Origin: a virus
Taxonomy: Duplodnaviria > Heunggongvirae > Uroviricota > Caudoviricetes
Virus record (IMG/VR): IMGVR_UViG_3300020202_000067
Location: 17,335-81,334 of that record
Reading direction: 5' to 3' (one strand)
DNA length: 64,000 nucleotides
In this document: positions 1 to 64,000 of the stretch, one piece after another
Position numbering within the stretch: the first letter of the stretch is position 1
Layout of the letters: every line of letters begins with the position of its first letter
Translations under genes and position numbers: made by a program
The notes under the pieces: generated by a model
What the model was told of the DNA's origin: nothing
Seen by the model: only the letters and a program-made list of their open reading frames with translations
Database searches by the model: none

Positions 1-375
1 AAGCGTGAATGGGGTAAGGACTATGACGCCAATGTTGAAATTGGTCGTCGGTTCAGAGATCAATTCGGCGGACCTGAGCTTCAAGCATTCTTCAATGAAA
101 CGCAGCTAGCGACTGGCGGCTTGGTTGGCGATCATCCGGTGATTGTCAAGTTGATGGCCTCTCTCGGTCGCAAGAGCGGCGAAGGAGAGCTGTTGCTCGG
201 TGCCACGCCGCAGGAGCGGCAATCCATTCAAGACCAGATCAACAAACTTAATAATGATGTGCCGCCCGGCTCTGCGGGCTACACCAATCCGGAACATCAG
301 AAGAAGCTCCAGACGCTGTACTCTCAGCTGCATGGAAAGCAACCGATCGTCGGCGCTGGCAATCGCTCCTTCTGA
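1..375 (+). CDS. 3' end of an upstream structural gene entering the window (possibly scaffolding protein, by position before capsid gene)
   Basis: Frame 1 is open from base 1 to the stop at 373-375 (track lists only the internal ATG at 121). Position immediately upstream of the capsid gene as in T7 gene 9. No motif recognised. Confidence 0.3.
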   Translation, partial: KREWGKDYDANVEIGRRFRDQFGGPELQAFFNETQLATGGLVGDHPVIVKLMASLGRKSGEGELLLGATPQERQSIQDQINKLNNDVPPGSAGYTNPEHQKKLQTLYSQLHGKQPIVGAGNRSF

Positions 376-507
376 TTAACAGCCAACTGCAATGCCCCAC
401 AAGAATGAGCAGTGCGCCCCGAATTACCGGCTACCGCAATGCTCGTCAAGTGGCTACCAGTGCAGAAGGTAAACTCAACCCAAACTTCAACACGAAAGAG
501 GAATTGA

Positions 508-1404
508 ATGTCTACTTCAATTGACTCCTCCTTCGTGCGGCAGTATGAGGCTGAGGTCCACCACCTCTTCCAGAGGCAGGGTGGATACCTTCGCCCCGCT
601 GTCCGCACCAAGGACAATGTGATTGGTACGTCCACGACCTTCCAGAAGATCGGCAAGGGCGTGGCCACCACCAAGGCGCGTCATGGTGTCATCACTCCGA
701 TGAACCAGGACCACACGGCTATCACCTGCACGCTCTCGGATTTCTACGCGGGCGACTGGGTGGACAAGCTGGACGAGGCCAAGGTCAACCACGATGAGCG
801 CATGGCTATCGCTCAAGGTGGTGCCTGGGCGCTGGGTCGTAAGGTCGATGACCAGATCCTCACGGCGCTGGACTCAACGACCACGACGGCTGTGACTTGG
901 GTTTACACCTCGGTCATGGGCATCGAGAACTCGCTGCTTGCCACGGTGCGTTCTCTCGATGCTGCCGACGTGCCCAACGATGGCATGCGCTTCGTTGTGC
1001 TGACTTCGCATGCCTACTCGGCGGCAATGAAGGTTGAGTCCTTCGCCAGCGCCGACTACGTTGATCCGATGAACCGTCCGATGGAGCAGGGCATGCCCAT
1101 CTTCACCTGGCGGCGTTGGATGAATGCGTTGTGGACTGTTCACACCGGCTTGTCCGGCGTGGGCACTTCGTCTGCCAAGGGCTTCGCCTGGCACAAGTCC
1201 GCTGCTGGCTATGCCACTGGTGCACATGCTGGCAACGCGGCTCAGAACCAGGCTGTGGCTGCCGACATTACGTGGCACGGCGATCGTGCTGCGCACTTCG
1301 TGAACCACTCGATGTCTGGTGGGGCTTGCCTCATCGACGACACCGGTGTGTTCGAGCTCGATCTTGATGACTCGGCTTCGTTGCCGACTGTCGTCACGGT
1401 CTAA
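508..1404 (+). CDS. major capsid protein (T7 gp10-like)
   Basis: 298 aa. Strong RBS (aaagaggaattgaATG). First gene of the virion block, followed by tail-tube genes in T7 order. Weak similarity to T7 gp10 around 'RTKDNVIG'. Ends 16 nt before the next ATG. Confidence 0.55.
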   Translation: MSTSIDSSFVRQYEAEVHHLFQRQGGYLRPAVRTKDNVIGTSTTFQKIGKGVATTKARHGVITPMNQDHTAITCTLSDFYAGDWVDKLDEAKVNHDERMAIAQGGAWALGRKVDDQILTALDSTTTTAVTWVYTSVMGIENSLLATVRSLDAADVPNDGMRFVVLTSHAYSAAMKVESFASADYVDPMNRPMEQGMPIFTWRRWMNALWTVHTGLSGVGTSSAKGFAWHKSAAGYATGAHAGNAAQNQAVAADITWHGDRAAHFVNHSMSGGACLIDDTGVFELDLDDSASLPTVVTV

Positions 1405-1419
1405 AGGAGGACAGACAAC

Positions 1420-2079
1420 ATGGCATTTTCTGCTTCTGCTCTCCACCTGCTCTCTGGCGGCGCTGCTGGCAAGCTGCGCTTCCACTATTCCACCTCCGAC
1501 GACTCAATGGCAACGGTTCTCGCAAACGGCTACTTCTTGTCGTCGAGCGTGAACGTTGTTGGGTTGACGGCAGGAGACCACATCTTCTGCCAGTGCTCCG
1601 ACGGCAACATGCTCGTGCGTGTTTCCGCCGCTTCTCAGACTGCGGTGGTCTGCAAGTTCGCCGGTGGCGACCTGCCGATCCGCACCTGGGCGACGGGCAC
1701 TGCGGCTGGTGACGGCAAGCTGAAGGTCGGCTTCTACGAAGTTGGAACATCGATCGCTACTGGCTCTCGAGCGGTGCTTCCCACGCCTTATCCGGGCGCG
1801 GAAGTCATCGTCTTCAAGGTCGATAGCGGCACGCAGATCTTCCACTTCGATGCTGGCGGTTCGGCTTCTGACTTCTCCATGGACGCGTCTGATGGCGCGG
1901 CTGGTGGAGGCACCGGTGTCACCTATGACAGCGTCGGCAATCGTCGCATTCAGTTGCAAGCTGAAGGCGAATGGTTCCATGTCAAGGCGACCTCGACTTC
2001 GCGCTGGCGTCTCTATGGCCACGGCCATCAGGCGACTGCCGTGAACGAAGGCGCGTCCGTCTTCTTGGGCGGCACCTAA
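1420..2079 (+). CDS. Gly/Ala/Ser-rich capsid-associated protein (minor capsid or decoration protein?)
   Basis: 219 aa. RBS aaggagga. Sits between the capsid gene and a terminator hairpin, i.e. co-expressed at capsid level. Composition is beta-rich, G/A/S/T-rich. Confidence 0.3.
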   Translation: MAFSASALHLLSGGAAGKLRFHYSTSDDSMATVLANGYFLSSSVNVVGLTAGDHIFCQCSDGNMLVRVSAASQTAVVCKFAGGDLPIRTWATGTAAGDGKLKVGFYEVGTSIATGSRAVLPTPYPGAEVIVFKVDSGTQIFHFDAGGSASDFSMDASDGAAGGGTGVTYDSVGNRRIQLQAEGEWFHVKATSTSRWRLYGHGHQATAVNEGASVFLGGT

Positions 2080-2090
2080 GCAAGCCAAAA

Positions 2091-2125
2091 GGGAGGAGCG
2101 CAAATGCTCCTCCCTACTTCTTCAT
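2091..2125 (+). terminator. rho-independent terminator-like hairpin after the capsid genes (analogous in position to T7 T-phi)
   Basis: gggaggagc-gcaaat-gctcctccc is a perfect 9-bp GC-rich stem with a 6-nt loop, followed by the pyrimidine-rich tacttcttcat. Confidence 0.45.
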
Positions 2126-2137
2126 GGGAGAGAGTTT

Positions 2138-3004
2138 ATGAAAAGAAAAATTGCGATGGTAGGCACTGCAGCTTCGGGAATAGCTGCTCCTTATGCTGAC
2201 CCTTCCTGGGAAATCTGGGGCGTGTCGCAACGTGCTGAATACGTCACTCGCGCAACGCGCTGGTTTGAGTTGCATCGCCTAGACGGCGAGCCGCAGGATT
2301 GGGCCAATCTTTGGCGCAAGTCACTCAGCGGCTTCATTGGCGACACTGAGCTCATCATGATGTATCCGGAGCCTGGCCTGGCAAAGAATTTAACCGTTTA
2401 TCCGCACGAACAAATTGTCGCGCGGTTTGGCACTTTCTTTATGACTTCCACCTTTGCTTGGATGATGGCATTGGCACTCAATGAGCTGCGCCCCATTGGA
2501 GGTCAGCCAGTCGATGGCGAGATCGCTATCTACGGCGTGGACATGGAGTATGGCACGGAATATCGGCAGCAACGTTCTGGCTTCCGGCACTTCATTCAAC
2601 TTGCTGCTCACATGGGCGTGCCAGTGACGCGACTAGCGGATGGCGGCTTGGCTTATGAGCCTGTGCCTTATCCAATGTGGCAGGATGACCCATTGCTTTC
2701 CAAGCTGACGCTCCGATCCAAGATTGTAAAGGAACGTCTCGCTTCATTCAATGAGTCATTGGCAGTGACTCAAGAAATGATGGCTCAAGCGCGCGCTAAG
2801 CTCGATCTTCTGGAAGAGCTTAAGCGCTGTGTCGTGGCAGATGCAGACAGCGACTTCAGCTGCTTTATCAAGAACAAGGAAGAGCAACTGGAGCGAGACT
2901 TGCAGGCATTCACCAAGACATCAGCTACCATTAGCAAGGACATCGTCAAGCTGGAAGGCAATGATGATGAACAGCAATGGATGATTGATTATCTCCAACC
3001 TTGA
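2138..3004 (+). CDS. hypothetical protein (N-terminal Rossmann-like region 'IAMVGTAASG', C-terminal coiled coil)
   Basis: 288 aa ORF with RBS gggagagag. Placed between the capsid and tail-tube genes where T7 has nothing (moron-like position). No confident family assignment. Confidence 0.3.
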   Translation: MKRKIAMVGTAASGIAAPYADPSWEIWGVSQRAEYVTRATRWFELHRLDGEPQDWANLWRKSLSGFIGDTELIMMYPEPGLAKNLTVYPHEQIVARFGTFFMTSTFAWMMALALNELRPIGGQPVDGEIAIYGVDMEYGTEYRQQRSGFRHFIQLAAHMGVPVTRLADGGLAYEPVPYPMWQDDPLLSKLTLRSKIVKERLASFNESLAVTQEMMAQARAKLDLLEELKRCVVADADSDFSCFIKNKEEQLERDLQAFTKTSATISKDIVKLEGNDDEQQWMIDYLQP

Positions 3005-3013
3005 GGTTTTGAA

Positions 3014-3631
3014 ATGAACAAGCGATTTGAAATTCCTCGCAATGCGATGTGCATGTCAGATCCGATGCCGTTCTCGCAGCACTGGGAAGTGCGCGTGTCG
3101 ATCCCGTTGGAAGACATTGACAACATGGGCGCTGCATTGCAGAATGGATACTCTTCCTTCCGTGCAGGCGATTTGATCCATGTTTGCTCATTCGATAAGC
3201 CAGACTGGAAACGGCTCAAGGAACTAGCAAGCTATCGCGTTGTCTCTGTAGAGAACAATAAGATCGAAGTTGTTCAGGTCACCGAGATCATACGCGTTGC
3301 TGCTGCCAAGGAAATTGCAAATCCGTTGCACCATCTCAAGCTCGAGATCAGGCAAGTTGGTCGCTCTTGGCAAGTGGTCGATGAAAAAGGAAACATCATC
3401 GAAGCATTCGTCGAGGAGAAACAGGCTCGCGCATTCTTGGCCAGTAATCAGCCAGAACCAGAAGCCGAGAAGAAGGCTGCTGAAGATGATCGCTCCGGCT
3501 ATATTGTCCGTCGCGGCTTTCAGGGCAAAGGCATCGTGCAGAATGCCGCTGGCGAAGTCGTCAAGGAATTTCGTTCTGTCAAGGAAGCGGAAGAGTGGCT
3601 TGGAAAGAAGTCAGCTGAGGCCGCTGCTTAA
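3014..3631 (+). CDS. hypothetical protein with two YegP/DUF1508-like ~35-aa repeats in the C-terminal half
   Basis: 205 aa. Internal repeat 'W-VVDEKGNIIEAF..EKQARAFL' and 'GIVQNAAGEVVKEFRSVKEAEEWL'. Stop overlaps the start of the next gene (ATGA at 3631). Confidence 0.3.
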   Translation: MNKRFEIPRNAMCMSDPMPFSQHWEVRVSIPLEDIDNMGAALQNGYSSFRAGDLIHVCSFDKPDWKRLKELASYRVVSVENNKIEVVQVTEIIRVAAAKEIANPLHHLKLEIRQVGRSWQVVDEKGNIIEAFVEEKQARAFLASNQPEPEAEKKAAEDDRSGYIVRRGFQGKGIVQNAAGEVVKEFRSVKEAEEWLGKKSAEAAA

Positions 3632-4239
3632 TGACGACACAAACAGACATCGTCAATATAGCTCTCAGACGCATTGGCGCTAATCGCATTGACGATTTAG
3701 CCAAGAGCGGTTCCAAGGAAGCGATTGCGGCGCGAGACCTTTATGAGGAGGCGCGTCGCGATCTGCTCAATTTGCACAACTGGAACTTCGCCATTAAGCG
3801 AAGTCAATTGTCCGCATCATCAACAGATCCGACCTTTGGCTGGGATTACACTTATCCATTGCCAGAAGATTTGATCCGATTAGTTTCGGTTCACCCGCAC
3901 AATGACGATCACTCAATCGTTGATTATCGTCTTGAGTTTCAATCAAGCGATGATCGCGTGTTGGTGACTAATTCAAATCAGATTTACATCAGGTATGTTT
4001 GGGACATCGAAGATCCAAATCTGTTCAGCGCTTCATTCAGAGAAGCACTCGCTTGGCGCTTAGCCAGAGACTTGGCATTGGCACTTTCGAAGTCTGCTTC
4101 AGCGGCTGAGCTGGCTGACAAAGCTTACAGGCGCTCCTTGAGCCATTCGAAGTCCATCGATGGAATTGAGGACTATCCAGAGAAGATGGCAGAGGGCGAT
4201 TGGATCACCTCAAGGTTCCCTGACTATTCGAGGGCTTGA
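3631..4239 (+). CDS. tail tubular protein A (T7 gp11-like)
   Basis: 202 aa (T7 gp11 is 196 aa). N-terminus 'DIVNIALRRIG...DLYEEARRDLLNLHNWNFAI' parallels T7 gp11 'NDILASIG...[20 protein letters not shown]'. Followed by the large gp12-like gene, with 4-bp overlap. Confidence 0.6.
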   Translation: MTTQTDIVNIALRRIGANRIDDLAKSGSKEAIAARDLYEEARRDLLNLHNWNFAIKRSQLSASSTDPTFGWDYTYPLPEDLIRLVSVHPHNDDHSIVDYRLEFQSSDDRVLVTNSNQIYIRYVWDIEDPNLFSASFREALAWRLARDLALALSKSASAAELADKAYRRSLSHSKSIDGIEDYPEKMAEGDWITSRFPDYSRA

Positions 4240-7184
4240 TGGCAACTCCATTTCTTTCATCGATCAATTCTGGTGAATTCTCCCCGCGCATGGAAGCGCG
4301 GGTTGATTTCGAGCGTTACGCTAATGCGGCAAAATTGTGCCGCAATTTCATATTGTTTCCGCAGGGCGGCATCTCTCGTCGTCCTGGCACCAGATTTGTC
4401 AAGGAAGTTAAATCCTCTTCTCTATCTACAAAGCTCATCCCATTCGAGTTTTCTGAGGATGACTCTTACATCATCGAGGCTGGTAACAACTATTTCCGCT
4501 TTTATCGTCGTCAAGGAAGTCTCACTGTTGACGACACAGACGCAGCCGTCACAAATGGCACATTTGCCTCGAACATAACAGGATGGACGGACGCTTCGAC
4601 TGGCGGCGCTGCAATTGCTCATGACTCAACAAATCAACGTTTGCAATTGACTGGAACGTCAGGCGGTGTCGCCTGGGCTAGACAAACCATCTCGATTGGA
4701 GCCAGCCACACTGCAAAAGTGCACGTTCTGAAGTTTCGACTCGCCATTGCCGGTGGCGGGAAGATCGGTTTTCAAGTTGGCACTTCAAATACAGGATCTG
4801 AGGTTCTGAGCGAAATTCTCCTCGGAGAAGGAGAGCATTCAATCAGCTTCACTCCAGGCGCTACTTCGATCTCAATCCAATTTCGCAACACGAATTCTCC
4901 GGCACGCAATGGCTTCGTTGACAATGTTGAATTCATCGACAATGCAGCGCTTGAACTAGTCTCTCCTTATGCAACAGCAGACCTGGAAGATCTTCGTTAC
5001 TTCCAAGCTGCTGACGTTGTTTACGTCTGCCATCCAGATTATGCTGTTCGGAAGATCGAGCGCAGAGGGCATCGTAGTTGGTCCATTGTTCAAGCGTTCT
5101 TTACAGATGGCCCCTATCTTGAGACGCACAACGGCGATGATCTTGCAACTATGCAGCTCGTTTCCAACTCATTGTTCGAAAACGGGATGATAGGATGGAC
5201 CGACAATTCCACAGGCGATGGCTTCGTTGTATTCAATGAAGCTGGCAAATTTGCAGAGCTTGATCCTGGGACGACTGGCGGGACCGGGGTTGCCATACTG
5301 AGAACGAGCGCAACTGTTGTTACTAGCAAGAAACATGTCGCGCACATACTCGTGGTTGCTGCTGGACCAGTGACCGTCAAGCTCGGCAGCGCCGCTGGCG
5401 GCACGCAATATATTAACACGACGCAATATCCAGGCTGGTCGTCTTATGAGTTCACGACCTCCGGAACAACGTTGCATGCTGAATTTTCGCATAATGATTA
5501 TGACAAGGGCCGTGCAGGCATCGGCGGGTTTCAAGTTTACAGCGAGGACCATAGTCTTCTTGAAGCTAGTGCAACTACAGGATCCGTGACACTAACCGCT
5601 CTGGGCTTTTCTCCATTCACCTCAGCGGATGTCGGACGGCTGATTCGCATGGAATGGCCTGGACAAGAGGCTGGTTATGGAGTGATCACTGCTTATAGCA
5701 GCAGCACCTCTGTGACGCTGTTCGTGCTCAGAGCTTTAGCTTCAACGGCTCCAACTGAGTCATGGCGCTTTGGTGCTTGGGGTGGTGACCAAGGCTATCC
5801 AAAGGTGGTAGGGTTCTATGACGGACGATCTGTGTTTGCGAACACGGAAGCCAAACCCAACTCTCTGTGGATGTCGCAGTCAGGACAGATCGAGAATATG
5901 CGTCTTGATTCCTTCTCTGAAGGCGACCTAACAGCTCAGGATGATGATGCCATTTCAGTGACATTACGTTCTACAAAGATCAATCCAATTTTTTGGGTCA
6001 GTGGCCAGAAGAACTTGATGGTCGGCACTGCAGGCGGGCAGTGGGTCATTCGTTCCTCTGGAGCTGTGGTGACCCCCAGCGACATCTCTACCAAGCAGCA
6101 TGCTGCCGTGCCTTGCGCTGACACCAAGAATATCGAGATCAATCAAACCATTCTTTTCGCCGATCGCGCTCGCAGAGAGGTTCATGATCTTGGCTTCTCT
6201 TTGGAAGAGGACTCATTCCTCGCGACTGATTTGACGATCCTTTCAGATCATATGTTTACCTCTAAGCTGGAGGAGATGGTCTATCAGCGTAATCCGTATT
6301 CCATCATATGGTGCCGAAGAGAAGACGGCAGAATGGCGTCATTGAGTTACAACAAACAGCATCAAGTTCTTGGCTGGTCACAAACCGTTATTGGTGGATC
6401 ATTTGGTAGTGGAGACGCGGTTGTTGAAAGTGTAGCCGTCATCCCAGGAGCGAATGACGACACGCAAACGCACACTTCCGACGAGCGTAATGAATTGTGG
6501 ATGATCGTTAAAAGAACGATTAACGGATCAACCAAACGTTACATTGAGTTCATGGAATACTTCTTCGATGGTCCTTTGCGCGAAGATTACGACACGGAAG
6601 CCGAATGGCAAGCGGCAATGCGCACGCAACAGGAAGACGCCTTCTATGTTGACTGCGGTCTGACATATGACGGCTCTGCCACTTCAGTCATCACCGGCCT
6701 CGATCATCTTGAAGGGCAGACCGTTAGGATCTTGGCAGACGGAAAGATCCATCCAACAAGAATTGTTTCGTCTGGCTCCATTTCTTTGAATGAGCAAGTC
6801 ACCAAGGCGCAAGTTGGGCTTGGTTACAAATCACGTTATGAAAGTCTGAAGCTGGCACCGCCAAATATGGAAGGCGGGTCTGGTGTCGGCAAGGTGAAGA
6901 TTATCTCTGAAGTCGGGATCATTCTTCTTGACGCCACAACTTTCGATGTAACAACAGTTGAGTATGACGAAGAGCAGGGCCGTCGCCAGCACACGCTTTA
7001 TTCACAAGAATTCCTTCGCGACTACATGGACAGAGACGACGCCATTCCGCTTTTCTCCGGAGAGATCGCTCCGTCAACAGACGGCGTTTGGTCGCGCGAC
7101 TCACGCATTTATATCGAATGCGAACAACCTTTGCCGCTGACTGTTCTCGGCCTGGCTCCGCGCATGGAAGTAAGGGCTCAATAA
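4236..7184 (+). CDS. tail tubular protein B (T7 gp12-like), extended (982 aa)
   Basis: Large ORF directly after the gp11-like gene (conserved gp11-gp12 synteny). Beta-rich composition. Larger than T7 gp12 (794 aa), so likely carries extra surface domains. Confidence 0.5.
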   Translation: MMATPFLSSINSGEFSPRMEARVDFERYANAAKLCRNFILFPQGGISRRPGTRFVKEVKSSSLSTKLIPFEFSEDDSYIIEAGNNYFRFYRRQGSLTVDDTDAAVTNGTFASNITGWTDASTGGAAIAHDSTNQRLQLTGTSGGVAWARQTISIGASHTAKVHVLKFRLAIAGGGKIGFQVGTSNTGSEVLSEILLGEGEHSISFTPGATSISIQFRNTNSPARNGFVDNVEFIDNAALELVSPYATADLEDLRYFQAADVVYVCHPDYAVRKIERRGHRSWSIVQAFFTDGPYLETHNGDDLATMQLVSNSLFENGMIGWTDNSTGDGFVVFNEAGKFAELDPGTTGGTGVAILRTSATVVTSKKHVAHILVVAAGPVTVKLGSAAGGTQYINTTQYPGWSSYEFTTSGTTLHAEFSHNDYDKGRAGIGGFQVYSEDHSLLEASATTGSVTLTALGFSPFTSADVGRLIRMEWPGQEAGYGVITAYSSSTSVTLFVLRALASTAPTESWRFGAWGGDQGYPKVVGFYDGRSVFANTEAKPNSLWMSQSGQIENMRLDSFSEGDLTAQDDDAISVTLRSTKINPIFWVSGQKNLMVGTAGGQWVIRSSGAVVTPSDISTKQHAAVPCADTKNIEINQTILFADRARREVHDLGFSLEEDSFLATDLTILSDHMFTSKLEEMVYQRNPYSIIWCRREDGRMASLSYNKQHQVLGWSQTVIGGSFGSGDAVVESVAVIPGANDDTQTHTSDERNELWMIVKRTINGSTKRYIEFMEYFFDGPLREDYDTEAEWQAAMRTQQEDAFYVDCGLTYDGSATSVITGLDHLEGQTVRILADGKIHPTRIVSSGSISLNEQVTKAQVGLGYKSRYESLKLAPPNMEGGSGVGKVKIISEVGIILLDATTFDVTTVEYDEEQGRRQHTLYSQEFLRDYMDRDDAIPLFSGEIAPSTDGVWSRDSRIYIECEQPLPLTVLGLAPRMEVRAQ

Positions 7185-7616
7185 ATGCGTACAGCCCAAT
7201 TTGAAATTGAGCACATCGATCAATTCAAGAATTTCGCAGGACAAGAGAACATTGTTGTTGGCGCCAAGACAGAAGACTTCATTCATCTGAAAGATGGCGG
7301 TGCGTCTTATACCATATTCAATGATGATGATATTCCAATTGGATGCGGCGGATTGATAGAATGTCACAAGTATCGCGCCCTGGCTTGGTGTCTCTTTCAA
7401 CGCACGAATGATCCTGTGTCATTTGTTTATATTCACAAGATCGTTTCCAGGGTTATCAGAGACAGCAATTATCCTCGCATTGAGGCCTATGTTAATCCGA
7501 TGCTGCTTTCCTCTGTTAGGTGGATCAAGCAACTCGGGTTCAAGCTCGAAGTCTCCTATTATCCTTATTTCTTTGCGGATGGCACTGGAGCTTCGCTCTA
7601 TGCCATTATGAGGTGA
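7185..7616 (+). CDS. GNAT-fold (acetyltransferase-like) protein occupying the T7 gp13 position
   Basis: 143 aa (T7 gp13 is 138 aa) but not similar in sequence. 'IGCGGLIE' and C-terminal 'NPMLLSSVRWIKQLGFKLE' resemble GNAT motifs A/B. Starts 1 nt after the gp12-like stop. Confidence 0.35.
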   Translation: MRTAQFEIEHIDQFKNFAGQENIVVGAKTEDFIHLKDGGASYTIFNDDDIPIGCGGLIECHKYRALAWCLFQRTNDPVSFVYIHKIVSRVIRDSNYPRIEAYVNPMLLSSVRWIKQLGFKLEVSYYPYFFADGTGASLYAIMR

Positions 7617-7622
7617 AGAAGA

Positions 7623-8222
7623 ATGGCAATGCTCACGATGGGAGCAACTGTTGCTAGCGGCGTTGTCGGCGTTCTAGGCGCTCTGCAGAAAGGCAAAGCT
7701 GATGCCTTCAATGCGCAAGTAGAAGCCGAGAACCGCGCAAGGCAAGCGGATGCGCAGTCTGAAGCCGACATCTTCAATGCAAAGGTTGCCAGGCAGCTCG
7801 CTGAGTCTGAAACGCGACAAGGCGCTGCCAATGCGAAAGATTACCGACGCACCCAAAGCGCCCGTGCTGCCAGTCGCCGCGCAATTGTTTCAGCGTCAGG
7901 TGTTTCCATGGAAGGATCCCCGCTGCTGGTTGATGAAGCGATCTTCCAGGAAATTGAATTTGGAGCACAACGCATTGCTTTTGATTCGATGACCAAGTCG
8001 TCTCGTGCCAGAAACGCAGCCTCACTACTCGAACGTTCAGCATGGCACAATAAGGAAACAGCGCGCATCGCGCGTGAGACTGGACGCGCTAGCGTTGAGA
8101 ACATCCGCAAGGCTTCTTATCTTTCTGCCCTAGGCAGAGGTCTGTCAGGCTTTCTTGACACAAGCAAGGCAATAAATGAAATGGCGACACAAGCAGCTCT
8201 TGGCGGCGGAGGAGGAGGTTAA
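7623..8222 (+). CDS. internal virion protein (T7 gp14-like by size and position)
   Basis: 199 aa (T7 gp14 is 196 aa). N-terminal hydrophobic segment 'MLTMGATVASGVVGVLGAL', then Ala/Arg/Gln-rich helical protein, Gly-rich tail. ATGA-coupled to the next gene. Confidence 0.4.
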   Translation: MAMLTMGATVASGVVGVLGALQKGKADAFNAQVEAENRARQADAQSEADIFNAKVARQLAESETRQGAANAKDYRRTQSARAASRRAIVSASGVSMEGSPLLVDEAIFQEIEFGAQRIAFDSMTKSSRARNAASLLERSAWHNKETARIARETGRASVENIRKASYLSALGRGLSGFLDTSKAINEMATQAALGGGGGG

Positions 8223-10354
8223 TGGCTAATGAGCTTTTGACGCCTGCTGGAATTCAACGTCCTGGTCATGGCCAGGACCCTGGCGTTTCTATGCGCCCAT
8301 CAACGGTCCTTCTTTCGCCTGTCAGAGACCCGATGGGTGATGCGCTCAATGAGTTTTCTAGAGATCTGTCGGGCATTGCTGCCACATTCAAAGAACTATA
8401 TAAAACTCGTCAGGACGCGGAAGACAGATCATTTGTTGACAAATATCAACTTGAGTACAATAAGCGCGTCACTCCTATTGAAACGGACGCGCTCAATGGT
8501 CCTGATTCCAGCAAGCCAGACTTTGTGAACAAGCTGGATCAGCGCCTCGCTGAGACGCAGAATTCATTAATGGAAGAGTTGCTATCCAGCGGGCAGTTCA
8601 ATCCGAGCAAGAATGGCAAGGAGGCTGCAATTCGTGCAGCTATGCAATTGCGCATTGCAGCGGCTAGGCGTTCTGCTGTAACTGCGCACAACCAACGCGT
8701 TACTAGAGTTGTTGATGAGGCAACAGCGAATGTTGGAGAAGTGGCAAGGGCTTCTGGAGCAAGTGGAGAGTTGGATGCTGGCATAGACCGAGTTGACTCT
8801 ACCATTAAGTCTCTTGAGCGCGTTCTGCCTCCGGACAAATTGCGTGAACTGCAAAAGACAGCGCGTGAGCAAGTGGTGGAGAGCGTTGTTCGCTCTCATA
8901 TTGAGAGAGGCAATTTTGCTGCCGCTCGAATGCTGCTCGATCGCAATCGCGGCTATGCCGCCAACACGACGGAAGGTGCCATTGCCCAAGCTGCGGCCAA
9001 GCACGGAGTTGATCCAGCCTACCTTGTTGCGGCAGCGCGTGCTGAGTCTTCACTCGATCCTGGGGCGAAGCCAAGGGTCGATCCTGCAACTGGCAAGCGC
9101 CCGTCGAATGCGGCTGGCATTTTCCAAATGGTTCCGGAAACAGCCAAGCAATTCGGTCTTCCAGAAGACGCGTCCACAGCGCCGGTAGAGCAACAGATTG
9201 AAGCTGGCGCAAGGTTCGCGGCGCTCAATAAGAAGGTATTGCAGCAAGCGCTCAAGCGTGATCCAACGCCTGGCGAAATGTATCTTGCGCACTTCCTCGG
9301 TGCTGGTGATGCTGTTAAGGTGCTGACTGCGCCAAAGGATCTTAGCGGCAGAGGCGTATCTCTAGACGGCTTGGTCGGCAGCAAATCAATCGCTGCCAAT
9401 AAAGCCATCTTAGATGGCAAGACGACAGACGACGTTATTGAATGGGCGAACAGAAAAATGCTGGCAGCAGGTGCTGGCGGTTCAGCCAACTTCATCAAGG
9501 AAGACACGCGCATTGCATTGCTGTCCCAGCTTGAAACGCGACAGCACCAAATGGATGTTCGCGCTAGAGAGGAAGCAAATCGGCAGACCAAGCTGATTGG
9601 CGAAGCCTTCTTGAAAGAAGCATTCACACAAGCTAACAATGGAAGGCTCAGCCCAGATTATGTCGAGCAAATCAAGCCTTGGATTTCACCGACAGAATAC
9701 AAAGGTCTGCTCTCGACCTTGGGCAAAGAAGACAATATCGATGATCAAGCTGCGATCGTGGATCTGACCACGCGCATAGACACTGAAGATCCAAATGAGT
9801 TCATGACGCGTGCAACGGACTGGATGAACAAAGGCAAACTTAAGACCGGCACCTACACTGCGATGGTTCAGCGCAATCGCACAGCGTTCAGAGACGATCG
9901 TCCTGCCAGTCCGTTCAAGTCCGGTCGTGAACTTGTCAGCACCTCTTTGGATCCTGGCGCGCTGAGCACAGCCGGACCAGAGGCTACGCAACATATGCGC
10001 GTAGCCAGAGCAAATGCATTGATTGAATTTGACCAATGGATCGAAGCCAATCCGCAGGCCAAGCGCGAAGACATCATCAATGAGGCGCAAAACATTGTGC
10101 GTCGTTATGAGCCTGTGGCGCAAGAACGCATGAAGATGGCTATTGGACTTTCTCGCTATTTCGGAGACAAGTCGCGCAATGCCATTACGATGAAAGAAGT
10201 AGAAGATGCAGAATTGGCTCTGCATCGGGACATTGAGTCGGGAAGGCTCACGCCAGCGCAGCAAGGCTTTGAAATTCGCAAACTAAAGAACTGGCGCGAG
10301 ATCATTGCGCGTGAAACCGCGCTTAAGGCGCAGCAGCCTGGACAAAGGAAATAA
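8222..10354 (+). CDS. internal virion/ejection protein with soluble lytic transglycosylase (SLT) domain (T7 gp15/gp16-like role)
   Basis: 710 aa. 'AESSLDP...PSNAAGIFQMVPETAKQFGL' (~9050-9150) matches the SLT catalytic Glu/Ser and GLMQ-type motifs. Located between the gp14-like gene and the giant ORF. Confidence 0.65.
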   Translation: MANELLTPAGIQRPGHGQDPGVSMRPSTVLLSPVRDPMGDALNEFSRDLSGIAATFKELYKTRQDAEDRSFVDKYQLEYNKRVTPIETDALNGPDSSKPDFVNKLDQRLAETQNSLMEELLSSGQFNPSKNGKEAAIRAAMQLRIAAARRSAVTAHNQRVTRVVDEATANVGEVARASGASGELDAGIDRVDSTIKSLERVLPPDKLRELQKTAREQVVESVVRSHIERGNFAAARMLLDRNRGYAANTTEGAIAQAAAKHGVDPAYLVAAARAESSLDPGAKPRVDPATGKRPSNAAGIFQMVPETAKQFGLPEDASTAPVEQQIEAGARFAALNKKVLQQALKRDPTPGEMYLAHFLGAGDAVKVLTAPKDLSGRGVSLDGLVGSKSIAANKAILDGKTTDDVIEWANRKMLAAGAGGSANFIKEDTRIALLSQLETRQHQMDVRAREEANRQTKLIGEAFLKEAFTQANNGRLSPDYVEQIKPWISPTEYKGLLSTLGKEDNIDDQAAIVDLTTRIDTEDPNEFMTRATDWMNKGKLKTGTYTAMVQRNRTAFRDDRPASPFKSGRELVSTSLDPGALSTAGPEATQHMRVARANALIEFDQWIEANPQAKREDIINEAQNIVRRYEPVAQERMKMAIGLSRYFGDKSRNAITMKEVEDAELALHRDIESGRLTPAQQGFEIRKLKNWREIIARETALKAQQPGQRK

Positions 10355-10358
10355 TTGA

Positions 10359-13300
10359 ATGGCTCCTCCGATTAAGACACCGTTCCCGGTTGCTGATTAC
10401 GCTGATCAAAATCCGACGACCATGGACATCCTCAAACAGAACGAGGAACAGATCGAATTGGCTAATGAAGGGCTAATTCCGCCGAAGAGCATGGCGGAGG
10501 AAATTGCTCCACAATTAGATGAGCTGCGTGCTTCTGAAGTCCGTCAGGCTTCACTGACTCCTGAGGACATTTTCATTCCTCCAAGCAATCCAAAAGAAGA
10601 CGACATCGCCTCGCAATATATTCAGATGGCGCAAGCACGCGACAATGACTCTGCCATTGAAGAGTTCAAGGAGCGTATGCGTGCGCGAGCGTCCACAATA
10701 GCTCCTAATGGACGACCGATGCTGCCAAATGCAGATGGGTCTGTCTCAACAGAAGAGAGCATCACGATAACAGATCCACGCATCAATGGCGGAGCACCAA
10801 CGAACATTCCTAGCATTTGGGGAGGACAGCGTCCTCCTTATAATGCTGGAACGCCTGAAGCGGAAAATTGGGCTGTTGAGAAAGCACTTGAGTCCAAGCA
10901 GCGCTTCCAATCGTATCGCTCAATCGAAGATGCTGTACAAGCCGCGCGTCAGCGCTCTTTGGAGTTAGGCAAAGCCATTGAGCGTGGCCGCCTTGAACAG
11001 CGCAGCGAAGTGAAGAAAGCTACCGACACCATCAATGCGATGGAGTCATTGATCGCGGGCAAGCCTATTAAGTCCGTGACAGAAGCGCAATCCATGACTG
11101 AACTTTTCGACATCATCATGGAACATGCTCAGAAGACTAATTGGTCTGATGCGCCTGGCGCTGTTGCCAAGGATATTGGCAAAGGCTTCTTCGTTGAAGG
11201 CGTTCCGCAGGCTGTCGGTGGCGTCAATCTGGCAGTCAAGAATACTTCACGCGCGTTGGCCGGTCTGGCTGATTGGATGACAACGAATGTTGGCGGTGAG
11301 ATCCCCGTTCCGTCAACAGGTAATAAGAAACTTGACCAAGCAATACAGCGCCCACTCGATTTCATCACCGAGTTGCTGCCTGGCGATGAAGGCATTAAGA
11401 AGGCGGAAACATTTACAGGCATCTTCATTAAGGAAGGTGCGCGCTTCCTCACCGGCTTCATCCCGCTGTTCCGTGCAGGTAAGGCGGCCGGAGCTGGCAA
11501 TATAACCACATCTATCGCTGCCGGCAGTCTGACTGATGCGATCACGCAAACGCCTGAAGAGCCGAACCTTTCTAATCTGATTGAGAAGGTTCCGCCGCTC
11601 AGAAACCCGGTGACGGAGTTTCTTGCCACAGACCCCAATGATCCTGAAGCCCTCAATCGCCTGCGTCAAGGCATTGAGGGCGCTGGCATGGGCGTTCTCA
11701 CAGAAGGTTTGCTCTGGGGAATACGCGCATTGGCCAATGCCCGTAAGGCAGTGCCAGAGCTTGAAGCGCAACGGCAATTGCATGGCGAGGTTGGTGACGG
11801 AACGGTTGTTGCTGCAACCAAGGACGAGCCTTATACCGCAGTTGGTGGAGCCAGTGCTAAAAACCCCTTCGTGCTCGACCTGACCTCAGAAGTGGCAAGA
11901 GAGGAAACTGAGCGTCGCCTGCGGGCGATCTTGACGGGACAAGCTGATGGGCCGGTGATAAAGCCTTCAACACGCCCGCTACAGGATGATTCCTTTGGCA
12001 CACGTATTGAAAAGGAAGAGGTGTTAGGCCTCATCGAGCGCAAGGCGCGGCCAGAAGAGATCTCTGCCCATCCGCTGATTCGCCGCGCAATGGAGCGACA
12101 GAAACGAGATCTTGAGGCGCCACAGATCAGGATTGAAGACATCACTCCTGAACATCGCGCGCAGCGCAAATTTGACTTTAATGGCGAGGAGGTCGTCGGT
12201 TACGACAAGGCCGTGCCGCGCCTTGCGGCTAATGCAGAAGCTTATGCTGGCTCTAACGGCGCCGCTGCGAATAAAGAAGCCATTATCCTCCTCGGCCCAC
12301 CTGCCGCTGGCAAAACAACCATTGGCGACAAGCTCGCGCGTGAGCTCAGATATGCCGTTGTTGATGCAGATGATGTGAAGGCCACGTTGCCCGAATATGC
12401 CGGTGGCGTAGGATCGACGCGCGTGCATCCGGAAAGCACGTTGATCAATGCCATGGTTCTTGAGGAGCTGGCGCGTTCCGGCAAGAACATGGTGATTCCG
12501 AAGCTCGGTCACGGCTCAGAACCAATAGTTGCCTTAGTACAAAAACTCAAGGAGCTTGGATACACGGTTGATGTCGTCAATGTTCGGATGGACGCTGAAG
12601 AAAATTACCGTCGGATGATCTCTCGGTTCATTCACACTGGCCGATTGATTGAGGAGAACTACTTTAAGCAGATCGGAGACCTTCCGACACAGACTTATGA
12701 ACGCCTCAAGAGAGAAGGATTGGTACGTGAAGCAGCCAACTACGATAACTCAACAGCAGCTCCAAAGCGCCTCGAAGCCTCAGAGCGGCTCGCAGCCGCA
12801 ATCGAGAGATCCGGAGGAGGTGGAGACGCAGCTTCAATTGGAGGCGCTGGAGCGCGCCAAGCGCCCCCGCAAATAGAGCGTCTGCGACAGGCCGCTGAGC
12901 CTGTTTACAATGACATGCTGGCGCAGCTCCGCGCCACTGGCATGAAGGAGGAAGAGGCTCTCGCCAATGCTGCTGTCGTGGCTGCACGCTATGCGGCGCG
13001 CGCCGAACGGCTAGGCACCGGCAAGACGGCGATGGATCTCTACAAGGAGTCAGGCCTGCGTGTCGAGCGGTCTGACGCTCCTCCGTCATCTGAGCGCTTC
13101 ATCGTCAATGCAGATGAACCGATGCCTTTCCGCCCAACCAAGGAGCAGACGCTTGAACAGCGTCGTGGTTGGTTTGGCACCGGTTACTGGATCAAAGATG
13201 GCAAACTGCACAAGATTGAAGAAGGCGCACTCGGTCCGCATGGCGATCATGATGGGTGGATCTCCATTGCCGATAATGCCAACAAGCTTGGAGTTGACGA

Positions 13301-16300
13301 AAAGAAATCTGCGGCTTTTCAAATTGCTACATATAATTTCGCGGATGCAAGCAAGAACAAGTGGGTTGACAAATTCTTCAAGAAGCATCCAGAATATGCA
13401 CAGGCCGCAGATGAAGGTACGCCGCTTCAAGACTTTGATTTCTTCGATAGCGACTTCAAAAAGTTTTTCGGAATGGAAGCGCACGAAGCGCTTGCTTGGC
13501 GTCCTGAAGGCATGTTCCGCATGCGCAAATGGCCTGATGGCCAACTCACCATCGACAATATTGATGCCATCAAGGACACTCGCAAATTCATTGAACAAGT
13601 CATGGCGCAGGAGCCGGAACTTCTCAATGGCGTCAAGAGGATCAGTGTCGCAAGCGCCAAGGATGATTCATACATCGATCTGACCGTTGAGCAATTTCTT
13701 GATGGCAAGTGGAAAGGCAAAGGCTACTCCTTCGAACAACGCGGCGCCGCTCCTCCTTTCTTCTCCGTCATAGACCGGGCCGTCGGTGGCGCCTCCTTCG
13801 ACAAGGGCTCGGCGGGCCAGTGGCTGGGGCTGTTGAAGAATACCGCAGGCGTCAAGCAAGAAGAGATCAAGTGGCGTGGCATCGACAAGTTCTTGGAAGA
13901 CCGCAAAGGCCAGATGGTCACCAAGGCAGAGATCGAGGAATGGTTGCGCATCTCTGAGGTGAAGATCAAGGAGATCAGGAAGGACAACGAAAAAGCTGGC
14001 TTCATCGATGAGGATGAAGTCATGGCTGAAGCTGACAGGATTTATCGGCGCTGGTCCAGTGGTGAAAATGTAACGGCCGACTACAGAGAAGTTGAGGCTG
14101 GCCCGAACATTGCCTTCGAAGTTATTGACAATCGCGGCATTGTTATTGAGAGGGTTTATTCTCCTGAAAGTGCTAGAGCGATCGCTGAAGATTTCAACCG
14201 TGCAATCAATGAACAAGATTTTGGTGCACTGGTAGATTGGAGCCAGATCGCTGCAGAACAGATTGCAAAGTCTGATGCAGCAGAAGTAACCCGCCACGGC
14301 ACTCACATCCTCCCCGGCCCAAACTCCAAGTACCGCGAGATCTTGCTGACTCTACCTGACAATGATCGTGTTGTTCCAAATCCTGCAAAAAGGGTTTGGT
14401 GGGTAGATGTTCCGGACAGTCCGGCACCGGCCATGGCCTTCAGCGAGGAACAGGTCGCACAAATTAGGTCTCGCTATCCGGAAGGAACTAATCTTCAGGT
14501 CAGGGAAGAAAACTTCACCGGCGTTGACGTCGCTGACAGCGGCGGCACCTTCCGTGTTGATGATCATTGGCACGAAGACAACGTGCTCGCGCATGCGCGC
14601 GTCACGGAGCGTGAGCTCGGCACCGGGCAGAAAGGCTACCAGTGGGTCAACACTGGTTCAGGCAACAAGAGTCAGATCTTTCCGTCATTGGAAGCGGCTA
14701 ACGGTTACTATTGGTCGCTGCCTGACAATCTGAAGTCACAGATCAAGCTTGCGCATGTCGAAGACCGCAAGGTCAAGACTCTCTTCATCGAGGAGATCCA
14801 GAGCGATTGGCATCAGCAAGGTCGCGAGCGCGGGTACAAGGAGCCGAATGCTAAAGCGGAGCATGAGCGCTTGACGCAGGCCCACAAAGATCTCATCCCG
14901 GAGATCAACAGAGTCATAGAGGAAAATGATCGTCTTGGATTTGATACCGTTCACGAGGCCAGAGGCGCGCTGTGGCGTGATGGAGTTGAGAGATGGGAAT
15001 TCAGCAAGCCAGAAGATCTTGAGATTGCCAAGAAGTACGTTGATGCTCTGAATGCGCTCAGAGAATTTGAAGCCAAGAAATCTGACAAAGCGGTTCCTGA
15101 CGCCCCGTTCAAGAAGAACTGGCATGAGCTTATGCTCAAACGCATGATCAAGCTCGCGGCTGATGAAGGCTATGACCAGATCGCATGGACCACGGGCAAG
15201 CAGCAGAATGATCGCTGGTCGCTGTCGCGTGAGCTGAAGCGCATTGAGTATGACGAAGCGACCAAGCAACTTCGCGCCACGCCAAAGAATGGACGTGAAG
15301 AACTGCACTGGCGCGATGTCGATGGCGAACGTCTGAAGGAGATCGTAGGCGCTGAGATGGCGCGGAAAATCCTGGAGACGCAACCTTCGTCAGTGAGGCA
15401 GGTTGCTCAGATCGAAAACGACATTGTCAAGTATGTCCGGGAATTCACTGGAGATGACAACTTCACCTTTCCTGCCGCCAATGAGCCTGGCAAATGGAGC
15501 ATTATAACTAATCTTGAGAGAAACAAGCCTGCGATGAAACGGCTTGTGCAAGAGTGGCAAGATGCTTCCAATGGCCGCCTTGTTGGCAAACGCATTCTCG
15601 AAGGAGAAGACCTTGAGCTAGGCGGCCAAGGCATGAAGTCGTTCTACGACCGCATGCTGGTCAACGCTGCCAATGATCTCGGCAAGCCGCACAAGGCGCA
15701 GGTGAAGCAGGGCGAGGTTGTTACGGGGCAGAGCCTCGAAACGGTGTTCAGAGGAGAAGCTCCGACTGCAGCGAAGTTGAATGAAGTGGTTGAAGACTTG
15801 CTAGACAAGCAGTCACAAGGCATTCTCACTGGCTTCTCCAGATCCGAAATTAAACATATTGCAATAATTGCAGACGCGATGGAGGGCGGGAAAACATTCG
15901 ATCAAGCGATGCAAGTGCATGGACTTGGGTCAACATACGCTCTCATGCAGAAAGTCGGTTACGATGTGGACATGCGGCCTGCCGTTAAAACCGAACCGGT
16001 CCACGTCCTAGAGATCACGCCTGAACTCCGCCGCACGGCGCGTGAGGATGGCTTTCGGTTGTTCCAGAACCCGCGTGGGTGGGAGGATGCACCCGGCGGG
16101 CCAGATTACTTTGGTCACCCAAAAGGCATCATCGACATCAAGAGCAATGAGGCTGTTGTCAAGCTGTTCCGCACGGCTGACGCTTCCACCTTCCAGCATG
16201 AAGCGGGTCACCTGTTCTTCTTCGAGCTCATGCGCGACGCCGCAATGGATGCAGCGCCCAAGCAGCTCAAGGACGACCTCGACACTGTCTTCCGCTGGCT

Positions 16301-19300
16301 GGGCGTGCAGGACGGCACCCAGCTCACCCGTGCGCACCATGAGCAATGGGCCAAGGGCTTCGAGCGCTACTTGGCAGAGGGCAGCGCGCCTTCACCCCAG
16401 CTCCAGTCCGCCTTCGAGCGCTTCAAGACTTGGCTGATTGAAATCTACCGGTCACTGACCTCCATTGGCGACAAGGAGATCACCGACGAGGTCAGGGGCG
16501 TGATGGATCGGCTGCTGGCCACTGACCCAGAATTGGCCTTGGCCGGGAAGGCACCGCTTGTTGGCCCAGCCGGGCTAACGGGCGACATCCTCGGTGCCGT
16601 GGTGCCCAGGTTGCAGGAGGCCGGGTTCGATGGCCTAGTGACCAAAAGCGTGGGCGGGAAGACCCGCGCCATGGCTCTTCCTGCCCAGCTAGCCGGGAGG
16701 GACAAGCTCGGCGCAGCCATGGAGGCCACCGAAACGGGCGTGCCCTCACAGGTAGTGGCCCAGGGATTGGTCGGCAGCGCGGAGGACGCCGCGAGCCGCG
16801 CAGGCATTGCGCGCGTGCTGCGGACCGATGACAGCCCGGTCGGGGCGACCGGCGAAGGTGCTATAGCACCGGGACCAGATGTCTATGTCAACTTCGGCCG
16901 TATCAATGAACCTGACGACGTCAAGCAGGTTATCCGCGACCTGGCAGACGCCTTCAAGGGCGAGATCAATGAAGCACGGCGCGGTGTGCAATCCAATGAG
17001 GAGACAATCAGACTGGCGGATCGCCTTGGCATGGGGGTTGACGAGCTGCTGCAGCGTCAGAAAGGTCAGCCCTTCAATGCTGAGCAAGCGCTAGCGGCAC
17101 GGCGGCTGTTGAACACGTCGGCAGAACAGCTTCTCGGCTTCGCGGAAAAAGCTGCGCTGCCGACAGCAACGCTTGCCGACCAATACAATTTCCGCCGCAT
17201 GCTCGCCGTGCATCAAGCGATCCAGACTGAAGTGATTGCGGCAAGAACAGAGACCGCGCGTGCACTTCAGTCCTGGGCGATCCCGGCTGGTGGCAATGTC
17301 GAGATGGCACGCAACATTCAACAACTCATCGATGGAGCTGGTGGCGCAAAAGTGACGCAAGAGCTGGCCAAGCGCATGGCCATTCTCAAGGCGCAAGGTT
17401 TGCCGCCTGCTGCCATTGACACTATGGTCAAACGTTCCTGGGCGGCTGTTTCTATGGACATGGTTAAGGAAGCCTTCGTCCTTGGCCTTCTGTGGAACCC
17501 CAAAACGCATGTCGCCAACTTCGCTTCCAATCTTGTCACCGCTGCGCAACAGGTTTACGAGCGTTCAGCCGCAAGAGCGATAGGAGACCTTCTCGGCACA
17601 GCAGTCAGTGGTTCACGCGTGGTTGATGGAGAGGCCATCGCCATGATGTATGGCTGGGTGACGTCGCTCAAGGACGCATTCCGCCTGGCAGGACGCGCTG
17701 CCGTCTATGGTGAAACAGGCCAAGCCATACCTGGCTCCAAGATGGACGAGCGCATTGGCGCGATCTCTTCTCGACACATTGCTGAATCACGTGGTTACTC
17801 TGCTGTTGAGACTCAACAGTTCGTCAGCTCAACAGCAGGGCGCGCCATCGACTTCATGGGAACAGTTGTACGTTTGCCAGGCAATGCTCTGGCAGCAGGC
17901 GACGAATTCTTCAAGACTATCGGCTATCGCATGGAGTTGCATGCACACTCTTTGCGGCAGGCGACAGACGAGGGCTATACTGGACCAGACTTGTGGAAGC
18001 GTATGATGGAGATCGTCAATGATCCTCCTGAGCACATTCGCATCGCGGCCGCCGACGCGGCGCTTTACGCGACATTCCAATCTAAGATGGGAGAGATCGG
18101 CACAGCAATCAGCATGGCGCGCAATGCTGGCAGCTACAATCCAACTTTCGCAGTGCTGCCATTCGTAAAGACGCCTACCAATATTCTGCGCTACACTTTC
18201 GAGCGCACGCCGCTTGCATTCCTTGTGAAGCGCTGGAGAGACGACATCGACGCTGGCGGCGCGCGGCGCGATCTGGCATTGGCTCGCATGTCAACTGGCA
18301 CTGCCATCATGGCTGTTGCTATGGACTTTGCAGCCAATGGACAGATCACCGGCACCGGTCCGCGCGAGCGCGGCCGCAAGGAAGCATTGATGCGCGACGG
18401 CTGGCAGCCATCCAGCGCTCTTGTTGATGGAAAATACTACTCCTTCAACCGTGGCGATCCACTTGCGATGCCGTTCACTGTCATGGGACAAGTCGCCGAG
18501 ATCATGCGTTCCAAGGATCTTGCACCAGAAGACTTTGATCAGCTTCAAGAGATCATGGGCGCGGCCATAGGCATCATGTCAACGACTGTTGTTGACAAGA
18601 CTTACTTCCAAGGCATTTCGCAGATCATCATGGCGATTGAGAGCTCAGAGAAAGGTTCTCAAGCTGCAGCCAATTGGATGAACCGCCAGGTCGGCGGCTT
18701 TGTGCCATTCTCTTCTGCGCAAGGAGTGGTGAAGCAATTCACGGATCCTGTGCAGCGAGAAGTCAACTCGATGTGGGATGGCATTCAGAACCGCCTGTTC
18801 TGGATGTCAGAAAATTTGCCCCCTGTTCGTGATCTCTGGGGCGAGGAGCGTAAGCCGGAAGAAGTGTTCGGTAAGGCTTATGATGTTCTGTCGCCAGCTC
18901 AGGTCACCAAACAGAAGGGCTCGCCCATTGATCAAGAGATCATTCGTCTTGGCGGCTCCATTGAGCGCATCAAGAAGAAGGGCGAATTCATGGGGGCTGA
19001 TGTCAACTTTTATGAATGGCCGAAGGTGTATGACGAATACGTGCGCCTCGCCGGCAATGAGCTCAAGCACCCTGCCTGGGGCGTGGGGCTCAAGGATCTA
19101 TTGAATCAGGTTGTTTCTGGCAAGCATGAGTTGTCTGAAGTCTACAACTTCATGTCGAATGGACCTGAAGGCGGAAAGATGGCATGGCTCAAGAATCAGG
19201 TTTCAGCTTATCGCCGTTTGGCGCAACAAGAGATTATGAACTCAGACAAGTTTCCTGAATTTGTTAATTACGTCAATACGCGCAGACAGCAACGGCAGGA

Positions 19301-19343
19301 GTTGAAGATGCCGCCCGAAATTCTCGAACAGATGAGGCAGTGA
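10359..19343 (+). CDS. giant (2994 aa) polyvalent internal virion/injected protein with zeta-toxin-like P-loop kinase motif and HExxH metallopeptidase motif
   Basis: Single uninterrupted ORF of 8985 nt with RBS (caaaggaaataattgaATG). Walker A 'LLGPPAAGKTT' followed by 'VVDADD' at aa ~646-670 (nt ~12294), zeta-toxin/AAA_33 kinase-like. 'FQHEAGHLFFFELM' HExxH at aa 1947-1951 (nt 16197-16211). Sits in the position of T7 gp16. Confidence 0.55.
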   Translation: MAPPIKTPFPVADYADQNPTTMDILKQNEEQIELANEGLIPPKSMAEEIAPQLDELRASEVRQASLTPEDIFIPPSNPKEDDIASQYIQMAQARDNDSAIEEFKERMRARASTIAPNGRPMLPNADGSVSTEESITITDPRINGGAPTNIPSIWGGQRPPYNAGTPEAENWAVEKALESKQRFQSYRSIEDAVQAARQRSLELGKAIERGRLEQRSEVKKATDTINAMESLIAGKPIKSVTEAQSMTELFDIIMEHAQKTNWSDAPGAVAKDIGKGFFVEGVPQAVGGVNLAVKNTSRALAGLADWMTTNVGGEIPVPSTGNKKLDQAIQRPLDFITELLPGDEGIKKAETFTGIFIKEGARFLTGFIPLFRAGKAAGAGNITTSIAAGSLTDAITQTPEEPNLSNLIEKVPPLRNPVTEFLATDPNDPEALNRLRQGIEGAGMGVLTEGLLWGIRALANARKAVPELEAQRQLHGEVGDGTVVAATKDEPYTAVGGASAKNPFVLDLTSEVAREETERRLRAILTGQADGPVIKPSTRPLQDDSFGTRIEKEEVLGLIERKARPEEISAHPLIRRAMERQKRDLEAPQIRIEDITPEHRAQRKFDFNGEEVVGYDKAVPRLAANAEAYAGSNGAAANKEAIILLGPPAAGKTTIGDKLARELRYAVVDADDVKATLPEYAGGVGSTRVHPESTLINAMVLEELARSGKNMVIPKLGHGSEPIVALVQKLKELGYTVDVVNVRMDAEENYRRMISRFIHTGRLIEENYFKQIGDLPTQTYERLKREGLVREAANYDNSTAAPKRLEASERLAAAIERSGGGGDAASIGGAGARQAPPQIERLRQAAEPVYNDMLAQLRATGMKEEEALANAAVVAARYAARAERLGTGKTAMDLYKESGLRVERSDAPPSSERFIVNADEPMPFRPTKEQTLEQRRGWFGTGYWIKDGKLHKIEEGALGPHGDHDGWISIADNANKLGVDEKKSAAFQIATYNFADASKNKWVDKFFKKHPEYAQAADEGTPLQDFDFFDSDFKKFFGMEAHEALAWRPEGMFRMRKWPDGQLTIDNIDAIKDTRKFIEQVMAQEPELLNGVKRISVASAKDDSYIDLTVEQFLDGKWKGKGYSFEQRGAAPPFFSVIDRAVGGASFDKGSAGQWLGLLKNTAGVKQEEIKWRGIDKFLEDRKGQMVTKAEIEEWLRISEVKIKEIRKDNEKAGFIDEDEVMAEADRIYRRWSSGENVTADYREVEAGPNIAFEVIDNRGIVIERVYSPESARAIAEDFNRAINEQDFGALVDWSQIAAEQIAKSDAAEVTRHGTHILPGPNSKYREILLTLPDNDRVVPNPAKRVWWVDVPDSPAPAMAFSEEQVAQIRSRYPEGTNLQVREENFTGVDVADSGGTFRVDDHWHEDNVLAHARVTERELGTGQKGYQWVNTGSGNKSQIFPSLEAANGYYWSLPDNLKSQIKLAHVEDRKVKTLFIEEIQSDWHQQGRERGYKEPNAKAEHERLTQAHKDLIPEINRVIEENDRLGFDTVHEARGALWRDGVERWEFSKPEDLEIAKKYVDALNALREFEAKKSDKAVPDAPFKKNWHELMLKRMIKLAADEGYDQIAWTTGKQQNDRWSLSRELKRIEYDEATKQLRATPKNGREELHWRDVDGERLKEIVGAEMARKILETQPSSVRQVAQIENDIVKYVREFTGDDNFTFPAANEPGKWSIITNLERNKPAMKRLVQEWQDASNGRLVGKRILEGEDLELGGQGMKSFYDRMLVNAANDLGKPHKAQVKQGEVVTGQSLETVFRGEAPTAAKLNEVVEDLLDKQSQGILTGFSRSEIKHIAIIADAMEGGKTFDQAMQVHGLGSTYALMQKVGYDVDMRPAVKTEPVHVLEITPELRRTAREDGFRLFQNPRGWEDAPGGPDYFGHPKGIIDIKSNEAVVKLFRTADASTFQHEAGHLFFFELMRDAAMDAAPKQLKDDLDTVFRWLGVQDGTQLTRAHHEQWAKGFERYLAEGSAPSPQLQSAFERFKTWLIEIYRSLTSIGDKEITDEVRGVMDRLLATDPELALAGKAPLVGPAGLTGDILGAVVPRLQEAGFDGLVTKSVGGKTRAMALPAQLAGRDKLGAAMEATETGVPSQVVAQGLVGSAEDAASRAGIARVLRTDDSPVGATGEGAIAPGPDVYVNFGRINEPDDVKQVIRDLADAFKGEINEARRGVQSNEETIRLADRLGMGVDELLQRQKGQPFNAEQALAARRLLNTSAEQLLGFAEKAALPTATLADQYNFRRMLAVHQAIQTEVIAARTETARALQSWAIPAGGNVEMARNIQQLIDGAGGAKVTQELAKRMAILKAQGLPPAAIDTMVKRSWAAVSMDMVKEAFVLGLLWNPKTHVANFASNLVTAAQQVYERSAARAIGDLLGTAVSGSRVVDGEAIAMMYGWVTSLKDAFRLAGRAAVYGETGQAIPGSKMDERIGAISSRHIAESRGYSAVETQQFVSSTAGRAIDFMGTVVRLPGNALAAGDEFFKTIGYRMELHAHSLRQATDEGYTGPDLWKRMMEIVNDPPEHIRIAAADAALYATFQSKMGEIGTAISMARNAGSYNPTFAVLPFVKTPTNILRYTFERTPLAFLVKRWRDDIDAGGARRDLALARMSTGTAIMAVAMDFAANGQITGTGPRERGRKEALMRDGWQPSSALVDGKYYSFNRGDPLAMPFTVMGQVAEIMRSKDLAPEDFDQLQEIMGAAIGIMSTTVVDKTYFQGISQIIMAIESSEKGSQAAANWMNRQVGGFVPFSSAQGVVKQFTDPVQREVNSMWDGIQNRLFWMSENLPPVRDLWGEERKPEEVFGKAYDVLSPAQVTKQKGSPIDQEIIRLGGSIERIKKKGEFMGADVNFYEWPKVYDEYVRLAGNELKHPAWGVGLKDLLNQVVSGKHELSEVYNFMSNGPEGGKMAWLKNQVSAYRRLAQQEIMNSDKFPEFVNYVNTRRQQRQELKMPPEILEQMRQ

Positions 19344-19347
19344 AGAA

Positions 19348-19773
19348 ATGGTCGCATACAATAAATTTCAAGTCTTTGTTGAGAACATCGCCGAGGGCGT
19401 TCACAATCTCGGAGCTGACACTCTCAAGGTGATGCTCTCCAATACAGCGCCGGTTGCCACCAACACAATCAAGGCGAACATCACAGAGATTTCCGCTGGC
19501 AATGGATATACCGCTGGCGGAACACAAGCGACAATTTCATCTTCATCGCACACAACCGGCACCTACAAGCTGGTTCTTGCCGACGTTGTGTTCACAGCAT
19601 CAGGTGGGACTATTGGTCCGCTGCGTTATGCAGTGCTCTACAATGACACGCCAACTTCGCCTGCGGACCCATTGATCTGCTGGCACGACTATGGCAGCTC
19701 TATCACGTTGCAGGATACCGAAACTTTTACCTGGGATGCGGATGCAACCAATGGCATCTTGACCATTGCATGA
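19348..19773 (+). CDS. hypothetical virion protein (tail/adaptor?)
   Basis: 141 aa, beta-rich, Thr/Ser/Ala-rich. Directly follows the giant ORF. Stop overlaps the next start. Confidence 0.3.
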   Translation: MVAYNKFQVFVENIAEGVHNLGADTLKVMLSNTAPVATNTIKANITEISAGNGYTAGGTQATISSSSHTTGTYKLVLADVVFTASGGTIGPLRYAVLYNDTPTSPADPLICWHDYGSSITLQDTETFTWDADATNGILTIA

Positions 19774-20024
19774 GCGATCCAACAAACAAGATCATGCACC
19801 TCAAGACGCCGAACTATCCGCAGTTCCGTTTTGAGTATCACCCATTCAAGAAGAAGGTCTACATCATACGCGTAGGCATCCTTCCAGAGATCGGTGAGGC
19901 ATTCGCGCATGAAATTGAAACCGAAGGCGCAGCGTGGAATGCTGCGCTCATCTGGCTACGTGGCTACAAGGAAGCAAAAAGGGAACTGAGCAATGTCGGC
20001 ATTGAAATCAAGATTGCGAGCTGA
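19770..20024 (+). CDS. hypothetical protein
   Basis: 84 aa ORF, overlap-coupled to both neighbours. Confidence 0.3.
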   Translation: MSDPTNKIMHLKTPNYPQFRFEYHPFKKKVYIIRVGILPEIGEAFAHEIETEGAAWNAALIWLRGYKEAKRELSNVGIEIKIAS

Positions 20025-20247
20025 GTTCGACGAACTTGTCCGTAAGCGCGATGAAATCCGCGCCATTTCTACGCCAATGCGTGAAACTCGTGACAAGTTC
20101 AAGAATGAAATGCAAGCTCGTCTCAGGCAGATGGATGATGAAATCAGGAAAATTGAAGAGCCGCTCTATGAACTAGAAACAGATATCGGCTCTCTCGCTC
20201 GCGCTGTCGGCGGGCGCTACATGAGTGATGGGCGCGGCAATAAATAA
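19993..20247 (+). CDS. hypothetical coiled-coil protein
   Basis: 84 aa, helical and charged ('RLRAEFDELVRKRDEIRA...'). ATGA-coupled at 20247. Confidence 0.3.
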   Translation: MSALKSRLRAEFDELVRKRDEIRAISTPMRETRDKFKNEMQARLRQMDDEIRKIEEPLYELETDIGSLARAVGGRYMSDGRGNK

Positions 20248-20858
20248 TGCCGGCCTTCCAGCCAGTCAGCGGCGCTCCTGTTGCAGATCCGAACCTCTAT
20301 GTAAGAGGCCTGCTGGCTATAGAGACAGGCTTCTTCAATCTCAATGGCCAAGCAGTCACACTCAGAAAAGGCTCCAAGGTCCAGGCAGGAGCTGGATCTT
20401 ATGCGCTGACCGGGAATGAAATTGCTTTCACCATCTCAACTTCTCAAGCGGGCATCAATCAGGTGCTCCTCACTGGATCGACATCAAACAGGGTTTACGG
20501 GTTCACAATGACAACCAATTTCGTCATGACTGCCGGAGACACAAAGACGCTCGTGATCTCTGTCAAAGACGCTTCCGGTAACCCAGTCAATATTACAGAC
20601 GCAAGCATCAAGTGGCAGGCAGGACGGAGCTTTGGTAAGGCGTCATCCATATCAAAAGCCACTGGCGGCTCTGGAATTTCGATTACGGATGCGGCGAATG
20701 GAGTGTTCACAGTCACACTCAATCCAAGCGATACAGAAAGTCTGAAGGGAACTTTTTATCACGAAGCTCAGGTTACTGGATCTGACAGTGCAATCTCTAC
20801 TGTAATATCTGGAACGATGAAGATCAACCCAGCATTGATCGAGTCAACAGCGACCTAA
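20247..20858 (+). CDS. tail fibre/spike-like protein (Ig-like beta domain), paralogous N-terminus to next gene
   Basis: 203 aa. N-terminus 'MPAFQPVSGAPVA' nearly identical to the next gene's 'MPSFTPVSGAPVA'. Contains one 'AGAGSYALTGNEIAF' unit of the repeat found in the next gene and a Big_2-like stretch 'TLVISVKDASGNPVNITDASIKWQ'. Confidence 0.4.
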   Translation: MPAFQPVSGAPVADPNLYVRGLLAIETGFFNLNGQAVTLRKGSKVQAGAGSYALTGNEIAFTISTSQAGINQVLLTGSTSNRVYGFTMTTNFVMTAGDTKTLVISVKDASGNPVNITDASIKWQAGRSFGKASSISKATGGSGISITDAANGVFTVTLNPSDTESLKGTFYHEAQVTGSDSAISTVISGTMKINPALIESTAT

Positions 20859-21550
20859 TGCCTTCATTCACTCCAGTATCAGGAGCGCCAGTCGCAACAG
20901 CCGCATTTGGCGGCACTGTCAATCACTACATCATAACAATCGATGCTGGATCTTACACACTTTCAGGACAAGCTGTTGATTTAGATTTCGGCCGCAAGCT
21001 TACGCTCGGTGCAGGGTCTTACACACTCACCGGTCAAGCGATTATTTTCGACGTCAAGATGCCGGCAGAGGCTGGCAGCTACACACTCACCGGCCAAGAT
21101 GTTGATCTCGATGCTGACAGAAAGATCTATCCGGATGCCGGAGCTTACACACTCACCGGTCAAGCGATTATTTTCGACGTCAAGATGCCGGCAGAGGCTG
21201 GCAGCTACACGCTCACCGGCCAAGATGTTGATCTCGACTTCGGCCATAAGATCACGATTGGAGCTGGCAGCTACACGCTCACCGGCCAAGATGTTGATCT
21301 CGATGCTGACAGAAAGATCTATCCGGACGTTGGCAGCTATGCACTCACCGGCAAGGATGTTGCTTTTGTATTCAGCTTAGACACCGACAATGGCCTTTAC
21401 ATAGTGCTGCACGGGGAGCAAGAGAGCGAGTTGGAGTTGGAAGGTCTGTTGCAAACTTCAATCAATCTTCATGGCAGACTCGAGACAGAAGAAGATCTGG
21501 ACGCGTTGAAAGTTGGCGACAGCAACCTCACCGGTGGTCTGAAGGCTTAA
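20858..21550 (+). CDS. tail fibre-like protein with ~8 tandem ~20-aa repeats (AGSYTLTGQ[AD][IV]D/I...)
   Basis: 230 aa. Repeats 'AGSYTLTGQAIIFDVKMPAE' / 'AGSYTLTGQDVDLDADRKIYPD' alternate. Last gene before the strong terminator. Confidence 0.4.
   Translation: MPSFTPVSGAPVATAAFGGTVNHYIITIDAGSYTLSGQAVDLDFGRKLTLGAGSYTLTGQAIIFDVKMPAEAGSYTLTGQDVDLDADRKIYPDAGAYTLTGQAIIFDVKMPAEAGSYTLTGQDVDLDFGHKITIGAGSYTLTGQDVDLDADRKIYPDVGSYALTGKDVAFVFSLDTDNGLYIVLHGEQESELELEGLLQTSINLHGRLETEEDLDALKVGDSNLTGGLKA
21018..21257 (+). repeat. ~120-bp tandem direct duplication inside tail-fibre-like gene
   Basis: Unit cttacacactcaccggtcaagcgattattttcgacgtcaagatgccggcagaggctggcagctacac(a/g)ctcaccggccaagatgttgatctcga... occurs twice back-to-back, nearly identical. 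Shorter related copies flank it. Boundaries approximate. Confidence 0.6.
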
Positions 21551-21576
21551 CTGGACTCCTCCCAGGAGCAACTTGA

Positions 21577-21604
21577 CCCGCCTGCAAAGGCGGGTTATTT
21601 TTTG
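21577..21604 (+). terminator. rho-independent terminator at the convergence of the late (+) and early (-) operons
   Basis: cccgcc-tgcaaa-ggcggg stem-loop followed by ttatttttttg. The stop codon of the minus-strand gene 21595..21822 lies inside the T-tract. An A-tract precedes the hairpin on the opposite strand. Confidence 0.75.
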
Positions 21605-21822
21605 TCCACAATGCGGAACTCCTTCCCCACCGCGCCCAACGCTGCAGCAAGCGTTGTGTGTTGCGGTCGTTTGGTCTTCTTGGAGCGCCAGTTGCGGATA
21701 GTTGAAGCGCTGAGCCCGCTGATCTGATTGATCTCTCGCGGCTTGTAGCCATTCAACTCTTCAAGCACATTTCCGACGGCAGGGTCCTGATCGCGGAAGA
21801 CGTATGTCTTGTAGCGCTTCAT
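21595..21822 (-). CDS. small HTH DNA-binding protein (AlpA/Xis-like HTH)
   Basis: 75 aa. 'INQISGLSASTIRNWRSKKTKRP' is a helix-turn-helix pattern. Last gene of the leftward operon. Confidence 0.4.
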   Translation of the reverse strand: MKRYKTYVFRDQDPAVGNVLEELNGYKPREINQISGLSASTIRNWRSKKTKRPQHTTLAAALGAVGKEFRIVDKK

Positions 21823-21952
21823 TTCTTCAACGCCTCCCAGAGCAATTCAACATAATAGGCAGCAGCGCTCAATGGTGAGATTTCCATCGCTTCGTAGACC
21901 TCCTCAAGCGTTTTGCACTTCCGCACCTTTTCGATGATCTGTTCTCTCATGT

Positions 21953-22342
21953 TCATTTCAGCACCTTGTAGTGAGCACGCTTGAGGCGCTTGATGCGCTT
22001 CTCTTTGATGAGCTCTGCGAGAACCGGAGTTAAATGTTTTGACTCCTTGCTGATTGCACCAGCCGCGTCTTGGGTCGTGAACTCTGCCACCTGAGTCTCC
22101 TTGATCCAGGCCAGCAGCATGCCCTTGATCGTGCCATCACTTTTCGCAGCCAGAGCCCCATTGCGCTGCGGACGCGCATTGACGACAGGCACGACCTTCA
22201 TATCATACACTTTCATGTTGGATCCCATGAACCACATGAACTTGGCAAGGTCCTTGCCATCGATCACACCATCAAATTTGAACAACATCAAGGTTCCTCC
22301 TTTATTCCCAAAGTTCCCATGCTCCATTGACACGACGCACAT
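21953..22342 (-). CDS. hypothetical protein (probable true start at internal Met 'MLFKFDGVIDG')
   Basis: 129 aa ORF in the track. Co-directional with neighbours. An unlisted 45-aa ORF (approx 21826-21960, MNMREQIIEKVRK...) follows it. Confidence 0.3.
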   Translation of the reverse strand: MCVVSMEHGNFGNKGGTLMLFKFDGVIDGKDLAKFMWFMGSNMKVYDMKVVPVVNARPQRNGALAAKSDGTIKGMLLAWIKETQVAEFTTQDAAGAISKESKHLTPVLAELIKEKRIKRLKRAHYKVLK

Positions 22343-22586
22343 GCTGTAATGGCTCCCAGCGCTCTCCTTTCTTGTCCCATTTCACAATGATGCCTGGATA
22401 GCGACCGTTTGAATGTGGGCTAGGCGCGTGCCTAACAATGTCGCCAGTGTCGATTTCCTTGCGGACGTTAGCCATGCAACCGTCCCAATCGATCTTAGTG
22501 ATTGTGTGTCCTGATTTGATATCGGCAGCTTCAAAGGTGCCTGGACCAAAGCCTGCGACGTTCAGAATGTGATCCATCAGACTCAT
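22302..22586 (-). CDS. hypothetical protein
   Basis: 94 aa, ATGA-coupled to the HAD gene upstream (22583). Confidence 0.3.
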   Translation of the reverse strand: MSLMDHILNVAGFGPGTFEAADIKSGHTITKIDWDGCMANVRKEIDTGDIVRHAPSPHSNGRYPGIIVKWDKKGERWEPLQHVRRVNGAWELWE

Positions 22587-23017
22587 TTTGACTCCCTTTT
22601 ATTCCATGGCTTGAACGCCTTGAGTTCGCCAAGATCAGGCCACGAACCTGTGAAGTTGAGCGCGCGGTCGTCGATGGTAACCATGGCGCTAGGCTTGAGA
22701 CGCACGAAGAGGACGTCCTCGAGACCTGGCCCAAGTGGCGTTTCGTTCCAAAGGTTTCCGGCATGCTTCTTGAGCCAACGACGCATTGCCAAGGGGCCAA
22801 AGATGTGCCGCGCCCGCGAGGAGTGCACAACGACATCCCAGCCACTGTTGATTGCATGGTACATGAACAGCAGCGCGCCCGGCACCGGCGGATCCGGGAT
22901 GTTCGTAGCGCCCTTCCATCCTGACGTGTAGGAATGGATGACGCCATCGAAGTCAAGGCAAAGTATTGGTTTCCGTTGCATCTTCCAACTCCACATTGAT
23001 AGCTTTTTTGAGATCAA
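22583..23017 (-). CDS. HAD-superfamily hydrolase (nucleotidase-like)
   Basis: 144 aa. 'ILCLDFDGVIH' is HAD motif I (DxDG[VT]). Size and architecture like phage 5'(3')-deoxyribonucleotidases. Confidence 0.45.
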   Translation of the reverse strand: MISKKLSMWSWKMQRKPILCLDFDGVIHSYTSGWKGATNIPDPPVPGALLFMYHAINSGWDVVVHSSRARHIFGPLAMRRWLKKHAGNLWNETPLGPGLEDVLFVRLKPSAMVTIDDRALNFTGSWPDLGELKAFKPWNKRESK

Positions 23018-23237
23018 AGTAATGGTTGCAGATCAGATCAACCACTTCATTAATTTCAATTTCTCCTCTACGCAAAGAGAAGAGATCGAAGAATGCTTGA
23101 ACATTCAGCTTGCGCTGATGATCGAGTGCGTTGGACAATACGAGGTGTTCCTCGCCGTCAGATGTCTGATAGATCGTTTTCTCTATCGCTTTAATCTTGA
23201 CATTCATTTCGGTATCCTTTCCAGATTTTCCATCCAT
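22953..23237 (-). CDS. hypothetical acidic protein
   Basis: 94 aa ORF. Overlaps neighbours by short stretches. Confidence 0.3.
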   Translation of the reverse strand: MDGKSGKDTEMNVKIKAIEKTIYQTSDGEEHLVLSNALDHQRKLNVQAFFDLFSLRRGEIEINEVVDLICNHYFDLKKAINVELEDATETNTLP

Positions 23238-23439
23238 GACGCTTCCACTCCTTCATCATTCGCTTCCAGCGCTCTGTCCCAACTTTGCAGTAGCTATAGT
23301 TGAGTGACTGCGCCAGGATCGTCTTGCGTTCATTGGATCCACATCGCTGCAGCGTGACGCTACGTTCGTATGCATAGATCACCTTCCAAGGCGGCCGTCC
23401 GGGGTTCTGAGCGACATTCTCACCCGGTTGATAGCTCAT
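23191..23439 (-). CDS. hypothetical Trp/Lys-rich protein
   Basis: 82 aa. ATGA-coupled (23436-23439) to an unlisted 53-aa ORF (approx 23438-23597) which is itself ATGA-coupled to the helicase stop. Confidence 0.3.
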   Translation of the reverse strand: MSYQPGENVAQNPGRPPWKVIYAYERSVTLQRCGSNERKTILAQSLNYSYCKVGTERWKRMMKEWKRHGWKIWKGYRNECQD

Positions 23440-23593
23440 GTCGTACTCTCCGGCAGGCCAAGGGCCTTGTTGACTTCCTCTCTTGTCAGCAACCGCTCAA
23501 TCGGTAGCTCATCGCACTTGCGCGTTAGCGGCCCGCTCAAGTTTGCTATGACAGCCATGCAGCTTCCGATCCGTTTGACTTTTCTGGGAAAGA

Positions 23594-25063
23594 TCATATG
23601 AGCCACTCGCGCCAAGTGTCGCCGTTAATAATAGCAGCCAGATCGATCTTGTCGCGCAGCGCCTTGATGAACTTCTCTTCAACTGTGCCGGGCGCTATCA
23701 GATCAATGTAGCCGATTGACTTGGTCTTGCCTACGCCTTTCGGACGCTCCTCGCTCTGGGAGCGGTGTTCAAGGTCCGATGTCGAAGAGTAATAGACCAC
23801 GAGATCTGCGCAGTCCCAAGTTCGTCCACGTCCACCTGCAGCTGCCGTAGCAACAATGAAACGGCAGGAAGGATCCGTTTTGAAAGATCTCTCCTCGTCT
23901 TCCCTGGTTGCACGATTGCCGCCCCAGAAGCGCGCCACCTTGCAATCAAACTCTTTGGCGAGCGCTTCCGAGACCTTTTTGATGTCGTGGTCGTACGAAC
24001 ACCAGATGATCGCCTTGCCATCGTAGTCCTCCAGCAACTCAATGAGCGCCTCAGTGCGCTTCTCAGGGATGGTGTGCCACCCACCCTCCTCATCACGCAC
24101 ATGCCCACACAACACCTGGTGCATGCGCAGGATCTGAGAGATGACGATGGTGGCAGTGACATGCTTCTCGCCAGAGAGCTTGGCGGTCGCAAACTGTTTC
24201 AGCTCCTTGTAGATGCGCTTCTGCTCATCCGTCAACGGCACCTCACGGAAGGCGTAGGTTGATGGCGGCAGATCGTAGCAGTCCTCGAGACGCACACGGA
24301 AGGAATGTGGCGCGATGCGGCGCTGCAAATCCTCGGCGTCTCGGTATCCGACGATGATCGGCACCTCGCGGCCACCGAACTTCATCGACTTCATCACGGC
24401 GTAGCGCGCACGGAAAGTGTAGAATGACTTGTGGCCAAGGATCCTTGGATCAAGGAACTCAAATTGGGAGAACAGATCCATCGGTGAACGCGGCGTGATG
24501 AGGCCTGAAAGAATGCGCTTGTACTCCGCCAATGGCGCAACGTTCTTGTTGATGAACTTGGTGCGCTTGGCCTTGTGATTCTTTATTGCTGTGGACTCGT
24601 CCACTGCGACAGCGTTCCGACCCTTGCGCTGGCGAAGTAAATTGAGCAGAAGATCTCGCGCCTGCTCGACTGTACTCAACGCCTCGATGTTCATCAACAA
24701 GATGCGAGGGCCGTTATGAGACATAAAGTCACGGATCTCTTGCTTCGCCCTCGCTGACCCATGGCTTCCGCTTTCCCAGACGAAGACGCGCGTCGCGCTG
24801 AGCACTTCGTCTGGCACATCGTCCTTGATGGCCTGGACCCATGTCTTGTAAACACCGGCCGGGGCGAGGACGACGAGGTCAAGGCACAAGCCTTCCCACA
24901 CCATCTTCGCCCAGTCATCGAGCGTGACTTTGGTCTTGCCGGTGCGCATAGCCATGAGCAGAGCGAACACCTTCTTGCCAGCCATACGCTTCAGAGCTTC
25001 AGATTGCTTCTCGCGCGGCTTGCGCTTGAATGGGTAGCGTTTTGTCATCTTGCATTGTTCCAT
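23594..25063 (-). CDS. SNF2/DEAD-like superfamily-2 helicase
   Basis: 489 aa. Walker A 'AMRTGKT', DExx 'AVAVDESTAIKN', C-terminal helicase motifs 'ATAAAGGRGRTWD'. Typical phage SNF2-family ATPase. Confidence 0.6.
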   Translation of the reverse strand: MEQCKMTKRYPFKRKPREKQSEALKRMAGKKVFALLMAMRTGKTKVTLDDWAKMVWEGLCLDLVVLAPAGVYKTWVQAIKDDVPDEVLSATRVFVWESGSHGSARAKQEIRDFMSHNGPRILLMNIEALSTVEQARDLLLNLLRQRKGRNAVAVDESTAIKNHKAKRTKFINKNVAPLAEYKRILSGLITPRSPMDLFSQFEFLDPRILGHKSFYTFRARYAVMKSMKFGGREVPIIVGYRDAEDLQRRIAPHSFRVRLEDCYDLPPSTYAFREVPLTDEQKRIYKELKQFATAKLSGEKHVTATIVISQILRMHQVLCGHVRDEEGGWHTIPEKRTEALIELLEDYDGKAIIWCSYDHDIKKVSEALAKEFDCKVARFWGGNRATREDEERSFKTDPSCRFIVATAAAGGRGRTWDCADLVVYYSSTSDLEHRSQSEERPKGVGKTKSIGYIDLIAPGTVEEKFIKALRDKIDLAAIINGDTWREWLI

Positions 25064-25245
25064 CTCTTCTGGAGCTCATCACGCACAGCGGTCGTGGCTT
25101 CCCATTCTCTTGCACCGCCCTTCTTCTGACGGATCTCACAAAGATCTTCCGCTCGACAGTAAGGATTGCCATCGGGCGTCAGCTTCATGTTTGAACGCAC
25201 CAGGGTGCCGTATCCACACTTGTGGCACGTGAAACCCCTACTCAT
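25045..25245 (-). CDS. small zinc-ribbon protein
   Basis: 66 aa. 'CHKCGYG ... CRAEDLC' is a C4-type pattern. Confidence 0.3.
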   Translation of the reverse strand: MSRGFTCHKCGYGTLVRSNMKLTPDGNPYCRAEDLCEIRQKKGGAREWEATTAVRDELQKRWNNAR

Positions 25246-25550
25246 GCCGGACTCCGAGATGCTCTGTCAAAAGACGGTAAGTCAACATGCTTTCACTCGG
25301 GCTCAACTTAGCGAACTCATCAGGGTTCTCGCTGGGACCGTGATCAGCACTGGTCTTAAGCTTGTCAAGAACAACATTGACTGTTTCTTGCAGGTGCTTG
25401 ATGTCGCTCATCGCAACCACTCTCCTCCTTTTTCAATCCACTCTGTTACGCCCCAGAACAAGAATACTGTGATCACTCCCAAGAGGAAGTAGTCAATCGC
25501 TCTTGGCCCGGTTGCGGGTGGCTGCCCGCGTATCTGCCATGGTTTCTTCA

Positions 25551-25745
25551 TCATGTGAATATCTTTCCAAGAGTCTCCTTGATTTCTCCCTTGTACTTCG
25601 CCAACCTGCCATTGTCTTCATTGACAAGGTTCAACAAGTTGATCGCGTGGTTGATATAAGGAACTTCATCAGAAGTGAACGCAGCGCCTACGCCATGACG
25701 CAATGCGTCATCCAGCTTGTCCTGGATGGACATGAGCATCTCCAT
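25551..25745 (-). CDS. hypothetical small helical protein
   Basis: 64 aa ORF starting immediately after the GC-rich hairpin at 25763-25815. Confidence 0.3.
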   Translation of the reverse strand: MEMLMSIQDKLDDALRHGVGAAFTSDEVPYINHAINLLNLVNEDNGRLAKYKGEIKETLGKIFT

Positions 25746-25762
25746 ATTTGTTAGAGGGAAGG

Positions 25763-25815
25763 TGACCCCACGCTTCCCAGGGAGGGAAGGGGCGGTTGCG
25801 GGAAGCGCGGGGTCT
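25763..25815 (-). other. long GC-rich imperfect hairpin between two early genes (RNA structure / processing or attenuation site?)
   Basis: gaccccacgcttccc ... 21-nt loop ... gggaagcgcggggtc gives a 15-bp stem with 1 mismatch. No U-tract follows on the minus strand. Confidence 0.35.
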
Positions 25816-25828
25816 AGACGTCGCGCAC

Positions 25829-26182
25829 TCAGTGGTGGGGACGAGCGCTGACGTCTTTCTTTTGGTCGATCCAGAACTCAATGGGCTTCGGGCCGCGTCT
25901 GGTGGACCTACGCACTCGAAAAGGCTCGCGCTTAATCACGACCTTGTCGATCAGAGACCGCATCGCTGACATAACAATCTTCTGTCCATTGAGCGGAACG
26001 TTCTTGCCATACCGCTTGTTCACAAGATCGCTGGTCGTGATGCGGGTGCCATCCTTCGGGAGCAAGTTCAGGAGCTGCTGCTCTGATGGAGAGTAGCGCA
26101 CCTTACTTGCGGTTGATGCCATACGTCTTTTCCTTGCGGTCACGCGTGAGGACGTACGGGAGCTTCTTCTTCTGGATGACAT
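25829..26182 (-). CDS. basic DNA-binding-like protein (winged-helix like); probable true start ~26122 (MASTASKV...)
   Basis: Track ORF is 117 aa. The internal Met at ~26122 has RBS aaggaaaag. The Arg-rich N-terminal extension is probably not translated. Confidence 0.35.
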   Translation of the reverse strand: MSSRRRSSRTSSRVTARKRRMASTASKVRYSPSEQQLLNLLPKDGTRITTSDLVNKRYGKNVPLNGQKIVMSAMRSLIDKVVIKREPFRVRRSTRRGPKPIEFWIDQKKDVSARPHH

Positions 26183-26624
26183 CCTTGATGCCCTTCATGA
26201 CCATTGCGAGCGCTCCTGTGTTCTCTGTGTTCTGAGAGCCATAGGCCGCCTTGAGCAATTCGCCCTGAGGGATTTGTTTGCCGAGGTTTGGCAGGAGCTT
26301 CTTCAACACCTTCTCGCGGTTCGTCCCAGAGCGAACCTCGAATGCCTCGATCTTCTTTTCCAACGCGGTCATGTCACTGTCTCCACTTTCGGCTTTCTTG
26401 GGTTCAGGAGCTCCCCCCTTTTGCCCCGACGAAATGGTCAAAGCAAGTTCTTTGACCCTCTTGAGACCGGAAACCCGGTCTGCGAACCGGGTCACTGGCT
26501 TAACACCAGTGGCCTGCTCAGCCAGCTTATTGTAAGCGGTCACAAGTTCCGGACCACTCATTTCCTCATACGGCTTGTCTGTCATGTTAGTTCTTCCTCT
26601 GTTGTTAGTCCGCAGCGTGATCAT
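26103..26624 (-). CDS. hypothetical protein
   Basis: 173 aa ORF (possible start at 'MTDKPYEEMSG'). Lys-rich, helical. Confidence 0.35.
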   Translation of the reverse strand: MITLRTNNRGRTNMTDKPYEEMSGPELVTAYNKLAEQATGVKPVTRFADRVSGLKRVKELALTISSGQKGGAPEPKKAESGDSDMTALEKKIEAFEVRSGTNREKVLKKLLPNLGKQIPQGELLKAAYGSQNTENTGALAMVMKGIKDVIQKKKLPYVLTRDRKEKTYGINRK

Positions 26625-27082
26625 GATAAAGGCTCGAATTTGGCTTTGCGGGTCACCCTGCCTATCCTGCCAAAGATAGGGTGGTCAACGGTGTCATTCA
26701 CCTGTTCAATGCCAGAGAACTTAACGTTGGGGAACTCGACCTGGTGCTTAATGAGATCGAGCGTAATGTCGTCAGGCAGAGATGCTATGTCGTCGTCTTC
26801 AATGCCGGTGATGACAGCATTGCCTGCCATGATTTGATTCTCCGGCAGGCCGATACGGAAAAACTTATCTGGAGTTGGAGACTTGAGCAAGCCTTCCTCG
26901 TCCACCCAGGCGAAGACACCTTCATGCAACTGCACAGTCTGCAACCATTGACAGTTGCACAGATGTCTGATCTCCTCAAATGCGCTCTGAGCATCCTCAC
27001 TGAGCTCTGTTTCCGTGACCGTCTCGTCCGCGCTGTTTATTAAAATTGCTCTCATGCGCCTCTCTCCTTCAACACGCGACAC
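26621..27082 (-). CDS. hypothetical acidic protein
   Basis: 153 aa, ATGA-coupled at 26621-26624. Confidence 0.35.
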   Translation of the reverse strand: MSRVEGERRMRAILINSADETVTETELSEDAQSAFEEIRHLCNCQWLQTVQLHEGVFAWVDEEGLLKSPTPDKFFRIGLPENQIMAGNAVITGIEDDDIASLPDDITLDLIKHQVEFPNVKFSGIEQVNDTVDHPIFGRIGRVTRKAKFEPLS

Positions 27083-27261
27083 TCAATCAAGCGCCAACGA
27101 CCGCCGCGCTTGGAGCTTTCATTAAAGATCTTCCTGGCAGTCTCCGGAGATTGCGCCGCATCAAAAACTCGAAAGTTGACCTCGCCAGTTCGTGGGTCTT
27201 CGATGCCTTGCAGCACTTCATAGTAGGTATCAAGAATTTGTGTATGCTCGCTCATGTCCAA
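27052..27261 (-). CDS. hypothetical small protein
   Basis: 69 aa ORF in the operon. Confidence 0.3.
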   Translation of the reverse strand: MDMSEHTQILDTYYEVLQGIEDPRTGEVNFRVFDAAQSPETARKIFNESSKRGGRWRLIECRVLKERGA

Positions 27262-27695
27262 GCCTCCTCTCTGTCTAGCCAGTTGTCAGGCGCGCGGCCA
27301 TCGTGGACCTTTTGCGCATCCCAGATCTTATGCAGATCACTCTCCACCGGGAACCCAGAAGGGAAAGCAGCACAGAATTTCAAAAGATCTGTTTCACCTT
27401 CGTGAGCGCTGTCTTCCTGGATCGCCTTGAGCGCAGCTGCATAAAGCACTACTGTTCCCGGTCTGTCACAAAGCACAGCAATGAACGCCTTCAAGTAATC
27501 ATTGACTTTCAGACCATGCACCTCAACACGTTTGTCCAGGATTTTGTATGCAAACATTTCCCTGAAGATGTCTGGCAGCGGCTCTCCGGCAGCTTCCATC
27601 AAGCCTAAAACTGCCATAACTTTTGATGCGTCTTCATTCATCTGATGCTGCGGCGCTGCCAACATTGCGCGACCAACTTCGACTGCTTTCATCAT
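27252..27695 (-). CDS. hypothetical helical protein
   Basis: 147 aa ORF. Confidence 0.35.
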   Translation of the reverse strand: MMKAVEVGRAMLAAPQHQMNEDASKVMAVLGLMEAAGEPLPDIFREMFAYKILDKRVEVHGLKVNDYLKAFIAVLCDRPGTVVLYAAALKAIQEDSAHEGETDLLKFCAAFPSGFPVESDLHKIWDAQKVHDGRAPDNWLDREEAWT

Positions 27696-28049
27696 TCACT
27701 GCTCCCATTGCTTGTAGACAACGATGCCTCCTTCGAACCCCTCGATGGAGTAGTGGTCAGCCAACTTGATCGGGCAAGTCTCGCTGACGAACCGGAAGCC
27801 CTGCTCCTTCATTTGTCGCATCACGCCATCCGGGCCAAGCTCGATAGCCATCTTTGGCGTCACTGTGAACTCGCGCATCATCCGTCCTCCAGGAACCGTT
27901 CTGCTTGCAGGATCAATTTCAAGTTGGCTTCCTCCTGCTTGGATCCAGGCGGAATGATGCTGAGCAGCCGCTTGACAAGCAGCTTCGCCTTGTACCCATT
28001 CAGTTCCTTGGCGATGTCGGCCGCCTTGACGCCTGGCCCTGCCTCGCAA
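27696..28049 (-). CDS. hypothetical small protein (probable start ~27881, 'MMREFTVTPKM...')
   Basis: The N-terminal third of the track ORF is Arg/Gly/Gln-rich low complexity and overlaps the next gene. The internal Met is ATGA-coupled to the 27878..28153 stop. Confidence 0.3.
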   Translation of the reverse strand: MRGRARRQGGRHRQGTEWVQGEAACQAAAQHHSAWIQAGGSQLEIDPASRTVPGGRMMREFTVTPKMAIELGPDGVMRQMKEQGFRFVSETCPIKLADHYSIEGFEGGIVVYKQWEQ

Positions 28050-28153
28050 ACGGCGAAGCCAAGCGTCGTGCTGGTCGTGCCATTGCGGTTCTTCTTCGTG
28101 ATCGGCAACTGGTAGACCACATCACCCCGCGCTCTGAACCTTGCTCTCGGCAT
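27878..28153 (-). CDS. hypothetical protein
   Basis: 91 aa ORF. Confidence 0.3.
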   Translation of the reverse strand: MPRARFRARGDVVYQLPITKKNRNGTTSTTLGFAVCEAGPGVKAADIAKELNGYKAKLLVKRLLSIIPPGSKQEEANLKLILQAERFLEDG

Positions 28154-28322
28154 CTTTGCTCTCCCTCACGACACGTTCCGCATTGCTCATCAAGGATTGT
28201 CGAAGATCCTTGTAGTATGGATCATAACCAAGAAAGTCTTCATGCTTCAATATTGCTTCGAGCATTTTGACAGGATCCTTGATTGCATCCCATTCACGCC
28301 TCAGATCTTCGTCAGCCATCAA
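28122..28322 (-). CDS. hypothetical small acidic protein
   Basis: 66 aa, ATGA-coupled to the Mini-A gene. Confidence 0.3.
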   Translation of the reverse strand: MMADEDLRREWDAIKDPVKMLEAILKHEDFLGYDPYYKDLRQSLMSNAERVVRESKDAESKVQSAG

Positions 28323-29242
28323 TCAAGATCCTCCTTTGGGTCGTATTCGTGGGCATGCTCTAATTCACCAATCATGAACTCCAGCTCCTCCTTGTCATGC
28401 GCTTCTTGCAGCAAGGCGCGCTCCCATTCCTTCTCATCACGAATACGACGCACGGCGTCGTCGATGAGATTGCGAATCACCGTCGGTTCAAGGGCATCAA
28501 GCTCCCAGCTCTGTTCGCCGAAGCGGCGTATGTATTCAGGAGAACGAACATCGCTGAACTTCACAGGGTTTGGCGGCGGATTGTAGCGCTCAATTTGATC
28601 CATGTTGAGCGCAAGACGAACAACCTGAATCTGCGTGCCAGCAAACAAGGACAACCGTGCTTGGTTGTCACGCGTCATGTCAATCCCACTTGGGTCGTGG
28701 TCGCCAAGATAAAAGACAATTGGCGTCTGCCCCTTGGAGATGTAACGAGCGAACCGGCGTCCTGCGCGCCACGCCTCGCTTTGCGAGTTGTAGCCTACAG
28801 TGGTGAAAAAATCGACACGCAACTGATTGCAGATCTGTCCGACCACGCCCACGAGCGCTTCCTTCTCCACCCAAACCTCTGGCCGGAAGCGCTGGTTCTC
28901 CCACATGTCAATGCGGTAGTGCTGCTCCTTCAACCACTTGACCGCGCCTTCAGGCGTATTGAAGGTGGTGAGACCCATAAGATTGCGGCGTCGATCCTCG
29001 ATCGCGGTCCATGAAATCAGGCCAGCGAGGCGACCTTCAGAGACAAGGTCTCCAAGACGATCGTAATTTGCCTTTTTGTTTTCCATCAACCCGCGCGCAA
29101 CGAATTGGTAATAGAGCTGACGCAGCGTGATGGACATGCCCTTGCTCTCATACTCTTCGATGATGTCGTTAGCTTGCTTGATGCGAGCCAGCGCATCGGG
29201 GCCGAAATTCTTCGGCACATAGGCGACGTAGTGTCCCTTCAT
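28319..29242 (-). CDS. topoisomerase VI subunit A / Spo11-like 'Mini-A' protein (winged-helix with catalytic-Tyr motif plus Toprim domain)
   Basis: 307 aa. 'SITLRQLYYQFV' resembles the Top6A/Spo11 catalytic tyrosine motif (R-[DE]-[IL]-[YF]-Y). 'VWVEKEALV' resembles the Toprim glutamate motif (vvEKea). 'YLGDHDPSGIDM' resembles the Toprim DxDPxG motif. The size matches the Mini-A class reported in mobile elements. Confidence 0.55.
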   Translation of the reverse strand: MKGHYVAYVPKNFGPDALARIKQANDIIEEYESKGMSITLRQLYYQFVARGLMENKKANYDRLGDLVSEGRLAGLISWTAIEDRRRNLMGLTTFNTPEGAVKWLKEQHYRIDMWENQRFRPEVWVEKEALVGVVGQICNQLRVDFFTTVGYNSQSEAWRAGRRFARYISKGQTPIVFYLGDHDPSGIDMTRDNQARLSLFAGTQIQVVRLALNMDQIERYNPPPNPVKFSDVRSPEYIRRFGEQSWELDALEPTVIRNLIDDAVRRIRDEKEWERALLQEAHDKEELEFMIGELEHAHEYDPKEDLD

Positions 29243-29595
29243 TTTCTGATGAACCCCGTCAACATCCTCGTGAAATTGTGTTCGACCTCAATGACCTCGA
29301 AGTCACGCGGCTTACACCACCATGGATGACCCTTCCAAGACTTGCCAAACTCTTCAGCTTCCTCGCGCGTCTTGAATGTCTTCAAGCTCAGCGGGAACAA
29401 GACGCTTTCTTTACCTTTTTCAATGCGTTCGGAAGTGGCAAAGCCCTGCAGTTCCACCACCATGAATTTTTCACCCTCCTCGGCAATAGTCTCCCCGTCC
29501 AATCTTACCTCTTCTCCAGTCACAATTAAAGCGAACATCACACCCTCCTTCTTCTCAGCTCTCCAGCTCCTCATAAGCCTTGTCCACGGCGACAA
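29239..29595 (-). CDS. hypothetical protein
   Basis: 118 aa ORF. Confidence 0.3.
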   Translation of the reverse strand: MSPWTRLMRSWRAEKKEGVMFALIVTGEEVRLDGETIAEEGEKFMVVELQGFATSERIEKGKESVLFPLSLKTFKTREEAEEFGKSWKGHPWWCKPRDFEVIEVEHNFTRMLTGFIRK

Positions 29596-29785
29596 TGAAA
29601 TCCATCGCCGGTGTTCTTGCAGGGTGATGCATCGAAAATTGCATTGCGATCTGGTTCATTACACCGCCAGCTTTGGCACCAGCTTCGAAATAAGCTGATG
29701 CCAATTTGAGATGATGGGCACAGAGGAACTCAGCTTCCGTCTGATTGACCTTGTCGTCAAGACTCACGCCACTTCGCTTATCCAT
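29555..29785 (-). CDS. hypothetical small helical protein
   Basis: 76 aa ORF. Confidence 0.3.
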   Translation of the reverse strand: MDKRSGVSLDDKVNQTEAEFLCAHHLKLASAYFEAGAKAGGVMNQIAMQFSMHHPARTPAMDFIVAVDKAYEELES

Positions 29786-30995
29786 GCTTCAACCTCCTCT
29801 TGTCCTCATCAACTTGTGGATCGATCGACACTTTATCTCCCGTGCGAAGACCATGGTGATAGGCGTCTGAGTTCTGACGCATGTCCTCCTTGGTCATGCG
29901 AAAGTATCTTTGGCGATTGACGCGTCGTTCCGCAGCACGTTCACGTGCACGCTGCCTAGCCGCTTCCTTCTTGGCTTCAGCCGCAGCTTCTTCAGGATGC
30001 GCCGCAGCCCATTCAGCATACTCCTTCTCAGCCGCAGCTTGCGCTTCAGCTTGATGGCGGCGACGCTCCATCATTTCTTTTTTCAGCTCTTCAAGATGCG
30101 CCTGTTTCCGCGCCCATGCACCTTCACCATGGAGGAAGTCGTAGTTAGCCTGCTCCTCACGCGCCTCTACATCCGCAAGCGTGAGCGCAGTGGATGTAGA
30201 AACCCCATGAGCTGCCGCCCGCTTCGCAGCTTCGCGCTTTTCCAACTCCTCCTTGTCCTTAATGTCTTGACGACGCTGCTGAATTTTCTCGATCACAGCG
30301 TCAGCAATGCCTTCACGGAAGGCGACAGCCCAGGAGGAGTACCGCTGCTTGTGCGCCTCACCGCCGAGCCGCTCGATCGTCAAACGCTCAATGGTGCCGA
30401 GCAGGTAGCTAGCCATGTTCTTGGTGGCAATAACATTGACCTCACGCCCAACAAGGCGCAACTCATGGGTGTAACGTCGTCCGCGCCTTTCCTGAATTGA
30501 TCCTGGCTTAACACGAACTTTCATCACCCAGAAGAAGCAGTAGTTCAGCTCAGCGATCGCTTCCCACAAGCGGCGCTGGAATTTGTGCATACCGCCGGAG
30601 ACATATTCATCCACGCGCTTGCCCGCCTTGCCAGTGGCAGACTCAATGGTGGACATGTCAAGGTTGTAAGCTTCAAGAAGCTCATTCGCCTTAGCCAAGG
30701 CTGAAGCAGCTTCCTCCTGGTTTGGATTGCGTTCCGCCAACTGCATCAGCTTGGCGATGCGCTCAACGACCTTCTGGGTTGCGTCGTCCACTATTTGAGC
30801 TCCGTTTCGTTGATCGCTTTCTTGAGTTGATTGAATTCTTCTTCCGTCATATGGAAGCTGAGCGAGATGCCGCGATCCTCCATAATGAGCGTGACTTTTC
30901 GTTCGATGCCCCAAGGAGCAGTGCGCCAGTGCCTTGTTGTGTTCACCACCGATACTCCTGATAGATGCCGATCGGCTTAACTTCGATCTTATCAC
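29778..30995 (-). CDS. coiled-coil E/A/K/R-rich protein (DUF2786-like N-terminus 'EAASALAKANELLEAYNL'); true start probably ~30779 (GTG, RBS ggag) or ~30746 (ATG)
   Basis: The track ORF begins at a GTG and its first ~70 aa are low-complexity. The conserved-looking part starts at 'VDDATQKVVERIAKLMQLAERNP'. Long Glu/Ala/Arg coiled coil downstream. Confidence 0.35.
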   Translation of the reverse strand: MIRSKLSRSASIRSIGGEHNKALAHCSLGHRTKSHAHYGGSRHLAQLPYDGRRIQSTQESDQRNGAQIVDDATQKVVERIAKLMQLAERNPNQEEAASALAKANELLEAYNLDMSTIESATGKAGKRVDEYVSGGMHKFQRRLWEAIAELNYCFFWVMKVRVKPGSIQERRGRRYTHELRLVGREVNVIATKNMASYLLGTIERLTIERLGGEAHKQRYSSWAVAFREGIADAVIEKIQQRRQDIKDKEELEKREAAKRAAAHGVSTSTALTLADVEAREEQANYDFLHGEGAWARKQAHLEELKKEMMERRRHQAEAQAAAEKEYAEWAAAHPEEAAAEAKKEAARQRARERAAERRVNRQRYFRMTKEDMRQNSDAYHHGLRTGDKVSIDPQVDEDKRRLKHG

Positions 30996-31185
30996 TCTTG
31001 TAGAGTGTGTCAGACCAGCGCGATGCTAGCCGTTCCGCATGAGCTTGACGCTTCGCATTCCGCCGCTCAAGTGATTCGACGTCCAACTCATTGGGCGCGA
31101 CCCGCACCCGATTGAGTACAGTCTTGCGCTCAGGCAGCACGACGAGGTAGTGCAGTTCTTGTCCGATCATAACTAATCTCTCCAT
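30943..31185 (-). CDS. hypothetical small protein
   Basis: 80 aa ORF. Confidence 0.3.
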   Translation of the reverse strand: MERLVMIGQELHYLVVLPERKTVLNRVRVAPNELDVESLERRNAKRQAHAERLASRWSDTLYKSDKIEVKPIGIYQEYRW

Positions 31186-31451
31186 TTGATTTCAACGTTG
31201 GCGAGTTCAAGCGCGCGGATGGCTCGCTCAGCGCGCCCGATGTATTGACCTTGCAGCCGCTGGCGCATTTCCTCCTTGGTGTTGTCCACCCAGAGGTACA
31301 TGTCCTGCGCAGCAAGGTGCTTGGCCAGCACCATGACAGCCTCAGCTCGGGAGATCATCGATCTTCCTCCAATATGAAGCCACGACGCGCAGCGGCCCGA
31401 TGTCAAGATGGAAATCGAACCACATGCCATCAATCTCAAAGCCAGGACCAA
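31173..31451 (-). CDS. hypothetical small protein (probable start ~31358 'MISRAEAV...')
   Basis: The N-terminal 30 aa of the track ORF are Cys/Ser-rich and poorly protein-like. Confidence 0.3.
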   Translation of the reverse strand: MVLALRLMACGSISILTSGRCASWLHIGGRSMISRAEAVMVLAKHLAAQDMYLWVDNTKEEMRQRLQGQYIGRAERAIRALELANVEIKWRD

Positions 31452-31545
31452 GCGCCCAGCTCCTGATGTCCCACTGCAGAAAGAGGCTGAAGGAGCCGGG
31501 CGGATGCTCGGTCTTGCTGTGCGTATTGATAGACCATGATTTCAC
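31342..31545 (-). CDS. hypothetical small protein
   Basis: 67 aa, ATGA-coupled to 31542..31754. Confidence 0.3.
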   Translation of the reverse strand: MKSWSINTHSKTEHPPGSFSLFLQWDIRSWALGPGFEIDGMWFDFHLDIGPLRVVASYWRKIDDLPS

Positions 31546-31754
31546 TTGCCATCCCTCCCCATGTCCTGGTAAGCGGTGAGGGCATTAGCAAGTTGCCTGA
31601 TGTCCTCTCCGACATTGTGTCCATCAGTCTTGTAGTGCTGCAGACGTCCCAAAATTCTTCGGGCTGCATCTTGCGGAAACAACCCCTGCAGAATTCTCTC
31701 CCACCCTTCGACGCTTTCAACTTTCATTCCTGATCCTTGAAGCTTGTGTCCCAC
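31542..31754 (-). CDS. hypothetical small helical protein
   Basis: 70 aa ORF. Confidence 0.3.
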   Translation of the reverse strand: MGHKLQGSGMKVESVEGWERILQGLFPQDAARRILGRLQHYKTDGHNVGEDIRQLANALTAYQDMGRDGK

Positions 31755-31984
31755 TCCTCCGGCGTGATGCCAGAGAGCAGGAATTCACGCTGCGCATTGG
31801 TCAAGTTCGGCATGGCGTTCTGAATGAGTTCGCCGCCCTTGTCCCATTTGTCGTACTGCTCCTGCGTGACGGGCAGGTCCATGGTGTTGATCTGCCGTGA
31901 CACAGCCGACTTGCGCGTGATGCGCATCAAGCCGTTGGGGAGAACCTCCTCCTTGTTCTCAGCGAACTTGAGTTGTGGCATCAT
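31724..31984 (-). CDS. hypothetical small protein
   Basis: 86 aa. ATGA-coupled at 31981 to the next gene. Confidence 0.3.
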   Translation of the reverse strand: MMPQLKFAENKEEVLPNGLMRITRKSAVSRQINTMDLPVTQEQYDKWDKGGELIQNAMPNLTNAQREFLLSGITPEEWDTSFKDQE

Positions 31985-32226
31985 CTCCTCCTGTCAAGCC
32001 GCGCCGCCCATTCAGCGCGGTCTGCATAGTCATCGACGTCAGGATCATCCTCCACTTCAAGCGGCGCAGTCGGGAAGGGCCACTCTTGATCACGCCATCT
32101 GTAGATGGCATAGGTGAGCCCGCCTGAATCATGCACACTGTGTTGGTATTCCCCGAATGTCCGCGCAAGCGCCAAGGTGAAAGCGATCCGCAGCGTGCTG
32201 CGCAGCTTGCGTATGAAGTGAATCAT
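31981..32226 (-). CDS. hypothetical small protein
   Basis: 81 aa ORF. Confidence 0.3.
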   Translation of the reverse strand: MIHFIRKLRSTLRIAFTLALARTFGEYQHSVHDSGGLTYAIYRWRDQEWPFPTAPLEVEDDPDVDDYADRAEWAARLDRRR

Positions 32227-32227
32227 C

Positions 32228-32623
32228 TCAACTCACCCTCCCTGTGTGGACCAATACGTATGGCACGCCGCCGGGCATCGCCTGAGCGATCTCACGCAGC
32301 ATCCATTCTGCAGACCCGACAGCGATGCCCAAGCAGACAAGCGCTTCGGCTTCACGATGCTCGCCCCACTGCCGACCGTTCTTGTCAAATGGAACATTCA
32401 GGAAGCTATATCCACCACCTCCCCCTTCCTTGAAGTCATCATGCAACTCATCGAGCAACGCATCAATGCGTGGCTTGGCCTCCTGAACGCGCTGCGGGTG
32501 GAAGCCAAAGCGTCTGACGAGGCCATCCACGTGCAACGCCATCTTTGGCGCGTCATCCTTTTCCTCTTCCTTAAAGAGGACGTCCTTCATGATGTCATCA
32601 ACAGCTTGTGAAGTCAGCTTCAT
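32228..32623 (-). CDS. hypothetical protein
   Basis: 131 aa ORF. Confidence 0.3.
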   Translation of the reverse strand: MKLTSQAVDDIMKDVLFKEEEKDDAPKMALHVDGLVRRFGFHPQRVQEAKPRIDALLDELHDDFKEGGGGGYSFLNVPFDKNGRQWGEHREAEALVCLGIAVGSAEWMLREIAQAMPGGVPYVLVHTGRVS

Positions 32624-32880
32624 CAGTCTCTCCCAAATCCGAGCGGAAGGTCCAAGCCTTCCGCTTCATCCACGACAGCAAGCGCCTCGTCGATTTGCAC
32701 ATCAACGACCGCCTGCAGCTTCTCACCGAGCGCGCTGTTGGCTAGGTTCTCTGGCAGGTTGTCTTGCCACTCCTCAAACTCCTCGCGCAAGCCTTGCAGC
32801 AGCTCGAGACCTTCTCGTGCCTTGGCGCATGCATCCGCCCACCTGGCAGCGCGTGAGTTGTTCTTCTTTCTCTTCGCCAT
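32623..32880 (-). CDS. hypothetical small acidic protein
   Basis: 85 aa ORF. Its stop and the next start share one nucleotide. Confidence 0.3.
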   Translation of the reverse strand: MAKRKKNNSRAARWADACAKAREGLELLQGLREEFEEWQDNLPENLANSALGEKLQAVVDVQIDEALAVVDEAEGLDLPLGFGRD

Positions 32881-33038
32881 TCACTTCCCCTTTTCAAGCA
32901 TAGCCAATCCTAGCAATCGCTCGATCTCTTCAGCCTCCCAACGCAGATGCCTAGCGCGTGATTCGAGGTTCTGTGCCTCTTTGCGCTTGGCTTCTGCTGC
33001 TGCGCGATCCTTAATTATTCTCTCGCCAATATTATCCA

Positions 33039-33251
33039 TCAGTCAACGTCCTCCTCCTTCAACCCAGACCACTCGCGCGGCTTGCCATGTTGATCCAGAT
33101 ACTCAAGCGTGCTGAGCACATCGCGCTTCTCCTGAGCAGACATGCCTAACACATTGCATGCCTTCAGGACGCGCTTGGCGCTAGCCATGCTTGGGTTCTG
33201 GTTGTTGCCATAATCGCGCATGAGCGCAATCGCTGCTTCTGCCTTGTTCAT
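33039..33251 (-). CDS. hypothetical small protein
   Basis: 70 aa ORF. Confidence 0.3.
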   Translation of the reverse strand: MNKAEAAIALMRDYGNNQNPSMASAKRVLKACNVLGMSAQEKRDVLSTLEYLDQHGKPREWSGLKEEDVD

Positions 33252-33252
33252 C

Positions 33253-33744
33253 TCAATTCCTCACCGGGTGAAAGTTGCCGTCGCCATACTGATACGCCTT
33301 GGGGAAGGAGAGCAGCAGCTCAACGCCCTCAAGGAAGGTTTTATTGACCAACTTTATAGCAGGCATTCTGCTGCCTGCTATAACATGGCCGAGCCAACGG
33401 TGATTGCCGTCAAGGATGTAAGGCTCCTTGCTCAGCAGGCACGGCTTGCTCAGCACGCCGGAGCCGACCAAAGCCTTAGCCTTGCGCGCGTCCACCCGCT
33501 GGTGGGCGCGCACGAGCCACGGATCAATGGTGCACTCACGGACCTCCTCGCCCTTGTCCTTTAGGAAATCAAGGAGCTCAGGCATGTCATCACCGTCAAT
33601 TTGCGGCATGACTTCACGCGGGATGTAGAACGGTTCAAACTCTCCGCCTTTGTAAAAGCGGCCAAGGAGGGAGTTGCACTCCCCGCCTTTCGGTGCATGT
33701 TGCAGGCTCATCATGGCAGGTCCGGCCTTTCCTTTGCTGTGCAT
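33253..33744 (-). CDS. ParB/sulfiredoxin-like nuclease domain protein
   Basis: 163 aa. 'EPYILDGNHRWLGHVIAG' carries the DGxHR signature of the ParB-N/Srx fold. Confidence 0.45.
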   Translation of the reverse strand: MHSKGKAGPAMMSLQHAPKGGECNSLLGRFYKGGEFEPFYIPREVMPQIDGDDMPELLDFLKDKGEEVRECTIDPWLVRAHQRVDARKAKALVGSGVLSKPCLLSKEPYILDGNHRWLGHVIAGSRMPAIKLVNKTFLEGVELLLSFPKAYQYGDGNFHPVRN

Positions 33745-34052
33745 GAGCTATGATCATCGACATCTATGTGTGAAGGCAGCATTGCTTCCGCCTTCGCAAT
33801 GGCTTCACGCGGCGAGGCTGCACGCGCATAGTACTTGCGATAGAACCAGCGCTCGCCGTCACCGCAAGCAAGGTCAACTTCATAGACCATGTTTGCGGCG
33901 ATGACGTCCTGGTCGCATGCGCGACACGCCACGGAGTATGGTCCGTGCTTTTCGCAAACCTCCATCATGCGCTTACCTCTCAGTTGCTGGCGCAAGTCTT
34001 CTTGCGCGCGTTCGTTGAATGGATAGATCGCCTTCATAAGATCGGCCATCAC
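33711..34052 (-). CDS. hypothetical protein
   Basis: 113 aa ORF. ATGA-coupled at 34049. Confidence 0.3.
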   Translation of the reverse strand: MMADLMKAIYPFNERAQEDLRQQLRGKRMMEVCEKHGPYSVACRACDQDVIAANMVYEVDLACGDGERWFYRKYYARAASPREAIAKAEAMLPSHIDVDDHSSCTAKERPDLP

Positions 34053-34714
34053 AACCTTTCCAGCTTGAATGTCTTCGCCTTCTTGTCTTCTGTTAATCGA
34101 TAGGGAAGCTTATCCCTGTCGATCGACATCAGCATGCCCTTGATGACCATGCGCAGCGGACCGAGTTCTGCATGTGGGTTGCCGTAGACGGTCTCCAACA
34201 AGTCGCTGTAGGAGACCGTCTTCCCCAAGTCCCTAACCAACCGAGTGATGCATCTCTCCCTGTTGGTGCCATGCTTGGTCTTGAACTCAGCCAATACCGG
34301 ACCACCAGGGCCAGAGTATTTGGCACTCACCGGGACCACCCACTTAACCTTCTTGGGATCCCAGACCGCGTCCGGGTGCGGCTGGCGGGATTGGCGCTTA
34401 GCCGCCTTGCCCGCCTGCTTGGCTTCTAGGAAGGCAGCTTGAGCAGCGCGAAACCGCTCAAGCTCCTCTTCACGCTTTTCATCGCGGATGAGCAACGGCT
34501 TGGGAGGCGCTGCCTCCCACACCTTCGCCCGCTCCTCACGGCTCATGAAGCAGATGTCAGGCGCTCCATCTTCCATCATCATCTGCTGCGCCTTCGTCAA
34601 GGCGCGAGGCGTAGGCTTCTCTGACTCTGGCAGGGAAGACGCGGGACTTGGCTTTTTTGACCGCGTGTTCCGGGCTGAGCGCGTAGACTGTGCGTTCTGC
34701 TTTCGTGCCGTCAT
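34049..34714 (-). CDS. hypothetical basic protein
   Basis: 221 aa. Lys/Arg-rich N-terminus. Confidence 0.3.
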   Translation of the reverse strand: MTARKQNAQSTRSARNTRSKKPSPASSLPESEKPTPRALTKAQQMMMEDGAPDICFMSREERAKVWEAAPPKPLLIRDEKREEELERFRAAQAAFLEAKQAGKAAKRQSRQPHPDAVWDPKKVKWVVPVSAKYSGPGGPVLAEFKTKHGTNRERCITRLVRDLGKTVSYSDLLETVYGNPHAELGPLRMVIKGMLMSIDRDKLPYRLTEDKKAKTFKLERL

Positions 34715-35592
34715 TGAGCGTGAGCTCCACTCTGTACCTTGATCTCTCTGTCATAACGCTTCACCACGCTGTTATAGATACGGGACCCGACTTCATCGGC
34801 CTCCTGCTCCCATGGAGCATTCTCGTACCTAGCCTCCTGTCCGTTGACGAGGCGTCCGTTGTAGACAACGCCTTGCCGCGTCTGGCGCAAGCGACCCTGC
34901 AACATCTGTGAGACATGGACCATCTCGTGACAGAACACCGCAAGCGGCGTAGGTGCACTGAGACACTTGTCGCACTTGCCGCACCCAGACATGCTCTCAT
35001 TGAGCGTCATCATGATCTCGCCATTCGGTCCGAGAGCGGTGCTCGTGGAGCCCCGTGCATTGCCGTTGTAGCTGTCGTCATTCAGCTCGCCTGGCTCGAT
35101 GCCGAACAGCATGCGCAGAACATTTTCCGCCGGGTTGGGCGCCTTATTGTAGAAGCGAAGGATCACTTTATTTGGGAAGCGCGCGATCCAAAGCTCACGC
35201 ACGATCTCCTTGAACGCAGCTTGGTACTGCGCTTCCTTGTCCGGTGCATTTTCGATGATCAATTCCATTCTCATTCCTCCAGCAACCAGGCAACACTGAC
35301 GAAGGTCTGCACAGCCGCGACCGCAGCTTGAGCAGCATCCATACCAAGCGACACTTGCACGAGGAAGGTGCCGCTGAGCATTACGGCTAGCGCCATGTGG
35401 CGCTGCCGCTTGTTGGTGATGATCTTGCTCACTCCTCGCCTCCCAGAACCGGGCTGAGGATGATGAACGCTGCAAGTGCGCCAGCGGCCCAGGAGTGGAC
35501 GCCGTGCCCTTCCAAGAAGGCGAAGGCAAGATAGGTAAGGTGCGCTGTCTCCTCGCCCATCTTGCGAGTTGCCTTGCCTTTAATCTTTTCAA
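34711..35592 (-). CDS. HExxH zinc metallopeptidase-like protein (SprT/WLM-like); probable true start ~35276 (MRMELIIEN...)
   Basis: RBS ggaggaATGagaATG at ~35276. 'CGKCDKC...FCHEMVHVSQ' is a Cys cluster plus HExxH. The upstream 100 aa of the track ORF is low-complexity and instead overlaps two small hydrophobic ORFs. Confidence 0.4.
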   Translation of the reverse strand: MKRLKARQLARWARRQRTLPILPSPSWKGTASTPGPLAHLQRSSSSARFWEARSEQDHHQQAAAPHGASRNAQRHLPRASVAWYGCCSSCGRGCADLRQCCLVAGGMRMELIIENAPDKEAQYQAAFKEIVRELWIARFPNKVILRFYNKAPNPAENVLRMLFGIEPGELNDDSYNGNARGSTSTALGPNGEIMMTLNESMSGCGKCDKCLSAPTPLAVFCHEMVHVSQMLQGRLRQTRQGVVYNGRLVNGQEARYENAPWEQEADEVGSRIYNSVVKRYDREIKVQSGAHAQ

Positions 35593-35611
35593 TGAACTTC
35601 TTCATCTGCAT
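35429..35611 (-). CDS. small membrane protein
   Basis: ~58 aa with a C-terminal hydrophobic helix 'AAGALAAFIILSPVLGG'. Preceded by a repeat-element copy. An unlisted ~54-aa hydrophobic ORF (approx 35280-35445) lies between it and the peptidase gene. Confidence 0.35.
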   Translation of the reverse strand: MQMKKFIEKIKGKATRKMGEETAHLTYLAFAFLEGHGVHSWAAGALAAFIILSPVLGGEE

Positions 35612-35632
35612 CTCTCCATGTTGCAGGCTTCA
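35612..35632 (-). repeat. conserved early-gene leader element, copy 1
   Basis: ctctccatgttgcaggcttca on the + strand. The coding-strand TGA at its 3' end is the stop of 35630..36148. Confidence 0.7.
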
Positions 35633-36148
35633 GCACGGGTCCAGAATGACTTCGATCTCCTCGGTCAGACCTCCGTTGGGGTTGTCGGCCAAACGCGCGA
35701 AGGCGTTGGCCATCGTGTTGCCGAGCTCAGTGAGCGGCTGGCCATTGCGCTGCGCCAGCGTCACGGCCGCGTTGAACAGCGCGATCATGTAGCAGCCGGG
35801 GCAGAGCGTGCCTTCGTAGCTCTTGCCCTGCCAACGCGCACGATAGCGCATGGCTCGGTCGATGGTCGTGGCCAGTTCAGCGCCGAAGTTTCCACGTGTC
35901 TTGTCAGCGATGTGCACGAGGTCCCTGTCGCCGCCATAGACGCGGCCGTCGGTGCCATTGCGAGTGAGTTCGTTCGTCATGTAGCTCTCCATGTTGCAGG
36001 CTTCATAAACCAAACCACATCGGCTTGATTGCATCAACAACAGCCAACCAGAATTCCTTCTGATCAGCAAGGTCTGCGCCGCCATAGGCGTCGTAGTAGT
36101 TGGCATTGGACAACGCTTTCTTGTGCGCCTCTTCAGCGCCAAGAGCAT
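35630..36148 (-). CDS. hypothetical protein (probable start 35980, 'MTNELTRNG...', 117 aa)
   Basis: The repeat element with SD ggagag sits immediately upstream of the ATG at 35978-35980. The N-terminal 55 aa of the track ORF just read through the element. Confidence 0.35.
   Translation of the reverse strand: MLLALKRRTRKRCPMPTTTTPMAAQTLLIRRNSGWLLLMQSSRCGLVYEACNMESYMTNELTRNGTDGRVYGGDRDLVHIADKTRGNFGAELATTIDRAMRYRARWQGKSYEGTLCPGCYMIALFNAAVTLAQRNGQPLTELGNTMANAFARLADNPNGGLTEEIEVILDPC
35981..36005 (-). repeat. conserved early-gene leader element, copy 2
   Basis: gtagctctccatgttgcaggcttca. Contains the stop of 36003..36263 and precedes the ATG at 35980. Confidence 0.7.
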
Positions 36149-36263
36149 TGATTAGCTGCTGCGCTCGCGCATCAGCCTCCTGGTAATCAGCAAGTTTCAT
36201 GCAGCCTCCGGCTTGAAAGGGTTGTAGCCCATCGCTTTTTCTTCTTCGAACGAAGGTGCCCAT
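36003..36263 (-). CDS. hypothetical small protein (probable start ~36201 'MKLADYQEADAR...')
   Basis: RBS ggagg 5 nt upstream. ATGA-coupled to the 36197..36622 stop. Confidence 0.3.
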   Translation of the reverse strand: MGTFVRRRKSDGLQPFQAGGCMKLADYQEADARAQQLINALGAEEAHKKALSNANYYDAYGGADLADQKEFWLAVVDAIKPMWFGL

Positions 36264-36622
36264 GACTCCACCTTGCTGCGTCCATAGTACAGCTTGCGCA
36301 GCAGGTCGTCGCGCGTTTCCACCGGCTCAACTGCGAGCGCGGCGAGCACTTCCTTATAGCGCTCCGCACCCCACAGCTTCTTCGCGATGTCATGGTCGAA
36401 GATGAGGCTGTCAGCAGAGGGGATCTCCTCGACGATGGTGTAATCGAAGCCGTCGCGCTTCTCGGTCACAACGTAGACCAAGTGATGCGCCACGATCACG
36501 TCGGTGACACCGAAGGCTTCGCGGATGATGTCCTTGAAAAGGTCTGCATGTTCAGCGTTGCGATCATTTTCCCAGGGTCCGGCGAGGCGCATGCCCTGCG
36601 GCGTGAAGTCATCCTTCATCAT
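36197..36622 (-). CDS. hypothetical protein
   Basis: 141 aa. Repeat-element variant (ggagcg) upstream. Confidence 0.35.
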   Translation of the reverse strand: MMKDDFTPQGMRLAGPWENDRNAEHADLFKDIIREAFGVTDVIVAHHLVYVVTEKRDGFDYTIVEEIPSADSLIFDHDIAKKLWGAERYKEVLAALAVEPVETRDDLLRKLYYGRSKVESWAPSFEEEKAMGYNPFKPEAA

Positions 36623-36650
36623 TTCATCGCTCCATGTTGCAGGCTTTAAA
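36623..36650 (-). repeat. conserved early-gene leader element, copy 3 (variant)
   Basis: ttcatcgctccatgttgcaggctttaaa. The stop is TAA instead of TGA and ggagcg replaces ggagag. Confidence 0.6.
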
Positions 36651-37290
36651 TGTATTCCATCTGCTTGGGGCTCAGCGGGCGCGCGTACTTAGGCGCAGGG
36701 TCCTTGAGCCACTCGATGAGTTGCTTGCGCAGTGACTTCTTGAAGTCGCTACGCAGGTTGGTGGTGAGCAGCTTGCGGTAGCGCGCCCACTCGTAGTATG
36801 AGCGACGGCGCAGACGCAGAAGAGGCACATAGCTCTTGAGGCCGATCTTAGAGGCGATCTCCTTGATGTCCTTACGCGCCATGCGGAGCTCAGCCGCCTT
36901 CTGAGCGCGCTGCTGAGCACGATGCCTGGCTCTCTGTTCCTTCTGCCAAGCTTCGTATTTCGCCAGCGTCTCAGCGTCAGCATCAACCGACGTAGCGAAC
37001 AATGGGTAGGTCCACCCGCGCGTCGTGGCAAACATGACCGTGAACGGCTCGCCCTTTTCATCGTCCCAAATGAGACAAAAGAAGTCGCTGTCCCAAGCGC
37101 CGTTGTGCTCCCACTCCTTGAGCACGCGACCTTCGTATTTCTTCTTGGTCCAGTAGAGCCGCGTGACGGGCCACTCTTCACCCTTGAAGGGTCCGTCATA
37201 TTGCTTCTCGGTTCCTTGCGAGTGGCCCATGGTCGCACCCGGCTCCCATGGCTCTGCGAAGACGATGAGTGCCATGATCAATCGCTCCAC
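36646..37290 (-). CDS. hypothetical protein, Trp-rich N-domain plus basic C-terminal tail (probable start 37275 'MALIVF...')
   Basis: RBS ggagcg 7 nt upstream of the ATG at 37273-37275. Confidence 0.35.
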   Translation of the reverse strand: MERLIMALIVFAEPWEPGATMGHSQGTEKQYDGPFKGEEWPVTRLYWTKKKYEGRVLKEWEHNGAWDSDFFCLIWDDEKGEPFTVMFATTRGWTYPLFATSVDADAETLAKYEAWQKEQRARHRAQQRAQKAAELRMARKDIKEIASKIGLKSYVPLLRLRRRSYYEWARYRKLLTTNLRSDFKKSLRKQLIEWLKDPAPKYARPLSPKQMEYI

Positions 37291-37613
37291 TTCTCGATGT
37301 AAGCGTTCGTCTCCTTGAGCACATCCTCAAGGTTGGTGGTATAGTCGGCGAGGCAGTCCTCGACGTTGCCCCAGATGAACTGCACCCAGCCTTGATAGCC
37401 GCGCTTATCAACATTGACCGGTATCTTGGTGACGTAGAACCGATCCTCGTCGGTCGTGAACATTACATTAAGAATGGCTTCTACATCCTTGCTGCAAATC
37501 AGCACATCCTCATCGCCTTCATTCACGGTGATGAAGTAGCCAGCAGCAATCAATTCTTCCGCTGCCTTGCGCGCGATGTTGCGCTCAAGCTCTTGATCCC
37601 ATTTGCGGCTCAT
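37278..37613 (-). CDS. hypothetical acidic protein
   Basis: 111 aa. RBS ggagg upstream. Confidence 0.35.
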   Translation of the reverse strand: MSRKWDQELERNIARKAAEELIAAGYFITVNEGDEDVLICSKDVEAILNVMFTTDEDRFYVTKIPVNVDKRGYQGWVQFIWGNVEDCLADYTTNLEDVLKETNAYIEKWSD

Positions 37614-37691
37614 GTCAGAACCTCCAGAAGAACGGCGCTGCGAACAGCGCGACCATTGCGAGCAGTCCTGCGGTTGCGATGAGTTGCTTGA

Positions 37692-37874
37692 TCACTCAGC
37701 CCACCCCTGCAGCTCGCCGGTGTTCTTGGAGCGGACGGCGACGGCCAACCCACCCTGCGGCGCATCTTCGATCTTCCAGGTCTGATAGGGCATGGTGCTC
37801 TCACGAGCAAAGGTGCGCGCCCACTTGAGCGCGGCTTCGAAGTCGTTGAAGGTCTTGACAGGCATCTTGTTCAT
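37692..37874 (-). CDS. hypothetical small protein
   Basis: 60 aa. Canonical repeat element immediately upstream. Confidence 0.35.
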   Translation of the reverse strand: MNKMPVKTFNDFEAALKWARTFARESTMPYQTWKIEDAPQGGLAVAVRSKNTGELQGWAE

Positions 37875-37900
37875 TTCAGCTCTCCATGTTGCAGGCTTCA
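37875..37900 (-). repeat. conserved early-gene leader element, copy 4 (canonical)
   Basis: ttcagctctccatgttgcaggcttca, flanked by the stop of 37898.. and the start of ..37874. Confidence 0.75.
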
Positions 37901-38296
37901 GAAACCGTTGGTGATGCGCTCCAGCGCCTCAGCCCATGCCGCCGTGCGGTCGGCGCTCATCGCATTCGACACCGGCGAAGTCGAGCGCTCCGGCCACCGC
38001 GCGCCGCGCAGCACCAGCCGCTTGATTTCGGACAACGCAGCTTCCGGCTTGTACTCCGGCAGCTCCGTCCATGCCTTGAGGGTCAGCGCAACCTCGAACC
38101 GTGCCGCAGCCTCCATGGCATTCTGCGCCCACTCGAAGGCGTAGGCGGGATTGGACTTGAAGTTTTCCTCGAACTTGCTGAGCGCGCCGCGCACCGCTGA
38201 GTTGGAAAATTCTTCGATGAGGCTGTCGATCTTATCTTGCAGTTCCATTTCTCTCTCCATGTTGCAGGCTTCAGGCGTCCAGGGCAGTTCAGTCAT
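37898..38296 (-). CDS. hypothetical helical protein (probable start 38248 'MELQDKIDSL...')
   Basis: Repeat element upstream. The extra N-terminal residues in the track ('PEACNMERE') are the element itself read in-frame. Confidence 0.35.
   Translation of the reverse strand: MTELPWTPEACNMEREMELQDKIDSLIEEFSNSAVRGALSKFEENFKSNPAYAFEWAQNAMEAAARFEVALTLKAWTELPEYKPEAALSEIKRLVLRGARWPERSTSPVSNAMSADRTAAWAEALERITNGF
38249..38273 (-). repeat. conserved early-gene leader element, copy 5
   Basis: ttctctctccatgttgcaggcttca. Confidence 0.7.
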
Positions 38297-38574
38297 CCAA
38301 GGTTGAATGGCTTGCGTCCTCCCCTTGTGGCATTGTCGATCTTGTCCATGACCGCGTAGAGAGCAGCCTGCTCTTTCTTCAGCGCCTTGCCGCGTGCACT
38401 CTTGAGCACGCTGTTGACCAGCCGTCGGCTATAGCGCTGGGTCTTGCTCTTGTTGATCGCGGCTTCAATGAGCTCGTCGATCTCCTTATCGATCACGTCA
38501 CAACGTGTTTCGGCGAGGCGGTAGATGCCCCACGTGGTGTTGATCGCTGCCTTCTCTTCCTTCGTTAGTTTCAT
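38293..38574 (-). CDS. hypothetical basic protein
   Basis: 93 aa. Repeat element upstream. Confidence 0.35.
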   Translation of the reverse strand: MKLTKEEKAAINTTWGIYRLAETRCDVIDKEIDELIEAAINKSKTQRYSRRLVNSVLKSARGKALKKEQAALYAVMDKIDNATRGGRKPFNLG

Positions 38575-38605
38575 TTCAGCTCTCCATGTTGCAGGCTTGA
38601 ATTCA
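38575..38605 (-). repeat. conserved early-gene leader element, copy 6 (4-nt insertion variant)
   Basis: ttcagctctccatgttgcaggcttgaattca. Confidence 0.65.
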
Positions 38606-38806
38606 CTTCATCGCTTCTTCAAAGAAGTTCGCCCACATGTCCGGCTGCCTCTCCGCCTTGGCCGCAGCCTCTCGGACCTTCGCGCCGGAGAAGGGCGGAT
38701 ACTTCTTGGAGCGCGGCTTCTTGTACGTGTCGGTCGCCTCGTCGTAGCGGTAGTTGCCGAATTGGCGCAGCATGCGCTCGAACTCTTGCAGCATCGTCGG
38801 TTTCAT
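38603..38806 (-). CDS. hypothetical small protein
   Basis: 67 aa. Truncated repeat-element variant upstream. Confidence 0.35.
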   Translation of the reverse strand: MKPTMLQEFERMLRQFGNYRYDEATDTYKKPRSKKYPPFSGAKVREAAAKAERQPDMWANFFEEAMK

Positions 38807-38832
38807 TTCAGCTCTCCATGTTCAAGCAGGCC
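38807..38832 (-). repeat. conserved early-gene leader element, copy 7 (degenerate 3' half)
   Basis: ttcagctctccatgttcaagcaggcc. Confidence 0.55.
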
Positions 38833-39049
38833 ATTCTTCGATCAAGGCGACGAATTCGTCCCCATCCATCATCGCGAGCTTTTCGAGTTGATTGTTGCTG
38901 AACTTGCCGCTGTCTTCGAGTTGATCGAAGACTTCCTGACCCAGCTCCAACCACGACTTGTTGAGCAACTTGCCGGGCTCGGACGGATCGATCTTCTTGA
39001 CTTCAGTGCTCACACCTTGGTAACGGAAAACATATGTCTTCGTCTTCAT
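38822..39049 (-). CDS. hypothetical small acidic protein; first gene after the structured non-coding hub
   Basis: 75 aa. The conserved half-element (ttcagctctccatg) lies immediately upstream. Confidence 0.35.
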   Translation of the reverse strand: MKTKTYVFRYQGVSTEVKKIDPSEPGKLLNKSWLELGQEVFDQLEDSGKFSNNQLEKLAMMDGDEFVALIEEWPA

Positions 39050-39063
39050 TTCAGCTCTCCATG
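39050..39063 (-). repeat. conserved early-gene leader element, copy 8 (5' half only, abutting hairpin)
   Basis: ttcagctctccatg, then diverges into the 39061-39118 stem-loop. Confidence 0.5.
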
Positions 39064-39118
39064 AGACAACAGGAAAGCGGCGGCAGGGTTGCGCCCCGTC
39101 GCCGCTTGATCTCTTGTC
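39061..39118 (-). other. nested long stem-loop at the edge of the 390-bp non-coding hub
   Basis: gagacaa...agcggcg gcagggttgcgccccgt cgccgct...ttgtctc. Outer arms GAGACAA/TTGTCTC and inner arms AGCGGCG/CGCCGCT. No U-tract in the leftward direction. Confidence 0.4.
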
Positions 39119-39379
39119 TCCAATTTTACTCTCTTGCCCCCGCTAGCAGCGTCTGTCGGCTAAGCGATCACGGCACCGTCGCGGTGGCGCGTCGCTCGCT
39201 CGGGATGCAGGACCGCCCGGTGAGCATGTTGCTCATCAACGCGAGAGGTCGCTACGCTCTTGCGTTGATGAACTCCCGCTGGAGACCACCTCTCGCTGCC
39301 CAACTGTTGTTGTCTTATTGGCTTGGTGGCGAGGGTACCAGTCAGAAGGACCTTTTATGCTTGGGCGTTCCGACCCGCT

Positions 39380-39450
39380 TTCTTTCTTTTTCAACCTGTG
39401 GCCGGATTATGCCTGAAATGATAAAGAAAGAAAACATATTTTTTCAACAG
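39380..39450 (-). promoter_or_regulatory. AT-rich sigma70-like promoter candidate directing leftward transcription into the small-gene cluster
   Basis: Minus-strand reading TTGAAAaaatatgttttctttctTTATCAtttcaggCATAAT. Locally AT-rich in an otherwise ~58% GC genome. Immediately downstream of the VRR-NUC stop. Confidence 0.3.
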
Positions 39451-39453
39451 TGA

Positions 39454-39894
39454 TTACATGGACTTAGCGTAAATCAGGTCGTGGTAGACCTGGTCCCAAT
39501 CCCACTGCGCAGGTCCGCCAGAGTTTTCGAAAATCCAAAAACGCTTCGGCACGCCAACAAGTCCGGACGTGGCAAGATCGCGTATAGCCGCGCCTCTCAA
39601 CAGAATGAGATCATCACGCGCTTCACGTCGTTTGCCAGCCTTCGCCAGACGACGCACAGCGATGAAGACGCGACCACCATTGCGTATGCGACGCTCTATC
39701 CAACCCACCTGCGATGGCTGCACTTCACACGCGCTCGCCTCACAGCGCTTGTTCTCGATCCAACCTTCTGTGCCATCATGGCAGTAGTTCATGTCGGGCA
39801 CTCCTTGGCCCGTGCTCCATGTCTCCACCGCCTGCCAATGCACCATCGGTAGATGTTGTTGAAATAGTTGTCGCAGTCCCCCGTCGGTCTTCAC
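39454..39894 (-). CDS. VRR-NUC / PD-(D/E)xK family nuclease
   Basis: 146 aa. 'QGVPDMNYCHDGTEGWIENK' is G-x-PD...E-x-K. N-terminal helix 'LRQLFQQHL' fits the VRR-NUC layout. Confidence 0.45.
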   Translation of the reverse strand: MKTDGGLRQLFQQHLPMVHWQAVETWSTGQGVPDMNYCHDGTEGWIENKRCEASACEVQPSQVGWIERRIRNGGRVFIAVRRLAKAGKRREARDDLILLRGAAIRDLATSGLVGVPKRFWIFENSGGPAQWDWDQVYHDLIYAKSM

Positions 39895-40099
39895 GCTGAA
39901 ACCTCGTCCATGGCAAATCGCGCGGCTTCATCACGCGCTCCATTGTGGTGAATGTTCTTCCACAAGACAAACATTTGCGATGCCGTCTAGCACGACGTGT
40001 CTGCATCACCTTGCTTGCGCTGTACCGGCAATAGGGGCAACAGACCTCTGTCTGCGAACTCTTTGCTCCGGATCTTGGCAGTCTGATCCTAGCCATCAA
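39776..40099 (-). CDS. Ogr/Delta-like C4 zinc-finger protein (putative late transcription activator); probable ATG start at 40096
   Basis: 'CCPYCRYSASKVMQTRRARRHRKCLSCGRTFTTMERV' has CxxC-x17-CxxC spacing and an 'F-T-T-x-E-R-V' tail like P2 Ogr 'CSATFITYESV'. Its 3' end overlaps the VRR-NUC gene by ~118 nt in another frame, so the true C-terminus is uncertain. Confidence 0.35.
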   Translation of the reverse strand: MMARIRLPRSGAKSSQTEVCCPYCRYSASKVMQTRRARRHRKCLSCGRTFTTMERVMKPRDLPWTRFQREDRRGTATTISTTSTDGALAGGGDMEHGPRSARHELLP

Positions 40100-42929
40100 T
40101 TTCTCCGAGGTACTTCACAGCCTTGATCTTGATCATGCGGAAGTCAGGCGGAACTGAGCCCTTGATTGCATAGAGCGACTTGCCTACTCGACCTTGCTCC
40201 ACGATCTGCCGACCAATGCGCTCGAAGTCGTAGCGGCTCACCTTGCAAAAGATCATGTCGGTGTCGTCCTTAATGAACAAGTTCAACGCAGCCGTCGGCC
40301 CATTGACCGCGTAGCCGCGCTTCATGACGTTGACGGCTTCGTTCTCATCCTTGGGCGCGATCTTGGAAGCGACGCCGATGATGACAACATCCTTGAACGC
40401 ACCGTCCGCTTGCACATCAATGACTGGCGTTGGCGCAGTGACAATGTTGATTGCTCCAAGATCTGGATGCAGCTCCTTCACCTTGTCAGCTATTGGGAAC
40501 AACGTGTCAATGTCGGTCTTGGCGTTGTCAAGTCGCTTCTTCAAGGTGGCACGCAGCGGTGTTCCTGAGGACCTCGCTTCCATGATCTCGCGGACGGTTG
40601 CTGAACCGATGCCCTTGATCGAGGTGAGAGGACCCACAAGGATCGTCCTCTCACCTTTCTTGATTGGCATCCACTTGTCTGTGGAGTGGTCCGGGTCAAA
40701 GGCGAGATAGTCAATGCCTTCTTCCTTCAACTCGCGCAGCAGCGCAATCTGTTTTGCTGGATCGCTCTCAGCATCTAATGTGGCAGCGGCAAACTCAACA
40801 GGATAATGCGCCTTGAGCCAACAGCAATAATACGACACGAGACCGTAGGCGACAGCGTGCGAACGGTTAAAAGCCCAAGAGCCGAAGGTGTTGATCTGAT
40901 CCCAAACAAGGCGCGCTGTGTCTTCATCGATCCCATTTTTCAATGCTCCATCCTTGAACTTCAACCAGTAGCGTTCGAAGAACTCATTGCCGAGACGGCC
41001 AGACATCGCCTTACGAATAGCAGACGTGTCCTCCCAGGACATGCCTCCCATCTCACGCACGATCTTCATCACCTGTTCCTGATAGATGGTGATGCCGAGC
41101 GTCTCCTTGGTGAGCTCGGTAAGCATAGGATGATAAGAAGATATCGGCTCCTTGCCGAGCTTACGTCGCACCCAGGACCCAGCGCCGCCCGTGGCCATTG
41201 GTCCAGGGCGCGCAAGCGCTGTAATCGAGATGATGTCTTCTAGGTGCGTCACCTCAATCTGCTTCACTAGCGATTGCAACGCCTGACCAGCAAATTGGAA
41301 CACACCAGCGAAGCGGTGCTGACTGAGAACATTGAATGCCGCCGCATCGTCCAATGGCAATCGATCAAAGAAGCGGAAATTTCCCTCTTCGCCGATCAGC
41401 TCCAATGCGCGCTCGAAGATTGAAAGCTGCGTCAGACCCAGAGCGTCGATCTTGAGTAGGTTCAGATCCTCAGCATCCTTCTTGTCGCACATGGCTGCGT
41501 TGGTGCGGCTGTCTACAGCGACATATTCAAGAATAGGCTCATCGGTGACAAGAACGCCAGCCGCGTGTTGCGAGGACGTTGTCGGGTGGCCTTCCATGCG
41601 GGAAGCCATCATGGCTTCTGGAAATTCATTCAGAAGAGACTGACCATTGATTGTCTCCTTGAGCGTGTCCTCAAGTTGCTGCATGGCGCGTGAGTCACCG
41701 GAGGAGCGTTCGATGATGCCGTCAAGCGCCTTGTCAACCTTCCACTTTGGTATGCGCAAGGAGATGCCAGCTTGCTGCAACGCGCTCTTGGGGCCGTACA
41801 TCATCACGGTTCCCAGCCGAGCCATGCGCTCCTCGCCATATTTCTCGGCAATGTACTTGAACACCTCCTCACGCTGCTTGTCAGAGAAGTCAACGTCGAT
41901 ATCTGGCAAATCCGCGCGATTGATATCGATGAAACGCTCAAAGATCAGTCCGTAAGGGATGGGATCTACTGTAGTGATATCGAGTAGGTAGCACACGAGA
42001 CTTCCACAAGAGGAGCCACGTGCCGGTCCGACAGCCATGCGGTCTCGAGCCCAACCAACAATATCTGAGAGGATGTAGAAATAGTCTTCAAACTTCTTGT
42101 CGGCGATAAGCTTAAGCTCCCGATCAAGACGCTCAGCATAGACCTTGTCTTTCAAATTGATGGAGCGTTTCTTCGCTCCTTCAATACACAATTGACGCAG
42201 CGTCTTCTTGCGCTCAGGCTTCAGGAGCGTCGCCTTCCTCAGTTCAGCTCGACATTGCTTGATTGCGTTATCTCTGGCCTTGATGGCAGCAGCCTTGTCC
42301 CGTTCACTAGCAAACCAGACAGCCTCCATCCATTCGTCATCATCAATGATCCATTGCGGATATGTTTGAGTGCCAGCTCTCTTCCCGAGAGCGACACGGT
42401 AAAGCTCAAGATCGGCTTGGCGAGGAAAGACATTGTCGCCGCTAGCGATGAAGCGGAACCCAGCAGCCTTCGCTTGTTTGTAGAGACCAATTGGCGTTGA
42501 TGGTGATAGAGCAACATAGAGATCCTTGTCCTTTTTCTTCACACGCTCAAGCTGCAGACGCTCGCCAGCGATCTTGATCACGCCCTGTGCGGCAAGCGCC
42601 TGCTTGTAAAGCAAGCTCGGCTCACGGCCAGGATTGGCTGTTGCAAGCGCAATGAGCTCATGGATAGAACGCAATGAGTCCTTGGCGAAGAATGTCCAGT
42701 AGTCTGGGCTTGGCCGCTTCTCCCCCAGAGAAGAGACCACTGCTAGTTCTACACCATAGATCGGTCTAAGCTCGTGCTTTGCGCACAGCTTAGACCAACG
42801 ATTAAATCCGAAGGCGCTCGTCCTGTCTGAAATCGGCGCGGCCTTCCACTTGATCTCCTTCAGACGCTCTATAATGTCTGGCAGGTGCCCCACCGCAGTG
42901 CGGAAGGAATATCCCGTGCGTATTCTCAT
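40089..42929 (-). CDS. dnaE: DNA polymerase III alpha subunit (DnaE-type), compact 946 aa with degenerate PHP domain
   Basis: 'GPARGSSCGSLVCYLLDITTVDPIPYGLIFERFIDINRADLPDIDVDF' is the DnaE palm signature (cf. [23 protein letters not shown]...MPDIDIDF). The N-terminus 'MRIRTGYSFRTAVG' lacks the PHP His residues. Confidence 0.75.
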   Translation of the reverse strand: MRIRTGYSFRTAVGHLPDIIERLKEIKWKAAPISDRTSAFGFNRWSKLCAKHELRPIYGVELAVVSSLGEKRPSPDYWTFFAKDSLRSIHELIALATANPGREPSLLYKQALAAQGVIKIAGERLQLERVKKKDKDLYVALSPSTPIGLYKQAKAAGFRFIASGDNVFPRQADLELYRVALGKRAGTQTYPQWIIDDDEWMEAVWFASERDKAAAIKARDNAIKQCRAELRKATLLKPERKKTLRQLCIEGAKKRSINLKDKVYAERLDRELKLIADKKFEDYFYILSDIVGWARDRMAVGPARGSSCGSLVCYLLDITTVDPIPYGLIFERFIDINRADLPDIDVDFSDKQREEVFKYIAEKYGEERMARLGTVMMYGPKSALQQAGISLRIPKWKVDKALDGIIERSSGDSRAMQQLEDTLKETINGQSLLNEFPEAMMASRMEGHPTTSSQHAAGVLVTDEPILEYVAVDSRTNAAMCDKKDAEDLNLLKIDALGLTQLSIFERALELIGEEGNFRFFDRLPLDDAAAFNVLSQHRFAGVFQFAGQALQSLVKQIEVTHLEDIISITALARPGPMATGGAGSWVRRKLGKEPISSYHPMLTELTKETLGITIYQEQVMKIVREMGGMSWEDTSAIRKAMSGRLGNEFFERYWLKFKDGALKNGIDEDTARLVWDQINTFGSWAFNRSHAVAYGLVSYYCCWLKAHYPVEFAAATLDAESDPAKQIALLRELKEEGIDYLAFDPDHSTDKWMPIKKGERTILVGPLTSIKGIGSATVREIMEARSSGTPLRATLKKRLDNAKTDIDTLFPIADKVKELHPDLGAINIVTAPTPVIDVQADGAFKDVVIIGVASKIAPKDENEAVNVMKRGYAVNGPTAALNLFIKDDTDMIFCKVSRYDFERIGRQIVEQGRVGKSLYAIKGSVPPDFRMIKIKAVKYLGEIDG

Positions 42930-43375
42930 GCAGCCCTCTTCCCCTTGCGCTTATACCTTGGAATGCCAACTTCGCCTTCAACGACGCTGACCAATGCAAC
43001 AGAGCAATCACAACGCTTAGCAATTTCCTGCTGGCTCAATCCCTGCTTCGCCAAGGCGATGATCTTGGCGCGGCGCTCTGGATCATCTGTCTTCGGGCGC
43101 TTCTCAAGGCCAGCGATCCTTGCATAACGTAACACTGTATTGCGGGAGCATCCGTATTTCTTCTGAATATCATTCACCGGAACGCCAGCCTTGTAGTCTG
43201 CCACCACATGCTCAAAGCGCACCAAACGATTGGCGCGCTCATGAGTGAATGAAAAGATGCGCTTCACTTGCGCAATGAATTCAAGGAACGGCTTCACCGC
43301 CTTCCTGGTTCTCAGATACTCCGCCGCATCCTTCAGTGTGAACAGCATCATCTGGATCCTTCTTATTACGCTCAT
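42926..43375 (-). CDS. tandem-HTH DNA-binding protein (probable start ~43351 'MMLFTLKD...')
   Basis: Two HTH-like segments 'VNDIQKKYGCSRNTVLRYARIAG' and 'LSQQEIAKRCDCSVALVSVVEG'. RBS aagaagga before the internal ATGs. ATGA-coupled to the dnaE start. Confidence 0.4.
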   Translation of the reverse strand: MSVIRRIQMMLFTLKDAAEYLRTRKAVKPFLEFIAQVKRIFSFTHERANRLVRFEHVVADYKAGVPVNDIQKKYGCSRNTVLRYARIAGLEKRPKTDDPERRAKIIALAKQGLSQQEIAKRCDCSVALVSVVEGEVGIPRYKRKGKRAA

Positions 43376-43616
43376 TGATGCGTTTCATATCTTCAAGCGT
43401 GGCTGCGCCAGACGCCACAACAGCGCATTGCGCCCAACCTAGCCAACGGCATTTCTTGCCATATGACATTGGATCATTTTCATCTTCTCGTTCCCGCATG
43501 CGGTGATACATATTGATCAAATGCGCTGCGCTCAGAGGTCCGCTGTTAGGCAATTTCTGCGCAACGGACGATGCAAGATAAACGGTTTCTTTCATCGCTT
43601 CCATAACATTCATCAA
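43281..43616 (-). CDS. hypothetical protein (3' end overlaps the HTH gene; extent uncertain)
   Basis: 111 aa ORF. ATGA-coupled to the DnaQ-like gene stop at 43613. Confidence 0.25.
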   Translation of the reverse strand: MMNVMEAMKETVYLASSVAQKLPNSGPLSAAHLINMYHRMREREDENDPMSYGKKCRWLGWAQCAVVASGAATLEDMKRINERNKKDPDDAVHTEGCGGVSENQEGGEAVP

Positions 43617-44155
43617 AGAATTCCCTTTTTAATGAGTTCAACACAACAGCGCTTGAGCGCCATGACGTCAACCTTGGCGCGATGAGCGCCCTCGAACTTC
43701 TCACCGAACAACAACTCGTGTAGGCCTGAAAGATTCAAGCGGTGACCTTTCAGGTGCACAGTCTGTTCCACAGTGCAGATCCTAATCTTTGGCCAATTAA
43801 CCTTGAGACCGCAACGTTCCGCCTCAATGTCGATCATCTCGATATCGAACGATAAGTTGTGCCCGATAACGATAGGTGATGCCTCGATCAGCTTAATGAT
43901 CTTCGAAGCTACATCCTTGAACGTTGGTGCGTCTTTCACATCCTCCCATTTGAGCCCTGTGATGGAGGTAATCAACTCAGTAATTGCCTCTGGTGAAGAG
44001 GGGCGTACAAGCTGATCGAGCTCATTGATCTTCTTGTCCTTAGCCAAGTCCCAAGTGCAGCCGTAGAATTCGATGAGCTCCGGCAGCTTGTCGTTCTTGA
44101 CTGTGCGGTTCTCAATGAGGCCGGTGGTCTCTGTGTCAAACAATAGAGCCTTCAT
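43613..44155 (-). CDS. dnaQ: DnaQ-like 3'-5' exonuclease (DEDDh, Pol III epsilon-like)
   Basis: Exo I 'LFDTETTGL', Exo II 'VIGHNLSFDIEM', Exo III 'HRAKVDVMAL'. 180 aa, next to dnaE. Confidence 0.7.
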   Translation of the reverse strand: MKALLFDTETTGLIENRTVKNDKLPELIEFYGCTWDLAKDKKINELDQLVRPSSPEAITELITSITGLKWEDVKDAPTFKDVASKIIKLIEASPIVIGHNLSFDIEMIDIEAERCGLKVNWPKIRICTVEQTVHLKGHRLNLSGLHELLFGEKFEGAHRAKVDVMALKRCCVELIKKGIL

Positions 44156-44784
44156 CCTGGCACCTTGATCCTTGGGCCATCACAACTGACGACTGGCTTG
44201 TGCTCAATATCGCTCCAATCAAAACGCCAGAAAAGTCCGTCTGGCATCTTGAAGATCACCGGAAAGCCTGTTGTCGCTTCGTCTCTGTAGTCATTATTCG
44301 CTTGCTCCTCATCAACTGATTCCACCATAGCGCAATAAACACCGGCATCATGGATAGAGTCGCGATGCGGCTTGCCTGCTTCAATGGAGACAGCATAACG
44401 CGAGAGCTTGACGACGATTAAAGAGAACAGGTGGAAGCGGTCGTGATCCTCCTTGGTCTTCAACGTCACGCCATTCGGAAAGAGTGCAGCGAAGGCTCCG
44501 CCAGCGCGCTTGTAGTTGTCGCCATAGACCTTGTTGCGCTCGCGGAAGGTGTTAGCGCCTTCAGCCAAGATGTCAGCCGCTGTCCGCTTAGTCATTGCTA
44601 TTCCCCTTGGGGTGGATGCGGCGGATGTACTTAATGTAGGTTCCGGGCGCGAGCTCAAAGATGCGGTAGTGGTACTTGCGTCCGGCGCCTCCGCCAGTTG
44701 TAAGATATTCACTGGTGTGACTCTGCGTAAATGTCTCCTGGACGAGCGTGCACCCATCCATTGCAGGAAAATCTGCGCCGTCAT
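44152..44784 (-). CDS. hypothetical protein (probable start 44595 'MTKRTAADIL...', 148 aa)
   Basis: RBS aaggggaa before the ATG at 44595. The upstream part of the track ORF is Ser/Thr/Ala low-complexity. Conserved-looking 'ERNKVYGDNYKRAGG' box. Confidence 0.3.
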   Translation of the reverse strand: MTAQIFLQWMGARSSRRHLRRVTPVNILQLAEAPDASTTTASLSSRPEPTLSTSAASTPRGIAMTKRTAADILAEGANTFRERNKVYGDNYKRAGGAFAALFPNGVTLKTKEDHDRFHLFSLIVVKLSRYAVSIEAGKPHRDSIHDAGVYCAMVESVDEEQANNDYRDEATTGFPVIFKMPDGLFWRFDWSDIEHKPVVSCDGPRIKVPG

Positions 44785-45208
44785 CGAGGTGTATTCCTAC
44801 ATGGGAGATGAACTCTCTTCCAATGCCCCATAGAGGATTTCCTGCTTGGTTGTAGCTCACCGGAGCGCCCATTGCATAATGATCTCCAGAAGCTAGGTGC
44901 CAGTGCCTGCCTTCAATGTAAGTCAAGATCTCAAGCTCAATGCCGAGAGAATAGTTGAACTGCAGACGGCCCTTGTTGATGCACCACTGGCCGTCCGGGA
45001 ACAGTGACTTGGCGGTCACGACGTCCTCGACCCAAGGCTCTGTGTCAAGACCCAAGAGAACCTTGATGCGTTCTTCTTGGTCCTTGGTCCTTGCGTAGAA
45101 GGCAATCTGATCAATCTTCATCGGAGGTTTTTCTAGTTTCACGTTCACCACCTTCGTTTTCCAGTTGTCCGGAGAAATGTTCATGGCCCACCATACGGAA
45201 TGTCGCAC
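44588..45208 (-). CDS. hypothetical protein
   Basis: 206 aa ORF (possibly shorter start). No family assigned. Confidence 0.3.
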   Translation of the reverse strand: MRHSVWWAMNISPDNWKTKVVNVKLEKPPMKIDQIAFYARTKDQEERIKVLLGLDTEPWVEDVVTAKSLFPDGQWCINKGRLQFNYSLGIELEILTYIEGRHWHLASGDHYAMGAPVSYNQAGNPLWGIGREFISHVGIHLDDGADFPAMDGCTLVQETFTQSHTSEYLTTGGGAGRKYHYRIFELAPGTYIKYIRRIHPKGNSND

Positions 45209-45879
45209 CCGGCGAGATATTTGTGGCGCTCCTTGGAGGAGAGAAGGAATGCGATGAACTCAGCGATGATAGCTGGTGGAGTTTCCTCGCCTGCAGGCAA
45301 AGCAGCAAGTTGATATTCTCTAGCTTGCTGTTCCGTCCACCCTCTGAGCTGCACCACGCGCCGGTCGATCTCTGCACTCATGTGCGTGCCTGACATCTTG
45401 TTGGGAGAGACGCTGAACACGGTGATGTTGTGCGTCTTCTTCAACTCACGCGCCAACTGCTTTGTCAGAATGGCGGCCGCGCCCTTGGAAGCGTTGTAAG
45501 CCGCTGAAGATGTCATTGGCACATGGCTGGCATTGGAAACGATGTTCACCACCGTCCCATCACGCAGCTCTTCAAGAAGCGCCTTGGTGCAAAGGAAGAT
45601 GCCCTTGGCATTGGTGTCCATCACATCATCCCACTCCTGCTCTGGAACGTTTGGCAGGAAGTTGATGCGATTGATGCCTGCACAATTGATTAGAACATCG
45701 ATCTTGTCCAGCCCCCGCTTCAAAAGATCGAGCCGAGCCTGCCCAATAGAAAAGCTGCTCGACACATCAATGTGGTGCTTCAGCGACCAGTCAATCACTC
45801 TCCAGCCATTCTTCAAGAGATGGTTGGAGATCGCTTCACCCAAGCCACTGCTCGCGCCTGTGATAACTGCTGTCTTCAA
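45181..45879 (-). CDS. short-chain dehydrogenase/reductase (SDR)
   Basis: 'VITGASSGLGEAI' is the TGxxxGxG Rossmann motif. 'NASH' and 'YNASKGA' fit the catalytic YxxxK. Confidence 0.65.
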   Translation of the reverse strand: MKTAVITGASSGLGEAISNHLLKNGWRVIDWSLKHHIDVSSSFSIGQARLDLLKRGLDKIDVLINCAGINRINFLPNVPEQEWDDVMDTNAKGIFLCTKALLEELRDGTVVNIVSNASHVPMTSSAAYNASKGAAAILTKQLARELKKTHNITVFSVSPNKMSGTHMSAEIDRRVVQLRGWTEQQAREYQLAALPAGEETPPAIIAEFIAFLLSSKERHKYLAGCDIPYGGP

Positions 45880-46319
45880 TTCTGCCTCCCATGCACCAAG
45901 AGCGCTGTGATACCAGCCTCTCTGAACGCTGCAACGACATCTTCTCTGTCGTCAATGATCAAGGCAACTTCATCTTTGAACCGCTCGCCGAAGCGTTCGG
46001 CGGCCAGCTTAAGCTTTATTTCCGCTGCCGGATGATAAGCCTCGTCCGGCCGCATAAGCAGCTCATCGAACATGGCGCCATGCTTGACGAGCAGCTCCAT
46101 AGTAAGCTTGCGCCACTTCTCCGGTCGTGCCGTAATGCCAACGATGTACATGCCGCCAGCGCGCATTGCATTAATCATGTTGACAACGTCATGGATCGGC
46201 TCGTCATCCTTGGAAGCGGCATGATAAGCGTCCCATCCTCCAGGGCCACCGATCATGTCGTCACGCCAGAAAGCATTCGACACTGTATGATCAATGTCAC
46301 ACAAAACGATCTTCCTCAT
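45876..46319 (-). CDS. HAD-superfamily phosphatase (PNK-phosphatase/nucleotidase-like)
   Basis: 'IVLCDIDHTVS' is motif I DxDxT. 'IVGITARP', 'IIDDRED' as motifs II-IV. 147 aa. Confidence 0.5.
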   Translation of the reverse strand: MRKIVLCDIDHTVSNAFWRDDMIGGPGGWDAYHAASKDDEPIHDVVNMINAMRAGGMYIVGITARPEKWRKLTMELLVKHGAMFDELLMRPDEAYHPAAEIKLKLAAERFGERFKDEVALIIDDREDVVAAFREAGITALLVHGRQN

Positions 46320-46633
46320 TGCTTTTGCACTCCTGCCATATTCTCGTAGAGTGCAAGCAATGAAGCATAGACCTTTTGCGGTGGATAAGGCGATGTGCCT
46401 GCATCGAACATCTTGAACTCGTTATCGCGATCACCCTTAAAGAAAGCGATCAAGATAACATGCTCCGCTCCAAGCCGCTCCTTGACTGCAACAGCCTCCT
46501 GATTGGCCGCCTGCTTACGCTGCAAGGCTACTTCTTGTTTGCCCAATTCGTCCTGCGCCATGACGCTCCCTCCTCTGCGCACTTGCGCGCTTCTGAAACC
46601 ATTTCCATGTCTTGGGTTGGACGCAACCCGCAC
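46316..46633 (-). CDS. hypothetical small protein (probable start ~46561 'MAQDELGK...')
   Basis: Track ORF 105 aa with a basic low-complexity N-terminus. Confidence 0.3.
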   Translation of the reverse strand: MRVASNPRHGNGFRSAQVRRGGSVMAQDELGKQEVALQRKQAANQEAVAVKERLGAEHVILIAFFKGDRDNEFKMFDAGTSPYPPQKVYASLLALYENMAGVQKQ

Positions 46634-46788
46634 TTGACCATCATCTCCCGACGATTGGCCCAGAGCTCAAGAAGCTCTTGGAACAACGGATCGCGCGCCA
46701 ACAATACGAACATTGGCTCGTCATCCTTGGCCTTCTCGTAACAGTCAAACTTGCCGGGGTTCTTCTTGGTTCCCATCTTCAGCTCCAT
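46528..46788 (-). CDS. hypothetical small protein
   Basis: 86 aa ORF. Confidence 0.3.
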   Translation of the reverse strand: MELKMGTKKNPGKFDCYEKAKDDEPMFVLLARDPLFQELLELWANRREMMVKCGLRPTQDMEMVSEARKCAEEGASWRRTNWANKK

Positions 46789-46966
46789 AGATCTTCATTC
46801 GGACTTTGTGTTCAGTTCTCATAGTGCGGTTCATCTCTTCTGTCATTTCATTTTGCTTCTCCAATGCGTCAGCGATGCGTTTGAGGGAAATTGCTACAGA
46901 TCTGTCATAAAAAGCCTTCCCCGAGCTGAAACTGCCAGCCTCAAATAATTCAACATCTCTGTTCAT
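46745..46966 (-). CDS. hypothetical small protein
   Basis: 73 aa ORF, helical, charged. Confidence 0.3.
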   Translation of the reverse strand: MNRDVELFEAGSFSSGKAFYDRSVAISLKRIADALEKQNEMTEEMNRTMRTEHKVRMKIYGAEDGNQEEPRQV

Positions 46967-47415
46967 CAGAACTGTTTACCTCCTTCTTTCAGACGGTTCT
47001 CAGGCTTGTGATCTTCACGCTTTTCATTGTACCAGACCTTCTCGAGCACAGCGCCAGAGAGATCAAGTCTGAACGCTCCTCCATAGTCAAAAGCGCGAAT
47101 GAATAGATCTCCCAGCTCGACCTCCTCGCTCTTACGGTGCGGCAAGTGATCATCCATCTTGTCCTTACGCACACCTTCGAGCATCTCAGATAGTTCAGAA
47201 TGCTTGAGCGCAATCATCTCACCTTTGTTTCTTTCGATCCGCTCTCCCGTTCTTGGGTCCTGCCACCACCTTGCGTTTTTGTGGTGCAGGATCGCGGCCA
47301 GCCAGTTGAGGCTTTGCGCGTGTTGAACGAGCAGTCTGTTGATCGTCTCTTCGCTGAACCGGCTCAAGTCTGGTAAGCTCATCTTCCATCTCCACTCCGA
47401 CAATGTAAAGTTCAT
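46966..47415 (-). CDS. MazG-like nucleoside triphosphate pyrophosphohydrolase (probable start 47382)
   Basis: 'MIALKHSELSEMLEGVRKD...EEVELGDLFIRAFDY' is the MazG E-rich helix pair pattern. RBS ggagatggaag before the ATG at 47380-47382. Confidence 0.55.
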   Translation of the reverse strand: MNFTLSEWRWKMSLPDLSRFSEETINRLLVQHAQSLNWLAAILHHKNARWWQDPRTGERIERNKGEMIALKHSELSEMLEGVRKDKMDDHLPHRKSEEVELGDLFIRAFDYGGAFRLDLSGAVLEKVWYNEKREDHKPENRLKEGGKQF

Positions 47416-47534
47416 TACGCAGCTCGGTGAGTGACATCCTGCTTAGCCGTCCTGAAGTTACGGCCAAGGTCGAGGTGACTTTGGAAAGACGTTGATGCCA
47501 CCTCACCCAAGCGATGATTTTCTCAGTAATGGTC

Positions 47535-47741
47535 TCACCCCGCATGCTTGACCATCACTTCGATATTCAATACTCTGAGTTGCTTAAGCACACTTTCAGC
47601 GCCTTCCCGATAGCCCTGAAGTCTTGCTTGCGCCTCCGCTTCATCTCTTGTGCGTTTGAGCTCATGAAGTTCTTTCAACAACTCCTCAACTTTCTTTTGA
47701 TCGCCACATATTTCTTGGGCGAACAGTTTATAGTCTGTCAT
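47535..47741 (-). CDS. hypothetical small coiled-coil protein
   Basis: 68 aa ORF. Confidence 0.3.
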   Translation of the reverse strand: MTDYKLFAQEICGDQKKVEELLKELHELKRTRDEAEAQARLQGYREGAESVLKQLRVLNIEVMVKHAG

Positions 47742-47859
47742 GACAACGCCCTCATCTGATCGATCAACTTGATCATGTGCGTCTTCTGTTCAGCAGAGAT
47801 TGTGTTGTCAATTCCTGGAAACTGAGAAACAGGAATTGATCTGACGACTTCTCCACGCA

Positions 47860-48825
47860 TCATTGCGCCGGAACCGCGACTGGTGTTGAACTTGGCAGAA
47901 CCATAACATTAACCTTGCCTGTCTCTACAGCCTTCATGAGAGCATCGGCTCGCTCCTTCTCAGCCAGAGCCAACAGCACATCACGAATTTGCGCTGGCGT
48001 GAAGTTGTCAGGCAATTGCTCAAACAAGCGCTTGACACCAATGCCTTCATTCGAGCGTCTTGCCGCTTGCTCCTCAGCTATCTGCGTCAGCAATTTTTGG
48101 CGCTTGCGGTCCTCTTCAGAAGCCATGCGTTCAGCAATAGCGTTAAGCACCTTGGCGTCTGGCAGCACTTCGCGCAGAAGCACCGGCATGAAGGTGATTG
48201 CGCCCTTGGCCTCTGTATCCGTGAAGCCAAGCTTGATGAGATCATTGTTCACGGCGCGAACGACTTCCTCCATCATGCGCTGTTCAACGTCCGCGCGCCG
48301 CTCAACGCTAGCGTCTGCCCATGGAAATGAGGCGATTGCGTCTCTGACCGCGGCCCTTGCGGCGGGAACAATAAGATTGCGTTCAAGTGCATCCTCGTCG
48401 CCAATGCGCTGCAGGATCTTCCATGCGACTGAAGGGTTGATGGAGTAGGGGAAGGAAGCTTCCACCTGCACCGGGTTATGATCCTTAGACATCGACACAA
48501 TGGTCGGGCCGTCTGCGTCTTTGGCCTTGGCTGAGAAGTCAACGGACCGGCGCTGGATGGAGATCTTGGTGACGTCGTACATCGGGTTCATGAAGCGCAA
48601 CCCTTCAGGATAGGCTGTCTCCTGCACCGCGCCGAACCATTGGCCAACGCCAACATGGCCTGTGGAGACAGGGCTGATGGACATGATCAATGACCAAATG
48701 GCAGTGACCACCACACCTGCAACAAACCACAAACCAGCCAGACCTCCGCGACCGTCCAGCAACGAGAAAAGAGTCGCAATCAGAACGATAAAAGCGATGA
48801 TGCCTACACCAACAAGAAACAACAT
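47860..48825 (-). CDS. SPFH/band-7 (stomatin/prohibitin/HflK-like) membrane protein
   Basis: 321 aa. N-terminal TM segments (LFLVGVGIIAFIVLIATLF; LWFVAGVVVTAIWSLI), then 'GHVGVGQWFGAV...EGLRFMNPMYDVTKISIQ' SPFH-type core, then a long helical tail. Confidence 0.5.
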   Translation of the reverse strand: MLFLVGVGIIAFIVLIATLFSLLDGRGGLAGLWFVAGVVVTAIWSLIMSISPVSTGHVGVGQWFGAVQETAYPEGLRFMNPMYDVTKISIQRRSVDFSAKAKDADGPTIVSMSKDHNPVQVEASFPYSINPSVAWKILQRIGDEDALERNLIVPAARAAVRDAIASFPWADASVERRADVEQRMMEEVVRAVNNDLIKLGFTDTEAKGAITFMPVLLREVLPDAKVLNAIAERMASEEDRKRQKLLTQIAEEQAARRSNEGIGVKRLFEQLPDNFTPAQIRDVLLALAEKERADALMKAVETGKVNVMVLPSSTPVAVPAQ

Positions 48826-48835
48826 GTCTTCCTCC

Positions 48836-49618
48836 TCAGGAAAGAGCTCTCATCTGGTCGATCAGCTTGATCATGAACCTCTTCTCCTCGATTGAGATCG
48901 GGAGTTGTCTGATGTGATTGTCAAGATCATTCGCTGCCTTATCGAACGTTCGCTCGATAAACAAGTCGATCCAAGGGTGCACGGCGCGCACCGCAGTCTT
49001 CATGTCCTCAAGCACGTCACGGTATTCGCCCTGGGTGCGGGATGAGGAGCGCTTGCGCACCACATCAACAAACGTGCGCATGTTCATCTTGGCGACGATG
49101 TTGGTCAAGATGTTGGTGGGCAAGATGCCGCGTGCGTCTTCGATCGCAGCGCCATTCTTAATTAGCTCCTTGTAAACTGTATCAGTGAACGACATGCCTT
49201 GATCATAGATATGTTGTAGTCCTTCACTCTCAACGATGCTCGGCCCTGTCAGGTAGTCCCACCCCGGACCCTCGCTCACGTCCAAAACGCGCATGGTCTG
49301 TTGAGCAAAGCTGGCGGTGCGCGTGCGCACAAACTGGTGCGTGAAGGCGCGCGTCACATCCTCAATGACGAAGGTGTAGTCAACAAACTCCCAACTCGAT
49401 GGGATCGTATTGGCCATGTATTCGAGCTCCTTCCAGAGCTCAGCGATCGGCATGTCGAGGTATTTGCGCAAGCCTTCCGGGTTCATGGTGAGGCGCGTGT
49501 TCTTGGTGAACACAAGCAGTGCCGCCGCATAGTGGCTGGCATCCAGCCGCCCAGACCCGGTGTAGTCAAGCAGTGAGACCTTCAGCTTCTTCATCGCTCT
49601 CTCCATAAACTCTCTCAA
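48836..49618 (-). CDS. flavin-dependent thymidylate synthase (ThyX)-like protein with non-canonical RTR..S motif
   Basis: 260 aa. 'HQFVRTRTASFAQQTMRV' aligns to the ThyX signature RHRxxSxxxxSxR with H->T and second S->T. C-terminal 'RGILPTNILTNIVAKMNMRTFVDVVRKR' resembles the ThyX C-terminal helix. Confidence 0.5.
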   Translation of the reverse strand: MREFMERAMKKLKVSLLDYTGSGRLDASHYAAALLVFTKNTRLTMNPEGLRKYLDMPIAELWKELEYMANTIPSSWEFVDYTFVIEDVTRAFTHQFVRTRTASFAQQTMRVLDVSEGPGWDYLTGPSIVESEGLQHIYDQGMSFTDTVYKELIKNGAAIEDARGILPTNILTNIVAKMNMRTFVDVVRKRSSSRTQGEYRDVLEDMKTAVRAVHPWIDLFIERTFDKAANDLDNHIRQLPISIEEKRFMIKLIDQMRALS

Positions 49619-50273
49619 GCACCTGCCGGACCTTCATGAGATCCATCTTGTCGTCCACTGTCCGCACGCCGCTTTCCATGTCGATGTAGTACGGGCCGCG
49701 CGCATTCATCTTGACCAGTTCAGCAACAACTTTGTCAGGGTTGAGGCCGCCTGAATAACCGTTGATGCCTTGCTTGTTTTCAAGATAGCGAGGCCAATGC
49801 TCTGGTCGGAGACCTCTTCCGCCTGAAGGATCATACAACCAATCTACCCGAGGATCAGTCGGCATCGCCGGTAATTGATGCTGCAACACCACGCGCACGC
49901 CATACTTCTTGCTGAACTCTACAGCATGGTCTTTCCAAAAGACATCTCCTGAAACAGGACGATAGTTGACCTGCACCCTCTGGAAACGCGACCATGGTAT
50001 GCTTGGACTGACAGGGTCAAGATCGCCGGTGTCGATGATCTTCTTCGCAAAGTAACCACAGATGTGCGCGGAGAGCGGCAACATCGATCTGGCCAGCTCC
50101 TTCACGTATGCGTAATCTGGGTAGCGAGGATGATTGCCGCTCTTGGTCGGCGAGAAGAGCACACCCCATTCAATGCGGCCGAGGTTCTCACGCGTGATCA
50201 CTTCAGCGTCGTTGATGTAGATGCTCTCATCGATGCCGGTGAAGGTGATGTGGTTAGGGAGCAACATTGCCAA
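49566..50273 (-). CDS. phosphoribosylanthranilate isomerase (TrpF)-like TIM-barrel protein
   Basis: C-terminal 'YSGGLNPDKVVAELVKMNARGPYYIDMESGVRT' parallels TrpF 'SGGLNPENV...AVDVSSGVE'. 'LYDPSGGRGLRPEHW' parallels 'LLDAGGSGKTFDW'. Confidence 0.45.
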   Translation of the reverse strand: MAMLLPNHITFTGIDESIYINDAEVITRENLGRIEWGVLFSPTKSGNHPRYPDYAYVKELARSMLPLSAHICGYFAKKIIDTGDLDPVSPSIPWSRFQRVQVNYRPVSGDVFWKDHAVEFSKKYGVRVVLQHQLPAMPTDPRVDWLYDPSGGRGLRPEHWPRYLENKQGINGYSGGLNPDKVVAELVKMNARGPYYIDMESGVRTVDDKMDLMKVRQVLERVYGESDEEAEGLTA

Positions 50274-50526
50274 ACCTCATTTGCCCGATGGTCCTTGCAT
50301 CAAGTTCTTTTACCCGCTCTTCCAATTTCTTCAGCCTTTCAACTTCATCCTTGCCTTTAAAAGAGCCACAAAAGTCGTCCTTAAAGGTTAATGGCCAATT
50401 GGCGCTTTTCCAAGATCCAGGAGCCATTTCTTCTGCGCCACTCTTAGGAGGAGCGCCGTGACAGAACCCATATCCCTCCTTCCAAGGTGCAAACCAAGAA
50501 CACTTTTCACAATTGTTGTTGTTCAT
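50254..50526 (-). CDS. hypothetical small Cys-containing protein
   Basis: 90 aa. CxxC plus additional Cys/His. ATGA-coupled at 50523. Confidence 0.3.
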   Translation of the reverse strand: MNNNNCEKCSWFAPWKEGYGFCHGAPPKSGAEEMAPGSWKSANWPLTFKDDFCGSFKGKDEVERLKKLEERVKELDARTIGQMRFGNVAP

Positions 50527-51455
50527 CTATGCCTCGCTAGCTTGTATCCACGGTCCTTGGATGCGATCCATTTGTCAATGAGGCGGACGTCATTGACGAG
50601 GTCGTCTAGCAGCAAACCAGGACGCCACGTCGCGAAGCGTCCCAAGGAGAAGACGCCGTGCTTGTCGGTCGCCCAGTGAATGAACTCTTTGCGCATGTAG
50701 TCATCCACCGGAGCTATTTTTGCATAGCGCTGCTCCACGGCACGAGGATTTTCCACCCAAGCGCTCGAGATGCCAAGCATCGTGCAGGCTTCTCTCGCCA
50801 AGTCGTCTGCATCGATTTGACTGGCATTCACTCCAGGGATCTCGACAATGAGCTCATTGCCAGTGAGCGAAACGCGCGAGATCGGGTTGCCTGGATCTGT
50901 GACCAGGATCGAAACATAAGCGTCGCAACGCGCAACAGCAGCTCGTACATTGACACCGTGCATCCAATTGAAAAGGAACTTGTCGCGCAACGGATATTGA
51001 AGGGCATCCATCAACAAAGGCATAGGGATGGTCGAGACCGTCACCACATTCGGGTCTCTTTCTGCACCCTCCCTATAAAATTCATAGTCTGTGTCAAAGA
51101 GCGCGCGCACAGGATCAGCCATCTGCTGGATGAGATCTGGCGGAGCGATCCAACGTTCAGACGCGACGAGGCCATCAATGACGGACCGGTCTGAGCGGTA
51201 AACCTGATTGTTCTTGTAGGAATAAGCCAACGCATCCGCCACCGGGTTCAGCCACGGCAGCGCATACTTGATCATCTTCACCTTCTTGAACTCGATGCCG
51301 AGAACGTCGCCAATCTGCGGCGTGCGGAAGCGCAACACGGCTGAGTGATTGTTCGGCAGACCCTTTTGCTTTTCATACACGATAGGCTGGCGATGTTGCA
51401 GCATCCGCGCCGCGAGTAGACCTGCCATCCCGGCACCTACAATTTCGAGTTTCAT
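50523..51455 (-). CDS. FAD/NAD(P)-binding oxidoreductase
   Basis: 'MKLEIVGAGMAGLLAARML' is an N-terminal GxGxxG dinucleotide-binding fold. 310 aa. Confidence 0.5.
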   Translation of the reverse strand: MKLEIVGAGMAGLLAARMLQHRQPIVYEKQKGLPNNHSAVLRFRTPQIGDVLGIEFKKVKMIKYALPWLNPVADALAYSYKNNQVYRSDRSVIDGLVASERWIAPPDLIQQMADPVRALFDTDYEFYREGAERDPNVVTVSTIPMPLLMDALQYPLRDKFLFNWMHGVNVRAAVARCDAYVSILVTDPGNPISRVSLTGNELIVEIPGVNASQIDADDLAREACTMLGISSAWVENPRAVEQRYAKIAPVDDYMRKEFIHWATDKHGVFSLGRFATWRPGLLLDDLVNDVRLIDKWIASKDRGYKLARHR

Positions 51456-51688
51456 GACGCAACCTCCATACCGCGCGATGAAATGCGCATGGCAAGCAAG
51501 GAGCGCTGGCCGACCGCTGAAGTGAGATCGACCATCACTGTGAAAATTTCAATCAGCCCTAACTGACGAAGCTCTCTGGCCGTTTCAAACTCACTGGCAC
51601 TGATCAAGAATGAATTGTTCATTCCTGCATTGTAAAGAGACCTCAACAGAACATGTTGTTCGTGAGGAAGAAGCAGCTTGTTATTCAT
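51452..51688 (-). CDS. hypothetical small protein
   Basis: 78 aa. ATGA-coupled to the oxidoreductase. Confidence 0.3.
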   Translation of the reverse strand: MNNKLLLPHEQHVLLRSLYNAGMNNSFLISASEFETARELRQLGLIEIFTVMVDLTSAVGQRSLLAMRISSRGMEVAS

Positions 51689-51721
51689 GACACGAACCTG
51701 ACCTCCTTGGCTCCACGTTCC

Positions 51722-51967
51722 TTAAGCAAGGCTTCGAGCGTCGCGTGCACTAGCGCAACGTTGGCATATTTCCTGCCGCCTGTCACGATCACCTTGCATG
51801 TACTCACCGTAATGCTCCCAGCAAAGAATGCCCACACCATCTAACCAGACAATTCCGTACTCCTTACACAAATCACAAGCGCCGTTGTGCAACCTCTCGC
51901 TCTCTGCGTGCGATCCACGCATCCAACGAATGAGCGAAGTTAGGGCGTTTCTCACGGCGACGAGCAT
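51722..51967 (-). CDS. hypothetical small Cys-rich protein
   Basis: 81 aa ORF. Confidence 0.3.
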   Translation of the reverse strand: MLVAVRNALTSLIRWMRGSHAESERLHNGACDLCKEYGIVWLDGVGILCWEHYGEYMQGDRDRRQEICQRCASARDARSLA

Positions 51968-52023
51968 CCTTCAGCTCCTTGAGTGTCATGTCGCCCATCT
52001 GCTTGGCGGGCGGCATAGTGTAA

Positions 52024-52266
52024 CTAACCATTGCAGTAGTCTTCGTAACTGCCATAGACCTTGACACCGTTGACGTACTTGAAGCGCGGCTTCGGCCACG
52101 AGGCTTCTGCGCGCGCCCAGCTTTGAGCTTGGGCCTTGATTTGAGCTTGCTTTTCTTCATCGCTCATTGCATCCCATTTCTTTTTCGCTTCAGCGAGGAG
52201 TCTGTCTAGAGGCACTGGCATCGAGCTCATCGCCACACTCCTTGCATTGATGTTTCCATTCACCAT
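52024..52266 (-). CDS. hypothetical small protein
   Basis: 80 aa ORF. Confidence 0.3.
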   Translation of the reverse strand: MVNGNINARSVAMSSMPVPLDRLLAEAKKKWDAMSDEEKQAQIKAQAQSWARAEASWPKPRFKYVNGVKVYGSYEDYCNG

Positions 52267-52399
52267 CGACTTTCAGCACGCTCCATCCTGCCTCACGCAT
52301 TGCGGCGAGTGCTATTTGAAAATTCTCTGAATTTGTCTCGAGAACTTCTTCGCACTCGTCGCAGATGAAGATGATCTTTCGGTGCTGGCGATCGATCAA
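52190..52399 (-). CDS. hypothetical small zinc-ribbon-like protein
   Basis: 69 aa. 'ICDEC...CKEC' is a C4 pattern. Confidence 0.3.
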   Translation of the reverse strand: MIDRQHRKIIFICDECEEVLETNSENFQIALAAMREAGWSVLKVDGEWKHQCKECGDELDASASRQTPR

Positions 52400-52821
52400 G
52401 CTACTTCCTCAACTTTAGAGACATCTTTCCAAATTGGCTCAAGCGTTATCACGCCATCACTTGTGTTCTGCCAACGCTCCCATTTCTGCTGCAGAATGTT
52501 CTCTCCGTCACGGAACAAGAACCGGAACTCATTGGTGCGTCCTTCAATGATGTTGTATCCTGGAGCCGGGCTGCTGTAGGGCGAAGGCAGAGCAATCGGT
52601 TCAGCCCAATGCGTGACTTCGAAGCCGTAGTCTGATAGGTCTGTGTTTATGACATCGAGCCACCGCGTCTTGCCATTGCGCGGCGGGCGATACTCATTGT
52701 CATAGAAACCGAGAGTCAAGAACCTAGCCTTGTCCCCGACCATTCCACTGTCACCTGTCAACATGACAATACGCTTTTGCTGCGGCATGACCTTGCTGAC
52801 GTCGTACCAGTTGACATTCAT
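52396..52821 (-). CDS. hypothetical protein (DUF551-like phage protein?)
   Basis: 141 aa ORF. Confidence 0.3.
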   Translation of the reverse strand: MNVNWYDVSKVMPQQKRIVMLTGDSGMVGDKARFLTLGFYDNEYRPPRNGKTRWLDVINTDLSDYGFEVTHWAEPIALPSPYSSPAPGYNIIEGRTNEFRFLFRDGENILQQKWERWQNTSDGVITLEPIWKDVSKVEEVA

Positions 52822-52933
52822 GCTGCATCCTCCGGAACTTCAGCGTGGTGAAGATAGCGCACAATCTTCTCCTCAGCGAGCAGCGCGAGCCGCTCTGCTT
52901 GGGTCTCGGTCAAGCCGTTGTGATGATTTGTGG

Positions 52934-53305
52934 TCATGAAATTGCAACCTCAAATGTGGGCCATCGAACTTGGCGCTTGGGTTGATATGGAAACGTCACT
53001 GGAACATTGCTGTCGATGTCATACACGCGTCCAGTTCTAGCATCTTTGAATACAGAACCACAACGCTTGTTCTGAAACAATGGGCCATCATCTGAAATTT
53101 CCATCCACTCATCGTCCTCACCCGTGAGCGGAGAGAGCGGACCGCCCGCAAGCAATTGCATGAACACCGGAGCGACAGCCGCGACGGCTCCTCCACTGTC
53201 CCATTGATCGAGAAACTTTTCCAAGATCTCAATCATGACTGCGCTGTCTTCCTCGCCGAAGTTGATGCGCTCAAGCTCAGCCTTGGCTTGATCGATGATG
53301 CTCAT
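52934..53305 (-). CDS. hypothetical acidic protein
   Basis: 123 aa ORF. Confidence 0.3.
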   Translation of the reverse strand: MSIIDQAKAELERINFGEEDSAVMIEILEKFLDQWDSGGAVAAVAPVFMQLLAGGPLSPLTGEDDEWMEISDDGPLFQNKRCGSVFKDARTGRVYDIDSNVPVTFPYQPKRQVRWPTFEVAIS

Positions 53306-53601
53306 GATATCGGCTCCTCCATAATGTCTGAGTAGTCGCCAACATTGTAACCGACAATAGGTGGAATTTCAACAGATGGCACGTGCCGCGCCATAGCCGC
53401 TTCCTTGCTCTCCAAGGCGCAATCGACTTCTTCACATGCGCCATACTCATTCCATCCTGCACCGCAAGTTGTGCAATAGAACGGCTCACCGTCCTTCGAG
53501 TCACGGAACCCGCGCTTGCGGTTCATGGCCAGTTCGATTTCAGGTGCAATCTCTGCCACGATAGTTCCTCCTGATGTTCTCCTTGAGCGACACCGCTTCA
53601 A
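53302..53601 (-). CDS. hypothetical small protein (likely shorter start 'MNRKRGF...')
   Basis: 99 aa track ORF. Cys cluster 'YCTTCGAGW...CEEVDC'. Confidence 0.3.
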   Translation of the reverse strand: MKRCRSRRTSGGTIVAEIAPEIELAMNRKRGFRDSKDGEPFYCTTCGAGWNEYGACEEVDCALESKEAAMARHVPSVEIPPIVGYNVGDYSDIMEEPIS

Positions 53602-53881
53602 GGTGCTCTGGGTTAACGCATCTGCGGTGTGCTAGCGGCAACCAGCCCCAGTGCTTGCATATATGGTCAACTGTCTGGCTGCGACGCAACTTCTTCCCAT
53701 TGAACAACTCCCATGCGCGACGATGCACGTAAAACCACACCTCAACGCCACCAATCCAGCGCTTCGCTTTTGGATAATTCCGCCCGCGCCCCTTGCCGTC
53801 TCCGCTATCAGCCCCAATCCACAACCAACAACCTGATGGACACACAATTACCCGTTCAAGAATTTCCTCGATTGATTGCAT
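53540..53881 (-). CDS. HNH endonuclease (free-standing, homing-endonuclease-like)
   Basis: 113 aa. 'CPSGCWLWIG...YVHRRAWELFNG...VDHIC...RRCVNPEHL' is an HNH_3-type pattern. Confidence 0.55.
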   Translation of the reverse strand: MQSIEEILERVIVCPSGCWLWIGADSGDGKGRGRNYPKAKRWIGGVEVWFYVHRRAWELFNGKKLRRSQTVDHICKHWGWLPLAHRRCVNPEHLEAVSLKENIRRNYRGRDCT

Positions 53882-54059
53882 TCTTGCCCCTCAAATACTC
53901 TCCATACGACATTCGCAGCCAAACGGTTTCTTTTGCATTATCAGATCTAACAACACGCTCATCCGCATCTCTAGCCGGCATTTTGAACGGCTCAAGACTT
54001 GCACGAAGCTCTTTCGCGTCGAGAGGCCCACGGCTGCCAGAGCGAGATTGCCTTCATGG

Positions 54060-54368
54060 TCAGGTCTCCTGCGGTTCTGTGATGTCAGCGTCAGCAAGGC
54101 TACAGCCTTGCTCTTCGTTAGCGATTGCTGCCCGGCCAGCCGCGGTTATGCGCCACGAATACCGTGCCTGCCGATGGCCGCCGTCGCGCTTCGCCTCGAT
54201 CAATCCTAGGCGTTCCAGGGAGAGCAGCGTGCGGGACGATCTTGCGGCGACGCCGCCAGAAATCTCGGTCGTGCAAAACCACGTCGTCGGAAGCTTCATG
54301 CGCTCCATGGACGCGCGGCACGCCTCCAGCTCGCGCAGCGCTTCCACTTGATGCCTGCTCAGGTCCAT
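54060..54368 (-). CDS. winged-helix DNA-binding protein
   Basis: 102 aa. 'SRTLLSLERLGLIEAKRDGGHRQARYSWRITAAG' is wHTH-like. An unlisted 43-aa ORF (approx 54363-54494) overlaps its start. Confidence 0.35.
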   Translation of the reverse strand: MDLSRHQVEALRELEACRASMERMKLPTTWFCTTEISGGVAARSSRTLLSLERLGLIEAKRDGGHRQARYSWRITAAGRAAIANEEQGCSLADADITEPQET

Positions 54369-54494
54369 GGCTCGTGGTTCCTATTGAACAGCGCGGACCA
54401 GCTTGTGCCAGTATAAAAATGCGAACGCTCCGCTGTGGCCTGCTTGTGCAGGTCCTCCAGTGCGGCGATGAGGTCATCAGACCCGCTCATGAGC

Positions 54495-55121
54495 CTAGAC
54501 CCCCATCCAATCATTGTCCATTGCTTCATTAGTGTCCCAGATGCAGTACTCCACCTCAGTCTTTCCGATAATGTAGTTGCGCCTCATCAAGACTTCCCTT
54601 GCATCTTGCAGCAGCTTCTCAAACCAATAGCGCGTGGTCCGCGCTCGCATGGTGAGGATCCTGTATTCGCGATCATGCCGTGTGGAGAGATGCATATTGA
54701 GGCAGTGCAACAGCTCCCGGTCGAAGAGCTCAGGAGTGTGCACATGCACGTGCGCCTCGAAGTATCCCTTCTCATCGAACGGCACTCGTTGCGGTGCGTT
54801 CGGGTGCCATGGAACGGTTTCGATTTTCTTGCGAATGATTTCAATGTCGAAGTCTTTTTGTAAAAACTCCGACTGGTCCTCCATCTCACGCCGCGCTTGC
54901 AGTTCAAGCTCACAACGAACAATTTCAGACGTGAGAAACTCACGCTTCAAGTTGCCGTCCGGAAGATGATTGTCGATGACAATCAAATCAAGCCCAGCAG
55001 CTCTGATTTTATCGCCAGGATCATTTGCCAGCGTGAGATGAATTTCATACGGCAAATTCATGACCATTCTCCTGATTGGGAGACGGCGGGAGAGTGCTCC
55101 CTTCTCCCCCGCCGCCATCAC
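54495..55121 (-). CDS. hypothetical protein
   Basis: 208 aa track ORF (real start probably 'MVMNLPYEIHL'). Carries 'HLTL' and a His-rich 'HVHVHTPE' stretch, but no confident 2H-phosphoesterase assignment. Confidence 0.3.
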   Translation of the reverse strand: MMAAGEKGALSRRLPIRRMVMNLPYEIHLTLANDPGDKIRAAGLDLIVIDNHLPDGNLKREFLTSEIVRCELELQARREMEDQSEFLQKDFDIEIIRKKIETVPWHPNAPQRVPFDEKGYFEAHVHVHTPELFDRELLHCLNMHLSTRHDREYRILTMRARTTRYWFEKLLQDAREVLMRRNYIIGKTEVEYCIWDTNEAMDNDWMGV

Positions 55122-55153
55122 CGTCTGCGCTTTCCGTGTTGAACAGACGGCAA

Positions 55154-56179
55154 TTACATCGTTTCGCTGTCACCAGCCGGGCGCTCAACACCTTCAGCAG
55201 CATCAAACGTCCGGGCACCAGTCGCCATGTCTTGTGCGAGCTTCTGACCGCGCTGCAGATCCTCCAGCGTGGGCACCCAGAAGGTGGACGGGATGCCTTC
55301 CTCTTCCTCACCGGCGTCCGTGATCTTGAACACGTACCAGGACTGCGCACCCTTGGTGCGGATCTCAGTGGTGAAGCGATAATAAACAGCGCAAGAGTCA
55401 GCACGCTGACCGTCGATCTGCTTATTGTTCATAAGCATCATCCAGGCCTTCGCGACAGAATGGCCTGTGGAAGCGAAGGGGATGACCAGCGGGATTGGCG
55501 GGTTCTCGCCATTCTCGTCAATGAGCCACCCACCATGGTAGCGCGTCTCCACGATGATGTTGCCATTCGGCCGCACGAGGAATTCACGATCCGGGTTCTG
55601 CGGATCAATGCCCTTCTTGCTCACTGTATCGCGAGGCATATCGTCATGCATGGCGACGAAGCCTTGACCGCCGCCGCCACCCGAATTGCGCGGCAGCCAC
55701 TCCACCCACTTCTTCTGGAAGTAGCAAGGCTGGAACAGAAAGCCCTGCTCGCCCTTGATCAGCGGGTTCGGGGCGTTCTTGATCAGGATGTCACCAGCCT
55801 GCGCGCCAGGGATCTGGGTCTGGGAGCCACGCATCACTTCAGGCGAATTAGCCTGCAGCACCCGTGCCATCGGGATGAGCAGGTCTGAGGCATCCTGCGA
55901 GGTGCCAGCGCCTGTCATCTTGGCTTGAGCGAGATGTGCAGGAACCTTGCCGCCTGAAGCAGTCACGGCACGCTGTTGGGACCTCTTGTCATTCACCGCT
56001 GGCACGGACGCCTTGCCCTTGGTCGGCGTCGCGGCCTTCTGTGCAGTCTTAGCCATTGTCTTTCTCCAGGTTATCATCTCGGCCGAAAACGCCGAATGCT
56101 TCAAGAGCCTTGCGTGCACACTCACGATCACGCAAGGCCATGAACTCCTCAAACGCCTTGATCGCTTCTTCTGGACCAA
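55154..56179 (-). CDS. hypothetical protein with basic N-terminal tail and acidic C-terminus (possible DNA-binding/recombination-associated protein); probable start ~56054 (MAKTAQK...)
   Basis: Track ORF 341 aa. The first ~40 aa are Arg/Ser low-complexity. Confidence 0.3.
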   Translation of the reverse strand: MVQKKRSRRLRSSWPCVIVSVHARLLKHSAFSAEMITWRKTMAKTAQKAATPTKGKASVPAVNDKRSQQRAVTASGGKVPAHLAQAKMTGAGTSQDASDLLIPMARVLQANSPEVMRGSQTQIPGAQAGDILIKNAPNPLIKGEQGFLFQPCYFQKKWVEWLPRNSGGGGGQGFVAMHDDMPRDTVSKKGIDPQNPDREFLVRPNGNIIVETRYHGGWLIDENGENPPIPLVIPFASTGHSVAKAWMMLMNNKQIDGQRADSCAVYYRFTTEIRTKGAQSWYVFKITDAGEEEEGIPSTFWVPTLEDLQRGQKLAQDMATGARTFDAAEGVERPAGDSETM

Positions 56180-56342
56180 GGTTGTGGATTTCTAAATTCT
56201 GGTCCTCCATCGGTAAGTGTGGCTCACAGCGCACGGCTTCAAAGTGCGTCACGTTCGTGCGCATCGTCCATGCGCCTTCCTCCCTGCGCCATGCCTGCGC
56301 GACCTTGTTGAGCGTTTCTTGAGTGATCACCGAACGCTCCAC
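56049..56342 (-). CDS. hypothetical small protein
   Basis: 97 aa ORF. Confidence 0.3.
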   Translation of the reverse strand: MERSVITQETLNKVAQAWRREEGAWTMRTNVTHFEAVRCEPHLPMEDQNLEIHNLGPEEAIKAFEEFMALRDRECARKALEAFGVFGRDDNLEKDNG

Positions 56343-56653
56343 AAGACAATGGAGAACATTGCAAGCCCCAAGTAGCTTGGCCAGTAGGCAGGCTTGGCTT
56401 CAAGAGGCACGACTTTCAAATCTGAATGAATAACAGGCTCGCGCTCGATGATGCCGTAGGCCAGCGCCCAATAGGTCCACGCCCGCGCCCACACACGCGC
56501 TTCTGAATACCAATCATTGCATGGACCAAAAGCGCCGTTGTGAGCGCAATAGCACGCGCCAGGATATTCAGGAAAGAAGCCAACACAACTTTGACATTCA
56601 TACTGCGGCCAAGCGTAGTTGATGATGAGACGTTGCAGCCATGTATTCTTCAC
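56327..56653 (-). CDS. hypothetical Cys/Trp-rich protein with C-terminal hydrophobic segment
   Basis: 108 aa ORF. Confidence 0.3.
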   Translation of the reverse strand: MKNTWLQRLIINYAWPQYECQSCVGFFPEYPGACYCAHNGAFGPCNDWYSEARVWARAWTYWALAYGIIEREPVIHSDLKVVPLEAKPAYWPSYLGLAMFSIVLWSVR

Positions 56654-56656
56654 TTG

Positions 56657-56863
56657 TCAATCTCCATCGACCAAGAAATGCAGCGGCTCGAATTGCTCGC
56701 CGCCGTCAGGAATGAAGCGATGAACATACACGACGCGATTGGTGGCGACATAGATCTTATTATTGAAGATCACCATTCCCACGACAGCTTCGCCTTCCGG
56801 AAGCTCTTTCATCAGGCGTGTACCTGGGCGGTGTCCACAAGGGCACTTGATCACTTCAGCCAT
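56657..56863 (-). CDS. hypothetical small protein
   Basis: 68 aa. N-terminal 'CPCGH' motif. Confidence 0.3.
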   Translation of the reverse strand: MAEVIKCPCGHRPGTRLMKELPEGEAVVGMVIFNNKIYVATNRVVYVHRFIPDGGEQFEPLHFLVDGD

Positions 56864-57113
56864 GATTCAACTCCAGCAATTCGATCTCAACGAATGGCTC
56901 TCGCGCTTCAGCCAGCACCCAGAACGGATCAGAGGCGACCAAATAACGCTTGCCCCCAATTGAGAGACGATTGTTCAGCTGAGGAACTGCATGCATGTTC
57001 TGCGCGTGAACAACGGTCTTGCTTGTTCCTTTGGTCACGAAGCGAACGAAAGGGGCGGAGCCTTCTGTCGCTGACTTCAATTGCGCAAAATCTGGCATGC
57101 GCTCTTTCCCCAA
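56856..57113 (-). CDS. hypothetical small protein
   Basis: 85 aa ORF. Confidence 0.3.
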   Translation of the reverse strand: MGKERMPDFAQLKSATEGSAPFVRFVTKGTSKTVVHAQNMHAVPQLNNRLSIGGKRYLVASDPFWVLAEAREPFVEIELLELNHG

Positions 57114-57201
57114 TGCAAATCAACCAAAGCGCACAAGGAGCCCTTCACTCCAATTGCAAACAAGGTGGCAGCCACCAAGGCTACGATGATCACCAGTTGA
57201 T

Positions 57202-57804
57202 TCATGCACGCTTCACCTTCGGCTTCACGACGCGGCCGACGGATGCCCCAAGCAGCTCCAGCGGCGGCATCACGCCCTTTTCCTCGACCATCTCCTTCAC
57301 AAACGCTGTGAGCGTCTGCGGGTGCACCGTCTCCTTGAACTTGGCGCTCACGCCTTTCTTCTTGCACACGCTCTCAAAGAACTTCTCAGCTTGCTCCTTG
57401 CGGCCGCGCTCGAAGGAGGAGATGACATCAACCTTGATCAAGTCGCCATGACCGTTCTTTTCAAGCCAATCGAAGGCAGCACGGCGCTTTTCCTCCGGCC
57501 ATGTGGCCGCGATGTTGGCGCTGTAGTACGGTTTCATCTCATATTCAATGGCCGGGTAATTGCCATCAGCCTGGAGCGTGAAGGCTTCCATCTTGCATTC
57601 ATCAAAGAGATCAGGAATGGTCTTGGAATAGAGACCATTGAGTTGTTGGCGCATCTCCGACAACCGTTCTTCGAGGGACGTGATTTCCCTCTCAAGGTCT
57701 CTGGCGTCTGTCAGATGCTTTTCAAGGCGGGACAGCTTGTCTTGGGGGACTTCTTGCTTGCTAGAAACTGCGGCGGCTGCCACAGCGGCGCTAGGTTTCG
57801 ACAT
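57202..57804 (-). CDS. first gene of the leftward early operon; coiled-coil protein (recombination/host-takeover candidate)
   Basis: 200 aa. N-terminal Ala-rich stretch, then a long coiled coil 'LSRLEKHLTDARDLEREITSLEERLSEMRQQL'. Directly downstream of the divergent promoter region. Confidence 0.35.
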   Translation of the reverse strand: MSKPSAAVAAAAVSSKQEVPQDKLSRLEKHLTDARDLEREITSLEERLSEMRQQLNGLYSKTIPDLFDECKMEAFTLQADGNYPAIEYEMKPYYSANIAATWPEEKRRAAFDWLEKNGHGDLIKVDVISSFERGRKEQAEKFFESVCKKKGVSAKFKETVHPQTLTAFVKEMVEEKGVMPPLELLGASVGRVVKPKVKRA

Positions 57805-58062
57805 TCGGGAGCTCCTCTAACTGGGGTGATCCTGCCTCGGCAAAAGCCACACGAAAAGTGAATTTTTTTCTTTCTCTACGATTTTTATTTTCCTGTGGCA
57901 ATTTTCCAGCCTTAGATAGCGCGTCCTGAAACAAAGGAGAAGTCCCATGTTGCCAGAGGAAGACCGTAAAAAGAAGGAAGAAGAGGAGCGCAAGCGTCGA
58001 GCCCAAGAAGGCAGCGCGCCAGTGACAAGTGATTATTCGACAACAACAAGCGACAATGGAGG
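57805..58062. promoter_or_regulatory. divergent promoter/regulatory region separating leftward and rightward operons
   Basis: 258-bp gap containing the most AT-rich run in the window (gtgaatttttttctttctctacgatttttattttcctgtggcaattttcc). An unlisted highly charged 46-aa ORF (approx 57948-58088, RBS aggagaag) lies inside it. Confidence 0.5.
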
Positions 58063-58320
58063 ATGCGACACTGCTGGAGGATGCGACTGATGAAGAGGCA
58101 TCAACTGCACATTATGGATCAAACTGGTCACACCACCATTGACTTCGATCCTGCCAATGATGAGCAAGTCAAGAACGCAATGAAGAAATTTGCAGCTCTG
58201 GTGATAGAGAAAAAGTTCACGGCGGCAAAGCGTACGGGTGGAGGCGATTACACTCTGACGAAAGCATTTGACCCGAACGCAGAGGAGCACTTGTTCATTC
58301 CGCAACTCAAAGGCGGGTGA
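58063..58320 (+). CDS. hypothetical small protein (probable ATG start ~58090 'MKRHQLHIMDQ...')
   Basis: Track ORF begins at an alternative start codon. RBS ggagga before the ATG at ~58090. Confidence 0.35.
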   Translation: MRHCWRMRLMKRHQLHIMDQTGHTTIDFDPANDEQVKNAMKKFAALVIEKKFTAAKRTGGGDYTLTKAFDPNAEEHLFIPQLKGG

Positions 58321-59039
58321 TGCTCCGGGGTCCTGGACGCATTATAGAACATGAACTCGCGGGGTTCTTCTCTGAAATGAGAAGAGTCCCGCGACTGCGT
58401 GGCGTTGAAATTCGAGAGCGCTTTGATGATATGTCCATAAGCGTCATATTCAGAACCGATGAAAGCTCATTCAGCGTCCGCATTGATCAGAGATATTTTG
58501 AAGGCCTGACTCAACAATATTGGGTGATCGACAGCTTCCGTCGCTATTGCGAAGAGTTGTACTGTCACGTCGCTAATAATTTCACCAGAGGCTGCGAAGC
58601 AATAGGTCATCGTCATTATGAGAGAATGCAAACCATTGAAGATGAAGTCTCTCGTTCTATTCACCAGACACCTCCGGCGTACTGGCTACCTCCAGTAATA
58701 GCAGAATATGGCCGAGAACTTGAGCGCGTTTATGGCATTAATCCGGCAACCGAACGTTCCATGGAACTGTTACGACGATGGCTCTCAAAAGAGCAACTTG
58801 AACAGTTCGAAGCTGATGGACACTTCATTGTTGTCGGCAACGTAACAAGGCATGAATATCGCATTGAGCAAGCGCATATGTTTGGCGTAGTACGCATGAA
58901 AGATCAAATGAGCTTCTGCTTTGTGCCGCAAGGCGCGCTATCCATTGGAGACATCATGCTGGCGCAAAAGATCAGTTTAGAGACCGATGAGCTTGCTGCA
59001 TTGCGCATTGCTAACAAAAGACCATACAATGTCTTCTGA
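58317..59039 (+). CDS. hypothetical protein
   Basis: 240 aa. ATGA-coupled at 58317. Confidence 0.35.
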   Translation: MMLRGPGRIIEHELAGFFSEMRRVPRLRGVEIRERFDDMSISVIFRTDESSFSVRIDQRYFEGLTQQYWVIDSFRRYCEELYCHVANNFTRGCEAIGHRHYERMQTIEDEVSRSIHQTPPAYWLPPVIAEYGRELERVYGINPATERSMELLRRWLSKEQLEQFEADGHFIVVGNVTRHEYRIEQAHMFGVVRMKDQMSFCFVPQGALSIGDIMLAQKISLETDELAALRIANKRPYNVF

Positions 59040-59164
59040 TTTCAAAAGAGGAGCGCTGGTCGGATTTTTGGCCACACTGGCGTTCAATGAATTGATCTGG
59101 CAAAGATGGATCATGGCTGCGCTTCTATGCGTGCTGATCTACTTGCTCTCACGGAGGGGATGAG

Positions 59165-61474
59165 GTGGATACCAGCTACAAGAAAATACCAGCGCTCGCG
59201 GCATACATCGACCGCGTCGGCGCTGAGCAACTCAACTTCAAGCGCTTCATGGTGAAAGACTACAAGGGGCACTACTACACTGAACGCGCAATGATCGTGA
59301 TCAAGGAAGACTTCACGATCTTTTGCTCCAATAAGAACTATGCTCCGACCAAAGAAGAAGCAGAAGCCATCAAGCATGAGATGGCCAAGCATGACTTCCC
59401 CAAAGCGATCAAGGTCAGAGACATCAAGGCGCTGGTCAAGATGCTCAAGGAAGAAAAAGAGATCTCTTCCGAAGATGAGCTCTTCACATTCATAGACCGC
59501 CATGACGGTCAAATCATCATGGTGCAGCAACTCAAGCGCTTGCCCGATGGTCGGAAGATCTACCCGCCTTGGTCCTTCTGGAGTGATGGTGAATGGCGAC
59601 GCATGGAGCCGGGCGGCTTGCTGCCCTTCTGGAAGCCCGCTAAGCAGCGCAAGACCAAAGTGATGCTCCATGAAGGAGCCAAGGTCTCACGGTACCTGGA
59701 GACAGAACTATCGAAGAAGGGCCATGGTGAGCTTGCTAACCATCCATGGTTGACAATCTTGCTAGAATTCGAGCATTGGGGAATGATTGGTGGTGCTCTC
59801 TCTCCTCATCGCGCTGATTATGCTGAGCTGCGACGCGAGAAACCCACTGAAGTTGTTTATGTGTGCGACAATGACTGGCCCGGTCAGGCCGCGCTTCAAG
59901 AAGTCTCCAAGGCTTATGGCTACTCACTCAAGGGGATCCGCTTCGATGAACGCTGGCCGCAGTCATGGGATCTGGCAGATCCGATGCCAGAAGCTTTCTT
60001 CAAGAGCGGACGATATCTCGGTCCGGCTCTTGAAGAACTCCTGGTACCGGCCACGCGAGCCACTGAAATCGTGCCGAACCCCGAAGGCAAGGGACGACCT
60101 GCAACTCGTCTGCTGAGGGATTTTCGCGAAGAGTGGTTTCATTGCGTCAAGCCTGAAGTGTTTGTGCACGGCGGCTGGCCCAACCGTATCTTCACAGCGC
60201 AAGAGTTCAACAACTTTGTGGCACCATTCAGTGATGTACTTGAGACCGCCAACTTGCTCAAGAAGGACGGCGCATCAAAGTCTGCGGTCCTCAAGTACAG
60301 CCCGGCAATGGAACCAGGCATCTACGGCTCCGGCGATGACGGGCGCTTCATCAACACGCATGTTCCAGCGCCCATCAAAGCTGAGAAAGGCAACGCTGCG
60401 CCGTGGGTGGAGTTCATGGAGCACTTGGTGCCTGATGAAGGTGATCGCAAAGAGTTAATCAGGTGGTGCGCCACCTTGATCTGTCGCCCAGACATCAAGA
60501 TGCTGTACGGTGTGCTGCTGATCTCTGAGATCCAGGGCATGGGGAAGGGGACATTAGGCGAGAAGATCCTCGCACCGCTCGTGGGTGAGACCAATGTGTC
60601 CTACCCATCGGAGCAAGAAATCGTTGACTCCAACTACAATTACTGGCTCGCACACAAGCGACTAGCCGTGGTCCATGAGATCTATGCTGGACACTCCTCC
60701 AAGGCATACAACAAGCTCAAGTCGATCATCACAGACAAGAACGTGAACGTGTCGATGAAGTATATGGCCAACTACACCGTTGAGAATTGGATCCATGTAT
60801 TCGCATGTTCCAATTCGATGCGTGCATTGCAGCTTGCCTCCGACGATCGCAGGTGGTTCGTGCCTAAGATCTCTGAGGTCAAGAAGCCTCGGCAATTTTG
60901 GTTAGACTTCAACCACTGGCTGAAAGAGCAAGGTGGCCTCGGCATCATCAAGTGGTGGATGGAGCGTTGGCTCGAAAAGAACGAACCAGTGTTGCCTGGC
61001 ACCGACGCTCCTTGGTCCGTGCTTAAAGGCGAGATCGTTGAGGAAGGCTACTCTCCCGGCATGAAGTTGGTGGCTGATACACTCGACTACATCAAGGGAG
61101 TGCTCAATGGCGATGATCCTAAGAAGAAGGCGGAATGGGAAGGTGCGGGCTACCTACGGGACGGAAGCATATTTGTTCTTGACACAGCGCTCGTGGAGCT
61201 CATTCGCCAAGCCATCTATGAAGGCCGCCACAATGATCGCCTTGAGCGCCCGGCCACAATACGTCGCGTCGCGAAGTCTAAAGGATGGTTTATCGGTGAG
61301 ACGCGGTCTTCCGTCAAGGAGTGGATAAATAGCACAAAGGCGGCTATGGGTGGGAGAGTGATAGCCAATACCAGAGAGTTGGCCATCACTCGTCCAGGAG
61401 ATCTGTGCAATGAAACCATGTCAGAGAAGGATAAGCGTCGTCCACTCGACGTCGCGCAGTTTATGAGGATGTGA
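59165..61474 (+). CDS. primase-helicase (Toprim-like DxD region plus D5/P4-alpha-type SF3 helicase)
   Basis: 769 aa with a GTG start and RBS ggagggga. 'VVYVCDNDWPGQAAL' is a Toprim DxD-like motif. 'LLISEIQGMGKGTLGEKIL' is Walker A and 'RLAVVHEIY' Walker B of an SF3 helicase. Confidence 0.55.
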   Translation: MDTSYKKIPALAAYIDRVGAEQLNFKRFMVKDYKGHYYTERAMIVIKEDFTIFCSNKNYAPTKEEAEAIKHEMAKHDFPKAIKVRDIKALVKMLKEEKEISSEDELFTFIDRHDGQIIMVQQLKRLPDGRKIYPPWSFWSDGEWRRMEPGGLLPFWKPAKQRKTKVMLHEGAKVSRYLETELSKKGHGELANHPWLTILLEFEHWGMIGGALSPHRADYAELRREKPTEVVYVCDNDWPGQAALQEVSKAYGYSLKGIRFDERWPQSWDLADPMPEAFFKSGRYLGPALEELLVPATRATEIVPNPEGKGRPATRLLRDFREEWFHCVKPEVFVHGGWPNRIFTAQEFNNFVAPFSDVLETANLLKKDGASKSAVLKYSPAMEPGIYGSGDDGRFINTHVPAPIKAEKGNAAPWVEFMEHLVPDEGDRKELIRWCATLICRPDIKMLYGVLLISEIQGMGKGTLGEKILAPLVGETNVSYPSEQEIVDSNYNYWLAHKRLAVVHEIYAGHSSKAYNKLKSIITDKNVNVSMKYMANYTVENWIHVFACSNSMRALQLASDDRRWFVPKISEVKKPRQFWLDFNHWLKEQGGLGIIKWWMERWLEKNEPVLPGTDAPWSVLKGEIVEEGYSPGMKLVADTLDYIKGVLNGDDPKKKAEWEGAGYLRDGSIFVLDTALVELIRQAIYEGRHNDRLERPATIRRVAKSKGWFIGETRSSVKEWINSTKAAMGGRVIANTRELAITRPGDLCNETMSEKDKRRPLDVAQFMRM

Positions 61475-61489
61475 ATTGGAGCTGGCTCG

Positions 61490-61789
61490 ATGAAATTGAA
61501 ATATTTAACAAAGCGTGAACGCCAAGTTTTTGATGCGTGCGTTGGCGGCTTGCTCGACAAGGAAATTGCCCACACTCTCGATATCAAGTCAGAGACAGTC
61601 AAGGTGCACAAACACCACATTTACAAAAAGCTAGGATTGAGGAACAAAGCTGAACTCGCCTTCATACGTGGAAAACAGGAAGCCGTTTCAATCCTCGAAC
61701 TCATTGCCTTGACCGAATTTGCCGGCGATGAATCAGTCAGCAGGCTTGTGGCCAAATTCAAGGAGAAAGTCGAAAATGGCCTGGGTTGA
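61490..61789 (+). CDS. LuxR/FixJ-type HTH transcription regulator (DNA-binding domain only)
   Basis: 'LTKRERQVFDACVGGLLDKEIAHTLDIKSETVKVHKHHIYKKLGLRNKAEL' is the canonical GerE/LuxR HTH. Confidence 0.65.
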   Translation: MKLKYLTKRERQVFDACVGGLLDKEIAHTLDIKSETVKVHKHHIYKKLGLRNKAELAFIRGKQEAVSILELIALTEFAGDESVSRLVAKFKEKVENGLG

Positions 61790-62414
61790 AAGTGAGGTTG
61801 CAGAGCTCAAGCGACTTGTTGAAGACACGGATCTTTCACGCAAAGAGATCGCTGCGCTCTTGGGCAAGACCAAGGGCATGGTTTCCTCCAAGCTCTGGGC
61901 CATGGGTCTGACGCTGAAGGATGAGACGTGGAATGCTGAAAGAGAACAGGCTCTGAGAGAACTCGCTCTCGCTGGAAGAACTGCCAAGGACATCGCCAAG
62001 GAGCTTGGCAATGGGATCACGCGCAATGCTGTGGTTTCAAAAGCTGCAAGAATGAAGATCTCGCTCAACGGCGATCTCAAGCAACGCAATGTGCACGGCA
62101 AGCACCCCACCATGAAAGAGATCGCCGAGCGCTCTTCTGCGCGCTACAAGCCGCGAGAGCGTGAGGTTCCAGGGATCATATTCAGACATTGTCAGTGGCC
62201 AATCGGAGACCCTCTTGAGGAGGGCTTCCATTTCTGCTGCCAGCCTGTCATGGAACCGAAGAGGATGCCGAACGCTCGGCGCGAGACCCGCTATCCTTAC
62301 TGCGAGGCGCATTGCTGTCGAGCGTATGGCGGATGGACCTACGAGGAATATGTTGAAGCCTTTGGTGAAGAGAAGGCCAAGAAGTACTGGGCGCAGAAGA
62401 GGCAGCGCCAATGA
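61719..62414 (+). CDS. gcrA: GcrA-like cell-cycle regulator homolog (probable start 61776 'MAWVESEV...')
   Basis: Two GcrA-type N-terminal HTH repeats ('LSRKEIAALLGKTKGMVSSKLWAMGL', 'TAKDIAKELGNGITRNAVVSKAARMKI'). C-terminal 'CQWPIGDPLEEGFHFCC' is the GcrA signature. Strong RBS aaggagaaag before 61776. Confidence 0.65.
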   Translation: MPAMNQSAGLWPNSRRKSKMAWVESEVAELKRLVEDTDLSRKEIAALLGKTKGMVSSKLWAMGLTLKDETWNAEREQALRELALAGRTAKDIAKELGNGITRNAVVSKAARMKISLNGDLKQRNVHGKHPTMKEIAERSSARYKPREREVPGIIFRHCQWPIGDPLEEGFHFCCQPVMEPKRMPNARRETRYPYCEAHCCRAYGGWTYEEYVEAFGEEKAKKYWAQKRQRQ

Positions 62415-62605
62415 AGCGCCATGTGCTTTGCTACTTTGGCATTCACAAGTGGCGCTATGAAGGCCAGCAACTTGGTTGTTGCGGCTTGGGCCTTGAGCGA
62501 TTTGAGGTCTGGGTCTGTGAGCGCTGTCCAAGGATGTTCTCGCAAATAGCTAACACGCATGAAGGCAAGATGCCGCTGTATGAGGACAGACTATGCACAA
62601 AATAG
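62411..62605 (+). CDS. hypothetical small Cys-rich protein
   Basis: 64 aa. ATGA-coupled to gcrA-like. 7 Cys. Confidence 0.3.
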   Translation: MKRHVLCYFGIHKWRYEGQQLGCCGLGLERFEVWVCERCPRMFSQIANTHEGKMPLYEDRLCTK

Positions 62606-62708
62606 AATTTGACATATTTGTCTTCGGCTTGCGGGCCGACATCGCGCTGGCGGGCTACATCGCGCCCATGTTCCGTGATGCGCCGAGCAACTGCATCTTG
62701 CCAGAGGA

Positions 62709-62909
62709 GTGGAGGCAATGGCTAACATAATCAACGCTTTCGGTGACACGGCTGTTGTCATCGAATATCTGGGAGGCTTGCGTCAGAGAGTCATCCCATT
62801 TTCCATTCGCCACAACGGGAACCAGTGGCTCCTTAGAGCTTGGTGCTGTGAGAAGGATGAGGAAGTGTTCATTGAGATGAACAAGATCTATGATTGGTGT
62901 GAGAAATGA
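62709..62909 (+). CDS. hypothetical small protein
   Basis: 66 aa ORF. Confidence 0.3.
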   Translation: MEAMANIINAFGDTAVVIEYLGGLRQRVIPFSIRHNGNQWLLRAWCCEKDEEVFIEMNKIYDWCEK

Positions 62910-63106
62910 CCAAGGCACTCAGCGATGCACAACAAGCTTGGCTCAAGGAGCATCCTGACTACGTGCTCGTAGGGCCGCCGCGCGTCGGCTCTTGGTACGT
63001 GGATTGTGGGACGCTTTATGCCGATGGAAAGTTTATTTTGCATCGGCAGGGAAATGCAGTCGAGCTCAAGGAAGGTTGCAAAATGGTAGGCATCAGACAC
63101 ACATGA
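62906..63106 (+). CDS. hypothetical small protein
   Basis: 66 aa. ATGA-coupled at 62906. Confidence 0.3.
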   Translation: MTKALSDAQQAWLKEHPDYVLVGPPRVGSWYVDCGTLYADGKFILHRQGNAVELKEGCKMVGIRHT

Positions 63107-63280
63107 GCTCAAGCTGCGACGTCCATTCCGCTCATGTGAAGTGCTAAGCGGCAAGGGCGTGCACATCTTCATTCCGCTGCCGAAGTTTAAACAGACAGCG
63201 CTCTGTAATCTTCTCGGAAGAAATCAAAGGGGATCGCGCAAAGAGAGCTGTGTGTCTCAACAAGATGAGGTGTGGTGATG

Positions 63281-63448
63281 AATGAGGTCGAATTCAGAGC
63301 CAAGATCGTCATGGCGCTGAGAGCCCTGGCGAAGGGCAATGTCGATGATGCTCAAGACTGCATCGATGATTTGGAAGAATTTGTCATCCAAGAAATCATG
63401 GACGAGCCTGAACTTGGCTTCCTCATCAAGGAAATGGAGCGGTGATGG
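63281..63448 (+). CDS. hypothetical small acidic protein (unlisted, 55 aa)
   Basis: ATG AAT GAG GTC... through to TGA at ~63446. Protein-like composition (MNEVEFRAKIVMALRALAKGNVDDAQDCIDDLEEF...). ATGA-coupled to the next ORF. Coordinates +/-2. Confidence 0.3.
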
Positions 63449-63618
63449 AAATCGTGCTTCTGTTCTTGCCCATTTACCTCTCCATTGGCTTGGTGTGTGG
63501 AATAGCCAATGTTCTGCAGAACCTCGCGCGCTTTCACGGTGGTGGGTTCCATTGGAAACGCATAGCGAAGTATCTGCTGCTTTTCGCTTTCCTCTGGCCA
63601 TTATGGGTGCTCGGATGA
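63445..63618 (+). CDS. small membrane protein (unlisted, 57 aa)
   Basis: MEIVLLFLPIYLSIGLVCGIANVLQNL...LLLFAFLWPLWVLG gives two hydrophobic helices. Overlap-coupled on both sides. Coordinates +/-2. Confidence 0.3.
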   Translation: MEIVLLFLPIYLSIGLVCGIANVLQNLARFHGGGFHWKRIAKYLLLFAFLWPLWVLG

Positions 63619-63926
63619 TCTCAATCGTGGAAGCTGCTGCGAGAGGCATTGAGCGTGTGCGGATGGAGGAATGGTCGAATGCGTTCGACCATTTGAAAAT
63701 CGATATTGTGGATACGCTCCCTGGTCCTTGGTTGAAGCTTTACAGCCCCATGAACAAGGCGGTCAATGGCAAGGATCCTGTGTTATTCGCCTGGGCTGTC
63801 GGACCAATGAAAACGGACGTGCATGCCAAGATTTTCGAGCCTTACAATGGGCCGTTGCCTGATTCTGAGGAATATAAAGAGGAGGTGGAGAAGTGGAATG
63901 AAACGCGTGATACTCAGAAGGCCTAA
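63615..63926 (+). CDS. hypothetical protein (103 aa; C-terminal part of track ORF 63339..63926)
   Basis: The internal Met 'MISIVEAAARG...' gives a protein-like product. The upstream part of the track ORF is Ser/Trp/Leu-rich and overlaps the two small ORFs above. Confidence 0.3.
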   Translation: MISIVEAAARGIERVRMEEWSNAFDHLKIDIVDTLPGPWLKLYSPMNKAVNGKDPVLFAWAVGPMKTDVHAKIFEPYNGPLPDSEEYKEEVEKWNETRDTQKA

Positions 63927-64000
63927 GAACAAGAGTGAAAAATTCTATCGGGCATGGCTCAAAATTGTGGGCGAACACCACAAGAAGCACAAGCCGCTTC
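63897..64000 (+). CDS. 5' end of a gene running off the window (basic N-terminus MKRVILRRPKNK...)
   Basis: ATG at ~63897, overlapping the previous stop. Open to the window end. Confidence 0.25.

Follow-up and report, generated by a model that had tools for sequence, protein, structure and literature searches.

The 64,000-nucleotide stretch of DNA analysed here (the window) holds one giant gene, whose 2994-aa product is quite probably the largest internal-core protein of a podovirus whose tail and core module is of T7 type, carrying an inserted polyvalent cargo and acting in the way proposed below. The evidence comes from where the gene lies, from its homologies, from conserved motifs and from the way the insertion is built. 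A preliminary description had interpreted the open reading frame as a polyvalent virion protein in an ejection-protein slot, and this interpretation is largely supported. The frame it had reported, 10359-19343 on the + strand, is intact and opens with an ATG, and its product has 2994 aa; 9 nt 5' of the start there is a Shine-Dalgarno-like AAGGAA, and 5 nt separate the stop of the preceding gene from the ATG. Since the identical protein is encoded by three contigs of different sources and its layout is common to four relatives of 2,624-3,080 aa, the ORF is not an assembly artefact. One of these giant relatives, a homologue of 2644 aa, is encoded in the same slot of a related, syntenic 82.6-kb phage contig. 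Within the protein, we found no internal repeat and, in a simple hydropathy scan (threshold 1.3), no transmembrane-like hydrophobic segment. The gene and its surroundings are laid out as follows.

3631..4239, + strand: tail tubular protein A (phrog_394, E 1.2e-50)
4236..7184, + strand: tail tubular protein B, or nozzle (phrog_376, E 1.1e-176; weak match to Pfam Phage_nozzle)
7185..7616, + strand: gp13-slot gene, 143 aa (size compared with T7)
7623..8222, + strand: gp14-slot gene, 199 aa (size compared with T7)
8222..10354, + strand: gp15-slot gene with SLT domain, 710 aa (Pfam SLT; size compared with T7)
10359..19343, + strand: whole gene of the third and largest internal-virion (ejection) protein, 2994 aa, in the T7 gp16 slot (ORF list, translation)
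21574..21597, + strand: terminator-like hairpin with a 10-bp stem (6 GC pairs), then a T-run, TTTTTTGT (pattern scan; consensus match only)

To judge from their profile matches, tail tubular proteins A and B (3631..7184) define a podovirus tail module, and the terminator-like hairpin would close the rightward structural operon. Placement in the gp16 slot, as claimed before, is borne out by gene order and sizes: downstream of the capsid gene the products measure 202-982-143-199-710-2994 aa, against 196-794-138-196-747-1318 aa for T7 gp11-gp16. The partner genes upstream (7185..10354) match the PHROG 'internal virion protein' families phrog_308 and phrog_418, and the expected SLT domain is indeed found in gene 8222-10354 (Pfam E 1.9e-8), that is, on the upstream protein and not on the gp16-slot protein itself. 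The same slot, after gp13-, gp14- and gp15-like genes, is occupied by T7 gp16 and by 'internal virion protein D' of Autographiviridae (Syn5 gp45, ProddE, CRP-403 and pelagiphages). With tblastn, the neighbouring tail and core genes did not match the T7, Syn5, ProddE or CRP-403 loci; 'T7-like' applies to profiles and gene order only.

Within the protein we distinguish eight parts, all on the + strand.

10440..10982, + strand: N-terminal variable module, aa 28-208 (blastp to P0070, P0071 and P0146 only)
11091..11996, + strand: N-terminal scaffold piece, aa ~245-546 (matches to P0079, ProddE, CRP-403)
12018..12803, + strand: P-loop kinase module of the Zeta-toxin family, aa 554-815, Pfam match 637-790 (Pfam, PDB profile)
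12882..13100, + strand: small helical element, aa 842-914 (blastp coordinates)
13692..16076, + strand: large conserved module, aa 1112-1906, with a predicted GNAT-like core at ~aa 1403-1640
16110..16562, + strand: HExxH (zincin-like metallopeptidase-type) module, aa 1918-2068 (motif conservation, AF2, PHROG)
16563..16865, + strand: Ala/Gly/Pro-rich linker, aa ~2069-2169 (translation, composition profile; local GC peak of 0.64)
16866..19328, + strand: C-terminal ejection-protein domain, aa ~2170-2990 (phrog_6651, hhalign, P0079 alignment)

The C-terminal domain, with motifs DEFFKT (2515-2520), PFVKTPTNIL (2601-2610) and GWQPSS (2681-2686), matches phrog_6651 'internal virion protein' (E 3.6e-45) and Syn5 gp45 (hhalign probability 99.8%, E 1.3e-29), and is 58% identical to aa 364-1177 of P0079, the closest relative of normal size (1194 aa). 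The N-terminal piece has its core at ~267-478, with ARFLTGF at 361-367; it shares 38% identity with aa 88-279 of P0079 and also matches ProddE (aa 178-301) and the 'internal virion protein D' of CRP-403 (aa 172-298). Desulfovibrio phage ProddE and Roseobacter phage CRP-403 thus have proteins homologous to both pieces, and tblastn gave two-piece matches on 'internal virion protein D' genes of Pelagibacter, Roseobacter, Desulfovibrio and cyanobacterial Autographiviridae. At E<=1e-30 the protein is matched by 4,079 cluster representatives; nearly all of the best 150 align to the C-terminal domain, with a median length of 1,204 aa. By homology, then, aa ~267-478 and ~2170-2990 are the scaffold of a very large family of internal virion proteins of 1,100-1,500 aa. 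The N-terminal 600 aa and C-terminal ~1000 aa had been described as unrecognisable, and this needs correction: conserved scaffold accounts for ~820 aa at the C-terminal end and for part of the N-terminus. The module at aa 28-208 had no match in the Pfam and PHROG family libraries and is common only to P0070, P0071 (named 'LPD1 domain-containing protein' by one source) and one family member of normal size, P0146. Against T7 gp16 itself, hhalign detected no similarity (probability 0.1%), and a profile search gave no solved-structure relative; for these reasons, the T7 topology is used here as an analogy.

P0079 aligns to aa 267-458 and 2175-2985 of the query, and between the scaffold pieces there are ~1,700 aa in the query vs a linker of ~85 aa in P0079. 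From this alignment, some 1,700 aa of cargo, comprising the kinase, the ~800-aa GNAT-like module and the HExxH module, are placed as an insertion between the scaffold halves. The giant relatives P0002, P0076, P0077 and P0078 retain the kinase, HExxH and EExQSDW motifs, and the small helical element, 3' of the kinase here, lies ahead of it in these four relatives. Other proteins of the same C-domain family bear other payloads: RelA_SpoT, ddrB-ParB and RadC in P0208, GGDEF in P0012, and a sub-threshold ART-PolyVal match in P0218. P0006 consists of the HExxH module and the C-domain, and follows genes for 148, 197 and 821 aa (the last with SLT), i.e. it sits in the same slot.

The zeta-toxin-like kinase recognised earlier is well founded. 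The string ILLGPPAAGKTTIGDKLARELRYAVVDADD is present in the translation, and Pfam Zeta_toxin scores 53 bits against a gathering cutoff of 22.3 (E 3.9e-14), alongside a match to AAA_33. Walker A spans G646-T653 with K652, VVDADD follows at aa 667-672 (D669/D671), and R752, R756 and R762 are further key residues. The best solved relatives in the PDB profile search are Zeta (1gvn_B, E 1e-6) and PezT (E 1.8e-4); aligned to Zeta, K652, D671 and R756 correspond to K46, D67 and R158. All five giant relatives compared (about 38-46% identity) retain the K, D, D, R, R motifs. The Walker-A Lys and the equivalent of Asp67, catalytic in zeta (PMC3062530), are thus common to this module and to the epsilon/zeta and PezAT toxins, which are UDP-GlcNAc 3'-kinases. 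Those toxins belong to toxin-antitoxin pairs, whereas this kinase is a domain embedded in a virion polyprotein, and no antitoxin-like neighbour of its gene was detected. Thr118 and Arg120, through which zeta contacts UDP-GlcNAc (PMC3062530), are replaced here by Leu and His, and the substrate is therefore probably something other than UDP-GlcNAc. NCBIfam similarities point to small-molecule kinases (shikimate, adenylate and homoserine kinases). A precedent for the same fold as an injected effector with another nucleotide substrate is AvrRxo1, an NAD 3'-kinase (PMC5491322); it was not found among the PDB profile matches of the module.

For the HExxH module, the quoted string TFQHEAGHLFFFELMRD can likewise be read in the translation, its HEAGH occupying aa 1947-1951. 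On a rough estimate, ~8% of proteins this long would contain a single HExxH by chance. Among 31 homologous modules, which share 27-48% identity, H1947, E1948, H1951, E1995 and E2002 do not vary, and the module matches phrog_9880 (E 1.7e-51). A confident AF2 model (pLDDT 86.5) predicts a beta-hairpin, the HExxH helix and a helix with both Glu, the strand-helix-helix order expected for such a module. Its BFVD matches are pieces of large polyvalent proteins. Of the earlier 'gluzincin-type' assignment, the conserved catalytic-type motif stands; a gluzincin by fold does not, since Pfam MPTase-PolyVal gave no match and solved zincins resemble the module only weakly in structure, so that the label rests on motif conservation.

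The middle ~1000 aa had also been left as unrecognised, and ~800 aa of them form a conserved module with 11 invariant polar residues (E1327, H1403, H1412, R1414, E1479, Q1481, S1482, D1483, K1594, R1595 and R1619). With moderate confidence (mean pLDDT 69), its predicted core resembles GNAT acyltransferases, which is new here; at the sequence level no support for a GNAT identity was found.

Assignment to the polyvalent class agrees with the company the insert modules keep: they recur in giant proteins with ART-PolyVal, LPD22/23/38, PBECR3/5, InPase, ddrB-ParB and MuF_C, and the HExxH module is common to dozens of polyvalent proteins. The query itself has no match to the polyvalent-protein domains of Pfam. 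Like the proteins surveyed by Iyer, Burroughs, Anand, de Souza and Aravind (2017, J Bacteriol; PMC5512222), it is giant, combines unrelated enzyme-type domains and is encoded among virion genes; in that survey an HExxH metallopeptidase is the commonest hub domain, the kinases are of Ser/Thr/Tyr type and the two GNAT families are RimI-like. Its text contains none of 'zeta toxin', 'gp16' and 'internal virion', and the cargo here is internal to a T7-module ejection protein instead of being fused to MuF, a portal or N4 RNAP. Proteins like gp16 measure 609-1337 aa in a 2022 review (PMC8954989), against 2994 aa here with ~1,700 aa of enzyme cargo. A further parallel is the N4 virion RNA polymerase gp50 (~3,500 aa, Schitoviridae), described as a gp16 analogue whose enzyme refolds in the cytoplasm (PMC13434306) and counted by Iyer et al. 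among the polyvalent proteins that bear an HExxH domain (PMC5512222). Both are giant third ejection proteins, and the enzymatic core of gp50 is delivered to the host cytoplasm; the cargo differs (RNA polymerase there; kinase, GNAT-like and HExxH modules here), and Pfam and PHROG detected no sequence relationship. Polyvalent gp47 of Stx phage phi24B (2,811 aa), found in virions by mass spectrometry and proposed as an ejection protein (bioRxiv 10.64898/2026.04.10.717836), is also a giant podovirus polyvalent protein, but its domains (LPD5, LPD1, LPD38, MuF-C) and scaffold are unlike those of the 2994-aa protein. A separate guess, that the Zeta_toxin and MuF_C proteins P0041-P0058 were Stx-phage proteins, proved wrong.

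Other readings of the modules have to be weighed against this one. The kinase could work on nucleic-acid ends, as a polynucleotide (RNA/DNA 5'-OH) kinase or an enzyme of that kind, and not on a small molecule like the zeta toxins; its role would then be RNA repair that counters host anticodon nucleases, or the processing of phage genome ends. We regard this as unlikely: weak matches to phrog_505 'polynucleotide kinase' (E 1.5e-4) and phrog_10255 'kinase', the presence of Pnkp1 (4xrp, E 0.15) in the PDB profile list and the loss of the UDP-GlcNAc contacts would favour it, but Zeta_toxin is by far the top family, Zeta and PezT beat Pnkp1 by 5 and 3 orders of magnitude, the NCBIfam similarities are to small-molecule enzymes, and Pfam detected no phosphatase or ligase partner domain. 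It is similarly improbable that the HExxH module acts in the cell envelope, cleaving peptidoglycan peptides or an envelope protein and so opening the path of the conduit to the inner membrane. Such a role is suggested for the gp47 metallopeptidase by the phi24B authors (bioRxiv 10.64898/2026.04.10.717836), and T7 gp16 works in the periplasm with its N-terminal part (PMC8954989). A peptidoglycan hydrolase, SLT, is however already present on the gp15-slot protein. Phage cell-wall endopeptidases are, moreover, usually of the M15, M23 or CHAP type and not HExxH zincins. In polyvalent proteins the module elsewhere adjoins cytoplasm-acting domains (ART, GNAT, exonuclease-like), and the roles that have been proposed for polyvalent metallopeptidases include autoprocessing (PMC5512222).

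That the protein is a structural conduit or core component only, its enzyme-like modules being inactive relics or spacers filling a larger capsid, seems very unlikely. Size varies widely in the gp16-slot family, and a phage genome of ~81 kb, roughly twice that of T7, makes a larger core plausible; yet in all three modules even distant homologues have the same catalytic-type residues without variation, which relics would not keep. The kinase and HExxH stretches do not fall in non-enzymatic folds. We give practically no credence to the idea that the protein is a disguised virion RNA polymerase of the N4 or crAss type, or a methylase/helicase like DarB: there is no RNA-polymerase signal. The DarB-like helicase/methylase and ART domains, which the preliminary description had proposed to look for, are both absent by Pfam.

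For the cargo-bearing ejection protein we infer the following course, from packaging, ejection and topology to every enzyme activity and substrate. The protein would be packaged in the capsid core and, at infection, would follow the gp14- and gp15-slot proteins out through the tail. The scaffold would form that end of the DNA conduit which lies at the inner membrane and in the cytoplasm, by analogy with T7 gp16, whose C-terminal part has been modelled as a cytoplasmic hub (PMC8954989), and the inserted enzymes would thereby reach the host cytoplasm ahead of any phage gene expression. There, the kinase would phosphorylate some small molecule that resembles a nucleotide but is not UDP-GlcNAc, the HExxH module may cut the polyprotein to free its modules or cleave a host protein, and the GNAT-like module may acylate some target. 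The theme of polyvalent, ejected effectors is known and the architecture found here is new. The enzyme modules are probably injected into the host along with the DNA, and the family's varied payloads suggest that the scaffold may be a general carrier for them.

The giant gene (window 10359-19343, plus strand) reads uninterrupted from an ATG through 2994 codons in both the ORF list and the translation. It starts 5 nt past the stop of the preceding gene, with AAGGAA 9 nt upstream. The identical protein was recorded on three contigs from different sources (JGI, ENA and Logan assemblies; the longest is 81 kb), making an assembly chimera unlikely. The plus strand from ~500 to 21,550 carries the capsid-tail-core genes of a podovirus, and a pattern scan placed a hairpin/T-run closing this rightward operon at 21574-21597. 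Following tail tubular proteins A and B, the giant gene is the last and largest of three internal-core genes.

Genes of the window (slots refer to the T7 gene order)
508-1404, plus: major head protein
3631-4239, plus: tail tubular protein A (phrog_394, E 1e-50)
4236-7184, plus: tail tubular protein B / nozzle (phrog_376, E 1e-176)
7185-7616, plus: small internal virion protein, gp13-slot (143 aa; phrog_4177 and phrog_308, 'internal virion protein')
7623-8222, plus: small internal virion protein, gp14-slot
8222-10354, plus: SLT-domain protein, gp15-slot (710 aa; SLT at aa 254-332)
10359-19343, plus: giant gene, gp16-slot (2994 aa)
23594-25063, minus: helicase
28319-29242, minus: topoisomerase-like
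40089-42929, minus: family-A DNA polymerase
48836-49618, minus: thymidylate synthase
59165-61474, plus: primase

The preliminary description had assigned the gene to the position of T7 gp16, and the protein sizes bear this out: 202-982-143-199-710-2994 aa, parallel to T7 gp11-gp16 (196-794-138-196-747-1318 aa). Gene order and sizes also parallel those of Syn5, ProddE and CRP-403. The SLT-containing internal protein noted directly upstream is likewise there, Pfam locating the SLT domain on the 710-aa gp15-slot protein. The tail and core neighbours gave no tblastn match at E<=1e-3 to the T7, Syn5, ProddE or CRP-403 loci; the structural neighbours being this divergent, the virus is 'T7-like' only as judged by profiles and gene order. 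No close cultured relative was found either, the giant gene having no megablast match among 50,697 phage records.

Several features of the surrounding genome deserve mention. T7 has a tail-fibre gene after gp16, whereas none follows the giant gene. Directly 3' of it lie three small ORFs (141, 84 and 84 aa; window 19348-20247, plus strand), the first of which belongs to phrog_644 (function unassigned in PHROG) and is kept after the homologue in the related contig L001 (17948-18847); a putative role as chaperone or immunity proteins is conceivable. The gp13-slot protein has a weak, below-cutoff Pfam match to Acetyltransf_3 (E 0.035) and is a candidate for a second virion protein of acyltransferase type. 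At 982 aa, tail tubular protein B / nozzle exceeds its T7 counterpart (794 aa), and the corresponding gene on contig L008 encodes 1,884 aa; by sequence, tail proteins of this group too seem to gain additional domains. Replication and nucleotide-metabolism genes occupy the minus strand at 21600-58000, with plus-strand genes again at 58300-64000. A tRNA scan of the window found none, and no phage RNA polymerase was present among the window ORFs scanned. The source contig (81 kb) is about twice the size of T7.

The N-terminal 600 aa and C-terminal ~1000 aa of the giant protein had been described as matching nothing. This does not hold for part of the N-terminus and the C-terminal ~820 aa, which form a conserved ejection-protein scaffold. 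A tblastn search against phage genomes matched 106 records, in genes annotated 'internal virion protein (D)' of pelagiphages, roseophages, cyanopodoviruses and Desulfovibrio phage ProddE. The matches typically fall in two pieces, near query aa 340-465 and within 2200-2990.

Position of the two scaffold pieces (aa)
ProddE internal virion protein D, 1268 aa: N-piece 178-301, C-piece 645-1142
CRP-403 internal virion protein D, 1221 aa: N-piece 172-298, C-piece 532-1198
Giant protein, 2994 aa: N-piece 337-465, C-piece 2276-2990

By blastp, the giant protein matches ProddE at E 1.5e-39 and CRP-403 at E 4.9e-25; it also matches phrog_6651 (E 3.6e-45), and its C-terminal profile aligns with the gp16-slot protein of Syn5, gp45, over 474 columns (hhalign probability 99.8%, E 1.3e-29). 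The same profile shows no similarity to T7 gp16 itself (hhalign probability 0.1%), and against the PDB it found no T7 gp16 chain, only spurious matches to designed helical repeats. An exhaustive HMMER search with aa 1880-2994 yielded 18,599 cluster representatives at a limit of E<=1e-3, of which 4,079 also passed E<=1e-30. The best 150 of these 4,079 have a median length of 1,204 aa, nearly all match through the C-terminal domain at their own C-terminus, and only seven reach at least 2,000 aa. T7 gp16 carries an N-terminal lytic transglycosylase domain, whereas the giant protein has no SLT match, the domain belonging instead to its 710-aa upstream neighbour. Exchanges of domains between gp15- and gp16-like proteins are on record, with a similar SLT swap in K1E and K1-5 (reviewed in PMC8954989). 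Neither transmembrane segments above threshold (hydropathy scan) nor internal repeats (self-blast) were found in the giant protein.

Comparison with shorter relatives shows where the additional length resides. The closest normal-size relative, P0079 (1194 aa), aligns to query 267-458 (38% identity) and 2175-2985 (58% identity), so that ~85 aa in P0079 correspond to ~1,700 aa in the giant protein. This insert is common to four giant relatives, P0002 (2644 aa), P0076 (2624 aa), P0077 (3009 aa) and P0078 (3080 aa), which are 52-58% identical to the giant protein over the C-terminal 1,115 aa; on a syntenic contig of 82.6 kb, P0002 fills the equivalent slot. The order of modules in the cargo has changed, as can be seen from a ~70-aa helical element (aa 842-914, window 12882-13100) that is downstream of the kinase in the giant protein and upstream of it in all four relatives (P0002 419-494; P0076 486-549; P0077 450-510; P0078 393-472). 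The GC profile gave no compositional sign of recent acquisition, the cargo having the GC content of its flanks. A local peak of 0.64 at window 16400-16999 (vs ~0.52-0.56 around it) is explained by an Ala/Gly/Pro-rich linker (aa ~2069-2169) that joins the HExxH module to the C-terminal scaffold. Other members of the C-domain family carry RelA_SpoT, ddrB-ParB and RadC (P0208), GGDEF (P0012), or a sub-threshold ART-PolyVal match right after the N-piece (P0218). The gp16-slot scaffold is thus a recurrent carrier of differing cargo. One further relative, P0006, joins the HExxH module to the C-domain and is preceded by genes of 148, 197 and 821 aa (the last with SLT), that is, it occupies the gp16 slot. 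Its contig (L008, ENA k141_811755) encodes an integrase and RecT at 21991-22899 and 25839-26363, so that cargo-bearing gp16-slot proteins also exist in temperate podovirus-like elements.

The first cargo module (aa 554-815) had been read as a zeta-toxin-like kinase. The Walker A string quoted for it is present (G646-T653, with K652, then VVDADD at 667-672), and Pfam Zeta_toxin (PF06414) matches aa 637-790 with 53 bits against a gathering cutoff of 22.3 (E 3.9e-14), AAA_33 being likewise above its cutoff. With a five-sequence profile against the PDB, the best solved relatives are Zeta (1gvn_B, E 1e-6) and PezT (2p5t_B, E 1.8e-4). The alignment to zeta equates K652 with K46, D669/D671 with D65/D67 and R756 with R158; zeta Asp67 (Asp66 in PezT) serves as catalytic base and forms a hydrogen bond to the 3'-OH of UDP-GlcNAc, and Thr118 and Arg120 contact the UDP phosphates (PMC3062530). 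These two contacts are absent from our kinase: zeta E116-G-T118-G-R120-T121 aligns to P-K-L-G-H-G, with Leu and His in their place, and only the Gly between them is kept among the kinase relatives. Walker A, DxD[DE], PE[YFM], VHEES and R..R....GR, including K652 and D671, are kept in all five giant lineages, a retention that argues for an active enzyme. Judging from these residues, the module is probably an active zeta-fold phosphotransferase whose substrate is not UDP-GlcNAc. The zeta fold tolerates substrate shifts, as in AvrRxo1, an injected NAD kinase (PMC5491322). No antitoxin (epsilon/PezA) was recognised beside the kinase gene, the 141-, 84- and 84-aa ORFs downstream having no Pfam or PHROG functional match; antitoxins are small and diverse. 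Elsewhere, NCBIfam gave only generic kinase similarities far below cutoffs, and phmmer of the whole protein against the PDB only spurious designed helical repeats and a weak adenylate kinase match.

Kinases of the same subfamily (~32% identity) are also found in 2,800-aa proteins that have a MuF_C domain, and the module matches PHROG 16619, 'minor head protein', both of which suggest that virion association of this kinase type is recurrent. The proteins P0041-P0058 (2,797-2,822 aa, Zeta_toxin plus MuF_C) form an abundant family, one cluster having 228 member sequences. Their identification with the Stx-phage giant protein was rejected, since no E. coli phage matched P0058; the phages that did match, weakly, were viruses of Bacteroides, Microbacterium and Haloarcula.

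The middle ~1000 aa had also been said to match nothing. No Pfam match was indeed found there, and what had gone unseen is a conserved module (aa 1112-1906) with a GNAT-like predicted core. It is common to more than 25 giant proteins at 25-38% identity, whose other domains include ART-PolyVal, PBECR3/5, InPase, LPD38, ddrB-ParB, RadC or GGDEF. Its conserved motifs are F.S, GVK..E..W.G, PGG.NYRE, H..NVLAH.R, LF.EE.QSDWHQ.GR..GY, VPDAPF..W.EL..KR...AA..GYD..AW..G..Q..RY.L and GG.GM..FYD. It has no Pfam match (acetyltransferase families included), no PHROG function and no match of its profile to PDB sequences. In the AF2 model (mean pLDDT 69; core blocks 75-93) the predicted core has the alpha/beta fold of a GNAT, and the strand LFIEEIQSDW followed by RERGYK fits the R-x-x-G-x part of GNAT motif A (Q/R-x-x-G-x-G/A), not its final G/A. 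Alignment by hhalign with the canonical GNAT of P0017 covered only the RERGY stretch and was not significant (probability 0.35%). From the model, the large module is probably GNAT-like.

The HExxH module (aa 1918-2068) is the most widely shared piece of the giant protein, found in 40 of 75 first-round matches at 30-57% identity. The quoted motif was located (HEAGH, aa 1947-1951), and its proposed catalytic character is strengthened by the invariance of H1947, E1948, H1951, E1995 and E2002 in 31 aligned sequences, in which F2019 and Y2030 are also invariant. Its AF2 model (pLDDT 86.5) consists of a beta-hairpin, a long HExxH helix (25-45) and a later helix bearing both Glu (74-90), the strand/helix order given for polyvalent-protein metallopeptidases (PMC5512222). 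All Foldseek matches among viral models (BFVD) were to fragments of proteins named 'large polyvalent protein associated domain-containing'. The suggested check for MPTase-PolyVal came out negative: Pfam has no such match on the giant protein, and for the 31 homologues it was not in the best 25 of 39 families, where LPD1 and SprT-like matched weakly (E~0.1). Just upstream of the module is a region equivalent to the last part of an LPD1 domain in P0059.

Membership of the polyvalent class, as first proposed, agrees with these data: to judge by sequence and models, domains of unrelated enzyme types (the Zeta_toxin kinase, the HExxH module and the GNAT-like large module) share one polypeptide, whose gene lies among the capsid, tail and core genes of a podovirus operon. 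Segments homologous to its modules occur in proteins with ART-PolyVal, LPD22, LPD23, LPD38, PBECR3/5, InPase, ddrB-ParB and MuF_C. None of the curated polyvalent Pfam domains (ART-PolyVal, MPTase-PolyVal, LPDn, PBECRn) was found on the giant protein itself at E<=1, a scan that returned only Zeta_toxin, other P-loop families and a sub-threshold DUF6074 (E 0.067). Two specific affiliations, to DarB-like methylase/helicases and to ART-carrying proteins, had no supporting match on it in Pfam or PHROG.

Other phages offer precedents for such delivery. In T7, gp14, gp15 and gp16 exit the capsid and assemble a conduit across the envelope, and the gp16 segment between two putative membrane regions has been modelled as a cytoplasmic hub (PMC8954989). 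The 3,500-aa vRNAP of N4 is described as a gp16 analogue whose enzyme refolds in the cytoplasm, membrane-tethered (PMC13434306), and a 2,811-aa polyvalent protein of phi24B was found in virions and proposed to be an ejection protein (bioRxiv 10.64898/2026.04.10.717836). From the gene slot and these precedents, we infer virion packaging of the giant protein and its delivery with the DNA. By this analogy the protein would be packaged and then ejected at infection, and the cargo would reach the host cytoplasm, where the kinase, GNAT-like and HExxH modules would be active ahead of phage transcription. Self-cleavage by the HExxH module may set the other modules free, which is among the roles proposed for polyvalent metallopeptidases (Iyer et al., 2017, PMC5512222).

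Other explanations would assign the modules different tasks. That the kinase has a polynucleotide-kinase role is unlikely in our estimation, and we give similarly little credence to the HExxH module working on the cell wall in the periplasm. Still less probable is a purely structural protein with relic domains, an idea at odds with the invariant catalytic residues in all three cargo modules. That a virion RNA polymerase (N4-like) or DarB-like enzyme is concealed here has hardly any likelihood left: family and fold searches speak against a polymerase, helicase or methylase, no polymerase family matched the protein in Pfam, PHROG or NCBIfam, and the largest unassigned module is GNAT-like.

Taken together with the proposed delivery of the giant protein as an ejected enzyme carrier, the data allow a broader joint reading, possible if rather doubtful as a whole. 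The gp16-slot ejection protein of T7-type podoviruses would be a general chassis for injecting enzymes, with an insertion hot spot just after the N-terminal conserved segment that receives a different cargo by lineage (zeta-type kinase, RelA/SpoT, GGDEF, ART, or the GNAT-like plus HExxH cassette). The kinase would be a pre-transcriptional 'first-strike' effector acting as DNA enters, on a nucleotide metabolite or an immune signalling nucleotide (NAD-like, UDP-sugar-like or cyclic-nucleotide-like), and the ~800-aa GNAT-like module would be an enzyme family not seen before and confined to injected polyproteins.

There are earlier examples of polyvalent proteins, of ejection proteins that bear enzymes and of effectors with the zeta fold. 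In the literature searched, we found no description of polyvalent cargo inside a T7-module gp16-slot scaffold, of a zeta-type kinase as polyvalent cargo ('zeta toxin' is absent from PMC5512222) or of the ~800-aa GNAT-like module, nor any relevant paper combining zeta toxin with ejection or virion proteins.

To our knowledge, most polyvalent proteins have never been experimentally tested. The giant protein is well suited to experiments, because nature provides the same scaffold with and without the ~1,700-aa cargo (the giant protein vs P0079), and others with RelA/SpoT, GGDEF or ART, a clean comparison. The kinase offers a well-studied fold, obvious point-mutant controls (K652A, D671A) and probably a new substrate, and the large module, whose core is predicted to be GNAT-like, recurs widely in giant phage proteins and is not represented in Pfam. 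Phage-injected proteins act before phage gene expression and are therefore good candidates against host defences that fire at DNA entry. Finally, cargo placed between the N- and C-terminal scaffold pieces should report the side of the membrane reached by that gp16-type segment, so that the insertion architecture bears on the topology of the gp16-type inner-membrane complex.

What the first reader, a model, noticed from the sequence alone, without database searches (positions are those of the whole stretch)
28319..29242. Topoisomerase VI-A / Spo11-like 'Mini-A' protein in the early operon
A 307-aa protein carries the three diagnostic motifs of the type IIB topoisomerase A subunit in the correct order. 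The first is a winged-helix region with the catalytic tyrosine motif 'ITLRQLYYQFV'. The second is the Toprim glutamate 'WVEKEAL'. The third is the Toprim metal-binding 'GDHDPSG'. It lacks the N-terminal extension and has no B-subunit (GHKL ATPase) gene nearby. This matches the small 'Mini-A' class recently noticed in plasmids and phages, whose function is unknown (nicking/relaxation, replication initiation, or recombination). Here it sits among early genes.
Basis: partly seen in the sequence, partly recalled or inferred. Interest (0 to 1): 0.7.

Follow-up and report, generated by a model that had tools for sequence, protein, structure and literature searches.

The report
Phage Mini-A topoisomerase-like protein
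This phage gene encodes a typical member of the already described "Mini-A" family: a short, stand-alone relative of the DNA-cutting subunit of topoisomerase VI/Spo11 with every catalytic residue intact, no ATPase partner, and a biological role that nobody has yet tested.

Summary

The interpretation (Mini-A, type IIB topoisomerase A-subunit homolog) is supported:
- PHROG 6247 "DNA topoisomerase", E 5.6e-96.
- It matches elements annotated "Topo mini-A" (E 4e-18) and is 63% identical to Pam3 gp41.
- In the AF2 model (pLDDT 86.8), Top6A is the only solved family matching both domains.
- Catalytic residues are essentially invariant in 424 homologs.

Corrections:
- The nucleophile is Y45, the second Tyr, not the first.
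- "Early operon" cannot be shown from sequence. The gene sits in a replication/DNA-metabolism block.
- Similarity to Top6A/Spo11 is below Pfam thresholds, and the profile-profile comparison was not significant. That link rests on fold, motif order and literature.

No GHKL ATPase occurs anywhere in the window, and no gene accompanies Mini-A across 166 loci.

Likely mechanism (inferred): a homodimeric, Mg-dependent, Tyr-linked DNA cleavage/rejoining enzyme gated by an R41-E247 clasp, serving phage replication or recombination.

Verdict: a new member of a known family whose function is still unknown. Interest is modest.

The parts
28319..29242 (-). Mini-A gene: 307 aa plus TGA stop at 28319..28321
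   Evidence: ORF list and translation. PHROG 6247 'DNA topoisomerase', E 5.6e-96. More than 8000 homologs. The exact protein is also on a Logan SRR7003765 contig.
28907..29215 (-). N-terminal winged-helix / truncated 5Y-CAP domain (about residues 10-112) carrying R41 and the catalytic Y45
   Evidence: AF2 helices H15-33, H40-49 and H57-72. Foldseek aligns about 290 columns to the Topo VI A subunit across both domains. 7 of 96 family members give weak TP6A_N hits.
29099..29128 (-). TLRQLYYQFV motif. R41 (29120..29122) is the clasp/DNA-contact Arg. Y45 (29108..29110) is the predicted nucleophile.
   Evidence: Coordinates. R41 and Y45 are 421/423 conserved, while Y44 is Y/F/H. Same T-[LV]-R-x-[LI]-[YF]-Y-x-x-V pattern as yeast Spo11 129-138, TVRDIFYSNV. 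The paper states the catalytic Tyr follows a Y/F.
28487..28894 (-). Toprim domain (about residues 117-252)
28853..28873 (-). WVEKEAL motif. E126 (28865..28867) is the Toprim metal-binding Glu.
   Evidence: E126 and K127 are 424/424 conserved. 'VEKEA' is identical to yeast Spo11 232-236 and close to S. shibatae Top6A 'VEKDA'. hhalign pairs E126 with the Top6A ETGG Glu, which is M. mazei E202.
28685..28705 (-). GDHDPSG motif. D181 and D183 are the DxD metal ligands and G186 completes DxDxxG.
   Evidence: D181, D183 and G186 are 424/424 conserved. hhalign pairs them with Top6A DGDPWS, which is M. mazei D254/D256. Compare Spo11 D288-A-D290-P-Y-G.
28490..28510 (-). SWELDAL, the T2BI box and Mini-A signature. 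E247 is the fourth acidic residue and the clasp partner of R41.
   Evidence: The xWELDAL signature discriminates Mini-A from Topo VI (R/KxExxA/S) and Topo VIII (RVELNAM). E247 is 422/422 and W246 is 417/422 conserved. By motif position E247 corresponds to Top6A E342; that residue clasps R102, and E342Q hyper-cleaves.
28322..28486 (-). C-terminal helical extension (residues 253-307), longer than the tail that follows the T2BI box in Top6A
   Evidence: AF2 helices H253-267 and H270-299, with pLDDT 94-98 for residues 251-290. In the Top6A alignment only about 25 residues follow the KAEQQA box. Its role is not established; I suggest dimerisation as an inference only.
29778..30995 (-). Upstream DUF2786 + DUF7168 gene. 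It is a clade-specific syntenic neighbour, not an established partner.
   Evidence: Pfam PF10979 2e-12 and PF23771 3.1e-08; PHROG 421. It lies upstream on the same strand in all 19 of 166 loci that have it, almost only where Mini-A is at least 51% identical to the query. The Pam3_40/Pam3_41 pair shows the same arrangement.

Best explanation
The ORF encodes a Mini-A protein. This is the virus-borne, stand-alone subfamily of type IIB topoisomerase A subunits. It has a truncated 5Y-CAP/winged-helix domain, a Toprim domain and a T2BI box, and no ATPase (B) subunit.

Proposed mechanism (inferred by homology; the residues are shown, the chemistry is not):
- The protein forms a homodimer like Top6A/Spo11, with two composite active sites.
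- Y45 attacks the DNA backbone and forms a covalent 5'-phosphotyrosyl link.
- Mg2+ is held by the partner's Toprim acidic residues E126, D181 and D183, with E247 as the fourth acidic residue.
- R41 and E247 form the 'electrostatic clasp' that in Top6 holds the Tyr away from DNA until the substrate is suitably bent or supercoiled.

With no GHKL ATPase in the genome window, it cannot carry out ATP-driven strand passage. I therefore expect an ATP-independent, tightly gated nicking or staggered double-strand cleavage and rejoining activity.

From gene context, I expect it to act on phage DNA during replication or recombination. My favoured role is making protein-linked breaks that feed recombination-dependent replication. 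Supercoil relaxation or decatenation is the main alternative.
For: Identity as Mini-A:
- PHROG 6247, E 5.6e-96.
- tblastn E 4e-18 to LC711082/LC711084, annotated 'Topo mini-A'.
- 63% identity to Pam3 gp41, annotated 'DNA topoisomerase VI'; the family is in 85 phage records.
- SWELDAL signature.

Fold:
- AF2 pLDDT 86.8, pTM 0.80.
- The four best Foldseek PDB hits are all M. mazei Topo VI A subunit, about 290 aligned columns, prob 0.89-0.99. Later hits are single-domain Rossmann-like folds.

Catalytic set:
- In 424 homologs, E126, D181, D183 and G186 are 100% conserved, E247 is 422/422, and Y45 and R41 are 421/423.
- The hhalign register matches Top6A E202/D254/D256.
- The role of the R102-E342 clasp and the acidic tetrad in Top6 comes from PMC13040014.

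Stand-alone action:
- No GHKL domain in the window.
- No neighbour family in more than about 25% of 166 loci (tyrosine integrase in 41, after HMM expansion; 13% in the first BLAST clustering); the flanking small ORFs are orphans.
- Mouse SPO11 alone cleaves DNA in vitro without partners (PMC11922746 abstract).

Context:
- The window has an SNF2 helicase, a family-A DNA polymerase with a separate exonuclease, a DUF5906 primase-helicase-like protein and ThyX.
- In other loci a YqaJ exonuclease is within 3 genes on the same strand in 10/10 loci that have one, and RecT in 6/8. This occurs in two lineages with opposite gene order. Helicases lie a median 5-8 genes away.
Against: - No biochemical data exist for any Mini-A.
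- Sequence similarity to Top6A/Spo11 is sub-threshold: no Pfam hit for the query, PDB profile searches found nothing, and hhalign gave E 0.086.
- Global TM-score to Top6A is only about 0.3, so the relative domain orientation in the model differs.
- In archaeal Topo VI the A subunit needs the B subunit for controlled cleavage (general knowledge), so stand-alone activity is not guaranteed.
- This window has no YqaJ/RecT pair, and the Exo/RecT association covers only about 10% of loci. It may reflect ordinary clustering of early phage genes.
- Dimerisation could not be modelled.
Confidence: 0.62

Rival explanations
1. Replication initiator nickase. Mini-A nicks one strand at a specific origin via Y45, remains 5'-linked and primes rolling-circle or sigma replication, analogous to HUH Rep proteins.
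For: This role was proposed for skuldvirus Topo mini-A, which is the only replication-like gene in those small archaeal viruses. In Top6(E342Q), Mg2+ favours nicking over double-strand cleavage. The gene lies in the replication block.
Against: This roughly 80-kb phage already encodes a DUF5906 primase-helicase-like protein, a family-A polymerase and helicases. The genes around Mini-A overlap, leaving no intergenic origin-like region next to it. Wyrdvirus WyrdV4 carries both an HUH Rep and Mini-A, so the two are not simply interchangeable.
Confidence: 0.13
2. Genuine topoisomerase. The Mini-A dimer relaxes or decatenates phage DNA without ATP, or by borrowing a host or unrecognised phage ATPase as a functional 'Mini-B'.
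For: It retains the complete type IIB cleavage-religation residue set, including the religation-favouring clasp. Databases annotate it as 'DNA topoisomerase'. The defining paper leaves a non-canonical partner open.
Against: There is no GHKL domain in the window and no conserved neighbour across 166 loci. Mini-A lacks the N-terminal 5Y-CAP part that binds Top6B. Strand passage without an ATP-operated gate has no precedent in type IIB enzymes (general knowledge).
Confidence: 0.17
3. Hydrolytic Toprim nuclease of the JetD/MksG type. It would degrade host or competitor DNA without a covalent Tyr intermediate.
Against: Y45 and R41 are conserved in 421/423 homologs, which a purely hydrolytic nuclease would not need. 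PADLOC gives no JetD or other defence-model hit. No SMC/JetABC-like genes are nearby.
Confidence: 0.06
4. Catalytically inert DNA-binding or architectural protein, as annotated in Microbacterium phages ('DNA binding protein').
For: Annotation in phages Wilca and Fizzles. The winged-helix domain is present.
Against: All metal ligands and the Tyr are conserved at 99.5-100% over 424 sequences as divergent as 38% identity to the query. That indicates selection on catalysis.
Confidence: 0.02

Closest known systems
Mini-A subfamily of type IIB topoisomerases (Takahashi et al., NAR Genom Bioinform 2020; PMC7671362); PHROG 6247
   Same: About 300 aa. RxxYY catalytic motif, Toprim E and DxDxxG, xWELDAL T2BI signature. 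No B subunit. Viral or proviral location. Direct sequence homology to records annotated 'Topo mini-A' and to Listeria, Salmonella and Pseudomonas phage homologs.
   Different: Nothing qualitative. It is a new sequence; the best cultured relative is Pam3 gp41 at 63% identity. The family is far larger than the 23-sequence panel in the paper: 7306 clusters at 50% identity.
Pseudanabaena phage Pam3 gp41 (UQS95112.1, annotated 'DNA topoisomerase VI')
   Same: 63% identity over 94% of the protein. The same DUF2786/DUF7168 gene lies upstream. The window also has Pam3 gp33-like and gp34-like proteins.
   Different: Little else in the 15-kb Pam3 region matches the window. Pam3 carries aGPT-Pplase and Nmad5 genes near it, which I recall as DNA-modification genes; I did not find them in the window.
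Archaeal Topo VI A subunit (Top6A; PDB 1d3y, 2zbk, 2q2e, 9o8p) and eukaryotic Spo11 (8urq/8uru)
   Same: WH(5Y-CAP)+Toprim order. R-x-x-x-Y, the VEK(E/D)A Glu, the DxDPxG motif and the T2BI Glu. Best structural matches.
   Different: No significant sequence-profile match. It lacks the N-terminal B-binding part and the 44-67 latch region. It is about 60-130 residues shorter. It has no B subunit. It has a longer helical C-terminus and WELDAL instead of K/RxExxA/S.
Topo VIII (plasmid-borne fused B-A type IIB topoisomerase)
   Same: Mobile-element-borne. [quoted passage not shown]
   Different: Topo VIII carries an N-terminal Bergerat-fold ATPase half and the RVELNAM signature. This protein has neither.
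JetD/MksG nuclease of Wadjet/MksBEFG
   Different: No PADLOC match, no SMC partner genes, and Mini-A keeps the catalytic Tyr.

Membership tests
Mini-A (type IIB topoisomerase subfamily, PMC7671362) | [quoted passage not shown] | tested here: met
   307 aa. The R/Y pair is at residues 41/45, versus 99/103 (M. jannaschii), 102/106 (M. mazei) and 131/135 (yeast Spo11). Family median length is 305 aa.
Mini-A (type IIB topoisomerase subfamily, PMC7671362) | Catalytic Tyr preceded by Y/F, with a conserved Arg four residues upstream (RxxY/FY) | tested here: met
   R41-Q-L-Y44-Y45. R41 and Y45 are 421/423 conserved; Y44 is Y/F/H.
Mini-A (type IIB topoisomerase subfamily, PMC7671362) | Toprim Glu and DxDxxG metal-binding motif | tested here: met
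   E126 and D181-H-D183-P-S-G186, all 424/424 conserved.
Mini-A (type IIB topoisomerase subfamily, PMC7671362) | xWELDAL T2BI-box signature, which discriminates Mini-A from Topo VI and Topo VIII | tested here: met
   S245-W-E-L-D-A-L251. W 417/422, E 422/422, D 420/422, A 416/422.
Mini-A (type IIB topoisomerase subfamily, PMC7671362) | No Bergerat-fold B subunit encoded alongside | tested here: met
   Pfam/PHROG scans of essentially all plausible ORFs of at least 90 aa in the 64-kb window found no GHKL or Topo VI-B domain. The roughly 17 kb of the 81-kb contig outside the window was not examined.
Mini-A (type IIB topoisomerase subfamily, PMC7671362) | Encoded by a virus or provirus | tested here: met
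   The window encodes Phage_capsid_2, a nozzle-like protein, an SLT protein, and Pam3 gp33-like and gp34-like proteins. Of 80 cellular loci, 30 have a tyrosine integrase and 10 a serine recombinase within 8 kb.
Mini-A (type IIB topoisomerase subfamily, PMC7671362) | Sequence homology to named Mini-A proteins | tested here: met
   tblastn E 4e-18 to LC711082/LC711084, annotated 'Topo mini-A'. Hits to Listeria, Salmonella and Pseudomonas phages, the host genera named in the paper. The paper's Table S2 accessions were not available.
Mini-A (type IIB topoisomerase subfamily, PMC7671362) | Falls in the monophyletic Mini-A clade, separate from Topo VI and Topo VIII | not tested
   No joint phylogeny was built. 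Full-length Top6A and Topo VIII sequences were not obtained.
Topo VI A subunit / Spo11 (Pfam TP6A_N PF04406 + TOP6A-Spo11_Toprim PF21180) | Significant match to the family's sequence models | tested here: not met
   No Pfam or NCBIfam hit for the query. Only sub-threshold hits in 7/96 (TP6A_N) and 2/96 (Toprim) family members. hhalign versus the Top6A Toprim half gave E 0.086.
Topo VI A subunit / Spo11 (Pfam TP6A_N PF04406 + TOP6A-Spo11_Toprim PF21180) | WH(5Y-CAP)+Toprim fold in that order | tested here: met
Topo VI A subunit / Spo11 (Pfam TP6A_N PF04406 + TOP6A-Spo11_Toprim PF21180) | Works with a B subunit (Top6B/TOP6BL) and has the N-terminal B-binding region | tested here: not met
   No B subunit in the window. 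The N-terminal region is absent.
Topo VIII | N-terminal Bergerat-fold ATPase half and RVELNAM signature | tested here: not met
   The protein is only 307 aa, has no ATPase domain, and carries SWELDAL instead.
JetD/MksG (Wadjet nuclease) | Match to JetD models and association with JetABC/MksBEF genes | tested here: not met
   PADLOC gave 0 hits. No SMC-like genes in the window. There is only Toprim-level fold similarity.
Any type II topoisomerase-like enzyme | Mg-dependent DNA cleavage with a covalent 5'-phosphotyrosyl intermediate | not testable with these tools
   This needs biochemistry. None is published for Mini-A in the library searched.

The most novel reading that the evidence does not exclude
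Mini-A is a phage-encoded, self-sufficient Spo11 analogue. A homodimer makes gated, protein-linked double-strand breaks in phage (or host) DNA. These are then processed by neighbouring YqaJ-type exonuclease and RecT-type annealing proteins, or host equivalents, to launch recombination-dependent replication. That would be a viral counterpart, and possibly the evolutionary source, of programmed meiotic break formation.
Probability: 0.2. Interest if true: 0.75.

Novelty: new member of a known kind. Interest (0 to 1): 0.33.

Why it matters
Mini-A is a very large phage and prophage family with no tested function. It has 7306 clusters at 50% identity and occurs in many bacterial phyla, archaea and 85 deposited phage genomes. 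It preserves the entire DNA-cleavage machinery of topoisomerase VI/Spo11 without any ATPase.

Knowing what it does would clarify three things: how many phages handle DNA breaks or topology, how type IIB A subunits are gated without a B subunit, and whether the A subunit began as a stand-alone viral enzyme.

This particular gene adds no new architecture. The survey does yield three practical points:
- Y45, not Y44, is the residue to mutate.
- The R41-E247 clasp predicts that an E247Q variant would hyper-cleave.
- Cultured phage Pam3 (gp41, 63% identical) is a tractable model.

Tried and rejected
- **Direct sequence links to solved structures.** phmmer of the query and two family profiles (41 and 96 sequences) found only chance hits.
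- **HH comparison with yeast Spo11 129-325.** It aligned only the DxD motif.
- **HH comparison with a Top6A Toprim-half alignment.** It gave the right register but E 0.086.
- **Attempt to fetch full-length Top6A.** My search with an M. mazei fragment returned only partial proteins of 215 aa or less, so the 5Y-CAP half was never tested profile-to-profile.
- **Megablast of the region against phage genomes.** No match.
- **BFVD viral fold search.** Uninformative.
- **AFDB fold search.** The library was unavailable.
- **Conserved 'Mini-B' partner.** Rejected. BLAST clustering plus HMM expansion over 166 loci found no family in more than 41 loci; the most common were integrases. The 118-aa and 66-aa ORFs translationally coupled to the gene are orphans.
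- **DUF2786/DUF7168 neighbour as a functional partner.** Downgraded to clade synteny.
- **Defence or anti-defence assignment.** No PADLOC hit.
- **Promoter/terminator scan to test 'early operon'.** Counts were near the shuffle expectation.
- **The paper's supplementary list of Mini-A accessions.** Not held.
Full report
**1. Observation**

The stated coordinates hold a 307-aa ORF on the minus strand, with an ATG start at 29242 and a TGA stop at 28319..28321. It contains TLRQLYYQFV (residues 39-48), WVEKEAL (124-130) and GDHDPSG (180-186), in that order. I verified the nucleotide coordinates. The 205-aa ORF on the plus strand inside it is a shadow ORF.

The gene's start overlaps the stop of a 118-aa ORF, and its stop overlaps the start of a 66-aa ORF. 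So it sits in a tightly packed polycistronic block.

**2. Is it a real, conserved protein?**

Yes, for four reasons:
- The exhaustive HMMER search over 50%-identity representatives found 7306 clusters at E<=1e-3 and 1021 at E<=1e-30.
- tblastn finds the family in 85 deposited phage genomes. These include Pseudomonas PaMx25/NP1-like phages, Xylella Sano/Salvo, Chi-like Salmonella phages, Roseobacter RDJL, Listeria LWP01, Microbacterium phages and haloarchaeal HCIV-1. Several are annotated 'DNA topoisomerase'. The closest is cyanophage Pam3 gp41, at 63% identity and annotated 'DNA topoisomerase VI'.
- A scan of species-representative genomes confirmed at least 479 stretches across many bacterial phyla and a methanogen. 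Of the 80 loci kept, 30 have a tyrosine integrase and 10 a serine recombinase within 8 kb, which indicates prophages.

**3. Family assignment**

Pfam and NCBIfam give no hit. PHROG 6247 'DNA topoisomerase' matches end to end at E 5.6e-96.

The paper that defined Mini-A (PMC7671362) lists these defining features:
- about 300 aa
- loss of the N-terminal 5Y-CAP part that binds Top6B
- an RxxY/FY catalytic motif
- a Toprim E and DxDxxG
- no Bergerat-fold partner
- viral or proviral location
- a C-terminal 'xWELDAL' T2BI box, said to be sufficient to separate Mini-A from Topo VI (R/KxExxA/S) and Topo VIII (RVELNAM)

It also matches archaeal elements LC711082/LC711084, whose depositors annotated the gene 'Topo mini-A', at E 4e-18. 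Every testable membership feature is met. Only clade membership by phylogeny was not tested.

**4. Relationship to Top6A/Spo11**

At sequence level this is twilight-zone similarity.
- PDB searches with the query and with 41- and 96-sequence profiles found nothing.
- Among 96 diverse members, the only recurrent sub-threshold Pfam hits were DUF2399 (9 members; I recall this as the JetD Toprim end), TP6A_N (7), DUF7281 (4) and TOP6A-Spo11_Toprim (2).

From these I built a Top6A Toprim-half alignment.

hhalign of the Mini-A profile against that alignment covered 100 columns in the biologically correct register:
- E126 pairs with the 'ETGG' Glu.
- DHDPSG pairs with DGDPWS.
- LNMDQIERYNPPP pairs with LQPSDIRDYNLPS.

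But the E-value was 0.086, which is not significant on its own.

Structure gives the stronger link. An AF2 model with pLDDT 86.8 and pTM 0.80 has as its four best Foldseek PDB hits the A subunit of M. mazei Topo VI. These hits have E 6.6e-4 to 6.6e-3, prob 0.89-0.99 and about 290 aligned columns spanning both domains. All later hits are single-domain Rossmann-like folds.

Motif-level identity with experimentally studied enzymes is direct:

| Mini-A | Comparator |
|---|---|
| T-L-R-Q-L-Y-Y-Q-F-V | yeast Spo11 129-138, T-V-R-D-I-F-Y-S-N-V |
| V-E-K-E-A | Spo11 232-236, V-E-K-E-A |
| V-E-K-E-A | S. shibatae Top6A, V-E-K-D-A |
| G-D-H-D-P-S-G | Spo11 287-293, T-D-A-D-P-Y-G |

**5. Catalytic residues and mechanism**

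In 424 unique homologs (38-70% identity to the query):

| Residue | Conservation |
|---|---|
| E126, K127, G150, S153, D181, D183, G186 | 424/424 |
| E247 | 422/422 |
| Y45, R41 | 421/423 |
| Y44 | Y 391, F 17, H 13 |

The nucleophile is therefore Y45, the second Tyr.

The 2026 Topo VI-DNA cryo-EM study (PMC13040014) defines an acidic tetrad, E202/D254/D256/E342, and an R102-E342 'electrostatic clasp' that holds the Tyr away from DNA. E342Q hyper-cleaves. Residue counting on the printed M. mazei fragment confirms that the hhalign columns paired with E126, D181 and D183 are E202, D254 and D256.

R41 and E247 occupy the positions of R102 and the T2BI Glu. That equivalence rests on motif position. 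The T2BI box lay outside the aligned HH segment, so the E247-E342 correspondence is inferred.

Mini-A therefore keeps the full cleavage, religation and gating set. By inference, it is a homodimer with composite active sites that performs Mg-dependent, Tyr-linked cleavage gated by the clasp.

A-subunit-only cleavage has precedent. [quoted passage not shown]

**6. Partner and context**

Scans of essentially every plausible ORF of at least 90 aa in the window found no GHKL/Bergerat or Topo VI-B domain. The window is a tailed-phage genome with Pam3-like genes. It encodes:
- a capsid protein, a nozzle-like protein, an SLT protein and a 2994-aa virion-block giant
- then, on the minus strand, an SNF2 helicase, DUF3846, Mini-A and a DUF2786/DUF7168 protein
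- a family-A DNA polymerase with a separate 3'-5' exonuclease, a PNK-like kinase, an SDR, a HAD phosphatase, an SPFH protein and ThyX
- Pam3 gp34-like and gp33-like proteins
- a DUF5906 primase-helicase-like protein

I clustered the genes within 8 kb of Mini-A in 166 loci: 80 viral contigs, 80 cellular genomes, 5 cultured phages and the window. I then expanded the clusters with HMMs. The findings:
- No family occurs in more than 41 loci. The most common are tyrosine integrases.
- Helicases are common but distant: ResIII/DEAD in 29 loci, SNF2 in 18 and UvrD in 17, at a median of 5-8 genes away.
- The DUF2786/DUF7168 gene is upstream on the same strand in all 19 loci that have it. These are almost only loci whose Mini-A is at least 51% identical to ours, so this is Pam3-clade synteny.
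- The small ORFs flanking the gene are orphans.

So there is no 'Mini-B'.

The one tight linkage is with recombination genes. A YqaJ exonuclease (Pfam-confirmed) lies within 3 genes on the same strand in 10/10 loci that have one, and RecT in 6/8. This occurs in two lineages with opposite gene order: alphaproteobacterial (pro)phages have Exo-c15-x-MiniA, and actinomycete genomes have MiniA-Exo-RecT. This covers only about 10% of loci and does not include this window. I treat it as a lead favouring a recombination role, not as proof.

**7. 'Early operon'**

This is not testable from sequence. Promoter-like and terminator-like counts are near the shuffle expectation. 'Replication/DNA-metabolism module' is the defensible description.

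**8. Literature status**

In the library searched, with papers up to mid-2026, no paper reports Mini-A biochemistry. The only functional idea is rolling-circle initiation in small Asgard viruses.

**9. Verdict**

The finding is correct, and it is a clean example of a known but uncharacterised family. It has no new architecture, no unusual context and no partner.

The added value is:
- the WELDAL confirmation
- the corrected catalytic Tyr
- the mapping of the R41-E247 clasp and acidic tetrad onto Mini-A
- the size and breadth of the family
- the absence of any conserved partner
- the Exo/RecT lead

Novelty: new member of a known kind. Interest: 0.33.

Noticed in passing
window 10359..19343 (+): A giant 2994-aa ORF in the structural block, downstream of the nozzle-like and SLT-transglycosylase genes. 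It carries a Zeta-toxin/AAA_33 P-loop kinase domain at residues 637-790. It may be an ejected internal virion protein with a toxin-like kinase module.
   Followed up: partly
window, one of the 42 small ORFs listed (not located): One ORF matches Pfam Tad3 (Type I Thoeris inhibitor) at E 1.9e-23. This would be an anti-defence gene in the phage.
   Followed up: no
window 61719..62414 (+), 61490..61789 (+), 39776..40099 (-): There is a GcrA-like cell-cycle regulator domain (PF07750, 5e-16), a LuxR/GerE regulator (3.2e-17) and an NrdR-type zinc ribbon. I assigned them to these ORFs by eye from N-terminal motifs. As I recall, GcrA is typical of Alphaproteobacteria and their phages. That would hint at such a host, even though the closest cultured Mini-A is from a cyanophage.
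   Followed up: partly
window 44152..49618 (-): A nucleotide/DNA-metabolism cluster: a PNK-like kinase (PHROG 4889), a short-chain dehydrogenase, a HAD-PNKP phosphatase, an SPFH/Band-7 protein and ThyX. Relative Pam3 carries aGPT-Pplase1/2 and Nmad5 genes near its Mini-A, which I recall as thymidine-hypermodification genes. Xylella phage Sano has a kinase two genes upstream. I did not test whether Mini-A phages tend to have modified DNA.
   Followed up: no
window 40089..44155 (-): The family-A DNA polymerase (946 aa, 40089..42929) and its 3'-5' exonuclease (180 aa, 43613..44155) are separate ORFs. A 149-aa multi-HTH protein (42926..43375) and a 111-aa ORF lie between them. This may be a split polymerase with an inserted element.
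   Followed up: no
window 29778..30995 (-); L081 5965..6993 (Pam3_40): A DUF2786 + DUF7168 protein with a long charged, probably coiled-coil C-terminus lies just upstream of Mini-A throughout the Pam3-like clade (19 loci, always upstream on the same strand) but not elsewhere. Its function is unknown.
   Followed up: yes
L027, L033, L045, L089, L093 (Exo-c15-x-MiniA); L109, L119, L134, L137 (MiniA-Exo, followed by RecT in L109 and L119): YqaJ exonuclease and RecT (or an unnamed 320-aa protein, cluster c15, at the RecT position) lie within 3 genes of Mini-A in two unrelated lineages with opposite order. A Pol III beta clamp gene follows in the alphaproteobacterial set.
   Followed up: partly
plasmid records H43-H55: 34 Streptomyces plasmids, several very large (0.5-0.8 Mb), carry distant Mini-A homologs at 25-28% identity, annotated hypothetical. 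The defining paper described Mini-A as virus-associated, so these may be plasmid-borne prophages or a separate plasmid lineage.
   Followed up: no
window 55154..56179 (-) and 57202..57804 (-): Pfam families named after Pam3 proteins match here: Pam3_Gp34 at 4.8e-34 and DUF7307 'Pam3 gp33-like' at 3e-21. Yet only Mini-A and the DUF2786 gene share similarity with the 15-kb Pam3 region examined. The relationship to Pam3 is therefore mosaic.
   Followed up: partly
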